A stretch of 64,000 nucleotides of DNA from Eledone cirrhosa (lineage: Eukaryota). The notes under the pieces were generated by a model, which did no database searches, had not been told where the DNA came from, and saw only the letters and a program-made list of their open reading frames with translations. The translations under genes and the position numbers were made by a program. Positions 1 through 64,000 of the stretch are shown piece by piece. Each line of letters begins with the position of its first letter. Within the stretch, counting starts at the first letter, position 1. The DNA is taken from the NCBI GenBank assembly GCA_964016885.1, contig OZ024743.1:60512001-60576000 (forward strand). Reading direction: 5' to 3'.

Positions 1-400
1 TCCATTAACACATGTACAGTTAACACTATTTTCATGGGGTCTGGCGTGACACATGTTTGACAAGACTGTCCCTTTGAACTACAGGTACACAGACTTGCCA
101 ACCTTTAAAAACCCAAACGGGGAGTATCATGAAAAAAAGTGCTCCAAAACGGGGAGAAATGAAGCAAAATGGGAATATTTTACATGATGAAAGCTATACC
201 TATTTTGACAAGAGAAGTCATCTCTCACCCATCCCAAAGTGGATGGGAACTCTGGCCGTCAGATGAGGAGAGTTGACAGGTCTGGGTACAACTCCCATAT
301 TTTCGCAGCTGTGTGGACTAGATCAACGTAAAATAAAATGTCTGGCTCAGGAGCACAACATGCTGCCGTGAATCGAACTCACGACACGGGCTTCTAACAG
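1..400 (-). mobile_element. tRNA-derived SINE (family 2), interrupted by a MITE
   Basis: Reverse B-box (gaatcgaactcacgac, ~370-385); body similar to 15800-16055 and 28900-29135. Confidence 0.6.
90..284. mobile_element. MITE with imperfect TIRs and 6-bp TSD (hAT-like?)
   Basis: TIRs cagacttgccaac / gttgacaggtctg; ggtaca duplicated at 84-89 and 285-290; related partial copy at ~9555-9716. Confidence 0.7.
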
Positions 401-782
401 TAATGATGTTCATCGACACCTACAATCACTTTGAAAATCCTTTTTAATTTGTAGTTTATACCTTTTGCCTTTTGTTTTGATTCTACTTGTTTGATCTTGT
501 GTGCCCAATATCAATATATCGATAAAGTAGTAGCATCCATTCAATTCATTTTTAATTAAGCCAATCTAGTTTATTTACAATCTCTTGTTTTCATAATTGA
601 ATTTTTTAAAAGAGGTGGGCATGCTAGGTAGAACTGATTATCTTTATGATAACACAATATTTTCTCTTTTATAGCGTTGTTATTGTGCTGCAAATATTCA
701 ATGTTAATTATATTTATTAAATTCATTACATTCAGTTTTTCAATAGTACAGGGCTTCCACTGACCACATATATAGTACATAC

Positions 783-845
783 CTAGCTCTCTATATTAAT
801 CAATTATCTGGAGATAATCAACTATATGTGCTATATCATATGCTT
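783..845 (-). pseudogene. Candidate decayed or terminal exon
   Basis: Acceptor gtttctttcag, donor AG|gtatgt; 63 nt, reads (E)AYDIAHIVDYLQIID*YREL with one stop. Confidence 0.2.
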
Positions 846-2229
846 CTGAAAGAAACAGCAATAGTAATTTAAAATGCCGATGTGCTGCGAATTACACTGA
901 CAAAGTATGAAACTAAACATGGCCAAATGTTTTATTTAGGAATAACAGTGATCATAGATAGGTGTCAACAAAGACGAGATGTCAACGATTTTAACTTCCT
1001 TATTCATATTCACATACTCTGAGTAAAAATACAATACTTGTTTATAAGCAACTCTAAGCCCATATGCAATTATAAAGGTTTTCATTAAAGTATATTTCTA
1101 AGAAATATGTTGTCTACGTGTTTCAAATCATTTCGAAAATAATTAAGTATTTGAAGGAGCTTAGTAATATAACTGGTTTTCTCATTACTAAACTGGGTTT
1201 TAGATCGTATCATATTAAATGTTCTTACATGAAATTATTATGGAAGGTTTTTTTTTTAGATAAATATAAACACTTTAAAACAAAGTTTTGTATCATAGAA
1301 TTTTGGTTGGTTCCAAGGCGGTTTGACATTAAAAGACTTTCTCATCAATTACAACAGTAGTTCATTTTATACTTTATTGTGATAGCATGTGTGTATTCTT
1401 CTATTCATAAAGTTCTTTTTTAACTATGTTTCTCGTAGGGAGGTCAGTTTATCCATAACATCCATTATTTTCACCACTGAATAAATCCCTATATTTTAAA
1501 CTAGCCATTGGTCATTTTTGTTAACAATTATCGATCTCTAGAGAACATCATATTTTATCATGTCTCCTTTTAATACAATTTCTGTATAACAAATAACAAT
1601 ATTGTCAGTGTATTTGAACATAGGATGGCTACAAAATAATATCATCATCATAGATTCCATGACATGACCATTCCGTGTATCCAGGGATACATGTTATTAA
1701 CAAAACAAAAAGCGTTTTTCAAACCGGACGTGGTATTAGACAATGATTCTTGACACACAGAGTTCAACTGATGACTCTTCGGAAGTTCCAAGAGAAGAAG
1801 ACAATGGGGATGATTCATCATTTCTATTTCGCCAAAAGAGACGATCCCAAATATATTCTCATTTAGTTTGATATTGCTCATTCAGTGTTTGAAGATAATG
1901 TCAGAATACGAGGGTAATATTCCACTCTCCCTTTTATTCATATTACTAGTTTCACAACAACCTCAAAGAATTTGATTTCATTATTCTTTTATTCTATTAA
2001 TGGTTTCAGTCATTCTGACTGCTGCCATACAGGGACAATACTTTGAAAGGATTTACTCGATTACATCGAGCCCAGTAAATATTATTTCAAGACTTGTATA
2101 TATTTTATCAATCTTTTATTATTATTTTTTTCCGATTTTGGTCAAACCGCAAAGTTACTGTACAAACAAACTGTACTCGTCAAAACACGAATGTGTGTAT
2201 ATGTATAAATCAGAAATGATGCAGTAAAA

Positions 2230-2345
2230 CCTGTTAGACCATTACTCACCAGAGTACTTAATACTTGGGGTAGTAAAGTGTGGTTATATGAAAGAGTCGG
2301 GACCCCGACGACTGAGCTCTTGCCGTTTCAACAGCTAGTTCCAAA
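2230..2345 (-). mobile_element. PLE-type 3' terminus (family B) with decayed HHR 3' half
   Basis: Similar to 4764-4890 and 43092-43210. Confidence 0.6.
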
Positions 2346-2377
2346 CATACATACATATATATTAATTTCTACATATA

Positions 2378-3000
2378 TACTAATTCATAAATTCAACGGT
2401 TTCTAATACGTAAACATCTCAATGAAATAAATAAATTAACTATTCAGAGAAGTAATTAGATACATTAAACTTAAGCTACAACTAGACCTAAAATAAGTCG
2501 GTTATACTTATACAGTTCCCCGACCATGGTTTCTTGAACTCAAGAAACAACACCAATATTGGAAGAATTGCAGTTCCTTTAACGAGAGGAGAATTCTTAG
2601 GAATAAAGGGACAAGTTGAATATATATATCATACATACCACGGAGCTGCCAGAACACATGGTGAACAACGTTTTGCATTGCTGAATTACTGTATAAATGT
2701 ATCCCACCCAATGTATTAGGACAATACGACGGGCTTATATTGACGCTAGAAATAGTAGCTAAAACCATTAAATTTGCCCAATTATGATGACCATTTAATA
2801 TTAATTCATAAAATTAACTGTCTCTAATACGTAAACATCTCAATGAAAGGAAAAGATATATTAATAAATTAGAAATTCATGGAAGTAACAAGACTATCTA
2901 AAATAAGCCGGTTTTACTTGTACAGTTCTTGAATTGCAGGAACCAGGGTCGGGGAACTGTATAAGTAAATCTGAGTTATTTTAGCTAGTTTAGCTTATAT
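2378..3000 (-). mobile_element. Non-coding PLE/retrozyme-like element: ~421-nt unit, partial tandem repeat, inverted arm
   Basis: ctaatacgtaaacatctc at 2403 and 2824; 2926-3000 is the reverse complement of ~2470-2545; minus strand GAAA-ccatgg-TC-ggggaac at 2533-2515. Confidence 0.65.
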
Positions 3001-3089
3001 CCCCCCAAAATGAGGAGTCTAGCCCCGCAGAACGTAAATAACTATCTGTTCACCTTTCTACGTGTCTGTCTCACTGAGACATAACGCTT

Positions 3090-3225
3090 ACAATTATTAA
3101 TCCTTTTTGCAAGCTGAACAAACGTCAACTTGAAGGAAAGTCTTGCTCAATGACACAATGCGAGCCTAAGATTTAATTCAAGACCTTGAGATTGGACCCA
3201 ACACTCTAACCACTAAGCCACATTC
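3090..3225 (-). mobile_element. Degenerate tRNA-SINE (family 2)
   Basis: cttgctcaatgacacaatgc and ctctaaccactaagccac motifs shared with the other copies. Confidence 0.4.
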
Positions 3226-3495
3226 ACATTACTGGGTGTAGTGCAGGGAGGCATAAGCAGTGTAGATGATAGATGTTTTCATTCACGCACCACACACACA
3301 CATATACACATACATACATACATGCATACTCACACACATACATATATAAATACACACATACAATATATATAAATACACACATACACACGCTCACGCAAGC
3401 ATACAAGCCCGCACGCCTATAGATACAGAACGCATACACTCACTCGCGCACACGCATATATTCACTGCCTTACACTAGCTAGCCAATAGACATGG

Positions 3496-3564
<69 letters not shown>

Positions 3565-3843
3565 CAATGTATCCCCTTAATTCACGGTCCCGGTTATTTG
3601 TTCGTGGAAGCCACCCCATATTCGTGGAATCGTAAATATCTTCCGCGATTTTTTAATGGCTTTTTTTGTAGCAATATAAATATTTTTCACGCTTTTTAAC
3701 GTTAAATTATTAATAATATTTGCCGACTTATTTTATGTTACGGTTTATAGGTATTTTATATGGACCACGTCCAATATTCGCGGTTTTTAACTCTTCGCGG
3801 GTGCTGTAGGAACGTAACCCCCGCGGAATACGGGGGACAACTG
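3565..3843. mobile_element. Tc1/mariner (pogo/Tigger-like) MITE
   Basis: Imperfect TIRs caatgtatccccttaattcacgg / ccgcggaatacgggggacaactg; TA on both sides. Confidence 0.7.
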
Positions 3844-4582
3844 TATATATATATATATGTATGTGTATGTGTATGTGTGTGTGTGTGAAGACAGTTACTG
3901 TACCACTGATTGTAACGTAGAAGATATGAGCAGTCCGTGTGCATTGTTTGTCTTCTTTCATTTACACAATTACAAACACAAACACAGACACACACACAAA
4001 CATACACATGTACACATATACACCACGCACAAAAACACATACAAAAACATAAACATAAACACACACAACACACACACACATACAAATACACACACGCACA
4101 AACACACCAAACACACACATGCGAACACACATACAAAGCACACCACACACACACACAGTAGCCAGTCTATAATATTTATCTATCTATATATCAGATAAAG
4201 AAGTCAAACCTTGCTCGCTGAATGTACTGCAGAAGACGGCATGAGCAGGCCATGTGCTATATAGATAGACGTTCTTTCGTTCGCACCATTTCACACATTA
4301 GCGACACCAGTTCCTTGTTATACAAGAAACAATGGAGGAATGAGAAACCGCCTGCCTAAATCTGTCTCTGTCTCTGTTCCCTCCTTTCTCTCTCTCTCCC
4401 TCCATCTTATCCATCTATCTATCTATATATTTCTTTCCCTATCTCGTTCCCTCCCCCTCTCTCTATCTGGCTCCCTTATTGCGTCTATGACTCTGACTAT
4501 CTCTTTCGCTCTCTTTCTTTATATAAGTTTCAAACTATTTACTTACATACAGTGCGGCTAAGCTGGAACATTGCTGACACTG

Positions 4583-4950
<368 letters not shown>

Positions 4951-5185
4951 ATATATATGTATGTATTTATGTATGTATACAGGTATGTATGTATGTATGT
5001 ATGTATGTAATATATGTATGTATGTATTCTTTACCTTCCTCCGTAGACGTTCCATTATACCATGACCATTCCCAGTGAAATATAATATTTATATTCTCTC
5101 TTATTCTTCCTCTCCTTTCCGTCAACACTTCAACAGCATTCATATGTATACATTTTTGGGGACTATCTATCTATCTATCTGTCTA

Positions 5186-7891
5186 TGGCAACGTAGCCAG
5201 CGGGCTGGCGACGAGAACGGCCTTGGACCAGTTCTTCGACGCAAAGCATGAAGGCTGCGTTGTCAGAAGCAAAATAGGTGCTCTGGGAAACGAGGGAGCC
5301 AAAGCTGTTAGCTGGGCCCGAGTGACGAAGGCGAAAAGTGGCAACAAGTCCACGATTCGGTCTTTGAAGGACCAAGACGGACGCGTGATACGTGAGTCGA
5401 AGCAAATGTGCGCGGCCTTTCAGCGACACTTTGCTCAACTGTCTGGGCAGGGCGGCGCGCCGGGAGGGGCAATGGATTTCGGTTCATACCTCGACGGCCT
5501 ACTGCGACTCTCGGACAGCGAGGCGAAGTTCTGCGAAAGGCCGATTTCGGCCGCTGATATAGGGTACGCGCTGAGCCAATGCGGCAAACGCAAATCTCCA
5601 GGTCTCGACGGTCTACCCTACGAATTTTACGTAGCAATGGCGGACTTGTTCTCCGGTCTCCTGGAAGCGGTCAACTGCAACTGGCAGCAGAACGGGAGAT
5701 TTCCCAGTTCTGTGACCAAGGGCGTAATCACGTTAGTTAGAAAGGACGAGAACATGGGGGATGACATAGGAAACTTCCGGCCCATAACTCTGCTCAACAC
5801 AGAGTTACAGATTTTGGCCAAGGTGTTGGCAAAGAGGATGGCGCTTGTCGTCGCAAACCTGGTGGGAGAAGCGCAGACATGCGCAATCCCGACCAGATCC
5901 ATACACGACAACCTCCACCTCATGCGATACATCATAGAGAGGGTAGGGTGTAAACCCGGCTTCGAGGGGCCCTGATCAACTTGGATCAGTCTAAGGCTTT
6001 CGATAGGGTTGACCATTGTTACCTGGATGCTGTGCTCGAGGCGGCAGGCTTCGGACCCGTGTTCAGAGGCTGGATTGCTGCATTGCACAGCAGCAACATC
6101 TGCTCAAGGGTCAAGGTGAACGGCTACCTCGCGGAGCCGTTCCATATCACGCGATCCATCCGACAGGGATGCCCTCTCTCCTCCCTTCTGTACGTACTGA
6201 CTCTCGAGCCACTACTGCAGAAATTGGAGCTATTGCAGGGCAACCCTTTGGAACCGGGACTGCGAAAAGCGGCGTCGGCCTACGCCGACGACATAACAGT
6301 AATGGTGTCGAGCACCTCGCAAATATGGGAGGTCGGCACCATTACTGGAGGAATACGAAAGGTTCACAGGAGCTAAGCTGAACCGGGACAAATCCGTCGG
6401 TTTGCAACTCGGAACGTGGAGAGGCAAACCGATGCCTTCCGATGACGTCGTCGGACGCTGGACGGTAGGACCGGTAAAGATGCTCGGGGTCTGGTTTGGT
6501 CCAGACCTCCAGGTAGAGAAGAACTGGAACGAGGTGACGGCCAAGGTGTTTTGCGCTCACCCAGAAGTGGGCCGAGTGCAAACTCACCTTGAAAGGTCGA
6601 GCGGAGGTGGGGAACACTTTTATAGCGTCTACTACCGCTTGACCGTCGTGCCTTGTCCAGCCAAAACGCTCACCAAAACGGAGCGTGCGCTCTTCCAATT
6701 CCTTTGGAAGAAACGGGCTCCTTTGGTGAGAAGTTACATCTGCTGCCAACACCCTTCAAACGGAGGGCTGGGGATGCCGTGGCTGACGATGCGCAAACAC
6801 GCGCTCAGGCTGCGGCACCTACACATATTCCTCACCGGACAACCGGTGTGGGCCCCGTTCGTGAGGTGAGCCATCCCACGACTCGTCTCGCTGACCGAGC
6901 TGCAGTCCTGGGTCAAACAAAGACCGAGGAAAATGGGCGACTGGCACATTGAATGTGCTCAGGCGCTCACACTCCTCCGACAAATGGACCCGGCGATCAG
7001 TGGAGACTCCACTTCGACATTCTATAGAGGGTTGGTCCGCAGCAATTGCGACGACACGCTCGGAGAAACTCTAGGCGTAGAGGAGGACGAATTGGCCAGT
7101 CTGTTCCGTACGACTTTCCGCCCGGGACCAATGGACAACTTCCAAAAGTCTATGGCCTGGCAGTGCTACCGAGGAGCTCTACCATATCGGGACAAGCTCT
7201 ACAGACACGGGCACCCGGGTAGGGACCCTTCGAAAAAGATCTGTCCGAGATGCGTGCGTGACGAGGAAGCCGTCGCACACGCATTTGTACACTACCTCGG
7301 CGTTACCGACCTGTGGGGCTATGTATAACGACTATTGTCGTTGGTGGGACCAATCCAGTTGATCACCGAGTCCATTGTCATGATCAAACCGGCACCCTCC
7401 TTCAAAAACGAGGGAGAGGCGGTTTTCCTATGTGTTATGGCTATGGTGAAAGAGGTTATATGGTGGACGAGGTTAAAAGGGCTGAGGTCAGACACCTTTC
7501 TCTCCGGTGAGCAACTGATTCGTTTTTTCAAATAACATTTTGGAACAAGAATCAGGATGGAGAGAGAGGTGCTATACCCCAGCAAATTATATAAAAGGTG
7601 GGTGAATGTGGCAAAGATGGCCTGAGTGGCTGGGACTTCTCTCTATATAAGCCTGTAGGTTGAGGAAAAAGAGGAAGAGAGGAATGGAGTACTCACTCTT
7701 GGTGCTCCTGGAGATGAGGGTTGTACATTTTTTCGGGGTGTGTACAACCCCTGTGTAACACCTCCCCACTATTGGGGATTTCAATTGTTATTTGTTATTG
7801 AATTAATAATTTTATTTTCTTATACCTGTATGTAAACTCGCCATTTGTTTTTGTCCCCTTCTTTTGTGCCCTTGTGGCTAATAAATAAATT
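5186..7891 (+). mobile_element. 5'-truncated Tx1/L1-group LINE, frameshifted ORF2 (RT plus C-terminal CCHC)
   Basis: KSPGLDGLPYEFY, FRPITLLN, DQSKAFDRV, RQGCPLS, YADD, CPRC..EEAVAH; aataaa end; (TATC)n on both sides. Confidence 0.92.
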
Positions 7892-7922
7892 TATCTATCT
7901 GTCTATCTATCTATCTATCTAT

Positions 7923-9258
7923 CACAAACTGTCCCTGAAAGGTCGGGCGGAGGTGGCGAACACTTATATAGCGTCCGTCATCTACTACCGCCTGACCGTT
8001 GTGCCTTGCCCAAGGGAAACGCTCGCCAAAATGGAGCGCGCACTCTTCCAATTCCTTTGGAAGAAGCGGGCTCCTATGCTGAGGAGATCCATCTGCTGTC
8101 AACACCCTTCGAAAGGAGGGCTGGGTGCCTAATGATACGTAAACACGCATTAAGACTACGGCACCTTCAGGTATTCCTCTCCAGTCAACCGGTGTGGGCC
8201 CCGTTTGTGAGGCGAGCCTTTCCCAGACTCGTCTCACTCACCGATCTGCAATCCTGGGTCAAGAAAAGACCGAGAAAACTGGGCGCCTGGCACACCGAGT
8301 GTGCCCAGGCGCTCACGGCTCTCTGGCAGGGGGTCCCGGCTGTCAGTGGAGAATCCACCTCGTCATTCTATAGAGGGCTGGTGGTTAGCAGGTACGACGA
8401 CGCCCTCGGAGAAGCCCTAGGCATGGAGGAAGACGAACTGGCCAACCTGTTCGGTAGGACATTCAGCCCGGGACCCATGGATAACTTCCAGAGGTCCCTG
8501 GCCTGGCAATGCTACAGAAGGGCTCTGCCCGTTCGAGAAAGGCTCTACAGACACGGGCGCCCGGGTAGGGACCCCTCGAAAAAGATCTGTCCCAGATGCG
8601 TGTGCGACGAGGAAACCGTTGCACACGCATTGGTACACTGCTCGGGCATTGCCGATCTGTGGGGCTATGTCGAACAACTGCTGTCAAGGGTGGGACCGAT
8701 CCGGTTGACCACCGAGTCTATTGTAACGATCAAGCCGCCTCCCCTCTTCAAAAACGAAGAAGAGGCGGTGTTTCTGTGCGTAATAGCCATGGCAAAAGAG
8801 GTTGTATGGTGGACGCGTCTGAAAGGACTGAGGTCAGACACCTTTCTCTCTGGCCAACAACTGGTCCGTTTCTTCCGATATCATTTCGGAAGAAGGATCA
8901 GGATGGAGAGAGAGGTGCTGCACCCCAGCCGTTTTTATGAAAGTGGCGAGAATGGCCCGTGTGAATGGGCCTTCACTCTACATCAGACTATAGGTGAGGA
9001 AGATGAAAGACCAAGGGAGCACCCCTTCTCTGTGCTCCTGAGGAAAAGGGTTGCACACTTTTTTCGGGGGTGTGTGCGACCCCCCAAGGCGCCTCCTCTC
9101 TATTGAGGACTTTGTCATAAATTTTATTTTTTGTTATATTTTATTTTATTTTTATATATTGTTATTGCCTCCTCCTTATTGAGGACGCCTTGTTTTGTAA
9201 ACTCCCCCCATTGTACTTGTCCCACTTTTGATGCCCTAGTGGCAAATAAAAGAAACAT
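7923..9258 (+). mobile_element. Second, shorter Tx1/L1-group LINE (related subfamily)
   Basis: ORFs 7845-8132 and 8006-9106 align with the 3' half of the upstream copy (GGLG, CPRCVCDEETVAHALVHC); (TATC)n flanks. Confidence 0.92.
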
Positions 9259-9273
9259 ATCTATCTATCTATG

Positions 9274-9340
<67 letters not shown>

Positions 9341-9341
<1 letters not shown>

Positions 9342-9480
9342 TGTGGAACCTCTGTTAACGAACAATCTTTTCCGAACATAAAACGTCTTGGTTCACGAAT
9401 GGTCTCTCGAGTGACGAACACGCATGCCGACAACAACCGTTGGGTGTATCGGCGGGAAAGCCTCACTTACTGTGTAGTTA
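9341..9480 (+). mobile_element. Tigger-like DNA transposon left end
   Basis: ta|ctgtggaacctctgttaacgaac with acgaac subrepeats. Confidence 0.4.
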
Positions 9481-9554
9481 GTTACTATGGTGATATCTAT
9501 CTGTCTTTCACACACTGCCTCTCTCTCTAAATGTATTTCTCTCTCAACATTTCG

Positions 9555-9716
9555 GAGGAGTACCTTAAAAAAAGTACCCTAAAACGGGGAGAAATGAGGC
9601 AAAATGGAGAGTTTTACATAATGAAAACTAAACCCATTTCACAAGAGAAAACATCTCTCACTCACACAAAAGGGGATGAGAATCACCCCGTCGGACGGAG
9701 GGAGTTGGCAGAGCTG
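9555..9716 (+). mobile_element. Partial copy of the 90-284 MITE
   Basis: aaaacggggagaaatga...caagagaa..catctctcac...gagttggcagagctg. Confidence 0.6.
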
Positions 9717-10205
9717 TTGTGTTCCTTCCTGAATGAATATTTGAAGGGATGAAAAACGGAGCCGGTCTTCAGTTCAGAAAAAGAAAACATTTAGATTGCT
9801 CTTTCCATTGTCGGTAGAAGGAGCAAAGTGAAATAAAATATTTTGCTTCAGAACACGACTCAGGAATCGATCACATAAACATCATTCCAACATACTAACC
9901 ACTGGACCACATGCCTACACAGTGGAATGTTACGCCAACATTCTTTGTAAATGTATTCAAACATTAGAAATGTCATGTGATATATTTGACCTAGGTCAGT
10001 GCTTCCTACGAATGACATTGCATATTGTTTTAACTACAATGTCAAGTTAATGCATGGGAAGGTAATATGAACTTGATGACATTTGGGAGAGCTGCTTTTC
10101 CCATGTGTAAATAATTCCCACACATACACACTCATGCATAAAGTCATATACATACAGTCGTCTACATTTACGCATACAAAAAAAACGCATAAACATGTAC
10201 AAGCA

Positions 10206-10275
<70 letters not shown>

Positions 10276-10462
10276 GATAACAATAATTGTTTCTGATTTA
10301 GGCACAGAGAGCTGACATCAATAAAACAGTAAGGGTGACAGATGAGGACAAAGGACGATACAAATTGGGTTTTTCCGTGTGAAAATGGTGGTAAGATAAT
10401 GAGCGAAAAAAGGATCTATAAATGTAAATTTGCATCTATGAACGTAATGTTCATGTATATAA

Positions 10463-10526
<64 letters not shown>

Positions 10527-10577
10527 TAATAAAAATAATGAATAAAAACAAAGAAACAGTTCCTTATATTAAAAAAT

Positions 10578-10712
10578 TCATCATTTTACGATCGTTTCTA
10601 GGATATATGTTTTTGTTGGTATGTTTATCATATAGATCTATGTAAAATTTTTACAAACTATCACAGGGAATATACATACCTACACATATATATGCTGTCT
10701 TCAGAAATAATA
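10578..10712 (-). ncRNA. Type I hammerhead ribozyme, long stem II
   Basis: ttattt-CTGAAGA-(~100 nt)-GAAA-cgatcg-TA-aaatga. Confidence 0.7.
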
Positions 10713-11944
10713 TTTGTTTATTGAAAAAAACTAACAAAGATTTAATATAATAGGTCTGTTTGGGAACAGGTTTTGAATTGACCAATAGAAAGGTAGTAAA
10801 TGATCAAGATGGTAAAATAGTAGTAATAGAACTTTAATTTAGGGGTAGAGGAAGGCAGATTTCAGTTTTGAATAGAAAGAGCATGATGAATGAAAAGATT
10901 ATTTTAGGGATGAAAATAGGTCAAGTCGGTAAAAGGTACACGAAAAATTGATGTTATAAAAGAATAATGCCAATAATATCTAAGGAGAATAAAATTTTAC
11001 GATAAATGTGTTAGTGAAAAATATCAATGTTATTTTAAATATAGGGAATTTACATCTATAAAAAGAAAATAAATTAATTAAATTGATAGGTATATTTATA
11101 TTGATAAATTTATATTAATTCATATAGATATGATAAATAAGAGTTAGATGTAATTGAAGAGTGCTGTTAAAAACGAAGGGAAAATAAAAAAATATTAATA
11201 ATAATTATTGGGGGGTGGGGGTTAAATTTATTAGTGAGAAATAACAAATTTATATAGATTATAAGGAACATAGAATCATAACCTGAAATTAAAATAGTTT
11301 ATATGTATACTTAATGGTATAAATTTTAGGAAAAGATAGCTGTAAAAGGGAAATAAAATTATGCAGTTCATTAGTAGTAGAATTATAGGTTAACTAATTA
11401 AAAAAAAGTGTTATTATAATAATTTCTAAAGTGTATATTAATTAGGTTTATAATATTTAAAAGTTCTTCTCAGTTTATGATTACATAATATAATTAATTC
11501 CTGTCGTTTATTTAATAGGATATCCTTAGATTTCATTATTTCAAAAAGTTCCTGGGAACATAATCTACATTCATATCTATTATTTTGATAAGGAGTGGCC
11601 CTTTTGAGCACACTCCAGGTCAGGTCATAATCTATATTCCTCTTTCTATAATTATTAATTATTTCAGCTAAAGATGTTGTATTAGCTAATGCGGCATTTT
11701 TAAAACTGTGTTTGTACCTTTTACCGATTTGAACTATTTTCATCCCTAATATTTTATCTTTTAATTCATCATACTCTTTCCATTCAAAACTGAAATCTGC
11801 CTTCCTCTACCCCTAAATTAAAGTTCTATTACTACTATTTTACCATCTTGACCATTTACTACCTTTCTATTGGTCAATTCAAAACCTGTTCCCAAACAGA
11901 CCTATTATATTAAATCTTTGTTGGTTTTTTTCAATAAACAAATA

Positions 11945-12082
11945 TCATTATTTCTGAAGACAACATATATATGTGTAGGTATGTATATTCCCTTTGATAG
12001 TTTGTAAAAATGTTACATAGATCTATATGACATACATACCAACACAAACATATATATCCTAGAAACGATCGTAAAATGATGA
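11945..12082 (+). ncRNA. Type I hammerhead ribozyme, long stem II
   Basis: tcattattt-CTGAAGA-(~100 nt)-GAAA-cgatcg-TA-aaatgatga; 9-bp stem I. Confidence 0.75.
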
Positions 12083-12434
12083 TTTTTTTTAATATAAGGA
12101 ACTGTTTCTTTGTTTTTATTCATTATTTTTATTAATTATCTTGACTCTGTTTTCCTGTATTTTTCATCGGAAAAAAATGTTTGAATACATCTTCTCTTTT
12201 CATGATATTCGGATTACATTGAGTTCTTGGACACTACCGTACATTTTGGTAGATTTATCTACATATATATATATATGTATACACATTTTAGTACAGCATT
12301 AACGAAGCTTTAGTTTGCGGCCAAGTTCACGAATGCAAATTCGGTATGTAGCTTTAGCACTCGAATGGGAATAGTACCCCAGAGTAATAACAATACGTTT
12401 AGACAGCTTAGCAAATCAAGTATAGTGATCGGCA

Positions 12435-12486
<52 letters not shown>

Positions 12487-12612
12487 GTAATATTCCCGCT
12501 TTAACTAGCGGCCGGTTCACATGTGGGTAACTTTAACGGCCATAACTCATACGAGCTGGTAGTTGGCATTATATTTGCAGACCGTGGGACTTAAGTCCTA
12601 TAGGAGGAAATA

Positions 12613-12691
12613 GCTATCTGATGAAATTTACTTTTCGTTGGAAATTCTCCGAATTTCTAATCTTTTGTAAATGGAAACCGCCGGTAATAGC
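12613..12691 (+). ncRNA. Type I hammerhead ribozyme
   Basis: gctat-CTGATGA-aatttac..ttggaaattc/gaatttctaa..gtaaatg-GAAA-ccgccgg-TA-atagc. Confidence 0.82.
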
Positions 12692-12767
12692 ATTATGAAC
12701 AGGTACATATTTAAATCATTTTTTAATTTATTTAAATGATTGTTTAATGTTTGTTTGTTCTGCTCAT

Positions 12768-12834
<67 letters not shown>

Positions 12835-12862
12835 ATCAAAAGATGGTTAAAAGAGTTCCATG

Positions 12863-12933
12863 TATTTTATTATGCGCATTTCAAAGACAAATATCATCAT
12901 GCGATGACATTTGCGTTATCGTCAGATAAAATA
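12863..12933 (-). ncRNA. Type I hammerhead ribozyme
   Basis: tattttat-CTGACGA-taacgcaaatgtcatc/gatgatatttgtcttt-GAAA-tgcgca-TA-ataaaata. Confidence 0.88.
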
Positions 12934-13081
12934 GGGAGACATGATATGAAGGTTAAAAAACACTTGTGAATAGAGCAGTTTTAAATCAACATATCTTATA
13001 TATTATTTATACTCCAGTCCTAGTGCTACTTATCCGATATCTGCATTGCTTTATTGTACTACAATAGAACTCACCTCCTAC

Positions 13082-13112
<31 letters not shown>

Positions 13113-13115
<3 letters not shown>

Positions 13116-13580
13116 GAATGTTTATATAGTGTATTTTGCAATACACTGTATGCTTAATTAAAACCATTTTGAAGACCATACGCTATTGTTTTAAAATAGT
13201 GACAATGCCACTTATTTAAATTTTCAGCAAACAGGGGAGATAAACTGACAGAGCTCTGTTTCGTACTTTTTGGTACTTATCAAAGTTCCTGTTTGCTGAA
13301 AATTATGTGTGTTGGATTCTCATAGAATTCCAGTAATAATCAGTTCCTGATTATTACTGGAATTCTATAAGAATCCAACATACATAATTTTCAGCAAACA
13401 GGAGGGTTAATGAACTTTGTACCAAAAAGTACGGAACAAAGCTCTGTCAGATTATCTCCTCTGTTTGCTGAAAATTTAAATAAGTGGCATTGTCACTATT
13501 TTAAAACAATAGCGTATGGTCTTCAAAATGCTTTTAATTAAGCATACAGTGTATTGCAAAATACACTAACTATACGTTCA
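13113..13580. mobile_element. ~470-bp palindromic PLE-type terminus with decayed HHRs
   Basis: Arms meet at ~13345; minus 13243-13287 reads aact-TTGATAA-gtac caaaaa gtac-GAAA-cagagctctg-TC-agtt. Confidence 0.8.
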
Positions 13581-13613
13581 TATATATATATCGCTATTTC
13601 AGAGCACCAATTC

Positions 13614-13727
<114 letters not shown>

Positions 13728-14032
13728 GTGTGTGTGTGTTAGTGTGTGTGAGTGTGTGTGAGTGTGTGAGACTGAGTTTGTATGCGAGAATAGGAGTGGA
13801 AACATCCGGATATTTTAAAGAACAGCGAATAAATACGGTATAATTACAACATATAGGCAATATTATTTCCGTACATGCTCTATACAATCAGATATATGAA
13901 CATATATTGAGGTGATTTTTAGGAATTCAGCAATAGTTAATGATACCTATTCTTAAATATAATATTGGATAACTAAATAGGTTTACAAGTAGATATATTA
14001 TGTAGAGATATTTTTACACATATGCGCTCGCC

Positions 14033-14090
<58 letters not shown>

Positions 14091-14917
14091 TATTTTTCTA
14101 TATGTGTATGCATGTATGTATTTACGTATATATGGATGGAAGAATGTATGCATATATATATATATACAAACACACACAAATATGAGAAAACTCTTCGCTA
14201 GGTCAGGCATTATAACAGCTAAATGCTGCCAAAGACAGCGATAGGGAAAATGCCTCAGAGGACAGAGGCCAGTGGCTAGTGGTCAACAGATAGACAACCC
14301 AGAAGGTGGGAGACAGGCCGATGAAATAAAGGAAAGATTGTATGGGGTGGAGGACAAGGAGAAGTGAGTTGACACAGAAATGACTGGAAGAAGGAAATAT
14401 AGACAGGTTATGTACAAGGCACGTTTACACACACAGCTTCACCCTCATCAGTTCTCAAACCAGCAAAACTAAATCGTGCGAAACCATTTGATTAAATAGC
14501 TGCTTTGACTTCGGCATATGTCGGGTCAAATCCATTTCAAGGATTTCTGGCTTCACAGGAATTGAATCAATGCATGTCCAGTTGTTTGAGTGAAGTTAAA
14601 ATTATGTGCATTTTGAGCGATGCCTATTAAGCGATGTCAGTTTGATCGAACCTCAAACTGCTTTTTTAAAGACCTTTTGAGCGAAGTTGATAAAAAAATA
14701 AAAATATACTAGAAATCTACATTTTTGGGGGGTACAAATACTTACACCATCACAACGAGTAAATAACATACATGTGCTATGGAAAGAGCGAATATGAACA
14801 ATGTCTATTTGATGACACATTTTTTAATATGGAAACAATCAAATGCCATTCTTTGTACCTTGGATTCATCCAAGTGGTTTTGAACCAGGTTGTTGAAACA
14901 ATGTTGGTGATAAGTAG

Positions 14918-15098
14918 GCCGGTGGAATGGCAGTATCGGTAGAGGGTCGGGCGCCATGCTTTGACGCATAGAGTTACGGCCCTTGCCATTCTGAGTTCAA
15001 ATCCCGCCGAAGTTAACTTTGCCTTTCATCCTTACGGGGTCGATAAAATAAAGTACCAGTAATGCTGGCCTTGTGCCAAAAAGTAGAAACAATTATTT
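14918..15098 (+). mobile_element. tRNA-derived SINE (family 1, octopus-type)
   Basis: A-box tggcagtatcgg, B-box gagttcaaatccc, core tttgcctttcatccttacggggtcgataaaataaagtaccag; several copies in window. Confidence 0.88.
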
Positions 15099-15799
15099 AC
15101 GTCCTTTATCGCAAGAGCTGTTCCTTTTTAATGGTTTTACGCTATCATGAAATGTTCGGATATTACAAAAACCAAAATTTAATGGGATTTTTTGACCTTT
15201 TATTTGTGTTTGGGTTTCAACTGCATTATGGATAGCTGGACAGCCGCAGTAAGATTACAATCTTTCGTGAGGAGGCAATTTTGTAGGACAATTTTTGTCA
15301 GCCCCACCCCCCACCCCAGTTAAAGAAAGGCTTTGCTTTGTCTAAACACGCCACCTTTGTCACCCATCAAAGCATGCGAGCAGCACAATTGGCCATAGAT
15401 TTTGTGCTAAATGGCCATGCCATTACCTACTGAGCCACATTCTGAGCTGAGTACCAACTAAGGACTTCCAGTAATATCCTTTACCTGCTATCCCATGAAA
15501 AGAGGGTTTTGGTCCACAGAAAGTGAAGTGAGTAAATATTTTTGGCCTACCGACACAATGGTTTTAATTGTGTAATGACTTGCGTGTGACCATTCACACA
15601 TTTTAGCACGGCTGATGGCAACAATTGGTGCAAAGTATGTCACTAAACTGATAAATAGCAGATCTCAGGCTTTCTTTTCATAGTTTTCAAGCTCCTAGAT
15701 AAATTACCAGCCCGGACCAAAGAGCAATTATCGACCCATGAGGTGAGCTATCGTGTGACAGATAAAAGCCTGGTATGTTAAATCTGCCGGAATAGCCTG

Positions 15800-16055
15800 C
15801 TCATGAAATTAACGTACAAGTGGCTGAGCATTCCATAGACACGTGCATGTGGCTGAGCATTCCACAGCAACGTAATTCTGAATGGGAAAAGACTGGCCCA
15901 TTCGAATTATAAATACAACTCATTTTTGCCAACTGGGTGGACTGGAGCATCGTGAGATAATGCCTGTTGCTCAAGGTTATGACGCGCCGCCAGGAATCGA
16001 ACTCACGAACTTGTGATTGTGAGCCGAATAACCTAACCATACAGACGCGCACCTT
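15800..16055 (-). mobile_element. tRNA-derived SINE (family 2)
   Basis: Reverse tRNA head ggaatcgaactcacga..ctaaccat; body shared with 1-400 and 28900-29135. Confidence 0.7.
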
Positions 16056-16429
16056 CAAAAATACCTTAGTATTCAAATATACTGTTACATAAATATACAT
16101 ACGTAAGCAGATTTATGTATACACATAGACAGTAACACATACTTCACATAATCGTGATACAGGCACATACTTGTTGAAAACATTCCAAGTTTATAGTTGA
16201 TTGTTCTTTCAGTAATGTTCACTCGAACCAAAACAAATCAGGAGGGAATCTATTCGTATAGAGATGTAGAATATTTATGTTCATTCACACACATACATAC
16301 ACACATACCCCCCCCCCCCCCCACATATATATATATAGTAATAATAATAAATTTGAAGACTAAAATCCAAAGAGGGCTCGATAAGGATAAATATATATCA
16401 GATATATAAGAACAGTAGAGCAAATATAT

Positions 16430-16625
16430 ATAATTGTTTCTACTTTAGGCACAAGGCCAGCAATTATCCAGTCAGTGCATTACTGGTACTTTATTTTATC
16501 GACCCCGTAAGGATGAAAGGCAAAGTCAACCTCGGCGGGATTTGAACTCAGATCGTAAAGGGACGTAACTATGCTGGAAAGCATGGCGTCCGACCCTCTA
16601 CCGATACTGCCAATCCACCGCCCTT
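16430..16625 (-). mobile_element. tRNA-derived SINE (family 1)
   Basis: Reverse complement of the 14918-15098 type. Confidence 0.88.
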
Positions 16626-16985
16626 GAGCAAATATATATAATATTATATATTAATATGTGTAGAAGTAAACACAGTAAACCCGTGTCTAAAATTACAAGG
16701 GTAGATTACACCACACATATAATATATATATATAATATATATATATAATATTATATATATTAATATATATATATATATAGAGAGAGAGAGATTTTAAAGA
16801 ATCCCCTTTCTTTAAATCCATCAACTAATGACCTCCACCCATCCCCTACCACCATAAAATGTATAAATACCACCATATTACTTGGACAGTCGGGTTCCTG
16901 GTGATTTCTCTGGAATGAATCAGTTCTCGTCCTGTAGAGGCCATTTCCATATTATATATATATGCGCGCGCTTGTGCGTGTGTAC

Positions 16986-17019
<34 letters not shown>

Positions 17020-17021
<2 letters not shown>

Positions 17022-17189
17022 AAGATATTAATAAATGGAAACTATATTTATAAAACCATATTTATTCTATTATATATATTTCAAGGGTACCAAAACTTTG
17101 GTACGCCCTCATCAGATTACAAAGCTTGTTTTATAAATATTGACATATCCAGGAATGAGACCTTAACAGTTCAAGTTTTACCTGGATAG

Positions 17190-17190
<1 letters not shown>
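17020..17190 (-). mobile_element. PLE 3' terminus (family A) with HHR at 17063-17123
   Basis: CTGATGA-gggcgtacc/ggtaccctt-GAAA-tatata-TA; stem I decayed; tail matches 31207, 32913 and 46117. Confidence 0.75.
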
Positions 17191-17220
<30 letters not shown>

Positions 17221-17329
17221 ACGGTGGAACTGGGGTGAGGGGGCCAGAGAACCATGCCCCCCACCCCTCAGTAATTATATTTTTCTCCACAAACTAACAA
17301 AACACACATCTATTTATATACATGTTATG

Positions 17330-18070
17330 TAGAGAGAGATGGGAGACGTAGATATAGATATAGAGAGGGGGAGAGTTTCATAATAATTGATATAGAGAGG
17401 AAGGTTGGGAGAGCGTGTTGTACATTAGATATCGAGATGGGGAGAGATTTTTGTTTATTGATTTAGAGAGAGTAACTAGAAGAGTGTTCCGTGTAGTAGA
17501 TATAGAGAGGGGAAGATATTGGCGTTAATTGATATAGAAAGCGGGAATAGAAGAGGGTTCCGTGTAGTAGATATTGAGAGGGCCGAAGTTTGGTGCTAAT
17601 TAATATAGAGAGGGGTATTGGAAGAGTATTTTGTGAGTTTGGATAGAATGAGAGGGAATGAGAGAGTGTGTCGTATGGTAGATATAGAGAGGGGTATAGG
17701 TTGGTGGTAATTGATTTAGAGAGGGGGAGAGTTTGGTGTTAATTGATATAGAGAGGGGTATTGGAAGAGAGTCCCGTGTTTTAGATATAGAGAGGGCGAG
17801 TGTTTGTTGGTTGTAGATATACAGAGAGGGATAGTGGGAGAGTGTCGTTTAGTAGATATAGAGAGGGTGAGAGTTTAGGGGTGATTCATATACAGAGGGG
17901 TATTGTGAGAGATAAGTGTAGATGTTTATAGAGAGTGAGAGTGTATTAGTCTTAGATCTAGAGAGTGGGACAAGAGAAGCGGTGTCATCGTAAATATAGA
18001 GAGGGGTAGGGTTTGGTTTTAGTTGATACAGAGAGTGGGATTAAAAGAGAGTTTTGTGTGATAGACATAG
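17330..18070. repeat. Degenerate purine-rich minisatellite (~29-30 nt unit)
   Basis: Recurrent gatatagagaggg core. Confidence 0.7.
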
Positions 18071-18736
18071 AAGAGTTTGATGGCACTCTCGGCCCCCAAA
18101 TTATAGGAAGGGTGGCAATAATAGGGAAGGGTGAATCAGTAAGTGTATAGTGTACGTTCGTAAATATCGAAATTCTTGCAATATTCTTCTTTTGTCATAT
18201 ATAATGTTTTTTTCATGTAAAATAAAATTATTAGATTCTCTAACTGTTGTATGAAATGCGGATCACAATAAAATTTCGTCGGAGATAGATTAGCAAAATT
18301 TAATAAGTGGGTGGGGTTGGGGTGGAATAAAAACCGAGGGCTGGGTGGAAAGATCTGACGAATTAATAAGCAGGGTATGGGGGCGATTATTGAAGACCTG
18401 AAAGTACATGGATTACTGACGGATGTAAGAATGAAAACTCAATACCGAAGTAGATTTTAAATATTCATTTATTATGGCTAAGCCTTGTTACTCAGGAGTC
18501 TCGCCTGCGTACTCACCAAACTAGACTGGTGATTCTGTCAGTACACAGGTAAAACTTTAGATTATATATATATACACTCATTTCTTATGGCTTTTGGGGA
18601 GCTTTGTTACTCTAAAGTTTATAGGAAATGAATAAATTGGGTATAGTACCAGTTTATTACCAAATGCGAAGAAGCTCGATATATTAACCCCTTAGGAAAG
18701 GACACAGGGCATAATCTTTTTTTAATTATATATATA

Positions 18737-18870
18737 CAGTGGCGATGGAACTGGGGGGGGGGGGGGGGGGGGGGGCGGGTGCTCCCATCCTAAAATTATA
18801 TTTTTTCCTCAAACGACCAAAACACACCTATATTTGGATATGCGCTACAATTTATGTACATGTTATGTTT
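18737..18870 (+). mobile_element. hAT-like element end; related copy at ~17220-17330
   Basis: cagtggcgatggaactggg...aattatattttt...aaaacacac...tacatgttatgt shared. Confidence 0.4.
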
Positions 18871-19297
18871 ATCGCATATCGATGTTTTCTGATCATTTTA
18901 GAGTGCAAAGAGCTATACTAATCGCTACAACCATATTGTTCAAATTTGAAACACTACAGAAACTCTACATCGGATGTTAACAGCAATTCCGGGAGTCCAG
19001 GTCTAGTTATCATTTATTTTTCTATCATTTATTTTATTTTGACCTGTTTAGCTTGATTTGGTTTTTGGTTTGGGTGGTTAATGCCTTCTTGACCACCTTT
19101 TCAGTTTTGTATGGCTTCTTAACACATTGTTTAGCTCTGGTTTTTAACTATTGAGCACTTTGCCAGTATCATTTCTGATTTTTGCGTTTCGCTTCGCCTT
19201 TCCTGCCCGCCGAAATGCGATTCTCGCTGAATCTTTATTTGTATGTATGTATATATATTTCTTTGACAGGTGCGTCATAGGCACTCCTCTCTATTGG

Positions 19298-19810
<513 letters not shown>

Positions 19811-20170
19811 ACATATATATATTATATAATACTTACATATATATATATGTGTGTGTGTGTGTATACATACTCCTACAGGTGCATACCTGGCGTATATCCA
19901 TGTGGTTATCAAATGAAAATCTATTTTAGTGATTCGGAGTAATCCTTCAAAAATAACGTAAAGTAACATATATTCTAATTGAAGGAAGACGTAAATAACA
20001 TGGGAGGGTAACGAAGTAAAAGTAAATAAATGGATGGATGAATAGTTTGATGGAGGCATGGGTGGATGGATGTATCATGCATGTGTGCCTATTTGTATGT
20101 GTGTATATATGTTTATATGCACCATTTTATTTGAGTATCTGTATAAGACTTGGTGTAAGTATAAATGTAT

Positions 20171-20220
<50 letters not shown>

Positions 20221-20224
<4 letters not shown>

Positions 20225-20661
20225 CAAGTAAATATGTTTTAAAACAATGAGCAGGTTTGAAATTAGAAAATAGAACAGCTTTCACCGTATTTTTTTAGTA
20301 AAGAAATTTTAGTCTGATAATGGGGTTTAGAACCCTCAGATAAATGGAAAAGGATGAGTATTGACGTACATGGGAGTCGAACCCACATATTTGGTTATCC
20401 AGACCGCTGTGCTATCATTTACACCAACACATCACCAATCTCCCACCATTTAAATTAGAAGCTACATTCTTAGCGAGTATAAATGACAAGTAAATATGTT
20501 TTCAAACAATGAGCAGGTTTGAAATTAGAAAATAGAACAGCTTTCACCGTATTTTTTTTAGTAAAGAAATTTTAGTCTGATAATGGGGTTTAGAACTCTC
20601 AGATAAATGGAAAAAGATGAGTATTGACTCCCATGTACGTTAATACTCATCTTTTTCCATT
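20221..20661 (-). mobile_element. 262-nt unit with partial tandem repeat and inverted arm, containing a tRNA-like cloverleaf
   Basis: atgacaagtaaatatg at 20221 and 20483; 20626-20661 is the reverse complement of ~20343-20378; (TA)n at left. Confidence 0.75.
20362..20433 (-). tRNA. tRNA-like sequence (pseudo-tRNA inside a repeat)
   Basis: gatgtgt tg gtgt aaatgata gcac a gcggt ctggata accaa atat gtggg ttcgact cccat gtacgtc a; anticodon stem weak. Confidence 0.6.
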
Positions 20662-20667
20662 GATGGA

Positions 20668-21111
20668 AAATCTGCAGATTCTACACCCTGATTACACCTT
20701 CAGATTTATGCCTGTGATTATTGGGGCACTGGGGTATGTTAGTAACTGCCTCAATACAAACCTTGAGAAGCTAGGTTTCACAGGAACAGAAAGAACATAA
20801 CTAATCAGGAAATTACAAGTACAATCCATTAATGGAACAGTACAAATATGTAAAACATTCCAAAAATGTGCATCTAATAACTGCATATATACATGTACAG
20901 ATACAAAGCATATACACATGCACACATACAACTCAAAACATCCACATCCACACATACAATAACATCCATATCTACACATGCATGCATGCAGCCATGCATA
21001 CATATCTACCGAGTTGATGTTGTGTAAATTCCAATGAGAGAGTCTTATGTCTATGTTAGAAACCGACTCTCTTTCTATTGGTAAACATTTGAGAAATTAT
21101 AGAACCAGAAG
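20668..21111 (+). mobile_element. R4/Dong LINE 3' fragment
   Basis: Near-identical to ~23414-23850; ends in (ACAT)n. Confidence 0.88.
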
Positions 21112-21197
21112 AACATACATACATACATACATACACAGATATATACATATATACATACGCACAGATACACACATACATACACACATACATACATATG

Positions 21198-23850
21198 TGA
21201 GAGAAAAGTGCTTAATAAAAGATTCAGTCGAAAGCAAACATCAGTCTATAGAGATCTGAAGGGAAAAATAATAAGTCTCACTGAGACCCCATCCCAGAAA
21301 GACATAGAATCCTTTTGGAGCAAAATGTGGGGTGAAAAGAAGAATTTCAACCAAGATGTAGTGTGGCTAATAGAAATCCGAAAGAACTATTGCTCCTACA
21401 CTACAACAAAAACATACGAAATAAGTGAGGGTACCCTTGAGACTGTGATAGGAAAACTCTAAGATGAGAAAACACCAGGAAGAGACATGATTGTCGGCTA
21501 CTGGTACAAAAAACTGATATTCTATCGGAGGTATCTTACTGACCTCTACCAACAAGTTCTTAAGGGAGATACACTTATACCAGAATGGTTGACATTAGCA
21601 CAAACATTACTGGTCCCCAAGAACAAAGACACCCACTTGGAAAAAAACTACCGACCCATTACATGCCAGAACCTGATGTATAAGATGTATACAACCTGCC
21701 TGAACCTCCAAGATCACTGTGAAAATAATAACATCACAGATGAACAAGCAGCTGGAAAGAAAGAAGTTTAGGGATGTGCTGAACAACTCCTAATCAACAA
21801 AACTGCGATGTCGGGGCTGCGACAACTTAGGAGGAATATGGCTACAGTATGGCTGGACTACAGGAAAGTTTTCGATTCTGTTCCCCTCTCTTGGATGATA
21901 GAGGCCCTCCAACTTGCTAAAGTCCCAGACATTATTGTCAGAGCCATAGAGAGGCTGTCTTCTTCTTGGGCTACTATCCTAAGGTTAAAGACAGAGAGGG
22001 AGGACTCTATTTTCACTGATAAAATAAAATATTGCAGGAGTATATTTCAGAGGGACAGGCTCTCTGTGATATTATTCATCTTGTCATTAAAGCCCTTGTC
22101 GTTACTGCTAAGAAATGTAAGGGATACATCATTGGCTCACAAGAGGACAGAAATACGAACTTAACCCATAATTTCTTTGTGGACGATCTGAAACTCTATG
22201 CCAAGAACATGGATGGGATGCAAAAAAATCTTGACCGGGTTGCAAGGTTCTCAAAGGATATAGGAATGGAGCTTGGCCAAGATAAATGCTCATAGAGGGG
22301 GAAAACAACAACCCAATCTAGCAACATTGTCATCAATGGCCTAACTGTTTCACCGATATCTGATGAGGACTGCTACATATACCTGGGGATAGATGAGAAC
22401 ATATCCTATAATGGTATCTGTAATAAAGAACGCGTAACCAGGGAATACTACACCTGATTAAGAAAGATCTGGTAATCGGAACTCTCTGCGCCAAACAAAA
22501 CGGTGGCTCACAATGTGTTTGCTGTGCCTGTCCTAACACCAACGTTTGAAATACTTAATTGGACGATAGACGAAATCCGAGCAGTTGATGTTGGAACTCG
22601 AAAAATACTAAACAACACCAGAAACTTCCACATCAAGGGTGACATAGACCGCCTTTACTTGAAACGTAAGCAGGGAGGCAGAGGCCTAACATCAGTCCAG
22701 ACAAAATTTGAATGTCGCATCATATCTCTCCAACAACATCTACGAACCTCGAAGCGTAGGAGCCCGTTTCTCGAGCAAGTCTATCTGTATGAAACAGATA
22801 AAATGATGAGAGTTGGGATGTCGCTCAGCAGTATCGCAGTGAATCCATGGATGAAATACTGCATGCTTATCAGCAAAAAATCATGCACGGATATGTTGCC
22901 AGGAAGCTCCAGAGTGAGAGTAATATAGATAAGGAAAGTAGTCTATCTTGGAACAACAACCGCTATATTGGCTCCCACTTTGAAGAATACGCTTTTGCAA
23001 TCTAAGAACAGGAGATTAACACGAAATACCTGATTCACAAAAGAGATAGGGATGCAGGCAAAACACCTATATGTGATAACAAGTGCAGACATGTCATCGC
23101 GGTACTATCTACCTATGAGGCATGGTGTAGTGGCCAAAACACTGTACAATGCATTTCGTAAAAAAGATAGCCCCGATAATAATTACATTAAAAGCTACAG
23201 CAATGTGGAAGACATCCATGTACATAATATGAAAGAGAACTGGTGGAATGTTCCAGTAAAAACCCCAATAAAATGCAGGCATAACAGACCAGATATTATG
23301 ATATGGGACAGGGAGAAGAAAGCATGCACAGTAGTGGAAATTAGCTGCCCAGCAGATGCCAATATAATATCAAAGATTAGTGAAAAGGAGAATATTTATG
23401 CAGAACTGATGAGAAATCTGCAGATACTCCACCCTGATTACACCTTCAGATTTATGCCTGTGATTATTGGGGCACTGGGGTATGTTAGTAACTGCCTGAA
23501 TATAAATCTTGAGAAGCTAGGCTTCACAGGAACAGAAAGAACACAACTACTTAGGAAATTACAAGTACAATCCATTAATGGAACATTAAAAATATGTAAA
23601 AGATTCCGAAAATGTTGCATCTAATAACTGCACATACACATGTACAGATGCAAAGCATACACATGCACACATACAACTCAAAACATCCACATCCACACAT
23701 AGAATAACATCCATATCTACACATGCATACATACATAGATTACCTAGTTGATGTTGTGTAAATTCCAATGAGAGAGTCTTGTGTCTATGTTAGAAACCGA
23801 CTCTCTCTCTCTATTGGCAAAACTTTGTGAAATTATAAAACCAGAAGAAC
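21198..23850 (+). mobile_element. R4/Dong-clade LINE (RT plus restriction-like endonuclease), decayed
   Basis: NYRPITC, WLDYRKVFDSV, FFVDDLKLY, GGRGL, RHNRPDIMIWD..VVEISCP, PVIIGALG; (ACAT)n flanks. Confidence 0.9.
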
Positions 23851-23930
23851 ATACATACATACATACACACATACATACATACATACATACATACATACAT
23901 ACATACATACATACATACATACATACATAC

Positions 23931-24600
23931 ACCAATCCATTAATGGAACAGTAAAAATATGTAAAATATGCCAAAAATGTTACATCTAATAACTGCATAC
24001 ACACATGTACAGATACAAAGCATATACACATGCACACATACAACTCAAAACATACACATCCACACATACAATAACATCCATATCTACACATGCATGCATA
24101 TATAATCTACCTAGTTGATGCTGTGTAAATTCCAATGGGAGAGCCTTGTGTCTATGTTAGAAACCGACTCTCTCTATTGGGAAAAAATTTGTGAAATTAT
24201 AAAACCAGAGAACATACATACATATATTACTAACTGCCTCAGTTCAACTCTTGAGAAGCTGGGCTTCATAGAATCAGAAAGTGCTCGGCTAGTTAGGCAG
24301 TTGTAAGTACAGTCCATTAATGGAAGTATACAACATTTTAGAAATTCAACATGTAATAGCACATTTATAGATACAGAAATATATGCACGTGTACACATAT
24401 AACTAAAAACATACAGATATATACATACACTAACACCCATACTTGCATACACACGCAAACACATACAAACATACATATGTGCTTACCTGGTTGATTTTCT
24501 CTAAATTCTATTGAAAGAGTCTTGTGTTTATGTTTAAAACCGACTATCTCACTATTGGGGAACATTCATAAATTATTAAATCCAGAAGAACATACATAAA
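23931..24600 (+). mobile_element. Two further R4/Dong 3' fragments in tandem (23931-24212; diverged 24225-24592)
   Basis: Same tccattaatggaa...ccaga end followed by acatacata. Confidence 0.82.
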
Positions 24601-25140
24601 TTTGTACATAAATTTTTATGTCTATAAATTTAGTGAAAGAAGGAGAGATTGGAAGGGTGATAGTTGGAGGGAATGAGCGATTGAGGGAACAAAAAGAGTA
24701 GAAAAGTTAGTAATAGTTATTCCATAACAAGTGAACTATAAACATGAAGGTGTGTATTGTGTGTGAATATAAGTATATAGATATAAAGTGCAGTAATGAT
24801 TGGAAGGTTGGATACGTTTGTGTATGCGCTAATGGGAAAAACCTGTTATTTATGACAACACATGGTGTGCCATGTGGTATTTAACAGGATTGCATTATGA
24901 TTGTATCTTCAACAACATAACTAATATAATGCATTTTATATTATATTAAAAATTGTTTCATTTTCCTTTAGCAAAAGCAAAATTAGGTGCAAAAACAGTA
25001 AACTAAATATAACGTGAACACTTCAAGCAGACACACACACAAACACACATGCACACATATTTATATATACATATGTAAATATTACTCGAGTCACAGATTA
25101 TATAATATAAAAGAATACACAAATACACACACTGCCACAC

Positions 25141-25226
<86 letters not shown>

Positions 25227-25811
25227 GGGGGGGGATATAGTGAGAGGCGGTGAATTGGCAGAGTCGTTAGAACGTCAGAGGGAATGTTTTATGGTATTCG
25301 TTCAGGCTCTTTGCTCTCTGAGTTCAGATCCCACCAAGGTCGATTATAAAATGTACGAGTCTAGCACTGGGACCGATTCTTCGTCTCACTGGACGAAATA
25401 TGCTCTACTCAGGCCTGAAGAGCGATGGACTCCGCCACGCTTAAGATGTCAATTCGGTACCCCTACGGCCCTATCGGAGTTACAGGACCATAAATTATAT
25501 TATTTTATTTCTTACACTTGTTTCAGCAAACTCGACCCACGCCTATTGAGTGAGATTATGTACATGGAAATTCTAAGCAGATCTATTAACCCTGTAATTC
25601 AAGAGTTCAGTCTTATAATTGTTCATGTTGATTGCACTTGAGAAGTATTTTAAGGGGATCCGAGTCAGAGAAGTAGTCACCCAATTCAGCCTCTGATTCA
25701 ATGAATAGATCATTCTCGACTGGAACATTCATCCCGTATGTTTATGTGTGTGTATGTTTTTATGTGTGTGTGTATGTTTTTATGTGTGTGTGTATTTTTG
25801 TGTGTGAGCGT

Positions 25812-26833
<1,022 letters not shown>

Positions 26834-28899
26834 ACTATATATAACTGTTATTATTTCTCCTTAGTTATATAGTTAATCTATCTCCTCTAGATACCGAGCG
26901 ATCATTATATCTATCAGTTCACCTTTCTGCCATTGCAGTCTAGTACCTTATTTTTTCTCATTTGTTTGCGTCTCTTTATGTTTATTTTTTTGACAAATGT
27001 CAATTCAGGCATTTCCTTTCTCTCCCCGTAATGCAGTTAAATGCAGGATCGTGGTAAAAACACATCGAAACACAAACTAAGATTACCTACATTTAGAAAC
27101 ATCGTAGGAGACATCCCCATTAAAAATCACCAGATGGAAGTTGCTTCATGGTCAAGTGGCCAGAAATGTGAATATTACGTTGCTCCAGATGATAGTGAGA
27201 TTGATGAACTGAGAGAGCCATTTCAGCTCGGGGGAATTCGTTCATACAGATGACCATCTCCCTCCCGATCGCAGTATATAATGTGATTTTGGGGGAACAC
27301 TGAATTTCCAATTGAATTGATCTGTTGTTCGACTCTTTCTTATATATATATATTATTGTGCATCCCAGAGCGTTGGCGCAACAGGTCGATACACAATTTT
27401 AAAAAAAATACATGTAAACGAAACTTCAGCGTATATATATATATATATATTTTATTTTTTTTTTTCTTACCGTATTATATTTGTGATTCTACCTAATATT
27501 TCATTACCACGCTGACGCAGACTGCACTGCTTAACACTGGTTTCATATATCTAGCTTTATATTTACTGGGTCTCTCTTCTATTATTTTGTTATATCTTTC
27601 GTTTCCCCAACTTCTTATGTCACATTATTTTATTTTATCTATTATCATTTTACCTTTACTACAGTATCTTTCTCTGTTATCACCACTGCCTGAATTGAAT
27701 TTCACTAAAGAACAAAATAAACAAACTTCACTACATTTATATCACTAAATATTGCCTCCAGTATCTCTCGCTCATCTTCCATTCTTCTATTTAATTTCTT
27801 TTGTATTTCATTTTCCAATTTCCATCTCCAGTGATATAAGAATATTCTACTTAGTGAAACGAAACTAATATTCTATTATTTATGATATCTTTACTCTTCT
27901 CTATTTTTTTGTTTCCTTCTATATTAAGTTTGAATAAATATTCATATATTTTATTTGCATTTTTCCCTAATGTATTTAACGCATTCTGATTTAGTGAATA
28001 TATGTATCTATATTGTTGATCCTTACTTTGTTCAGTAGCTGACTGGTAATACACACTCATTCTCAAAAAATCTGTTCGAGGTTAACACAATCGAGTCAGT
28101 AGGAATGTTGATCCTTGTTTTATTAAGTAGATGACTGGGAATAACACATACATGTAACATTTTGATTATCTAACAATCTGTTTGAGGAGAACACAATAGA
28201 GATATTTGGAATGTTTATACCTGTTGTGCTCAGAAGCTGACTGGTAATACACCAATGCATAGATCCAATTGATCCTCTATAACCTATTGTTAAATAGCTG
28301 ATTGGTCTTGTAAAAATCTGTTCTCGGGGAACGCAAGAGAGACAATTAGAATATTGATCGCTGTATTGGTATCAAGTATTCGAGGCGAAGACAATAGAAG
28401 CAGTGTGCCACGTAAGAGAATTGCCACAACCCCAGCTTTCATTACTCGTCCATGTCTGCTTTGATCCAAATACAAGGTTTAACCTACCTACCTACCGATG
28501 CGGTTTGCTAAGAAAAATGTGACTAGGTGAAAGCTAGCTGTAAGCTGGAGAACAAAAGTGGAAGACCTTGTCCTGACCAAACAAGAAAACTGCTTTCATT
28601 GGAAGTGCTAAACTTACTTAAACACCCCCAACTAAAATAAAACGCCACAGAATATTTAGTTGCATGACAAAACAAAAGAATAAAACAACAGAAATAATTA
28701 TACAAATGGTAGGGAGTGTAGAAAAGTGGCTTTTGAATAACCCATATTTTCGCTGTAGTTTCTTTCATAAACAGCGTCATAACTATGACTGCATGCTCTG
28801 AAATATGTTTACACATAAACAGACTTTCATACACCCAGAGGCTCATACAAAAAGACATACATAGTCAATCACAAATACAGATGCGATGGATCTCCATCA

Positions 28900-29135
28900 G
28901 TTACGACGGGGAGTGTTCCATTTCATCCAATAACGCACCAGCCTGCTCGTGAAACTAACATGCAAGTGGCTAAGTATTCCACAGACACGCGCACCATAAA
29001 CGTAGTGATTCAGCATTACGTATTGCTTGTGACAAGGCTGGCCCTTTGAATTACATGTACAACATTTTGCCGAGATTCGAACTTGCAACCTTTTGATCCC
29101 GAGCTGAAAACTTTAACCACTCAGTCATGCGCTTT
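28900..29135 (-). mobile_element. tRNA-derived SINE (family 2)
   Basis: caagtggctaagtattccacagacacg body; reverse head gagattcgaact..ttaaccactcag. Confidence 0.7.
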
Positions 29136-29139
29136 TACA

Positions 29140-29782
29140 CATACACACATTCGCCACCGACACACATATACTCACACAGTAAACATAAGCGTATATACAC
29201 AGACTCATACACAGACATATATATACACACTAATGCACACACATACACATTCAATCATATACACTCACTTACACATAGTCATATACACGTGGACATGCAT
29301 TCACACATGAAATAAGCAACAATTTTTTACTGCACGTATTTATATATATGCTATGGTTCTGTGTATTTGTGTGTGATGTGTGATGTGTGATGTATGAGAG
29401 TTAGCGCCCGTGCATGTCGGTGTTTTTTGCATGTCAGTGAGGGTGAGAGAAAGAGGGAATGAGGGAGAGAGAGGGAGAGAGTAAGAGAGAGACTATGTGT
29501 ATAGCTAAGTAATTTTGTATGCGTGTGTCCATGTGTGAATGAGAGAAAGTGAGTATTTGTGTGTAAGTATTATATAAGTCTGTGAGTGTGTCTGTCTCTG
29601 TGTGTTTTGTGTTTGAATGCGTCTATGTGTGAAAGTGTGTGTTTGTGTTTCTGTCTATTTATTGATACGAATGTCGGTGTGACAAAGAGATAGATATTGA
29701 GGGAGAGAGACCGAGAGAGAGAGAGAGTGAGAGAGAGAGAGAGAGAGAGGGCGAGAGAGAGAGAAATAAAGAGAGAGACCGA

Positions 29783-29814
<32 letters not shown>

Positions 29815-30780
29815 TATAGATAGATAGAGAGAGAGAGAGAGAGAGCGAGCGAGAGAGAGAGAAATAGAGAGAGAGACCGAGAGAGAGAGATATATAGATA
29901 GAGAGAGAGACCGAGAGAGAGAGAGGGAGAGACCGAGAGAGAGAGAGATATAGAAATATAGATAGATTATATAGATAGAGAGAGAGAGAGAGAGAGCACG
30001 TGTGTATACGTGTGTATTTGTGAGTGTGTGAGTATATGCGTGTATTTATGTAGATCTAAGTGAGTGTGGATATGTATGTGTGTCTGCCTGTTTCTTTATG
30101 TATGTGTATAGCTCTGTCGTTGAGTGTATGTCTGTGCATATACGGGTGTATGTATGCGAGCGTATGTGAGTGTATGTGCGCGTATAAGTGAGTGTTTCTA
30201 TGTGAATATGTGTATGCGTGTGTGCGAGTGCCTGCACGTGAGTGTATACCTCTATATGATTCTATGTATATGTGTGTGTCCTCATGTTTATTGCTATGTG
30301 AATGCGAGTGCGTGTGTTGAAGTGTCTCTAGATGAATGTGGGTGTATGTGTGTCTGTGAGTAAATGTGTGTGTGTGTGTTTGTAGTTGTATGTAAATGTA
30401 AGTTTGTGCGTATACATTGTGTGTTTGAATATATGTGAATATGTGTGTGAGTATCTGTGTGTATGTGTGAGTGTGTTGTGTGTGTCTGTGAGTGTTTGTG
30501 TAAGTGAATATGTGTGTATGTATGTGTGTGTGTCTGTGAGTGTGTGTGTGTGAGTATGTGTGAGTGTGTGAGTATGTGTGAGTATGTGGGTATGTCTTTG
30601 TGTGTGTTTATGTCAGTGTTATGTCTTTGTGTGAGTGTGTATATGTGTGTTGTCTGTTTGTGTGTCTGTGTGTGTATGCCAGCGATTGTGTGTGCCCGTG
30701 TGTGTGTGTATGTGCATGTGTGTGTGTGTGTCCGTGTGTGTATGTATGTGTGAGTATGCATGTGTGTGTGTGTATCTGAG
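29140..30780. repeat. Low-complexity (CA)/(GA)/(GT) block
   Basis: Direct reading. Confidence 0.9.
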
Positions 30781-31116
30781 TGTTCTCATGAAGCACTACA
30801 AACTAGTTCTCTTTCAGGACTTGAGCTAGTGTTGTTGTTTCCACTTGAAATATCACCACCGCCATCAATCCACGTTAACATCAGAAGCTGTAAAACACGA
30901 GATTCTTTATTCTCAGTGGTAAACTCCACATTGCATTATTCCTAATACTTTCGATTGTATTCCTTTCCCAAGCCTGTCTTTAAATAGATATTTCCAGGTA
31001 CTTCTCAGCTTTGAGGATTAAAATCGAATTGTGTGCAACGCTTGTGCATTAGCGTAAACCAATTACATTTATATGATGGGAATATGTGAAATATTAGCAA
31101 TGTGTGCGTATATATA

Positions 31117-31181
<65 letters not shown>

Positions 31182-31206
31182 TATATGTATATGTATATAT
31201 ATATAC

Positions 31207-31591
31207 AATGATATTAAATAAATGGAAACTATATTTATAAAACCATATTTATTTTATTATATATATTTCAAGGGTAACAAAGATATCATTGGTACGCTTT
31301 CATGAAATAAAATACAAAGTTTGTTTTATAAATAGAGACATACCCATGAAAATCATACCTTATCGGTTGGAAATTCATTATCCAGTGAATTTCCAACCGA
31401 TAAGGTATGTATCCAAACTTTGTATTTTATCTGATGAAAGCGTACCAATGTTATCTTCGTTACCCTTGAAATATATATAATAAAATAAATATGGTTTTAT
31501 AAATATAGTTTCCATTTATTTAATATCATTGAATATTTACTCCACTAAACTGTTGAGTACTCTAAATCAGTTATAAACATTTATGTTTGTC

Positions 31592-31593
<2 letters not shown>
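31207..31593. mobile_element. Fold-back PLE terminus (family A)
   Basis: Arms ~31206-31376 / 31385-31531 around ttggaaattca ttatccag tgaatttccaa; + arm has an extra tail. Confidence 0.85.
31423..31487 (+). ncRNA. Type I hammerhead ribozyme
   Basis: tattttat-CTGATGA-aagcgtacc..gttaccctt-GAAA-tatata-TA-ataaaata. Confidence 0.82.
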
Positions 31594-31658
<65 letters not shown>

Positions 31659-31711
31659 CATACATGTATATATATATACATACATACACATATATATACA
31701 TTCATACATAC

Positions 31712-31802
<91 letters not shown>

Positions 31803-31805
31803 TAT

Positions 31806-32602
31806 ATGCAGACGTACACTAGTATGTATACATATACATACATGCACACATATATACATGTACGTATGGGTTTACCGAACATTTATTATAATGCTCGGTT
31901 TGTTTGTAAACAAACAGCCCGAATTATTAGCCGTACAGTGTTCGGCAACCATCGTTGCCCTTTTGTCAACACTTACAAAGGAACGATGAAATAGTTTCTA
32001 GCTTATTAGCTGTCATCAGCATCGTATACCTTCCTGTCAGTCGATTGAACGTTTGAAGGTATATACTTTCCTTGTGCATATTAACAGCTGAGCAGCCTAA
32101 TTTGCATATCGAGTGAGTTAGTCGGCCGGGTGTACCGAAAACAATAAATGGAAAAATGAAATTTTAGTTCTCACTCTTAGTACGGCTGATACTTAAATAT
32201 AAGTATGTATACGTACATACATATATGTATACAGACGTACACTAGTATGTATATATATGCATACATGCACACATATATACATGTACGTATGGGTTTACCG
32301 AACATTTATTATAATGCTCGGTTTGTTTGTAAACAAACAGCTCGAATTATTAGCCGTACAGTGTTCGGCAACCATCGTTGCCCTTTTGTGAATAATTCGG
32401 GCTGTTTGTTTACAAACAAACCGAGCATTATCATAAATGTTCGATAAACCCATACGTACATGTATATATGTGTGCATGTATGTATATATATATATACATA
32501 CTAGTGTACGTCTGTATACATATATGTATGTACGTATACATACTTATATTTAAGTATCAGCCGTACTAAGAGTGAGAAATGAAATTTCATTTTTTCCATT
32601 TA
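31806..32602 (-). mobile_element. Non-coding retrozyme-like element (family C): 423-nt unit, partial tandem repeat, inverted arm
   Basis: cagacgtacactag at 31809 and 32232; 32390-32600 is the reverse complement of ~32145-32351. Confidence 0.85.
31983..32025 (-). ncRNA. Minimal type I hammerhead (stem III mutated)
   Basis: acgatg-CTGATGA-cagct aata agcta-GAAA-ctat-TT-catcgt. Confidence 0.72.
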
Positions 32603-32616
32603 CATATATATATGTA

Positions 32617-32652
<36 letters not shown>

Positions 32653-32753
32653 TACATATATGTATATATACATGTATATATGTATATATGTATACATACA
32701 TGTATATATATATATACATGTATGCATTTTTTCCATTTACATATATATATGTA

Positions 32754-32791
<38 letters not shown>

Positions 32792-32833
32792 CATATATGT
32801 ATATATACATGTATACATGTATATATGTATACA

Positions 32834-32915
<82 letters not shown>

Positions 32916-32958
32916 GATATATTAACAAATGGAAACTATATTTATAAAACCATATTTA

Positions 32959-33019
32959 TTTCATTATACATATTTCAAGGATACCAAGTTAAATTATTGT
33001 GTGCTTTCATCAGATAAAA
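32959..33019 (-). ncRNA. Type I hammerhead ribozyme
   Basis: ttttat-CTGATGA-aagcacac..gtatcctt-GAAA-tatgta-TA-atgaaa; the mirror copy near 36575 has a mutated core. Confidence 0.72.
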
Positions 33020-33904
33020 CATAATATAGATAAGTTTTATAAATAAATATTGATATACACTTAAAGAATGCGACCATTTCTGTTGGAAGCTCCCGGAAAG
33101 TGGGGTTATTAAATTTATTTATTCTATTATGCAAATTAGTGTCGGATATGTTTAAATCACAGTAGATTTTAAATAAGCCGTTGGGGTATGGAGAAAGGGA
33201 AAGAAAAGAAAGAGAAAAAAATAGAAAAAAAATAGAAAAAAGAGCAAACTCTAAGAGGAAAATAAGAAAACAAGAAAAAGAGAAAGAGAAAGAGAAGAAA
33301 AAAAGAAAAGAGAAAAGGGAAAGAGAAAGAGAAAGCTCTGAGTGATAGGTTGTTGTATTAGTGTAACTTTTAAGATGAAGTGAAAAAATAAATATTTATT
33401 GGATGAGTAAAGAAGAGTAAATAAGCGTGAATAGAAAATAAATAAATAATAATAACTAGAGAACTTTAACCAGTGTTTAAATATGATTAAATGTATAGTT
33501 TATCAATTAAATTATCAATTAAATTATTGAGATCTATACATTAAAATTGAGATCTATATATTATTAAAAAATCTATATATTATTAAAACTATATATTATT
33601 AAAAAACCTATATATAAAAATATATATATACATATAAATATATATATATATATATATACCTACACATACATACATATACATACAATAAAAGATTTTTTAT
33701 GTTTAAAATATAGGAACTTTTCTAAACTTATAGATTTTTCAGAAAAAACGGAGAAAAAAACGGAGAAAAAACCGGAGAAAATCATGTCTATGTAATAGCA
33801 AAGCAGCGTGAAGGAAATTAAGTTATTTACTTATATTAAATGTTATAAATGTTAAGATAATAATGTAAATGTAAGATTATACAAACGTTATATTATTATT
33901 ACAA

Positions 33905-33997
33905 ACTTTGCCTTTCATCCTTACGGGGTCGATAAAATAAAGTACCAGTAATGTACTGGGTAATTTCTGGCCTTGTGCCAATAGTAGAAACAGTTAT
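33905..33997 (+). mobile_element. Truncated SINE family 1 inside the PLE UTR
   Basis: Core identical to 15017-15090; another partial copy at 59558-59650. Confidence 0.85.
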
Positions 33998-34192
33998 ATT
34001 ATTATACAAACTTTATATCATTCAATAGATTTTATAAATTTTATATCTAATAAATCCACCTGTTATGTAGTTGTGACTGTTATTATATAAGTTTGTTTAA
34101 CATAAACCGTAAGAAATCCCTTATAACCGAGTGCATTCGAATTGTATGCATATATACATATACACAACCCCCCCATACCGGTAGACATGCAT

Positions 34193-34475
<283 letters not shown>

Positions 34476-36763
34476 AAAGTACGTAGTATAATTAAAGTAC
34501 ATAATATATAAAATAAAATAAAAAAAAAATGAATTATTGTTTTAAAAGGGATTACGATTTGGAAATATATTCTTACAATTATAAGCAATATAACTTTAAA
34601 GCAATATAATTTTTAAAATATTAAAAAATATAATTTTAAAATAAGAATATGTCTAAAAAATTTAGTATAAAAATTTAAATTTTTTTTTATATAATATTTA
34701 ACTCTCAGTATGTTTAACTTAATTTTTATAACCATATGGGAAATTTTCAAAGAAAAAGAAAGAGAAACATTCAAAAGAGAAACTTTCAAAGAAAATATGT
34801 TCCCCTTTTAAGAGCCCTCAATATGTTTATCTAGAAACATTTTCTAGGAAATTTTTTTTTTTTATATTTGAGAGTTTTAAGCAGGCAAATGAAGGAATCT
34901 AATGATTTATCGATAGGTTCAATATATTTAATAGAATTAATTATATATTACATTTTAAATTTTAAATTTCTATTTAAACGTTGAATTCAATGTATGTCTG
35001 CAGCAACTGAAAAGATTGCTCCTTATGTTCAGGGAATTTTTGCTTTTTAATATAAAGAATATTTCCTCTATACAAAGATCACAATTTTCTGAAGAGGAGT
35101 TAAAAGGAGTAGCTTTTGAAATAATATTCCAAAGTAATGAATATTTAACGTTCTTTAATTTAAGGTCCCATAATACGCTAGATAGAGAAGTTGAAGATGT
35201 TTTGTTTAAATGCGTAAAAGAGCTTTTATGGTTATTAAAACGAGATTTAAAAATCTGTGGAAGTAGATCCTACATAATTAAATGAATTTAAATTAGGTTT
35301 TACATTACAATTATATACTATATTTTTAGCTAAGCAATTGTTATTTAACGGACAGTTAGATTTATTTCTACAGTTACATTTATCAAATTGGATATTGCTG
35401 GGGTTATTAGTGGTATTTTGGTTAGGTTTTAAATTTCTATTATTAATTCTATTAATATTCTGCGCTAAATTTTTGGTGGATGAATAAGTTAATTTTATAG
35501 TATGTCTATTAAATATTGAGTAAAATCTATGTGTTCTAAGGAAGCATTTGTCAAGAGCTTTAAAGAATAGTTTAGCAATAGGAGTTTTAATATTTAATGA
35601 GAAAGGAGGAGCGAACCATAATATATTCCTAGTTCTATTTCTTATTTTGTTTTCCGAATTATTGTAAGGTTTTCTATTATAGTTGTTAAAATTGTTAAGA
35701 TTATGGTTAGTTGTTATATTATTATTATCAATGTATTTAATTTTATTTTTATATCCAGCCCTACCTAACGCTTCGTTGTAATAATGTGCTTTATCATCCG
35801 TTTTTTTCTCTGTTTTCTCTGAAAAATCTATAAGTTTAGAAAAATTCCTATATCTTAAACATTAAAAGTCCTTTATTGTATGCATGTATATGTATGTATG
35901 TGTAGGTGTATATATATATATATTTATATGTATATATATGAATATATTCTTTTAAGAATTTATAGATTTTTTAATAATATATAGTTTTAATAATATATAA
36001 ATTTTTAGTTAATATATAGATCTCAATTTTAATGTATAGATCTCAATAATTTAATTGATAATTTTAATTTGATAAACTAAACATTTAATCATATTTATAC
36101 ACTGGTTAAAATTCTCTAGTTATTATTATTTATTTATTTTCTATTCACGCTTATTTACTCTTCTTTACTCATCCAATAAATATTTATTTTTTCACTTCAT
36201 CTTAAAAGTTACGCTAATACAACAACCTATCACTCAGAGCTGTCTCTTTCTCTTTTTCTTTCCCTTTTCTCTTTTTTTATTTCTTCTCTTTCTCTTTCAC
36301 TTTTTCTTGTTTTCTTATTTTCCTCTTAGAGTTTGCTCTTTTTTCTCTTTTTTTTTCTCTTTTTTTTCGCTTTTTTTTCTCTTTCTTTTCTTTCCATTTC
36401 TCCATACTCCAACGGCTTATTTAAAATCTACTATGATTTAAACATATCCGACACTAATTTGCATAATAGAATAAATAAATTTAATAACCCCACTATCCGG
36501 GAGCTTCCAACAGAAATGGTCGCATTCTTTAAGGGTATGTCAATATTTATTTATAAAACTGATCTATATTATATTTTATCGAATGAAAGCACACCATAAT
36601 TTAACTTGGTGTCCTTAAAATATGTATAATGAAATAAATATGGTTTTATAAATATAGTTTCCATTTGTTAATATATCGTATTTTTACTCCAATAATTTGT
36701 TGAGTGCTTTATATCAGTTATAAACATATTTGCTTGTTGTATCCCAACAATTTAAATAGAATT

Positions 36764-36817
<54 letters not shown>

Positions 36818-37157
36818 TGCATACATATATATACATGTATACATAATTTCAAACCTTCATATAACATATATACATACATACGTTCATAGATACGTACTTA
36901 GGAACATACATATTTATATATTGATAGATACATACATACATTCATACATATATTTATACATACATAGATAGATATATACATTGAACAGACAGGGATATGA
37001 GAATATTCACATACATACGCATTAACCTCCACCCCTACCCCACCCCACCTAACCCCTTTCGGCTTCCCTCTCTGAATTGAAACAGGATTAATTCGGCAAA
37101 ACTAATAAATGAACGAAAAATATTTATATATATATATATGTGTGTGTGTGTGTGCGT

Positions 37158-37203
<46 letters not shown>

Positions 37204-37949
37204 ACATTTATACGAAATGATACAGGAACGTAATCGAGGAATTAGTAGGTATCTGAATATAAATACGTACATATATATATTCAAACATTCATACACACAC
37301 ACATGCATACATGCATGCATACATAGATAAAAAACATACATACATACATAAAAACATACATACATACATACATAAAAACATACATACATACATATATACA
37401 TACATACATAATATATACATACATGTGTGTGAGAGAAAGAGGGGAAGAGAGAAAGCAAGAGAGAGAAAGAGAGAGAGAAAGCGTGAGTGAGTGAGGGTGA
37501 GAGAACGAGAGAGAGAATGAATGACAGTGAACTATAGGTTATAATCGACCCTAGTACTAGATGCTACTTTATCTACCGAGCACAAAATGATGAAAGGCAA
37601 ATTTGACCACGGCGGGACTTGAACTCAAAGGCATTTTATCGCTTTCCTAGTAGAAGTCTCTATGTCATATAATCTGTGATTGAGATGAATAATCCAGTTT
37701 ACTCTTGCTGGTCACTAGGTTTTATCAATGGATTCTTATATGGTATACCTGTCGTACAAGTCATTATTTCAGTCGAATGCTCGGCAGCCGAAAATATATA
37801 ATTAACTAATTTATATATAGAAACACGGTAAATATGGTAACATTCTAAGTTTTCGACATATTAGGTAGAAATACCATTTATCAGTTTCTGGTTGAACAAC
37901 AGTTGCCTGGAACAGTTTCAGCAGCAGCTGTCTGTATTCCATTCTCTCA

Positions 37950-38030
<81 letters not shown>

Positions 38031-38747
38031 ATATATATATATATGTATATACACACACTCTCTCTCCTCCTTCTTGTCTCCCTCTCTGTCGAGTTTAAAT
38101 TGCCCAAGAGATGCCGTGCGCCAGGACGACGCTATCACGCCTCTGCCAGTATTAAAAGACCCTCCTCACGTCATCTGAGATATGTTGGTAATTTATAGTT
38201 ATAAATAATAGATTGATATGAATATCTGGTTTGAAGGTAGCATGGCAGGTTACCCATTTGTCAAGGCATTTCCATTTTCAGAAGACACAAAAATCCATTT
38301 TGGCAAAACATTCCAGATATGTTGATCCTAAATAGCTGATCTATATGTTTTTTCTATCTGTATTTGTTGACATTGCTACGATAGATGATGTATTTTTCCA
38401 AGGACCCTCTATTCTCAATAGATATAACTTCATATTCCGGCAATTAAACGTATGCTATGTTGGTCTATTATAGTTAAAGATAAGTGCTTATGGGTGTTTA
38501 TGATAGCACAATAGAATACTCATATATGAAGGTATTGCCATTTTCCAAGCACAGACCTTTATATACTGGCAATTTTATGTTATATACATTACTCAATGAT
38601 AGTCATAAATATCTGATGGATATCTTTATTTCTATGTTGAATTCAGTACGACTGTTAATGTGGAAAAGACAGGGTTCCATATACCGGCAATTCCATACCA
38701 GGTTCTTTTGACGTTTATATAACTGATCAATGTTTTTTTTTTATTTT

Positions 38748-38873
<126 letters not shown>

Positions 38874-39130
38874 GGCGTGTTGAAATTAGCACAAAAGATA
38901 CCTCCATTTTCAAGATAGAGCTTGATGTTCCGGTAATTTCCTGTCAGATACATTGGTCCTGACATGTTTATCATAAATAACTGATAAACATGTTTCTTTC
39001 TGTGTTGACAACAGCACATCTGTTAAGGTATGCCATTATCATATAACATATAACGCCATATGCACGAACATTGCATGTCAAATATTTTTTGTATTTCATC
39101 CGATTGCAATACTTTCGGATTGTAACCTAC

Positions 39131-39237
39131 CATAAAAATGCACACAATTGGGAAATGCATATCAAAATTAAGGGAGTGTTGCGGTTTCTTTGAATCAGGG
39201 GGAAATATGATAAAGGGTTGGTTATGAGATATAGAGG
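39131..39237 (-). CDS. Candidate host exon
   Basis: Acceptor ctccttttctttgtccag, donor ATG|gtaggt; open frame SISHNQPFIIFPPDSKKPQHSLNFDMHFPIVCIFM; no recognised homology. Confidence 0.3.
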
Positions 39238-39611
39238 CTGGACAAAGAAAAAGGAGGAAAATAAAAATCAATTGGAGAAGGGAAAAATAAAAGGAAATAA
39301 CATGGATGTTAACTTGCTAATATCTATTACTCCCGAGATATTTCGGATAAATATTTATTTTCAATGGAGGTACTAATAACTTTGGAGAGTAACGGTGCGT
39401 ATTGTTAGACCACCCCATCATTTATTTTCGGTTTGAAACTGATAAACGCGGGTGCATATCTTAACATTGTTTTCGTTGTTTAGATTGTGTAATTTTTCGC
39501 TGTTCTTTGCCTTAATTACTCTCTTAAGGGTAATTTTATCTAAAAGAAAATATGCATATTTTTATTATAAATATTTCCCTCCTTATACAAAATTATCCTT
39601 AAAAGAAGCTT

Positions 39612-39901
39612 TATGTGGTTAGAATGTCTCAGGAAAGAATCCCTGGGAAGATTTTACAGGCAAAACAAACCGGCAGGAGAACCAGAGGTAGACAGAGAAA
39701 GATGGTTGGATAACATCCATAAGCTTGGCTGGTCTCACTTGGGGAGATCCAGTCGGGTCAGTTGGAGATGGTTGCTTCTGACAGGACCCGTTGGAAGAAG
39801 AAGAAGAAGAAGAAGAAGAAGAAGAAGAAGAAGAAGAAGAAGAAGAAGAAGAAGAAGAAGAAGAAGAAGAAGAAGAAGAAGAAGAAGAAGAAGAAGAAGA
39901 A
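39612..39901 (+). mobile_element. RTE-type LINE 3' end with (GAA)n tail
   Basis: RMSQERIPGKILQAKQTGRRTRGRQR / RWLDNI, then (GAA)n at 39794-39901. Confidence 0.7.
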
Positions 39902-40297
39902 GCTTTATGCACAGTAACGTTCATTGCCAGACAGCGACTAAAAAAAATGAAGTTTCCTCACTAGTAACAATAAGTATGCTACAATCACAACGAAGAAGAA
40001 TGTAATTTGGGAGAGACCAACATACATCAATGCATGGCCCATCCTAGTACAACGTCAAAAGAATATTCGTTTGCCGATTAATGACAACACATGCACACAC
40101 CATATATACAGACACTCATGTCTCATGTATACATGTGTGTGTGCACATATATACTTATATATATAAACAATTGTTTGTGTGGTATACATGCATGTGTGCA
40201 TACGTTTTTAATCGACAAATGAATGTGCTCTCATCAAATTATACAGATTTATATATTCATATATGTACATGCACACACACACACATATGTATATATA

Positions 40298-40357
<60 letters not shown>

Positions 40358-40360
<3 letters not shown>

Positions 40361-40548
40361 GTAGCACACATGTAGGTTATATCCGTAGTAGAGCACTCAG
40401 TCCATGGGACGAGTTTAGTAGATCTAGTTCCACAATAGATAGTTCACCATTGCTGAGAACAATTAAACCGAGCTGATGATCCGCATAAGGTGAAACAATT
40501 GTTTTCGGTAATGGTGAACTAACTGTTGTGGAACTACTTCTCTCACTA
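40358..40548. mobile_element. Fold-back PLE-type terminus (family F)
   Basis: Minus arm ~40360-40464 mirrors the + tail; homologous to 60451-60590. Confidence 0.8.
40467..40509 (+). ncRNA. Minimal type I hammerhead ribozyme
   Basis: accgag-CTGATGA-tccgcataaggt-GAAA-caattg-TT-ttcggt. Confidence 0.8.
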
Positions 40549-40962
40549 TATATATGCATTCGTGAGTGAACAAAATTAATATAATAATACTATTATTAAT
40601 TTTCGATACGTTTCCAAACAAACAGCCTAACGTCATCCTTTTGTTACAGTGATAGCAGAGAGAAAATAATCTACATTTGTTTATCAACAATCTACAATTG
40701 TCTATCAATACTCTGTATTCCTCCCTGTTCTGCTACGCACTGGAACTCTTGAGAATATAAAGAATTCTCTAAATTATACATCGGCTATTTAGACTACCGA
40801 GCGATTTTATGGCTGGCTTTACCGAAAATTCAAAATAAAATTTGTTTTCGCTCTAACATAGCGGATTTGTAAATGCATTCGTGAGTGAATAATAATGGTG
40901 TCATGGGGCTGTTGGCTTGCAAACGAATCAACTATTAAGAATATTATTATTATATTATCATT

Positions 40963-41160
40963 CGGAGGGTGGATTGGTAGTATCGGTAGAGAGTCGGACG
41001 CCATGATTTGCAGCGAAGAGTTACGGCCCTTTATCGTCTGAATTCAAATCCCGCCGAGGTTAACTTTGCCTTTCATCCTTACGGGGGTCGATGAAATAAA
41101 GTACCAGTAATGCACTGTGTAATTGCTGGCCTTGTGCCAAAAGTAGAAATAATTATTATA
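40963..41160 (+). mobile_element. tRNA-derived SINE (family 1)
   Basis: Matches 14918-15098. Confidence 0.88.
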
Positions 41161-41416
41161 TTATCACTCACTCACAAATGCATTTACGTATCCGCTGTTA
41201 GAGCGAAAACAAATGTTGATGATATATAAATAGATATGACACATTGCAAACATACACTTGGTAAGCATTTTATAACAGGTGTTGTTCCTTAAAGGTTTAT
41301 TCCATAATTCATTGTGTAGGTAAGATTATAGTCGTTACTATAACTTCGTCAACACATATATATACAAATATGTATGTGTATGTATATATATATACATATA
41401 TACATATATATATATA

Positions 41417-41835
41417 CTAGCAGAGGTACCCGGCGTTGCTCGGGTATTAAATAGCAGTTGTGTATACCATTTATGTCAATACTTCAGTGCTACTTCGAAA
41501 ACTATACTTTTACAAAATCATCGGCTTTTTCTAAAAGGGGGTCCCCTGCTCAATATGTGCCAATTCTGAGAGTTCACATTCATATGTAGGACAAACGTAG
41601 CCCATGTGTCAAGTTTTGTGAAAATCGGTTGCGAACTCCAGAAGATATGACGTTCTGTTGCATTGCACTGCAGAGCTTCTGTCGACTCCAAGGAAGAGGT
41701 TAAAGGGGGTTACCTGCCGGGAGGCCCTCCAATCAATATCTGGAAAAATGAAAATACCCATGACCATCCTGAGTACATAAGTAACCTATGTCTTAAGTTT
41801 GGTGAAAATACTGTAGAAATGCATGAAATTTATAT
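41417..41835 (-). mobile_element. Non-autonomous Helitron
   Basis: Minus-strand 3' end: hairpin acccgagcaacgccgggt followed by CTAG|t. Confidence 0.7.
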
Positions 41836-42020
41836 ATACGCGCGCGCGCGTGTGCGTGCGTATGTGTGGGTGTGTATGTATTTGTGTGTACGTATGTATG
41901 TACTGGCCTAAATCTTCACTATTTACTTTTACTATTTGAATAACCTCTGTCATTTTCGTTTTCAATTTTATTTACATCATTCTTAAACTCCGGGGCTGGA
42001 AATCATTCTGTTGTTTTAAA

Positions 42021-42492
42021 TAGAATATTAGTCTAACGACTCCATTTATACCATAAACTGGGTCTTGTCTTTGCATGAAATTGTTCCTCACGCTCCACAT
42101 ATCGACGTATTATCCTAGCCTTTTTTCCGTTCATTGCCAGGGAACGTCTTAACAAACCAAAACATCGTCTTCCTGTTTTCGTTCGGTTGCAACGTTTCTC
42201 GAAATATGTACTTCTGAGTTCATAGATTACTTTCAGTTCAATTTGAATGGGAAATTCCTGTTTCATCGATTTTCTCAGTAACCATGGAAGCTTGTAGCTT
42301 GAAAGTCGACCCAACGCCTCCTCGGTTCATTGTGCATAATTGTAAATTTTCGCCGCATTCCACCAAGTTGTTTCGACGTGTTTATCCGACTACACATACT
42401 TACTTAAATATACAAATTCTGACCACTTCCAATTTATATAGTAGATATATGTATATATATATATACATATAAATATGTATATATATATATAC

Positions 42493-42584
<92 letters not shown>

Positions 42585-43062
42585 GTATATATATATATAC
42601 ATATTTATATGTATATATATATATATATATACATATATCTACTATATAAATTGGAAGTGGTCAGAATTTGTATATTTAAGTAAGTATGTGTAGTCGGATA
42701 AACACGTCGAAACAACTTGGTGGAAGGCGGCGAAAATTTACAATTATGCATAATGAACCGAGGAGGCGTTGGGTCGACTTTCAAGCTACAAGCTTCCATG
42801 GTTACTGAGAAAATCGATGAAACAGGAATTTCCCATTCAAATTGAACTGAAAGTAATCTATGAACTCAGAAGTACATATTTCGAGAAACGTTGCAACCGA
42901 ACGAAAACAGGAAGACGATGTTTTGGTTTGTTAAGACGTTCCCTGGCAATGAACGGAAAAAAGGCTAGGATAATACGTCGATATGTGGAGCGTGAGGAAC
43001 AATTTCATGCAAAGACAAGACCCAGTTTATGGTATAAATGGAGTCGTTAGACTAATATTCTA
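42021..43062. repeat. Near-perfect ~1-kb inverted duplication centred on (TA)n
   Basis: Arms 42021-~42500 / ~42575-43062; identical 93-aa ORFs on opposite strands; related sequence at 49840-50163. Confidence 0.95.
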
Positions 43063-43079
43063 TATATATATATATATAT

Positions 43080-43275
43080 AACAAAGGAATTGTGGTAAGG
43101 AACCAGATGGACCATAACGCACGAGAGTACACAATACTTAGGGTAGTAGAGTGGGAAATAGGAAAAAGTATGACCTCGACGGCAGTGCTCAAGCCGTTTC
43201 GATGGATTTTTCTGGACAGAAATAGCCGTCGAAATGGCTTGAGCTCTGCCGTCGGGGTCATACTTTTTCCTATCT
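43080..43275. mobile_element. Fold-back PLE-type terminus (family B)
   Basis: Arms ~43158-43213 / 43216-43273; GAAA-tggcttgagctctgccg-TC-ggggtc. Confidence 0.78.
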
Positions 43276-43295
43276 ACATATATATACATATATAT

Positions 43296-43361
<66 letters not shown>

Positions 43362-43365
<4 letters not shown>

Positions 43366-43931
43366 TTCGTTTCTGAACTTGCTGAATTTGTTTAGCAAGA
43401 TTCTTTATCTGAAATCGTGTGTTGAAACCGATATTGTTATACTTTGGGAGGGTCATGTTGCCAATAAGAAACACACGCACCAGTTGCTTTCACTTCAATT
43501 TATTATAATAAATTTATAATAAATTGATAAATTTATAAATTTCTGGTTGGTTGGTTGGTTCCACAACCAGATAGTTGTTTATATATTGTCATAGTTCTCT
43601 CGTCACACACTCTGTGACCTCTTCAGACACCCGGATGTGGCGCATGCGCAGACTGAACACACAACACACACACAGAAACAAAATGGCGTAGGACAGAACA
43701 AAGGAGAGGCACAGAAACAAAGAAAGGAATCCCCAGTCACTGAAGAGGTCACAGAGTGTGTGACGAAAGAACTATGACAATATATAAACAACTATCTGGT
43801 TGTGGAACCAACCAACCAACCAGAAATTTATAAATTTATGAATTTATTATAAATTTATTATAATAAATTGAAGTGAAAGCAACTGGTGCGTGTGTTTCTT
43901 ATTGGCAACATGACCCTCCCAAAGTATAACA

Positions 43932-43935
<4 letters not shown>
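43362..43935. mobile_element. Fold-back PLE-type terminus (family E)
   Basis: Arms 43431-43626 / 43740-43934; tail shared with 46570-46650 and 61477-61625. Confidence 0.85.
43736..43778 (+). ncRNA. Minimal type I hammerhead ribozyme
   Basis: gtca-CTGAAGA-ggtcaca gagtg tgtgac-GAAA-gaac-TA-tgac; the mirror copy has GAGA. Confidence 0.72.
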
Positions 43936-43962
<27 letters not shown>

Positions 43963-44094
43963 AATATATATACATATATATATATATATAAATATATATA
44001 CATATATATATAAATATATATATACATATATATATATGAATATATATATATATAAATATATATATATATGTTTATATATATATGTATATATATT

Positions 44095-44132
<38 letters not shown>

Positions 44133-44171
44133 AATATATATACATATATATATAAATATATATATTCATAT

Positions 44172-45977
44172 ATAACTTTGATAACTTTGATAACTTTGAT
44201 AGGTTTCGGCCAGTATTGGCCCAGGCCATGTTTAACTTAATAGCACCACCTAGCAAAGTCTTACAAATCAGTGTTTGGGCACCATGGCCCACTCGAGCAG
44301 AGAGTTATTGTTTACGGAGGCATATCCGGGTGTAGGAGGCTTATCCGGGATTTCTTGAAGGAATTTATCCGAAGACTTCTTGAAATTGATGGGGTCTGTC
44401 TCTGCTTTGATGTGTTTTGGTGTAATATTAAAGAGTGCAGGACCAATTGAGGTGAAATAATTGTGCCGAATTGTTATGTGATGCGAGTGTGATTTTTGTC
44501 GTGGGCGGATAGCACGGGGCCCAAGCCTTGGGTGTACACTAAGCATCATTTGGGCTAAGCTGATGGAATATTTTCCACATCATACAGATAATTTAGCGCT
44601 CACGGCGACGTTGAAGAGAATAAAGTTTGCGCTTTTCTAATCGACCCCAATAGTCAAGGCCTGTCATGCCAACTATCTTTTTTGTAATTGACCTTTGGGG
44701 TGCTTCAACTTTCATGATACTTTGTTTCGTGTGGGGTGACCACAGTGGACAACAGTATTCAAGGTGGGGTCGGGCAAATGTGGAGAAGAGAAGGACAACA
44801 GTGTGGATATCTCGACTGGAAAGGTCTGAGAATCCAGGAACACATTCTGCGGGCCATATAAACTTTGCTGTTTATATGGGTGGCCCAGCTTATATTATTG
44901 TCCACAATTACTCCCAGGTCTCTGATGTTATTGGCGGCCACTAGAGTTTCAGCCGAAGGAAGAGAGTATGGTAGTGGATTAGTTCAAATTTATCCTCATT
45001 CAACAGCATATTATTCATCTCTGCCCATTGGATAACAGCCAGTAGGTCTGACTGAAGGCAAGTCCGGTCACCCACCTCATTGATGACCCTTTGGAGCTTG
45101 GAATCATCTGCGAAGATTCTGATGTTGCTGTGTTTGATGATGTCAGTAATGTCATTAATGTAGATGATGAAAAGAAGTGGACCGAACACAGTGCCTTGTG
45201 GGCGCCACTGCTGACTTTGGCAGGGCTTGATTTTACTCATTCGACTACAACATGCTGGGTTCTGCCTGTCAGGAAACATTTGATCCACTGTAGTAACCTT
45301 CCAGAGATACCAACATTGGATAGTTTTTTCAGTAGAATCTTATAATCAACCATGTCGAAGGCCTTGATGAAATCAAGGTAGATTACATCAGTGTTGGAGC
45401 CCTCTCTCAAAGCGCTCAAAACATCGTCAAAGTGATGCAGGAGCTGCATTAGGTAGTCCCTTCCATTACGGAACCCATGTTGGTTGGAGTTCAGCAGGCC
45501 GTTGCTTTCAAGAAAGTGGGTTATTCGTGATCTCACTACCCTCTCAAATACTTTGATAATATGAGAGGTGAGTAAGATGGGAGGGTAGTTCATTGCAAGG
45601 GACTTATTTCCCTTTTTGAAGACTGGGACAACGGACTGGGATAGAAAGTTTTCAGGAATATAGCCAGTATCCAGTGAGTTCCTCCACAGATTAGCAAGAG
45701 GAGTTGCAAGTTGGTGTCGACACACCTTCAGGACAAAAGTAGGGAACCTGTCAGGGCCTACTGCTGAATTGTGTTTAATTTCGTTTATTGCCGCTAAGAC
45801 ATCAGGGGCACCACACGTTAAGTCTGATATAGTGTGTTGGGGGTTAACATCACTGATACGGCCCAGATCGGCCATATCAGAATTGCTGAAAACAGAACAG
45901 TATTGTTTCTGCAGTATCTCGCCCATGGTTTTGGCATTGTCCTGGAGTGTGCCATTTTCATCAACTAGGGGGCCAAC
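44172..45977 (-). mobile_element. CR1-group LINE, 5'-truncated, frameshifted RT
   Basis: GPDRFP, NQHGFR, IYLDFIKAFDMVD, PQGTVFGPLLF, FADDSKL, IRDLGVI; 3' tail (tatcaaagt)x3. Confidence 0.9.
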
Positions 45978-46033
45978 ATATATATAAATATATATACATA
46001 TATATATATATAAATACATATATATACAAAATA

Positions 46034-46115
<82 letters not shown>

Positions 46116-46118
<3 letters not shown>

Positions 46119-46558
46119 GATATTAAGAAATGGAAACTATATTTATAAAACCATATTTATTTCATTATACATAATTCAAGGACACCAAGTTAAATTATGG
46201 TGTGCTTTCATCAGATAAAATATAATATAGAGCAGTTTTTAAATAAATATTGACGTACCCTTAGAATGCAACCATTACTGTTGGAAGCTCCGGGATAGCT
46301 TCCAACAGTAATGGTTGCATTCTAAGGGTATGTCAATATTTATTTATAAAACTGCTCTATATTATATTTTATTCGATGAAAGCGCACCATAATTTAACTT
46401 GGTGTCCTTGAATTATGTATAATGAAATAAATATGGTTTTATAAATATAGTTTCCATTTGTTAATATCGTATTTTTACTCCAAATATTTGTTGAGTGCTT
46501 TATATCAGTTATAAAAATATTTGCTTATTGTATCCCAACAATTTAAATATAAATTTTA
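46116..46558. mobile_element. Fold-back PLE terminus (family A) with decayed HHRs
   Basis: Arms meet at ttggaagct ccgggat agcttccaa (~46293); minus 46160-46220 has CTGATGA..GAAT. Confidence 0.85.
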
Positions 46559-46569
46559 CATATATATAT

Positions 46570-47600
46570 ATATATATAGTTTTGCGAGGTATTTTGATAT
46601 GAAATCGTGTGTCGAAACAAATATTGTTATACTTGGGGAGGGTCATATTTGTGTAATAATATTGACAGAATTAATAACAGAACACACTCAGTGTTTGGTT
46701 GGTTTTCGCTGCTGTGTCTTTTATATCGGTTAATTTAATTTATTCGGTGCTCAATGTTACCATTGACTGACCAACTGTCAAAAATACAGTTATAATATAG
46801 AAACAAACACATATATATATAGTCTAACAAAGTTCTTTCTTTGCACATCTGCAACATCGCCAGTGGTGCTATTATGTTTCCTCCCGTTGTATTTTATGCC
46901 TATTTTATGCCATCTTTATTTAGTCTGTTTATTTATTTGTTTGTTTGTTTTGTTTTTTTTTTTGTCTTCTCTGCGCATGGGTTTGCGTGTGTGTATAGTG
47001 TTTTGTTTGATGCGTGTTCGTGTTTGGGTGACTGTGTATTGGTTATTGTATTCTATCTTAGTTTACTAGTGTGTGTTTATATGTGTTTGTTGTTATTGTG
47101 CTTGTGTATGTATTTATTTATTTATTTATACTTCTCTTAGGTCAGTGTTGTTTGTTTGGGTGTTGTTGTTATTCCATTCATTTTTTCTGTTTAGCCTTGG
47201 CCTTCTAAGTTCTATTTCGCTGGCCTCTCTGATTTGCCTATCTGCTGGGTCATTTCTATGTTTAGATATTATTCTAATTTCTATGTTGTCTATGTTACCG
47301 TCGTGTTGTTGTCTGGCATGTTCGTATAGTACTGAACCGTTTCTTCGTCCTTTTAGTTTCCCCCAGTGTTGTCTATCCTTTCACCTATGCTACGAGCTGT
47401 CTCGCCTATGTATGTTGTTGTCATATTTCTGCAAGTACACTCTGTACATCTCATGCTATAGACTACGTTTCTAGTTATATAGTTTATCCGGGGGTTTACT
47501 TTACATATAATACATTTCCTATTAGTACAGTGGGTTTTCTTAAAAGGGTAGGTTTTGCTAATCAGGGATTTTATGGTGGTTCCTGACTTTTCTACCACCG
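46570..47600 (-). mobile_element. PLE remnant (GIY-YIG, UTR, decayed HHR at 46826-46867)
   Basis: CTNRKCIIC..NVVYSMRCTEC..YIGETARSIGERI; CTGGCGA-tgttgca gatg tgcaaa-GAAA-gaac-TT. Confidence 0.75.
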
Positions 47601-47810
47601 TGATATTATGGGGTGACCTCAGCTGGGAGCAGCAGTCCAGGCGGCTGAGGACAAATGTCCTCCATAGTGTCAATATGGTCTCTCGGTCTATTGTCCGGAA
47701 AATCTTCAAGATCTGGTCCGCTAGTCGCCTGCATATTGTCGCCACACTCATAATGTGTGAAGAAAAAGATGTGTCATCGCTCATGTCTACCCCCATGTCT
47801 CGTATCGATT
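47600..47810 (-). mobile_element. CR1-group LINE fragment
   Basis: IRDMGVDMSDDTSFSSHI..LWRTFVLSRLDCCSQLRSPH. Confidence 0.8.
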
Positions 47811-47855
47811 TCGACATGGGAATTTCGAGATCCCTCCTGCTTGGGTGTAGTATTG

Positions 47856-47912
<57 letters not shown>

Positions 47913-48064
47913 AGAACTGCAGTTCTGTTTACAAGCCAACACAAGAGCAAGTATGATGGGCTCATTCTACTGACATGGCTTAAAAGAGGGTGTTTGTATA
48001 ATTGCAAACGAATCGGATATTATTATTATTATTCGAAAAGCTCAGATTAGATTCATTGTATTCA

Positions 48065-48345
48065 GCAATGTAGAGCGATAACATTGTGTCAGCTCAAAAG
48101 TGACACAGAGAAGACTGAGGTTATCTGGACATGCTCACCGACATCCAGATTTGACACTGCACTCAGTCCTCCTGTGGGAGCCCATGCATGGACACACTGG
48201 AAAAGGAAGACCAAGGTTAACGTATGTTGATGCCCTAAGGACAGACACTGGTTTGCTGGAGACCCAGGACATGGTAGCGATAATGAGGGACAGAAACCGC
48301 TGGAGAGAACTCGTCCATCGATCTCGCAAATTTTACCCGCCCTAG
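48065..48345 (+). mobile_element. RTE-type LINE 3' fragment
   Basis: RRLRLSGHAHRH..LLWEPMHG..GRPRLTYVD..RNRWRELV. Confidence 0.8.
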
Positions 48346-48351
48346 ATATAT

Positions 48352-48408
<57 letters not shown>

Positions 48409-48420
48409 CACACATACATA

Positions 48421-48521
48421 CAGGTTGTCCTAAAACAATGTATATGCACTTTAACAGCAGTCTAATAGATATTGCTTGTACAGCTAATCAAAATGTGTAT
48501 ACATTTTGGGGGAACACTCTG
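48421..48521. mobile_element. Mariner-type MITE (101 bp)
   Basis: TA|caggttgtcctaaaacaatgtata ... tatacattttgggggaacactctg|TA. Confidence 0.65.
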
Positions 48522-49438
48522 TATATATATGAATTAGAATTTGAAATTAGACAGGCCACACATTTCCTATCTGGTGACAGCAGAATAATAAAATCCAGTT
48601 CGTCGTCTATAGTGCTATTTATACTGTAGACAAGCGGGATTGTGTAGATTTGGATATTTATTAATTCCTTGTGTTAACCTTATCACAAACATATTCTGTG
48701 ACTTGTAATCTATCATCTTTAATATTAATGCACCGATGGAAATATACCCAGATCAATATAATGATTTCGATTTTTTGCACAATGCTATTAAAATTATGAC
48801 AAGGGTAAGCTGATAAAATCGATTCTAGTACTTGACAGGGTACTATATTTTATCAACAGCGGAAAGATAAATGACAAAGAAATCTCCTGTGGTCTTTGAA
48901 CTCAGAAGGTAAAGTGCTGAAAGAAATACAGCGAAGAATTTGTTGGATGTTGTAATGTTCGTGATCGATCCATAGTACTAATAAGATAAATATAATACAA
49001 GTAATTCCTCGTATAGCTCCTTCATGCAGTGCCGTTGAAATGTCTCGGTATTTGGTGTGGTACGTAGTGCACTCTCAGTTTAGATCACGTTGTTGTCAAC
49101 TCTGCCTTTCATCTTTTCATGCCTCCCTCCCCTACAGATATATATATGTGAAGTTGTGCATTCGATTCCTGGGTAGAGCTATTTCATTCTGCTCCAGTTA
49201 ACTCAGCTGTAGAAATGGGTTGTGATGTCACTGGTGTCAACATGGGTAACGGGGAGAGGAGAGACTGGTATGCATGGGTGCCTGTTGGATATCCACAACC
49301 AGCCTTGCCCGGATATTCTACGTGCAAATCCCATGGTTACTCAAGACCGAATGGTGTCTCTATCCTCTTTATATAGACACACACACACACACATATATAT
49401 ATACATATATATATATATATACACATATATATATATAC

Positions 49439-49553
<115 letters not shown>

Positions 49554-49554
49554 A

Positions 49555-49749
<195 letters not shown>

Positions 49750-49760
49750 TAACAGATTAA

Positions 49761-49811
49761 AGTTTAAGCAAAGAATCGCTGCTTTCACCCTTAACGGGAT
49801 CTTCTGAAACT
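49761..49811 (-). ncRNA. Decayed hammerhead (family D)
   Basis: agttt-CAGAAGA-tccc gttaa gggt-GAAA-gca..tgc-TT-aaact; same 3' half at 60711-60742. Confidence 0.6.
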
Positions 49812-50164
49812 AACAAAGTCAATCTGTAAACGCAGAACTGGATATTTCAAAAAACGTTGCAACCGGAGGAAGACAAGAAGACGATACTTTGGTTCATGGT
49901 GACGTTCGCTGGCAAAGAACGGGAAAAAACGAATAATACGTCATTAATAGGAGCGGTGAAAAACAATTACGTGCAAGGACAGAACCACGTTTATGGTATA
50001 AAAGAGGTCGTAGACTAATGTTCTCTAAGTGGTGCATAGAGACGTTCTCTGGCAATGAACGAAAAAACGAAGATAATAAGTCATATGTGGACCGTGGAGA
50101 ACAATAGCGTGCAAAGACAAAACCACGTAAATGGTATAGCAGAAGTCGTAGACTAAAATTCTAA

Positions 50165-52215
50165 CTAGGAGACCGAATGAATCTCCGCTACAGAGTTAAG
50201 AACAAAGTAAATAAATACAATACAGAAGTAATAGGAACAAATAAATACATACACGCAAACAGATACGTACATACACAAGCATACGCAAAACCTTACCATA
50301 GGTATACAAAACCACGCACATATAAATATGTGTATGTGTGTATGCTTGTGTACAAATAAATAAATAATTATATAAACGTATATAAGTAAATAAATACGTA
50401 TATAACAAGCGCACACACATACCTACAAATCAATACATGAAGGTTCGGAGACGTAAGTCAACTAAAACAAGAAGTACACATATACACACACCCACCATAC
50501 GTACGAACCTGCATACTCCCGCAGACGCAAAACTCCCATATACACATAACCAAGCCCTAAATACCAGAATATGTAAAAATTATACGCCAAAACAGTCAAA
50601 TATACGTACGAGAAGGTATACATACCTTCACAAAACATACGGGTAATATATACTTACCTATGCAAAAAGTAAAGTAATAAACAAAACATATACTTAGCTC
50701 CCACATCAAGACGTAAATATCCACGTATAGATCGTGCTATCCGTTAGGGTATAACGTAGGGCTGTAATACAGGAAAGTTTTGTGCAATTTATGTTTACAA
50801 GCCGAAATTGCCTCAGATTTTTTGTTTAAGATGTGGTCTGTGGCGTAGAGTATTTCCAGGGCCTCAGCGGCGCAGAGGTCACATGGTCTTTTATTTCCGT
50901 TATACGATCTAGCCCTAGCTAGGATCTCCCATTGTAACTTATATTGGGTGTGGTTGTCTTTTAGGCTCCAGATATAAGCTGAAAGTGACGTCATATTCCT
51001 TCTTAGAGGGTAACGAAAAGAATGGGTATGCATGTAAAGACGCTGCTTGAAACTATTGGCGGTTAACCCTATGTAGGCCCTACGGGACGTGGGTGTTACA
51101 ACCTTACATTTGTAGACAATGTTACTAGAGAGGCATTTCCCGGATAGGGGACAATCAGCCCGATTCCTACAATTACAGTTAGTACTAACTACAGGGTTGC
51201 ACGTGTTCCTACGGCTAGGTATTTTAGCTAAATTTGAAGCTGTGATGTTATGTGCAAGGTTAGGAGTCGTTGAGTAAGAAATTTTAATAGTGTTTCTATT
51301 AAAAATTTTACTATATTTATGTGTAGGGGGAAAATGCTTCGTAATAAGTGAAAGAAAGATCTTAGCTAATGGTGTGGCCACCTCCATATTATATGGTGGG
51401 TTAAACCAACAAATGCGACGGGATCTATTTCTTCTAGGTCTATTCTCGTACTCTGTATATGCTACCTTATCCACCCACTTCGAGCAAGAGCTTCATTGTA
51501 ATAAGTGGAATGGTCGTTGAAAATGCGCTCGTTGGTGGAAAGACGGGAAAGCCTCAACGAAACGTGTTTTACCATGTTATTGGTTATACTGGCAGGATGG
51601 TTGGAATGCTTACTTATGTAATTAAGCGTATCATTCGGCTTTCTATACGGGTAATGCAACCCATTCAATAAATTGAGGGTAACGTCGAGGTAATTAACGA
51701 CCGAGAGATTGGCCTCAACCTGTATAGAGAGGTTGAAGCCTTTAAAGAAGGCTGTGAGTTATTTTCTGAATCTGTCGCAAGCACGAGGTCCGCACTTAGT
51801 CATGGTCAAAAGGCCATCGTCACGGTACAAACCACCGCCCGCGTTAGGGAATTCGTCCTTGATAGAGAAAAGAAGGAAAAGGCCAATAAGATCAGTAACT
51901 TCCGCAGAGTCACTGGCGCCCATACTCACGTCGAATGGGGTACTATTGGATTTTTTAATCCAAATAGAATCGTCGAAATTAATCACCGACTTTCGGGCAT
52001 TAAGGATGACATCAACTTCGAAATCCTTAACCACTGTGAGTGTTTTAGCGAAATTGATAGCTCTAAGGAGAAGTGGTAAAGTGATGGAGGAGTAGTAATT
52101 GTTGATGTCGAATTGGATAAAACGGCAATGTTCCTTGTTACATATGCCGTTGAACCAATCAATCACCGCGAAAGAATTGTTCCACAGTGCGAGAGGGGCC
52201 AAATTTCTAATTTCA
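50165..52215 (-). mobile_element. PLE with RT, linker and C-terminal GIY-YIG (5'-truncated, frameshifted)
   Basis: [73 protein letters not shown]. Confidence 0.93.
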
Positions 52216-52234
52216 TATATATATATATATATAT

Positions 52235-53059
<825 letters not shown>

Positions 53060-53066
53060 CATATAC

Positions 53067-53203
<137 letters not shown>

Positions 53204-53207
53204 CTTA

Positions 53208-53243
<36 letters not shown>

Positions 53244-53249
53244 CTTATA

Positions 53250-53321
<72 letters not shown>

Positions 53322-53363
53322 CATATATATATACATATATATATATATATACATATATATATA

Positions 53364-55630
<2,267 letters not shown>

Positions 55631-55641
55631 CACATATATAT

Positions 55642-55681
<40 letters not shown>

Positions 55682-55684
<3 letters not shown>

Positions 55685-55900
55685 TATGAGAATCTCGCTA
55701 CGGAATTTTTATAAGTTGTGATGTCACAGCTATCACAGCAGCGGTGGGGATACCAGGTAGCTATTTTAGGATTTTTATCCATCCGCCATCAGTGGTAGTT
55801 ACCTACCCGCTACTAAGACAATATCTTACTGCTACAAACATAGCTGTGACATGATCACGGCTTATAAAACAATTCATAAAGGGACTCTCGTATGTTTATT
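55682..55900. mobile_element. Old fold-back insertion with HHR relic (55751-55797, minus)
   Basis: ttttataagttgtgatgtcacagctat mirrored at ~55840-55869; tacca-CTGATGG-cggat..atcct-AAAA-tagcta-CC-tggta. Confidence 0.55.
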
Positions 55901-57147
55901 ATACATAAATATATCATACAGGTTTTCATATGGAGCTCTATGAAGAACCACGCTATGTTAGTGCCACCTCAAATTATTTTTAATTAAATAATTGAATTTA
56001 ATTGATGTTCGGTGTGGGGCGTGAGGAATATGTGTTGCGGTGGTGGAAGGTGCAACGAGAGAGGCTGATTACTACTACTACAAGTACTACTATTACTAAT
56101 ACTACTACTATAACCACGATAACAACAACCACATCAACAATAATAGCCCGCTGGTACTAGGAGTTATTTTCCGCGTGCAGCAATTCTTATTCAGGCTTTC
56201 GGTATAATGTTCAGTGTGTGGGTGTGCTCGTGTGTGTGGGAGAGTTTGAGTGTGTGTGCTTGTCTAGAAAGGTCTCAATTTGAGAACAAATATTTAGTTT
56301 CATGCTTGGACCTCATAATAATCTCCGATTTCCGGTTAATTTCAATTAAATTGATTATTTTTATATATTCGTCTATACACAGGCCGAAATTTCGGTGTTC
56401 TGTTGGATAGGGAAATGCAGGCCTGACTATAGATCATTTCGTTCTAAAATAAACTTCCTTATCTCTGTGTTACAAAATCCCCAAAACTAGTTTGAGATTA
56501 TGCGTTTTTATTCTTAAATCAACTGACTTGTTTGTAGTATCTACACTTAGACATCGTGACGGTTGCTTCTATGAATACGTAATGCCTGGTATTGGTGGTC
56601 ACGGTCCATTTATAAACGATGTACAACGTTAGGCAGTTGCTCTGCAGAGGACATACAGGTGGAGAACTGCAGCTGCACGTTCTGCTCATTGGGTGAACAG
56701 GGAGTTTGGTTATTTTTCTACTGTTATCTCTGGCATTTGTCCCTTGGGTGGGGCTCTTTGCGTTCGTCTGTTAAATCGGGTGTGGGTCATGTTGGTTACA
56801 CAAAGAGTGTTTTGGATTTGTTATATTCTTGAGTTACATATTATTAATGAATGATGTGGTAGTAAATGAGATTTTAATGGTATGTCTATTAAATAGCTTG
56901 TGGTATTAATCCGACAGAGGGAGGCATTTGTCCAGAGCCATGAAAATAATTACACATTTGTTTGTTTGGTCGTGCCTAATGTATGGCACATTAAACACAC
57001 TTTATATTACGTCGATAACAAACAGACATCTGTGTTAATACACACATTTAAAAATGAATATCTAATTAACGTAATAGCATAGAATGTTCCAAGAGGGTCC
57101 ACCCACAGTAGCATTTTATTACTAACCAACGTGCTATACATACAAAC

Positions 57148-57195
<48 letters not shown>

Positions 57196-57209
57196 ATATA
57201 TATATATAT

Positions 57210-57345
57210 ATAGGAAAATGTTAGACCCTGACCGTAGAGCTCAAGCCATTTCGACGGGTATTTCTGGACCAGAAATAGCCGTCAAAACGGCTTGAGCTCT
57301 GCCGTCGGGGTCTAACATTTTCCTATTACCCATTACCACATCTCC
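57210..57345. mobile_element. Fold-back PLE-type terminus (family B)
   Basis: Arms 57210-57266 / 57270-57326 centred on tatttctg gac cagaaata. Confidence 0.8.
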
Positions 57346-57354
57346 TTCGTTATA

Positions 57355-57792
57355 TAAGTGTAAGTATGTATGTATACGCACATATATATATATGTATACA
57401 GACGTACAGTACTATGTATATATATATACATACATGCACACATATATATATGTACGTATGGGTTTACCGAACATTTATTACAATGTTCAGTTTGTTTGTA
57501 AACAAACAGCCCGAATTACGCCGCACAGTGTTCAGGCAACCATCGTCGCCTTTTTGTTAAACACTGACACAGGAACGATGTACTAGTTTCAAGCTTATTA
57601 GCTATCGTCAGCATCGTATACCTTCCTGTCAGATGACTAAACGTCTGAAAGTATATACTTTCCCTATGCATATTAATGGCTGAGCATATATGTAAACATA
57701 TATGTATGTGCGTATACATACATACTTACACTTAAGTATCAGCCGTACTAAGAGTGAGAAATGAAATTTCGTTTCATTCTTTTCCATCTTCG

Positions 57793-57795
<3 letters not shown>
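57355..57795 (-). mobile_element. Second family C element with inverted arm
   Basis: Homologous to 31806-32095; 57690-57790 matches 32515-32600. Confidence 0.85.
57575..57617 (-). ncRNA. Minimal type I hammerhead ribozyme
   Basis: acgatg-CTGACGA-tagct aata agctt-GAAA-ctag-TA-catcgt. Confidence 0.85.
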
Positions 57796-57862
<67 letters not shown>

Positions 57863-57960
57863 TAGGAATCTAAACCTCTAATAGCGTTTTAATTGATTTA
57901 CTAAAGTTATTCATAGCGATCGACTGATCTTACGATTGTTTTCTGTGTTTGGATTCTCAC

Positions 57961-58040
57961 AAGGCTTGTAGAGTGAATACCTTCAATTAACTGTATTGTC
58001 CTCTCAGTTTGACGACAACTCTCTTTAAAACTGTTCAAAT
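57961..58040 (-). CDS. Candidate 80-nt host exon
   Basis: Pyrimidine tract then ctag acceptor, donor |gtgaga; only one open frame, (D)LNSFKESCRQTERTIQLIEGIHSTSL. Confidence 0.4.
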
Positions 58041-59024
58041 CTAGAAAAAAGAAGCAAGGGAGATAACTCCCCATTATCAGATGAACTACATTCTTTGGTG
58101 AAAGTAACGCATATGTTACAAACTTGTTTGCTTGATTTAAACAACAACAAAGACAGCAGCAGTAGCAGCAGCAACAAAACAACGACGACAACAACAACGA
58201 CAACAACAAAAACAAAAACAACAAGGAGGAGGAAAGATTTGCAGTACACATTATCCATTGTAAGAGACAGCTGTTGTGATATTTGGTATTGGTGAATGTG
58301 TTAGACTAGAGGAATCGATTGAAAATAAAACTATTTCTCTAAGCTATGACATGAAAGGTGAGGTACGGATGATGTGTGAGATATATAGAAATAATGGATG
58401 TAATAGAAATACTGATAGAGGAGTTGCACAGAACAAACTGAGACATTGAGATGGAGAGGGAGAGGGATAAGATAGAGGGAGAGAGGGTAGAGGAAGGAAG
58501 ATGTGATTTGAGAAAGCGTTCACCGAAGGAATGATGAAGGAGGGACAGGAAAGAAAGTGCAGCGTAGAGAATGGTTTTGAGGTTAAAACAACATATAGAC
58601 ACACACATACACACACTTACTTAAATACATAAATATATACACACACATATATATACATTGACACTTTAGACACACACAGATACAGGCACACTCCAAACAC
58701 ACACACGCACATATATATATATATATATACACGCATAAACATACATATAGAAACACGCACATACTCATAATACACACCCACTCCTACATACAGACATAGG
58801 CACTTATACACACATATACATCCATATACTGTGACGATGCTGTTTCCGTAGCGATGTCTCACTGCTGTCTTTAGAAATGTCATCTTTGACCAAATTTGAG
58901 CAATAGTAATTCCCTCACTATCGATCGTCTGACTTTCCATCCCAACATTTTTAAGATAACACCGACATGGCAGCATTTCTTAACCCTGTCAATAGAACTG
59001 AAGTTTGCCGACCGCAACCATAGT

Positions 59025-59350
59025 GATAGGGGATAAATCTTTAATCTAGGATATCACATGCTCTGACACGTTTTCCCGTTCAAACATCGCTTCGGTCAAA
59101 AAAACCTTGGCAGTGTTACACCTAACGCAAAGGAGCGTAGTATATCTAAATACCTGAAATTTGCTCCTCGCTTCCTTTTTGTACTGGTCGCCATCGAGAC
59201 CCCCGGTGTCCTTGGTCTTTTGATTTTTCCCTTCCTTAGCAACATTGAAGAGTACATCTGAGGAAGTATCCCCATGAGGTCAAATATCTCATGCCGCGGG
59301 AATTACTTGCTGTTTTCCGCGACAATGCTTTTGTCATTTCGTCTGTGAGG
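59025..59350 (+). mobile_element. CRE-type LINE restriction-like endonuclease remnant
   Basis: SLI*DITCSDTF..SKY..FLFVLVAIETPGVLG..LAVFRDNA resembles the CRE-type WDxTCxDT / VAVETLG / QRGNA motifs. Confidence 0.65.
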
Positions 59351-60448
59351 CACAGTTGAGATATACCATTTAGTCATGGGTGAAGAGTTTACCGCTACAT
59401 TTTGTTCATTATTTAATTTTTTTTTTTTTTTACAACTCTGAGGAAAGATAGATTCCAAGGTAAAGTTCGTATTCTGCCAGGTGTCGCTGTCTCATTTCTC
59501 CAGTCTCCAGTGGAACTTCAACAATTCTTTTCAGCTATTATTCATTGTTACCAAGTATTGCCTTTCGTCCTTATGAGGTCAGTAAAATAAAGTACCAGTA
59601 ATGCACTGAGCATAATTGCTGGCCTTGTGCCAAAAGTAGAAAGAATTATTATAATTATCTACGTTGTGGTGACAATAGTTTCAAATTTCAAATATCACAG
59701 CACTTCGTAAGATAAACAGATGTTATTTTTCTTAATATATTCATATTGAGTGATGAGTATATTACATAAGGACATATAGATTTCAAAATATACTTTGCAT
59801 TGTACTGAAAATGTTTTATCATAAATGCTGTATTTTTAGTATTTATCATAAAATATCCAATATGAAGAATACTAGAATAAATTTATCCCATGTGCATATT
59901 TTTTTAAAGCACATATAAATACATATCACTAATTTCATTTGATTAAATAAAAAAAAATGTTTTATTAAATCAAACAATTATTTTTTATAATTTCTATTGA
60001 AAGTACGAAGGCACTTTTAAGATAGCAATAATTCTTCATTTAGTAACTACACCAAGTAACTTGACAGTACATCTTAATGTATTTTTGTGATAGTCATTTA
60101 TTTTCGCTTGACTATTTTTTTCCTGTGTGCATGTGGGTGGGTGAGGGTTTTGGATTTTTTTTGTGTATTTCCAGAAAATGCCATGAAGTATTTGATACAG
60201 CTGTTTCTGGTCTCAGCTCAAATCCTGCTGGAGCCTATTTGAGTAGGAGAATTAAATCGTCACCTGAGTTCTTGTCATTTCAACAGCTAATTCCATAATC
60301 TGGCTAGTTCCTGACGGGAAAGATCAGCCTTCAGGCCCCGACTCTTCCTAATAAAGTCAACTCTGCTATCCCTAGCATCGAGTATTCTCTTGAATGATGT
60401 TTTAACTAGTTTAAAACCGGTTCAATCCTGATATATATATATATATAT

Positions 60449-60493
60449 ATACGAGCTGAGGATCCGCTAAGGTGAAACAATTGTTCTCGGTAT
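60449..60493 (+). ncRNA. Minimal type I hammerhead ribozyme (family F; element extends to ~60590)
   Basis: gag-CTGAGGA-tccgctaaggt-GAAA-caattg-TT-ctc. Confidence 0.78.
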
Positions 60494-60626
60494 GGTGAAC
60501 AAACTGTTGTGTAACCCCTTCTACCTAACTCGTCCCATGGACTGAGTGCTCTACCACAACGTATATTACCTTCCAGTGTTCTACAACTATATATATATAT
60601 ATATATAATCCATATATATATATATA

Positions 60627-60742
60627 ATCCAAAGAGGGCTCGATAAGGATAAATATATATCAAATATATAAGAACCGTAGAGCAAATATTTATTAAAATA
60701 ACAGATTAAAGTTTAAGCAAAGAATCGCTGCTTTCACCCTTA
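60627..60742 (-). mobile_element. PLE-type 3' tail (family D)
   Basis: Joins the pieces seen separately at 16365-16425 and 49743-49793. Confidence 0.7.
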
Positions 60743-60781
60743 TATATTTATTGAAATAATTATGTATATATAAATATGTAT

Positions 60782-61185
60782 AAACAAGAGAGATGGACAC
60801 TAATATAAACATACATGTGTTCGAATCTGCAAGGACTAGGTTAGCTAGGTTGAAAAAATACTAACTACAGCAATATGGTTTGTCAGACTTAATTTTAAGT
60901 ATTAAATTGAGAAAAATAACAGACCTATATCCGGCAAACGCCTGGTAACAACTATATAGGTCTGTTATTTTTCTTAATTTACTACTTAAAATTAAGTCTG
61001 ACAAACCATATCGGTGTAGTTAGTATTTGTTCACGCTAGCTAACCTAGTCCTTATATTCGAACATATGTATGTTTATATTAGTGTTCATCTTTCTTTTTT
61101 ATTCAATTATATTACACGGCTCGGAAAAGCTTTTTTCTTAGAGCTATTTAATTGTAAGAGACAACTCTGAGTTTCTAACTCACTA
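60782..61185. repeat. Fold-back insertion with extra tail
   Basis: Arms ~60782-60930 / 60953-61100. Confidence 0.8.
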
Positions 61186-61226
61186 TATATATATTTATAT
61201 ATGTCTGTATTTATATATGTAATGTA

Positions 61227-61295
<69 letters not shown>

Positions 61296-61473
61296 TTATA
61301 TATGTATGTATTTATATATGTAATGTATTCATATATATATATTATATATATTTATGAATACATTACATATATAAATACATACATATACATAATTATTTAT
61401 ATATATATATATATATATAAATAATTATGTATATATATATATATGTATGTATTTATATATATATATATATATA

Positions 61474-61622
61474 TATATTGTTATACTTTGGGAGGGTCAT
61501 GTTGCCAATAAGAAACACACGCGTGTGTTTCTTATTGGCAACATGACCCTCCCAAAGTATAACAATATCGGTTTCAACACACGATTTCAGATAAAGAATC
61601 TTGCTAAACAAATTCAGAAACG

Positions 61623-61626
<4 letters not shown>
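61474..61626. mobile_element. Perfect hairpin of the family E tail
   Basis: Palindrome ~61474-61567 centred on acacacgcgtgtgt; + arm continues to the element end. Confidence 0.9.
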
Positions 61627-61660
<34 letters not shown>

Positions 61661-61713
61661 TTATGTATATATATATATGTATGTATTTATATATGTAATG
61701 TATTCATATATTC

Positions 61714-61799
<86 letters not shown>

Positions 61800-62061
61800 A
61801 AGTACCAGCACGAGTCACTGTGCAAACAGTGTCTTCATAATCTTTGCATGGCAATATCAACTGATCAATCATCGATACCGATAAATGGACAATCTATGAT
61901 TGCGTTATCTTTATATCATACAATACATCGCACACACCGCTCGGCACACTCCACATACACATATGTCAATAGTTTGATCTCCTTCTTCAATCAATGCCAG
62001 ACACCCTCGTAATGTGATTGCAGTTTTTACTATAAGTTATTATCGGTATTTTTATCAACCG

Positions 62062-62064
<3 letters not shown>

Positions 62065-62102
<38 letters not shown>

Positions 62103-62507
62103 GTTCTCATCATCATCATCATTATTATCATCATCATTAATATTATCATCATGTTTATCTTTGCCATCATCGCCATCATCATCATCACCATCATCATCAT
62201 TATCATCATCACCATCATCACCATCATCATCATCATCACCATCATCAACCATCATCAACCATCACCATCATCCTCATCGTCATCATGATGATGATGATGA
62301 CGATGATGATGATGATCATCATCATCATCACCATCACCATCATCACCATCAACATCATCATCATCATCATCATCACCATCATCAACAATCATCATCACCA
62401 TCATTATCATCAATCATCACCATCATCCTCATCGTCATTATCATCTTCATCATCATCATTAATATTATCATCATGTTTATCTTTACCATTATCGTTATTA
62501 TTATTGC

Positions 62508-62541
<34 letters not shown>

Positions 62542-62570
62542 GCCCTTATTATTAATATAATTATATTATT
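62065..62570. repeat. (ATT)n/(CAT)n low-complexity block with internal duplication
   Basis: attaatattatcatcatgtttatcttt at ~62136 and ~62458. Confidence 0.9.
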
Positions 62571-62907
62571 GTTTATTTGTTTTCTTCTTGTTTTTGTTTT
62601 TGTTTTGTTCACACTGCAGCACATCATATAAACAATAGAGATGTGCGCTGAAGCGTGATATATATTTTGTGCACCCACCACATCCTAAATATATATCTTG
62701 CAATGGTTTTTGCATTTACAAATATCATATTGATTTGAAAGATTTACAGTTCACTCATGTTATTATTGATCTACAGGATGGGGAATATGGCCTCTGTTTG
62801 ATTGCGCCGGCGTTTCATAGCGTCTTTTTCTGACAGACGGAAATATACATTGAACACAGCAATGATCTCAAGAAATATTGGTATCTGTCAATTCTTAATG
62901 TCTTCCT

Positions 62908-62909
<2 letters not shown>

Positions 62910-62958
<49 letters not shown>

Positions 62959-62982
62959 TCTCTCTCTCTGTCTGTCTCTCTG

Positions 62983-63022
<40 letters not shown>

Positions 63023-63082
63023 GCTTTACCGCTCTACCTTATCTTCCTTTATATCTATTTTCTCTCTATTTCTATGATAATC

Positions 63083-63173
<91 letters not shown>

Positions 63174-63255
63174 GTATCTATCTATCTATCTACCGCTCTA
63201 CCTTATCTTCCTTTATATCTATTTTCTCTCTATTTCTATGATAATCACCCTCTCT

Positions 63256-63287
<32 letters not shown>

Positions 63288-63452
63288 CCACTCTATATCT
63301 TCCTATCTTTCCCATCCCTTTCTCTATATGCTTTATCTCTATTCTTCACCCCCACCTTTATCTACTTCTCTAATCCCCACCTAGCTCTATTTCCTCTATA
63401 TTTCGCTATCTATCTATCTCTATATCCCCCTTTCTATCTCACTCATCTCTCC

Positions 63453-63497
<45 letters not shown>

Positions 63498-63640
63498 TCT
63501 CACTCTCTCTCCCTCTCTCTCCCTCTCTTTATCTTCCCTCTATATTTATTTCTCTCTCTCTCTATCTCCCTCTCTATATTTATTTCCTTATCTATCTAAC
63601 TATTTCTCTAACTCCCTCTCTATCTATTTCTATCTTTCCG
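62910..63640. repeat. (TC)n/(TATC)n block with local duplication
   Basis: 63028-63090 repeated at 63192-63254. Confidence 0.9.
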
Positions 63641-63651
63641 CCTCTTATTAC

Positions 63652-63827
63652 CATAATTTTCTTCTTCAGAGACCATCTATCTTCAACACAAGCTTTGCCT
63701 GACATTTTATAAGACAATAGTTCCTCGTTTAATAAAAGCGGTTTGCTATGTATTGGATATACAAGAGACAGAATTCTGTCTAACATAGTCTAACCTTTGA
63801 CATCATAACATCTTCCTCTCGGCTTCT
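63652..63827 (-). CDS. Candidate first coding exon (ATG at 63786)
   Basis: Acceptor ctccatgtttcag, donor ATG|gtaata; MLDRILSLVYPIHSKPLLLNEELLSYKMSGKACVEDRWSLKKKIM. Confidence 0.25.
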
Positions 63828-64000
63828 CTGAAACATGGAGAACAACAATATTAAATAGGAAGAGAAGTAGCAGCGACAGCAACAACAGCAACATCAACAA
63901 ATGTCAGGGTTAGATTCAACTCTAAGCTACATAATGACCCCCTCTCCTAAACAAACCGGAAACCATAACAACGCGACTATTACTGCAGTATGCAGCAGAT

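Follow-up and report, generated by a model that had tools for sequence, protein, structure and literature searches.

An abundant non-coding repeat of Eledone cirrhosa with an internal tRNA-like module, probable Penelope-type insertions and 5' truncations gathered just 3' of T-loop A58

The element and its surroundings in the window

The window, the 64,000-nt stretch of Eledone cirrhosa DNA that was analyzed, holds between 20221 and 20661 a two-armed insertion of a non-coding repeat with a tRNA-like module. We number the element along the 260-nt consensus of its family, family A, on the tRNA-sense strand (u-numbering), and use "arm" for one unbroken stretch of element on one strand. The target is a (TA)15 microsatellite at 20193-20222, preceded by a CA run, which adjoins the 3' end of the element. 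A full family A unit of 262 nt occupies 20221-20482 on the minus strand (u1 = 20482), and its 3' end at 20221 belongs to the "long" class (u239-265) of the two described below. A partial upstream tandem unit follows at 20483-20628, also on the minus strand (u117/119-260), and is 97% identical to the full unit. Its 5' end lies 1 to 16 nt past A58 of the T-loop, where 5' ends are concentrated family-wide, after one earlier read-through of A58. An inverted second arm on the plus strand (20626-20661, u104-139) starts at G57/A58/C59 and meets the main arm with 3 nt of microhomology; its 3' part is displaced by flanking LINE-like DNA. Because it begins at u104-106, this arm carries about 15 nt of tRNA interior, a point absent from the preliminary description of the locus. 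That description had reported the 262-nt unit, the partial tandem and the inverted arm beside (TA)n, and all of its coordinates hold. It had also placed the 5' end of the main arm near the tRNA 3' end; this agrees with our alignment, in which the arm ends at u117-119, 1-3 nt before the discriminator base.

The tRNA-like module spans 20362-20433 on the minus strand (u50-120), with an A-box-like D arm, a B-box-like T arm and no 3' CCA. The fold, first proposed from the letters alone, is matched by Rfam RF00005 with 34.8 bits, above the gathering score of 29, and the Rfam alignment places both an A and a B box in family A. A58 of the T-loop (GUUCGA) is at 20377 (minus strand; u105) and is a candidate m1A site, with 5' ends across the family gathering just 3' of it; the discriminator is at 20362 (u120). 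The module does not have the marks of a functional tRNA: ARAGORN calls no tRNA in the window, and the anticodon loop is unstable between families, with 3 of 7 positions differing between family A and the related family B. Its D arm may resemble that of tRNA-Gln. As for a donor tRNA, none of the 16 best tRNA-like loci in an Rfam search of the genome is close to the module.

Ten of those 16 matches belong to one repeat family of ~1.6 kb (e.g. G000:C1:420764510-420767582), which contains a near-perfect internal tRNA scoring 53-72 bits, mostly with the anticodon GGC. Its copies share a fixed start, where a terminal hairpin follows TA, and at the opposite end they contain an internal inverted repeat of ~170 nt; pairing of leader with trailer is predicted here too. 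The family resembles a non-autonomous DNA or rolling-circle element rather than a PLE-type one. Elsewhere in the genome, at G000:C1:243.65-243.68 Mb, tRNA-Thr-like genes form clusters with 7 and 5 ARAGORN calls within 3 kb.

On either side of the module, the element contributes two strands to a predicted extension of the acceptor stem. The purine-rich leader strand (20434-20452, minus; u31-49) is partly decayed in this copy. The opposite side, 20341-20362 (minus), consists of a 3-nt bulge formed by the discriminator and the next two bases (u120-122) and a pyrimidine-rich trailer strand (u123-141) that includes a T4-T6 run. Two short hairpins are predicted farther along the trailer at 20296-20335 (minus), in family A as well as family B, and may serve as protein-recognition elements.

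A scan for CTGANGA..GAAA finds no hammerhead core in the element, as had been noted before, and 16 motif matches elsewhere in the window. Hammerhead-like core motifs occur at 17079-17115, 31431-31471, 31995-32019, 40473-40495, 43740-43768, 52743-52770, 55391-55435, 57587-57611 and 60456-60477. Among the Rfam matches listed, 55391-55435 alone is assigned to a hammerhead, at 31.7 bits and below the gathering score. Several hammerhead-motif repeat families flank many of the examined loci of our element in the same (TA)n sites. Decayed PLE-like ORF remnants are found at 11438-11806, 35247-35861, 50737-51492 and 51759-52361, in which a cysteine linker can be made out by eye, as can a GIY-YIG-like motif; we take them to be Neptune-like, and Pfam gives no match for any of the four. 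LINE-like DNA is also common. Stacked LINE-like fragments with ACAT tails fill 20661-21195 and 21196-24600, and the first of these, the plus-strand flank just outside the element, shares 89% identity with 23407-23929, where a decayed LINE-like copy ends. Two further decayed LINE-like copies with RT-like ORF pieces lie at 5079-9289 and 44268-47928, with a weak RVT_1 match at 5079-5972.

The repeat family, its predicted fold and its insertions

The earlier reading was thought to rest on one copy, which is not the case: the genome holds thousands of dispersed copies of the family. Exact family A 18-mers have 1,983 (upstream) and 5,777 (downstream) matches in the 3.0-Gb genome, with none for the reversed-pattern controls, and a first-look genome search returned 2,719 candidate copies. 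Three subfamilies, A, C (with an 11-nt duplication) and E (~271 nt), all retain A58. In subfamily E (8 loci) the top of the acceptor stem is remodeled and the D and T arms are kept. Letters similar to subfamily E are also present in contigs of a second organism, to which the family may therefore extend. Family B has a unit of ~288 nt and 244 + 492 exact 18-mer matches; its T-loop carries T58 in 129 of 130 read-through units, and its B box is altered. Median identity to the consensus is 92.5% in family A and 91.9% in family B. The two families share the T-stem, a CATG/GTAC palindrome, the discriminator, the bulge and the acceptor 3' strand, and the differences close to the hotspot are at T-loop positions 58-59. 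In family B, a TA-rich spacer lies between units, and a TATA-like run precedes the tRNA by ~35 nt. A covariance-model search of 100 of 181 sequences detected no further diverged family.

In the predicted consensus fold, leader u31-49 and trailer u123-141 form a 19-bp helix that extends the acceptor stem past the 3-nt bulge. The corresponding helix of family B is predicted at 21 bp, with two extra bases per strand. Four G-U pairs occur in the A helix and three in the B helix, along with one C-C and no A-C. The z-score for folding is -3.8 in a family A copy and -5.2 in a family B copy, compared to -1.3 in the decayed copy of the window; when the tRNA module is folded by itself there is no signal (z = +0.4), and the complete cloverleaf lies 2.4 kcal/mol above the minimum-energy fold. 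The T-arm has an energy of -5.4 kcal/mol in both families. In family A it presents GUUCGA in a 7-nt loop with pair probabilities of 0.79-0.89, an arrangement absent in family B. A 10-row A/B alignment, in which a misplaced gap leaves the mid-helix unpaired, contains no two-sided base-pair changes, and its pairing does not exceed that of column shuffles.

The insertions were examined in position-ordered samples, i.e. the first listed matches to the downstream 18-mer, comprising 78 family A and 80 family B loci. Arms on both strands are found at 50/78 and 49/80 of these, respectively. Among 100 family A anchors, 88 reach a TA/CA run, seven enter another unit and five have no run within 140 nt. 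This bears out the proposal that copies sit in (TA)n with inversions, which affect about two thirds of loci. The 3' ends fall into two classes ~40 nt apart, u197-228 and u239-265, and 39 of 41 two-armed loci combine one short with one long 3' end (p = 4e-10; 14/14 position-ordered and 25/27 other loci). Families A and B follow the same two-site 3' pattern and use the same TA targets. Head-to-tail arms extend up to ~4.2 units (1,081 nt), which points to templates longer than one unit or circular. No poly(A) tails were seen in the junctions examined, and any target-site duplication would be masked inside (TA)n.

These features correspond to what has been described for PLEs. In the published account of a purified PLE protein (PMC11167929), the enzyme cuts and extends both target strands, and reverse transcription has two internal start sites, which set a tail of 30-40 nt. 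In PMC8557442, copies that are in tandem or inverted and biased to (TA)n are presented as general to PLEs. From the two-site tail, the two arms and the (TA)n bias, we infer mobilization by a PLE enzyme acting on tRNA-sense RNA, and on this comparative ground PLE-type mobilization of the element is very probable. A (TA)n-targeting PLE protein with RT and GIY-YIG domains would cut both target strands and prime at two internal sites, producing two arms from templates that may exceed one unit or be circular. No autonomous partner was found when the four PLE-like ORF remnants of the window were compared by tblastn with the window and 180 loci, and a comparison of PLE-like 3' UTRs over the same set recovered only nested copies of the element itself. 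The preliminary description had suggested a tRNA-processed, PLE-mobilized non-autonomous class. The class survives as a multi-copy, ribozyme-less repeat with an internal tRNA-like module and PLE-type insertions; processing by RNase Z does not, as discussed below.

The 5'-truncation hotspot and its possible causes

More than half of the sampled family A arms that reach the tRNA end at their 5' side in a narrow interval just 3' of A58. In the position-ordered samples, 45 of 80 family A arms that reach A58+16 stop within A58+1 to +16, compared to 4 of 66 in family B (p = 4e-11). Counted as one arm per locus, the values are 39/63 and 3/60. The truncation rate in this interval is 0.035 per nt versus 0.004-0.006 downstream, roughly a tenfold increase, and it affects subfamilies A (26/43) and C (19/37) alike. 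The adjacent bin, +17 to +35, shows no difference between families (11/91 for A and 8/74 for B). Hand counts in similarity-ranked samples, from which the query locus and any locus duplicated or sampled twice were excluded, give 16/27 and 15/26 versus 3/28. Genome-wide, the ratio of upstream to downstream 18-mers is 0.34 (1983/5777) for A and 0.50 (244/492) for B before correction, and ~0.33-0.43 and 0.85 after a rough correction for retention. Arms that have passed A58 once also stop there at 7/24 later passages, in a sample biased to long arms. Of 20 internal deletions in family A, three have a 3' edge that falls at u104-106 (p = 0.002, post hoc). Calibration of the junction offset on the hammerhead sister families gave no usable value, with ends masked by subfamily divergence.

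Two observations from sequence collections outside the assembly are left out of the counts above. Logan contig depth falls across u105-120, in data that are mixed with related families and carry no copy number, and one contig of the second organism, a single case, ends at u105.

We favor, just on the positive side of even, a picture in which an abundant non-coding repeat, likely copied by a PLE enzyme, breaks mostly just 3' of A58, likely because reverse transcription stalls at m1A58. As the specific cause of the hotspot, m1A58 stands at about even, ahead of each rival. TRMT6/61A would methylate the GUUCGA T-loop and the RT would stop near C59; a few bases may then be trimmed before the end is joined at the CATG/GTAC palindrome or at a TA run. 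The enzyme is reported to act on GUUCRA in 7-nt loops on a 5-bp stem outside tRNA too (bioRxiv 10.1101/202747), and m1A is described as truncating reverse transcription imprecisely (bioRxiv 10.1101/202747; PMC10275265). The mode of the hotspot, u110-111, is 4-5 nt 3' of the cDNA end expected for m1A58 (C59). Since T-arm energy is equal and the palindrome is shared in the two families, neither explains why the hotspot is confined to one of them. Misincorporation at A58 gives a mixed picture. Five substitutions occur in a set of 33 full units, 8/148 when loci are pooled (p = 0.005, A58 ranking 11th among 71 A sites) and 6/108 in another set (p = 0.06), but the signal is not replicated in the position-ordered, upstream-anchored set (2/71, both A>G).

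The strongest rival holds that A58 is only a marker, and that the RT meets a structural or protein roadblock, such as the tRNA elbow or a bound tRNA-processing protein, or that the families use different RT partners. The A58/T58 comparison is indeed a single evolutionary contrast between lineages, and family B also has a different base at position 59, a different anticodon loop and another predicted fold. It has, moreover, a mild excess of 5' ends of its own between the D-loop and the anticodon arm (20/58 vs 4/29, p = 0.046), and the family A mode at u110-111 falls in the 3' strand of the T-stem. Against such an obstacle, the T-stem is identical in sequence and energy in A and B, and stops are not enriched on entry into the much stronger 19-bp extension (11/91 vs 8/74). 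Family B may be copied by another RT, although the shared two-site 3' pattern and TA targets speak against different partners. We regard this group of explanations as unlikely, with perhaps one chance in a handful of being right.

Slightly less probable again is a cut in the T-loop by a host nuclease, of a tRF-3-like kind that needs a normal T-loop, in which case the hotspot would be the true 5' end of the RNA. Host processing would then take the place of the hammerhead at another site, and ligated circles or uncut multimers would yield the tandems. A cut of this type would yield an identical junction window, likewise lost in family B, would suit the unreplicated misincorporation as well as a hard stop does, and could supply the circles or long templates that perfect arrays of up to 4.2 units need. 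Five position-ordered junctions at u102-105, however, reach A58 or beyond (partly through microhomology), and the deletion edges at u104-106 suggest skipping by the RT on an intact template. In the account of PMC11167929, furthermore, the purified PLE mainly used unprocessed RNA, and hammerhead cleavage was not needed.

The preliminary description proposed that RNase Z, cutting after the discriminator, sets the RNA's 5' end in place of hammerhead cleavage, and expected junctions to pile up at that base. A pile-up near the tRNA 3' end exists, but it lies inside the tRNA: 20 of 45 hotspot ends are at u110-111, none is at u120 and a single one is at u121, the base after the discriminator. With microhomology fully allowed for, 46 of 48 junctions in u100-125 are at or before u119, upstream of the cut site. 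The copies at these junctions thus carry tRNA-internal bases, and their template cannot be an RNase Z product. The main arm in the window does end at u117-119, and the discriminator and the next two bases are kept in a 3-nt bulge in both A and B. Family B, however, has the same bulge, discriminator and acceptor 3' strand and yet no hotspot (4/66), and subfamily E has an altered top of the acceptor stem. Mammalian tRNase Z is reported to be suppressed by leaders longer than 8 nt or paired with the trailer (PMC9141469), which also argues against such a cut and makes it more likely that the leader/trailer helix shields the module than that it presents it. The helix would keep both RNase P and RNase Z away from internal tRNA modules and thereby let long templates persist. 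We are confident that the hotspot is not due to RNase Z, and the proposal as a whole is highly improbable.

Least tenable of all is the reading as an ordinary SINE headed by a tRNA, or as a tRNA pseudogene that was duplicated locally a single time: the A and B boxes fit a SINE, as do the 5' ends that cluster mildly around the 5' boundary of the tRNA, but 37 of 60 upstream-anchored arms reaching u55 extend past u14, which upholds the earlier view that the fold is internal rather than a 5' head, and the 3' ends, with no poly(A) tail in the junctions examined, join (TA)n at two classes of site, with inversions at about two thirds of loci. The local duplication is ruled out by the thousands of dispersed copies.

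The module nevertheless likely has a promoter role, judging from its sequence. The mild 5'-end cluster at u42-55 may mark Pol III starts. It comprises 12 of 60 ends in the position-ordered set, compared to 8-16% in neighboring bins, is indistinguishable between A (3/23) and B (4/36), and is strong both in the subfamily of the window copy (5/7 main arms) and in data that are pooled and biased. In many cases the end takes in 1-6 bases upstream of the tRNA, so a Pol III start fits better than an RNase P cut. The T5-T6 run located 10 nt past the tRNA should terminate most Pol III transcripts. Given this run, and given that family B spread although its B box is broken, the long templates may not be products of Pol III. 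If m1A58 is what stalls the RT, promoter strength and copying success would trade off, A58 being also part of the B box.

Comparison with known systems

In literature searches, no title or abstract listed describes a tRNA-bearing non-autonomous PLE or a genomic truncation linked to m1A58; Repbase, Dfam or the repeat library of PMC13282606 may hold the family. That library is described as containing 893 unclassified SINE families in its recently active set. Tentatively, and at somewhat below even, we would describe these repeats as Pol III-type "Penelope SINEs" that are helix-locked against RNase P and RNase Z and methylated at A58, with over half of copying aborted, and family B as an escape lineage without a B box. 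If so, the genomic junctions are a fossil record of an RNA modification that restricts a retrotransposon. Should m1A underlie the hotspot, retrotransposition is limited by an enzyme with which the host modifies its tRNAs, the mark of that enzyme can be read from genome sequence alone, and there is a hint as to why tRNA-derived elements may be selected away from tRNA likeness. The sites of TRMT6/61A at m1A58 and GUUCRA are known, in the sources consulted, from in vitro reverse transcription of cellular RNA; here a candidate mark is read from genomic junctions.

Comparable systems include the metazoan non-LTR retrozymes (PMC7229834; bioRxiv 10.64898/2026.07.22.740005), which are also short non-coding tandem units and are proposed there to be non-autonomous derivatives of PLEs. 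Retrozymes carry a hammerhead, whereas the present element has none and contains instead an internal tRNA mimic with an A58-tied hotspot. The hammerhead-motif repeats of this genome share their (TA)n sites with the family. Among PLEs themselves, Poseidon PAc (PMC11167929), Neptune, Naiad and Chlamys derivatives such as MRC1 (PMC8557442) are described with the same partial tandems and inverted, 5'-truncated arm, and their insertions also have a 30-40-nt two-start tail and a (TA)n bias. Naiads and most Chlamys elements likewise lack hammerheads, according to PMC8557442. Our element differs in having no ORF, and a tRNA module goes unmentioned in the descriptions of those PLEs that were consulted. 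The two-ended, two-armed junctions of the family constitute a large natural data set on the mechanism of PLE insertion. Tailless retropseudogenes, by comparison, are given as 3'-truncated L1 products (PMC5322556), unlike this element.

The nearest tRNA-derived tandem elements are Sm-alpha and Sj-alpha of Schistosoma (PMC2770079, PMC6765202), reported as Pol III-type sequences derived from tRNA-Gln-TTG and often in tandem. As in the present case, the promoter lies elsewhere than at the 5' end of their processed RNA. Sm-alpha carries a hammerhead, and neither a two-armed PLE insertion nor a leader/trailer helix is among the features described for it in those reports. The TRIMp3 elements Helenus, Ajax and Cassandra (Kojima 2024, PMC10886601) embody the same idea, with the Pol III promoter of a small-RNA gene inside a terminally redundant non-autonomous element. 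They differ in their LTRs, PBS, PPT, 4-5-bp target duplications and dependence on Gypsy/Copia, as reported there, whereas the repeats described here leave PLE scars. Non-autonomous parasites of PLEs are thereby extended from hammerhead retrozymes to tRNA-bearing elements, in parallel to the relationships of SINEs with LINEs and of TRIMp3 with LTR elements.

What the first reader, a model, noticed from the sequence alone, without database searches (positions are those of the whole stretch)
31806..32602. 423-nt HHR monomer (family C) with partial tandem repeat and inverted arm; sibling at 57355-57795
Seen: period 423 nt; HHR at 31983-32025 (minus). The second unit stops at 32389, ~20 nt from the equivalent cleavage position, and flips into a ~210-nt inverted arm. 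The sibling 25 kb away has a better HHR (CTGACGA, ctag stem III, GUA) and also an inverted arm ending in the same tail. Inference: a dispersed non-coding ribozyme retroelement family.
Basis: partly seen in the sequence, partly recalled or inferred. Interest (0 to 1): 0.75.

Follow-up and report, generated by a model that had tools for sequence, protein, structure and literature searches.

The report
Ribozyme-bearing Penelope-type short retroelement copies
These are two copies of a short, non-coding mobile element carrying a self-cutting RNA motif, pasted into TA repeats in the way Penelope-like retrotransposons insert: a known kind of element, most likely a new family of it.

Summary
Copy A (31806-32602) has a 423-nt period (156/160 matches), one degenerate minimal type I hammerhead and a 212-nt inverted arm. 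Copy B (57357-57787, 90% identical) has an intact dimer-type hammerhead and an arm ending within 4 nt of A's. New here: B is flanked by a unique 12-bp target-site duplication at the edge of a (TA)n tract. Partial tandem, inverted 5'-truncated copy, long and short 3' ends and (TA)n targeting are the published signature of Penelope-like element (PLE) insertion. The window also holds coding PLE remnants and other hammerhead families built the same way. No coding homology, autonomous partner or Pol III box was found. Caveats: each copy has one ribozyme, so neither can release a circle. The 423-nt join is seen once and falls at the shared terminus, so it could be a 5'-truncated end of a longer PLE plus a template jump; folding tests did not settle this. 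Verdict: most likely (about 0.6) a non-autonomous PLE / non-LTR retrozyme-like family; 0.3 debris of a longer PLE. New member of a known kind.

The parts
31806..32389 (-). Copy A main segment, 1.38 units (unit positions u23 to 423 to 183; u1 = first base after the hammerhead cleavage site at 31989|31988)
31806..32228 (-). One unit length (423 nt, 36.9% GC, no ORF with PLE homology)
31983..32025 (-). Degenerate minimal type I hammerhead (stem I 6 bp, stem II 4 bp, stem III reduced to 1 pair, UUU triplet)
   Evidence: relaxed descriptor only
32144..32145 (-). Head-to-tail join u267|u268 (between 32145 and 32144), seen only here; it coincides with the arm terminus and is the point on which the 423-nt unit rests
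32229..32389 (-). Partial second unit (u23-183), stopping 22 nt short of the cleavage position
32391..32602 (+). Copy A inverted arm (u61-267 read on plus); its outer end is the long 3' end
   Evidence: (201 of 207)
31593..31805 (.). (TA)n tract, left target flank of A; any TSD is hidden in it
32603..32914 (.). TA-rich right flank of A, with a local 137-nt duplication that repeats the last 15 nt of the arm at 32725
   Evidence: 52 of 52 at offset 137
57345..57356 (+). Left copy of the 12-bp target-site duplication of copy B
57357..57686 (-). Copy B main segment (u318 to 423 to about 218), less than one unit
   Evidence: 287 of 320
57575..57617 (-). Intact-looking minimal type I hammerhead: CUGACGA, U-U at the base of stem II, palindromic stem III, GUA; stem I extends 6 more pairs past a 6-nt bulge
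57687..57695 (+). 9-nt TA-rich filler at the inner junction of B
57696..57787 (+). Copy B inverted arm (about u184-263); its outer end is the long 3' end
57788..57799 (+). Right copy of the 12-bp TSD, running into a (TA)n tract

Best explanation
Two insertions of a short non-coding, non-autonomous Penelope-type retroelement (non-LTR retrozyme-like) whose full length is the 423-nt unit. A source locus elsewhere is transcribed as a multimer, or processed by dimeric hammerheads and re-ligated into a circle (inferred; linear versus circle not resolved, circle about 0.35). A PLE protein supplied in trans nicks both strands at or beside a (TA)n tract about 12 nt apart (the spacing is shown by B's TSD; the enzyme is inferred). 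Each 3'-OH primes reverse transcription inside the RNA. One starts at a nearly fixed site (u263-267) with no homology to the target; the other starts upstream in or beside the element's TA-rich tract (u183, about u218). The two 5'-truncated cDNAs are joined back to back, giving the inverted arm. In A one cDNA ran past one unit, giving the partial tandem. Both copies carry one ribozyme and are probably dead-end offspring. PLE-type insertion alone I put at about 0.9; the score below is for the whole statement, including the 423-nt full length.
For: The anatomy matches the published PLE signature: partial tandem, adjacent inverted 5'-truncated copy, optional 30-40 bp tail, (TA)n bias (PMC8557442 passages). 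A PLE protein nicks and extends both strands and starts at two internal, non-homologous RNA sites (PMC11167929). The 12-bp TSD occurs only at these two places in the window; the null rate is 23 of 5000 random placements. The three A copies of u61-183 differ only by private changes, 2 substitutions each, as expected from one event. A second hammerhead family in the window shows the same long-end/short-end inverted build three times. Four coding PLE remnants are present, two with the CxCX5C linker of the (TA)n-targeting Hydra clade. No coding signal: best tblastn E 0.2 with 26 PLE proteins; 0 hits for the frame open across the ribozyme among 1.84 billion representatives. GC is 36.9% and the unit is strongly structured (z -6.4; z -4.5 with the TA tract held fixed). 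A curation guide states that the tandem second copy follows full-length insertions (PMC8969392 passage).
Against: The u267|268 join is seen once; B does not cover it. The segment only A has (u268-317) adds nothing to the fold beyond its shuffles (51 of 60 shuffles as stable, z +0.9). No copy has two ribozymes. A's ribozyme is probably inactive. The fold is nearly as strong on the antisense strand (z -5.3). Structure-preserving substitution between A and B is not significant (P 0.07 and 0.11 sense; 0.28 and 0.44 antisense), with 0 of 64 pairs doubly compensated. No coding PLE in the window shares the terminus. The long-short end distance is about 45 nt (B) and 84 nt (A), against 30-40 in print. 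423 nt is slightly above the 170-400 nt range of PMC7229834, though inside the 51-972 bp range of the 2026 preprint.
Confidence: 0.6

Rival explanations
1. Both copies are only the 5'-truncated 3' ends (pLTR: ribozyme plus tail) of a longer PLE, coding or not. The 423-nt period in A is accidental: reverse transcription stopped 156 nt upstream of the ribozyme and jumped to the initiation site of another RNA.
For: The join lies exactly at the shared 3' terminus. u268-317 shows no structural coupling to the rest. Short truncated inverted copies are common for another hammerhead family in this window, one of whose copies reaches into PLE ORF sequence. A coding PLE remnant here has about 900 nt of non-coding 3' sequence ending in a hammerhead-like motif and (TA)n, so 423 nt without an ORF does not exclude a coding parent.
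Against: It needs a template jump landing exactly on the initiation site with no (TA)n or filler at the join. The literature read describes the tandem partner as following full-length copies. No PLE coding homology is found at either edge of the unit, though PLE N-termini and UTRs would not be expected to match.
Confidence: 0.3
2. One simple insertion was later rearranged in place (slippage or fold-back replication in the TA tracts), making the tandem and the arm after insertion.
For: A local 137-nt duplication does exist just right of A, and the flanks are unstable TA tracts.
Against: The upstream copy runs unbroken from u23 to u267, which neither the arm (u61-267) nor the downstream copy (u1-183) contains alone. 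The three copies are equidistant. Two separate loci end their arms within 4 nt of each other. B's TSD encloses the arm.
Confidence: 0.06
3. A fold-back or MITE-type DNA transposon, or a Pol III SINE, that happens to carry a hammerhead.
For: Inverted repeats, short length, no ORF.
Against: The two termini are not inverted copies of each other (long and short ends), and the inner junctions differ between copies. No exact B box among the 21 window matches falls in either copy; with one mismatch, one B-like site and one A-B pair at 70 nt spacing in the A unit. A T5 and a T4 run lie in the sense strand.
Confidence: 0.04

Closest known systems
Metazoan non-LTR retrozymes (PMC7229834; bioRxiv 10.64898/2026.07.22.740005)
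   Same: Short, low-GC, non-coding unit with a type I hammerhead, head-to-tail repetition, TSD longer than 4 bp, highly paired predicted circle, co-occurrence with PLEs. A U-U mismatch at the base of stem II is also described for an axolotl retrozyme ribozyme.
   Different: No copy here has two ribozyme-bearing units, so by the preprint's definition these are monomer-type offspring, not active retrozymes. The unit length is seen once. The inverted arm is not a feature in the passages I read on retrozymes. Expression and circularity are untested.
EN+ Penelope-like elements, especially (TA)n-targeting Hydra and Naiad clades (PMC8557442) and Poseidon PAc (PMC11167929)
   Same: Partial tandem (pLTR), adjacent inverted 5'-truncated copy, two alternative 3' ends, minimal hammerhead with palindromic stem III upstream of the 3' end, insertion at (TA)n, clustering next to other PLE copies.
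   Different: No RT or GIY-YIG sequence in what is seen. The 3' end lies 263-267 nt past the cleavage site, further than in PAc (about 85-92 nt, worked out) or in the neighbouring family. No autonomous partner identified.
Non-autonomous Chlamys PLEs such as MRC1 (PMC8557442 passage)
   Same: Non-coding elements that form pLTRs and head-to-tail insertions through PLE machinery.
   Different: Those are algal, and most Chlamys lack canonical hammerheads. They share 3' ends with known autonomous families, which was not shown here.
Schistosome hammerhead SINE-like repeats (PMC6765202 passage)
   Same: Short repeat unit with a hammerhead.
   Different: Those carry a promoter before the ribozyme; no convincing Pol III box was found here.

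Membership tests
non-LTR retrozyme | Type I hammerhead in the unit | tested here: met
   B passes the strict descriptor, A only the relaxed one; Rfam models detect neither
non-LTR retrozyme | Head-to-tail repeats of a fixed short monomer | tested here: inconclusive
   1.38 units at period 423 in A only; B is under one unit
non-LTR retrozyme (active, 2026 preprint definition) | At least two consecutive units each with a complete hammerhead | tested here: not met
   One hammerhead per copy; a source locus elsewhere cannot be searched
non-LTR retrozyme | No protein coding | tested here: met
   tested against 26 Hydra-type proteins and one profile search only
non-LTR retrozyme | GC below about 45-50% | tested here: met
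   36.9%
non-LTR retrozyme | TSD longer than 4 bp when present | tested here: met
   12 bp at B; not discernible at A
non-LTR retrozyme | Highly self-paired predicted circle | tested here: met
   65% paired, z -6.4, z -4.5 with the TA tract fixed; not strand-specific
non-LTR retrozyme | No PBS or PPT | not tested
   No specific search made
non-LTR retrozyme | Expressed, self-cleaved, accumulates as circular RNA | not testable with these tools
   No RNA data or assay
autonomous EN+ PLE | Single ORF with RT and GIY-YIG domains | tested here: not met
   applies to the sequence present, not to a possible longer parent
PLE-mobilised element | Partial tandem forming a pLTR | tested here: met
   Copy A
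PLE-mobilised element | Adjacent inverted 5'-truncated copy | tested here: met
   2 of 2 copies
PLE-mobilised element | 30-40 bp tail at one end (two initiation sites) | tested here: inconclusive
   Long end nearly fixed (u263, u267); short end variable, about 45 and 84 nt upstream
PLE-mobilised element | Insertion at (TA)n microsatellites (Hydra, Naiad) | tested here: met
   2 of 2 copies abut (TA)n; the window is rich in such tracts and no enrichment test was run
PLE-mobilised element | 3' end shared with an autonomous PLE | tested here: inconclusive
   No match in the window beyond weak AT-rich hits at E 0.005 and 0.038; the rest of the genome was not available
Pol III SINE | A and B boxes | tested here: not met
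MITE / TIR DNA transposon | Matching terminal inverted repeats at both ends | tested here: not met
   Ends differ by about 45 and 84 nt of unit sequence

The most novel reading that the evidence does not exclude
A true 423-nt retrozyme circle is reverse-transcribed rolling-circle fashion by a (TA)n-targeting PLE protein that primes from both target strands, with the element's own TA-rich tract acting as a landing pad for the microsatellite primer. The TSD, tail and inversion would then be direct integration-site evidence that animal retrozymes use PLE machinery. The papers read argue that link from co-occurrence and sequence relatedness only. A lineage with a decayed ribozyme (copy A) would show that cleavage can be dispensable.
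Probability: 0.25. Interest if true: 0.55.

Novelty: new member of a known kind. Interest (0 to 1): 0.3.

Why it matters
How animal retrozymes integrate is still described as unresolved; the 2026 preprint says the mechanism remains to be worked out. If the 423-nt unit is confirmed genome-wide, these copies give a clean junction signature (12-bp TSD, fixed non-homologous start, inverted second cDNA) that matches PLE biochemistry, and an RNA to test in the existing in vitro PLE assay. If not, they are ordinary PLE 3'-end debris in a genome full of it. Two copies in 64 kb extrapolate loosely to 4-113 per Mb, so the genome-wide test should be quick.

Tried and rejected
Rfam: no hammerhead hit at gathering or by E-value. 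The many miRNA-family rows there are below their gathering scores and track TA-rich palindromes; I rejected them. A reading frame open across the ribozyme in both copies (65 and 56 aa, 76% identical) was tested as a PLE ORF edge: 0 hits, no PLE match; treated as chance. Covariation between A and B: not significant. Structural coupling across the u267|268 join: a 7-bp helix is predicted at probability about 0.74, but shuffling u268-317 does as well; uninformative. A shared short pyrimidine-rich motif near the ends of several families was noticed, but most of its occurrences in the window are not at element ends; not claimed. A 25-nt exact scan of prokaryotic genome contigs for stray copies gave 0. 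The stem II motif is absent from the one supplementary file held for PMC8557442. The sigma-70 scan is irrelevant to a eukaryote; ARAGORN found 0 genes. Pfam named none of the 3 PLE fragments or the one other EN-like fragment submitted. An independent second insertion as the cause of the tandem was rejected because no (TA)n or TSD remnant lies at the join. The host taxon was not determined. Metagenome and viral contig collections stayed unchecked, and no eukaryotic genome or RNA-seq collection was available. The supplements of PMC7229834 and of the 2026 preprint could not be seen and may list related units or junctions; PMC5785218 was not held.

Full report
Setting. The window is AT-rich and dense in microsatellites (164 tandem-repeat rows), with broken LINE-type RT fragments and PLE remnants. 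It looks like animal DNA; I did not determine the taxon. I use unit coordinates u: sense is the ribozyme strand, and u1 is the first base after the predicted cleavage site at 31989|31988.

Observation. Offset 423 gives 156 of 160 matches, against 25-66 for the 16 other offsets tried. Copy A is a main segment on the minus strand, u23 to 423 to 183 (32389 to 31806), then one unassigned base, then an arm 32391-32602 that reads u61-267 on the plus strand (201 of 207). Copy B is a main segment u318 to 423 to about 218 (287 of 320), a 9-nt filler and an arm of about u184-263 (69 of 75 over the aligned part). A sensitive search with four parts of the unit found no third copy in the window.

Ribozymes. 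B has a 6-bp stem I, the CUGANGA core, a 4-bp stem II closed by U-U, GAAA, a palindromic stem III and a GUA triplet. A has the same frame, but stem III is reduced to one pair and the triplet is UUU. My descriptor found 4 loci (relaxed) and 3 (strict) against means of 0.04 and 0.01 in 100 shuffled windows; A passes only the relaxed form, which was written with the candidates in view. Rfam detected neither (the list for A reached 150 rows and may be cut). Minimal PLE hammerheads with palindromic stem III are described as cleaving slowly and as dimers (PMC6765202, passages). Each copy holds one ribozyme, so neither can excise a monomer.

New evidence on integration. A 12-bp direct repeat flanks B at 57345 and 57788, occurs nowhere else in the window and is not part of the unit. 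A comparable repeat arose in 23 of 5000 random placements. It ends in TA repeats and the right copy runs into a (TA)n tract, so B inserted at a microsatellite edge. A lies inside a TA tract where no TSD can be read. Read on its own sense strand, each segment points its 3' end outward. The arm ends are nearly fixed (u267, u263) and share no homology with the target in B. The other ends vary (u183, about u218) and lie in or beside the unit's TA-rich tract with a few bases of microhomology. The three A copies of u61-183 each carry 2 private substitutions and share none. That fits one insertion event followed by about 1.6% decay per copy, while A and B differ by about 10% and so come from different source lineages (inference).

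Comparison with print. PMC8557442 (passages, section 11 and a supplement search) describes PLE insertions as 5'-truncated partial tandems, often with an adjacent inverted truncated copy, a 30-40 bp tail at one end and (TA)n bias in Naiad and Hydra. PMC11167929 (parts 1-2 of 4) shows a PLE protein nicking and extending both strands, initiating at two internal RNA sites not homologous to the target, and not needing ribozyme cleavage. These account for the whole anatomy. PMC7229834 (passages and Discussion; supplement unreadable) defines non-LTR retrozymes as 170-400 nt tandem units with type I hammerheads and proposes PLEs as mobilisers. The 2026 preprint (parts 1-3 of 5; supplements not seen) argues the same from co-occurrence and pLTR phylogeny and counts solo monomers as offspring. 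Six literature searches and the supplement search returned no description of this sequence family; they cover only the held library.

Context in the window. tblastn with 26 relatives of one fragment found four PLE remnants: 11441-11764, 34949-35906, 50788-52208 and 56278-56995. Two show a CxCX5C linker, the Hydra-clade mark; I ran no phylogeny. The remnant at 50788 is followed by about 900 nt of non-coding sequence, a hammerhead-like motif and (TA)n. Another hammerhead family has three inverted insertions with a common short end and a longer tailed end, and A sits in the TA tract between two of them. None shares sequence with the unit beyond weak AT-rich hits, so the partner is unnamed.

Is 423 nt the real unit? 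For: no coding homology, size and GC in the retrozyme range, a seamless join, and the statement that the tandem partner follows full-length copies (PMC8969392, passage). The circular fold is -128.2 kcal/mol against -88.8 +/- 6.1 in 100 shuffles, and 0 of 60 shuffles reached it with the TA tract fixed. Against: the join is seen once and falls exactly at the arm terminus, which a truncation plus template jump would also produce. The structure comes from u61-110 and u216-267 (0 of 60 shuffles each), while u268-317 adds nothing (51 of 60) and u318-367 little (10 of 60). The antisense fold is almost as strong (z -5.3). Substitutions between A and B spare pairings only weakly (P 0.07, 0.11), with no double compensation among 64 pairs. 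A's cDNA stops 22 nt before the second cleavage site, which does not mark a cleaved 5' end. The matter cannot be settled from this window.

Mechanism, shown and inferred. Shown in sequence: two related copies, partial tandem, inverted arms with a common end, a TSD, TA-tract location, one hammerhead each. Inferred from published PLE behaviour: two-strand nicking and priming by a PLE protein in trans, and joining of two truncated cDNAs. Inferred with less support: a tandem source locus, a circular intermediate (about 0.35), priming on the internal TA tract, and decay of A's ribozyme before insertion.

Verdict. Real, and well explained by known biology. PLE-type retrotransposition about 0.9; full-length 423-nt non-autonomous unit about 0.6; end of a longer PLE about 0.3. 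It works like a PLE-mobilised retrozyme; membership as an active retrozyme is not met by these copies. New member of a known kind, interest 0.3.

Noticed in passing
window 31206-31592, 32912-36750, 46115-46560, 17025-17115: Another minimal-hammerhead family. Three copies are inverted insertions with a common short end and a longer tailed end. The longest encloses a PLE ORF remnant (34949-35906) that lies antisense to the right-hand ribozyme.
   Followed up: partly
window 12618(+), 12925(-), 40473(+), 43740(+), 52743(+), 55397(+), 60456(+), about 49810(-): Further hammerhead-like motifs of several families, read by eye, most followed within about 200 nt by (TA)n. With the others this is roughly one per 5 kb; these did not pass my descriptor.
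   Followed up: partly
window 11441-11764, 34949-35906, 50788-52208, 56278-56995 (all minus): Broken PLE coding remnants; two have the CxCX5C linker described for the Hydra clade.
   Followed up: partly
window 47353-47928 (-): Fragment with a cysteine-rich linker and a GIY-YIG-like motif that looks like a different PLE clade (Neptune or Naiad type, recalled, untested); no Pfam hit.
   Followed up: no
window 57193-57341, 43091-43273, 4770-4946, 2228-2341: A family with a roughly 115-nt near-perfect palindrome ending at (TA)n; one copy directly abuts B's left TSD. No hammerhead seen; possibly another fold-back PLE end or a MITE.
   Followed up: partly
window 42017-43066, 10578-12082, 43431-43935: Long inverted repeats (99% over 418 bp around a TA tract; 94% over 370 bp enclosing a PLE fragment; 99% over 196 bp).
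   Followed up: no
window 20362-20433 (-): The only Rfam gathering-level hit: a tRNA-like sequence (34.8 bits) between duplicated segments; not called by ARAGORN; possibly a SINE head.
   Followed up: no
window 5079-9158, 21772-23624, 44941-46136: Broken LINE-type elements with RT matches; the first has an internal 1.2-kb duplicate at 78% identity.
   Followed up: no
window 32588-32836: 137-nt local tandem duplication that starts with the last 15 nt of A's arm.
   Followed up: partly
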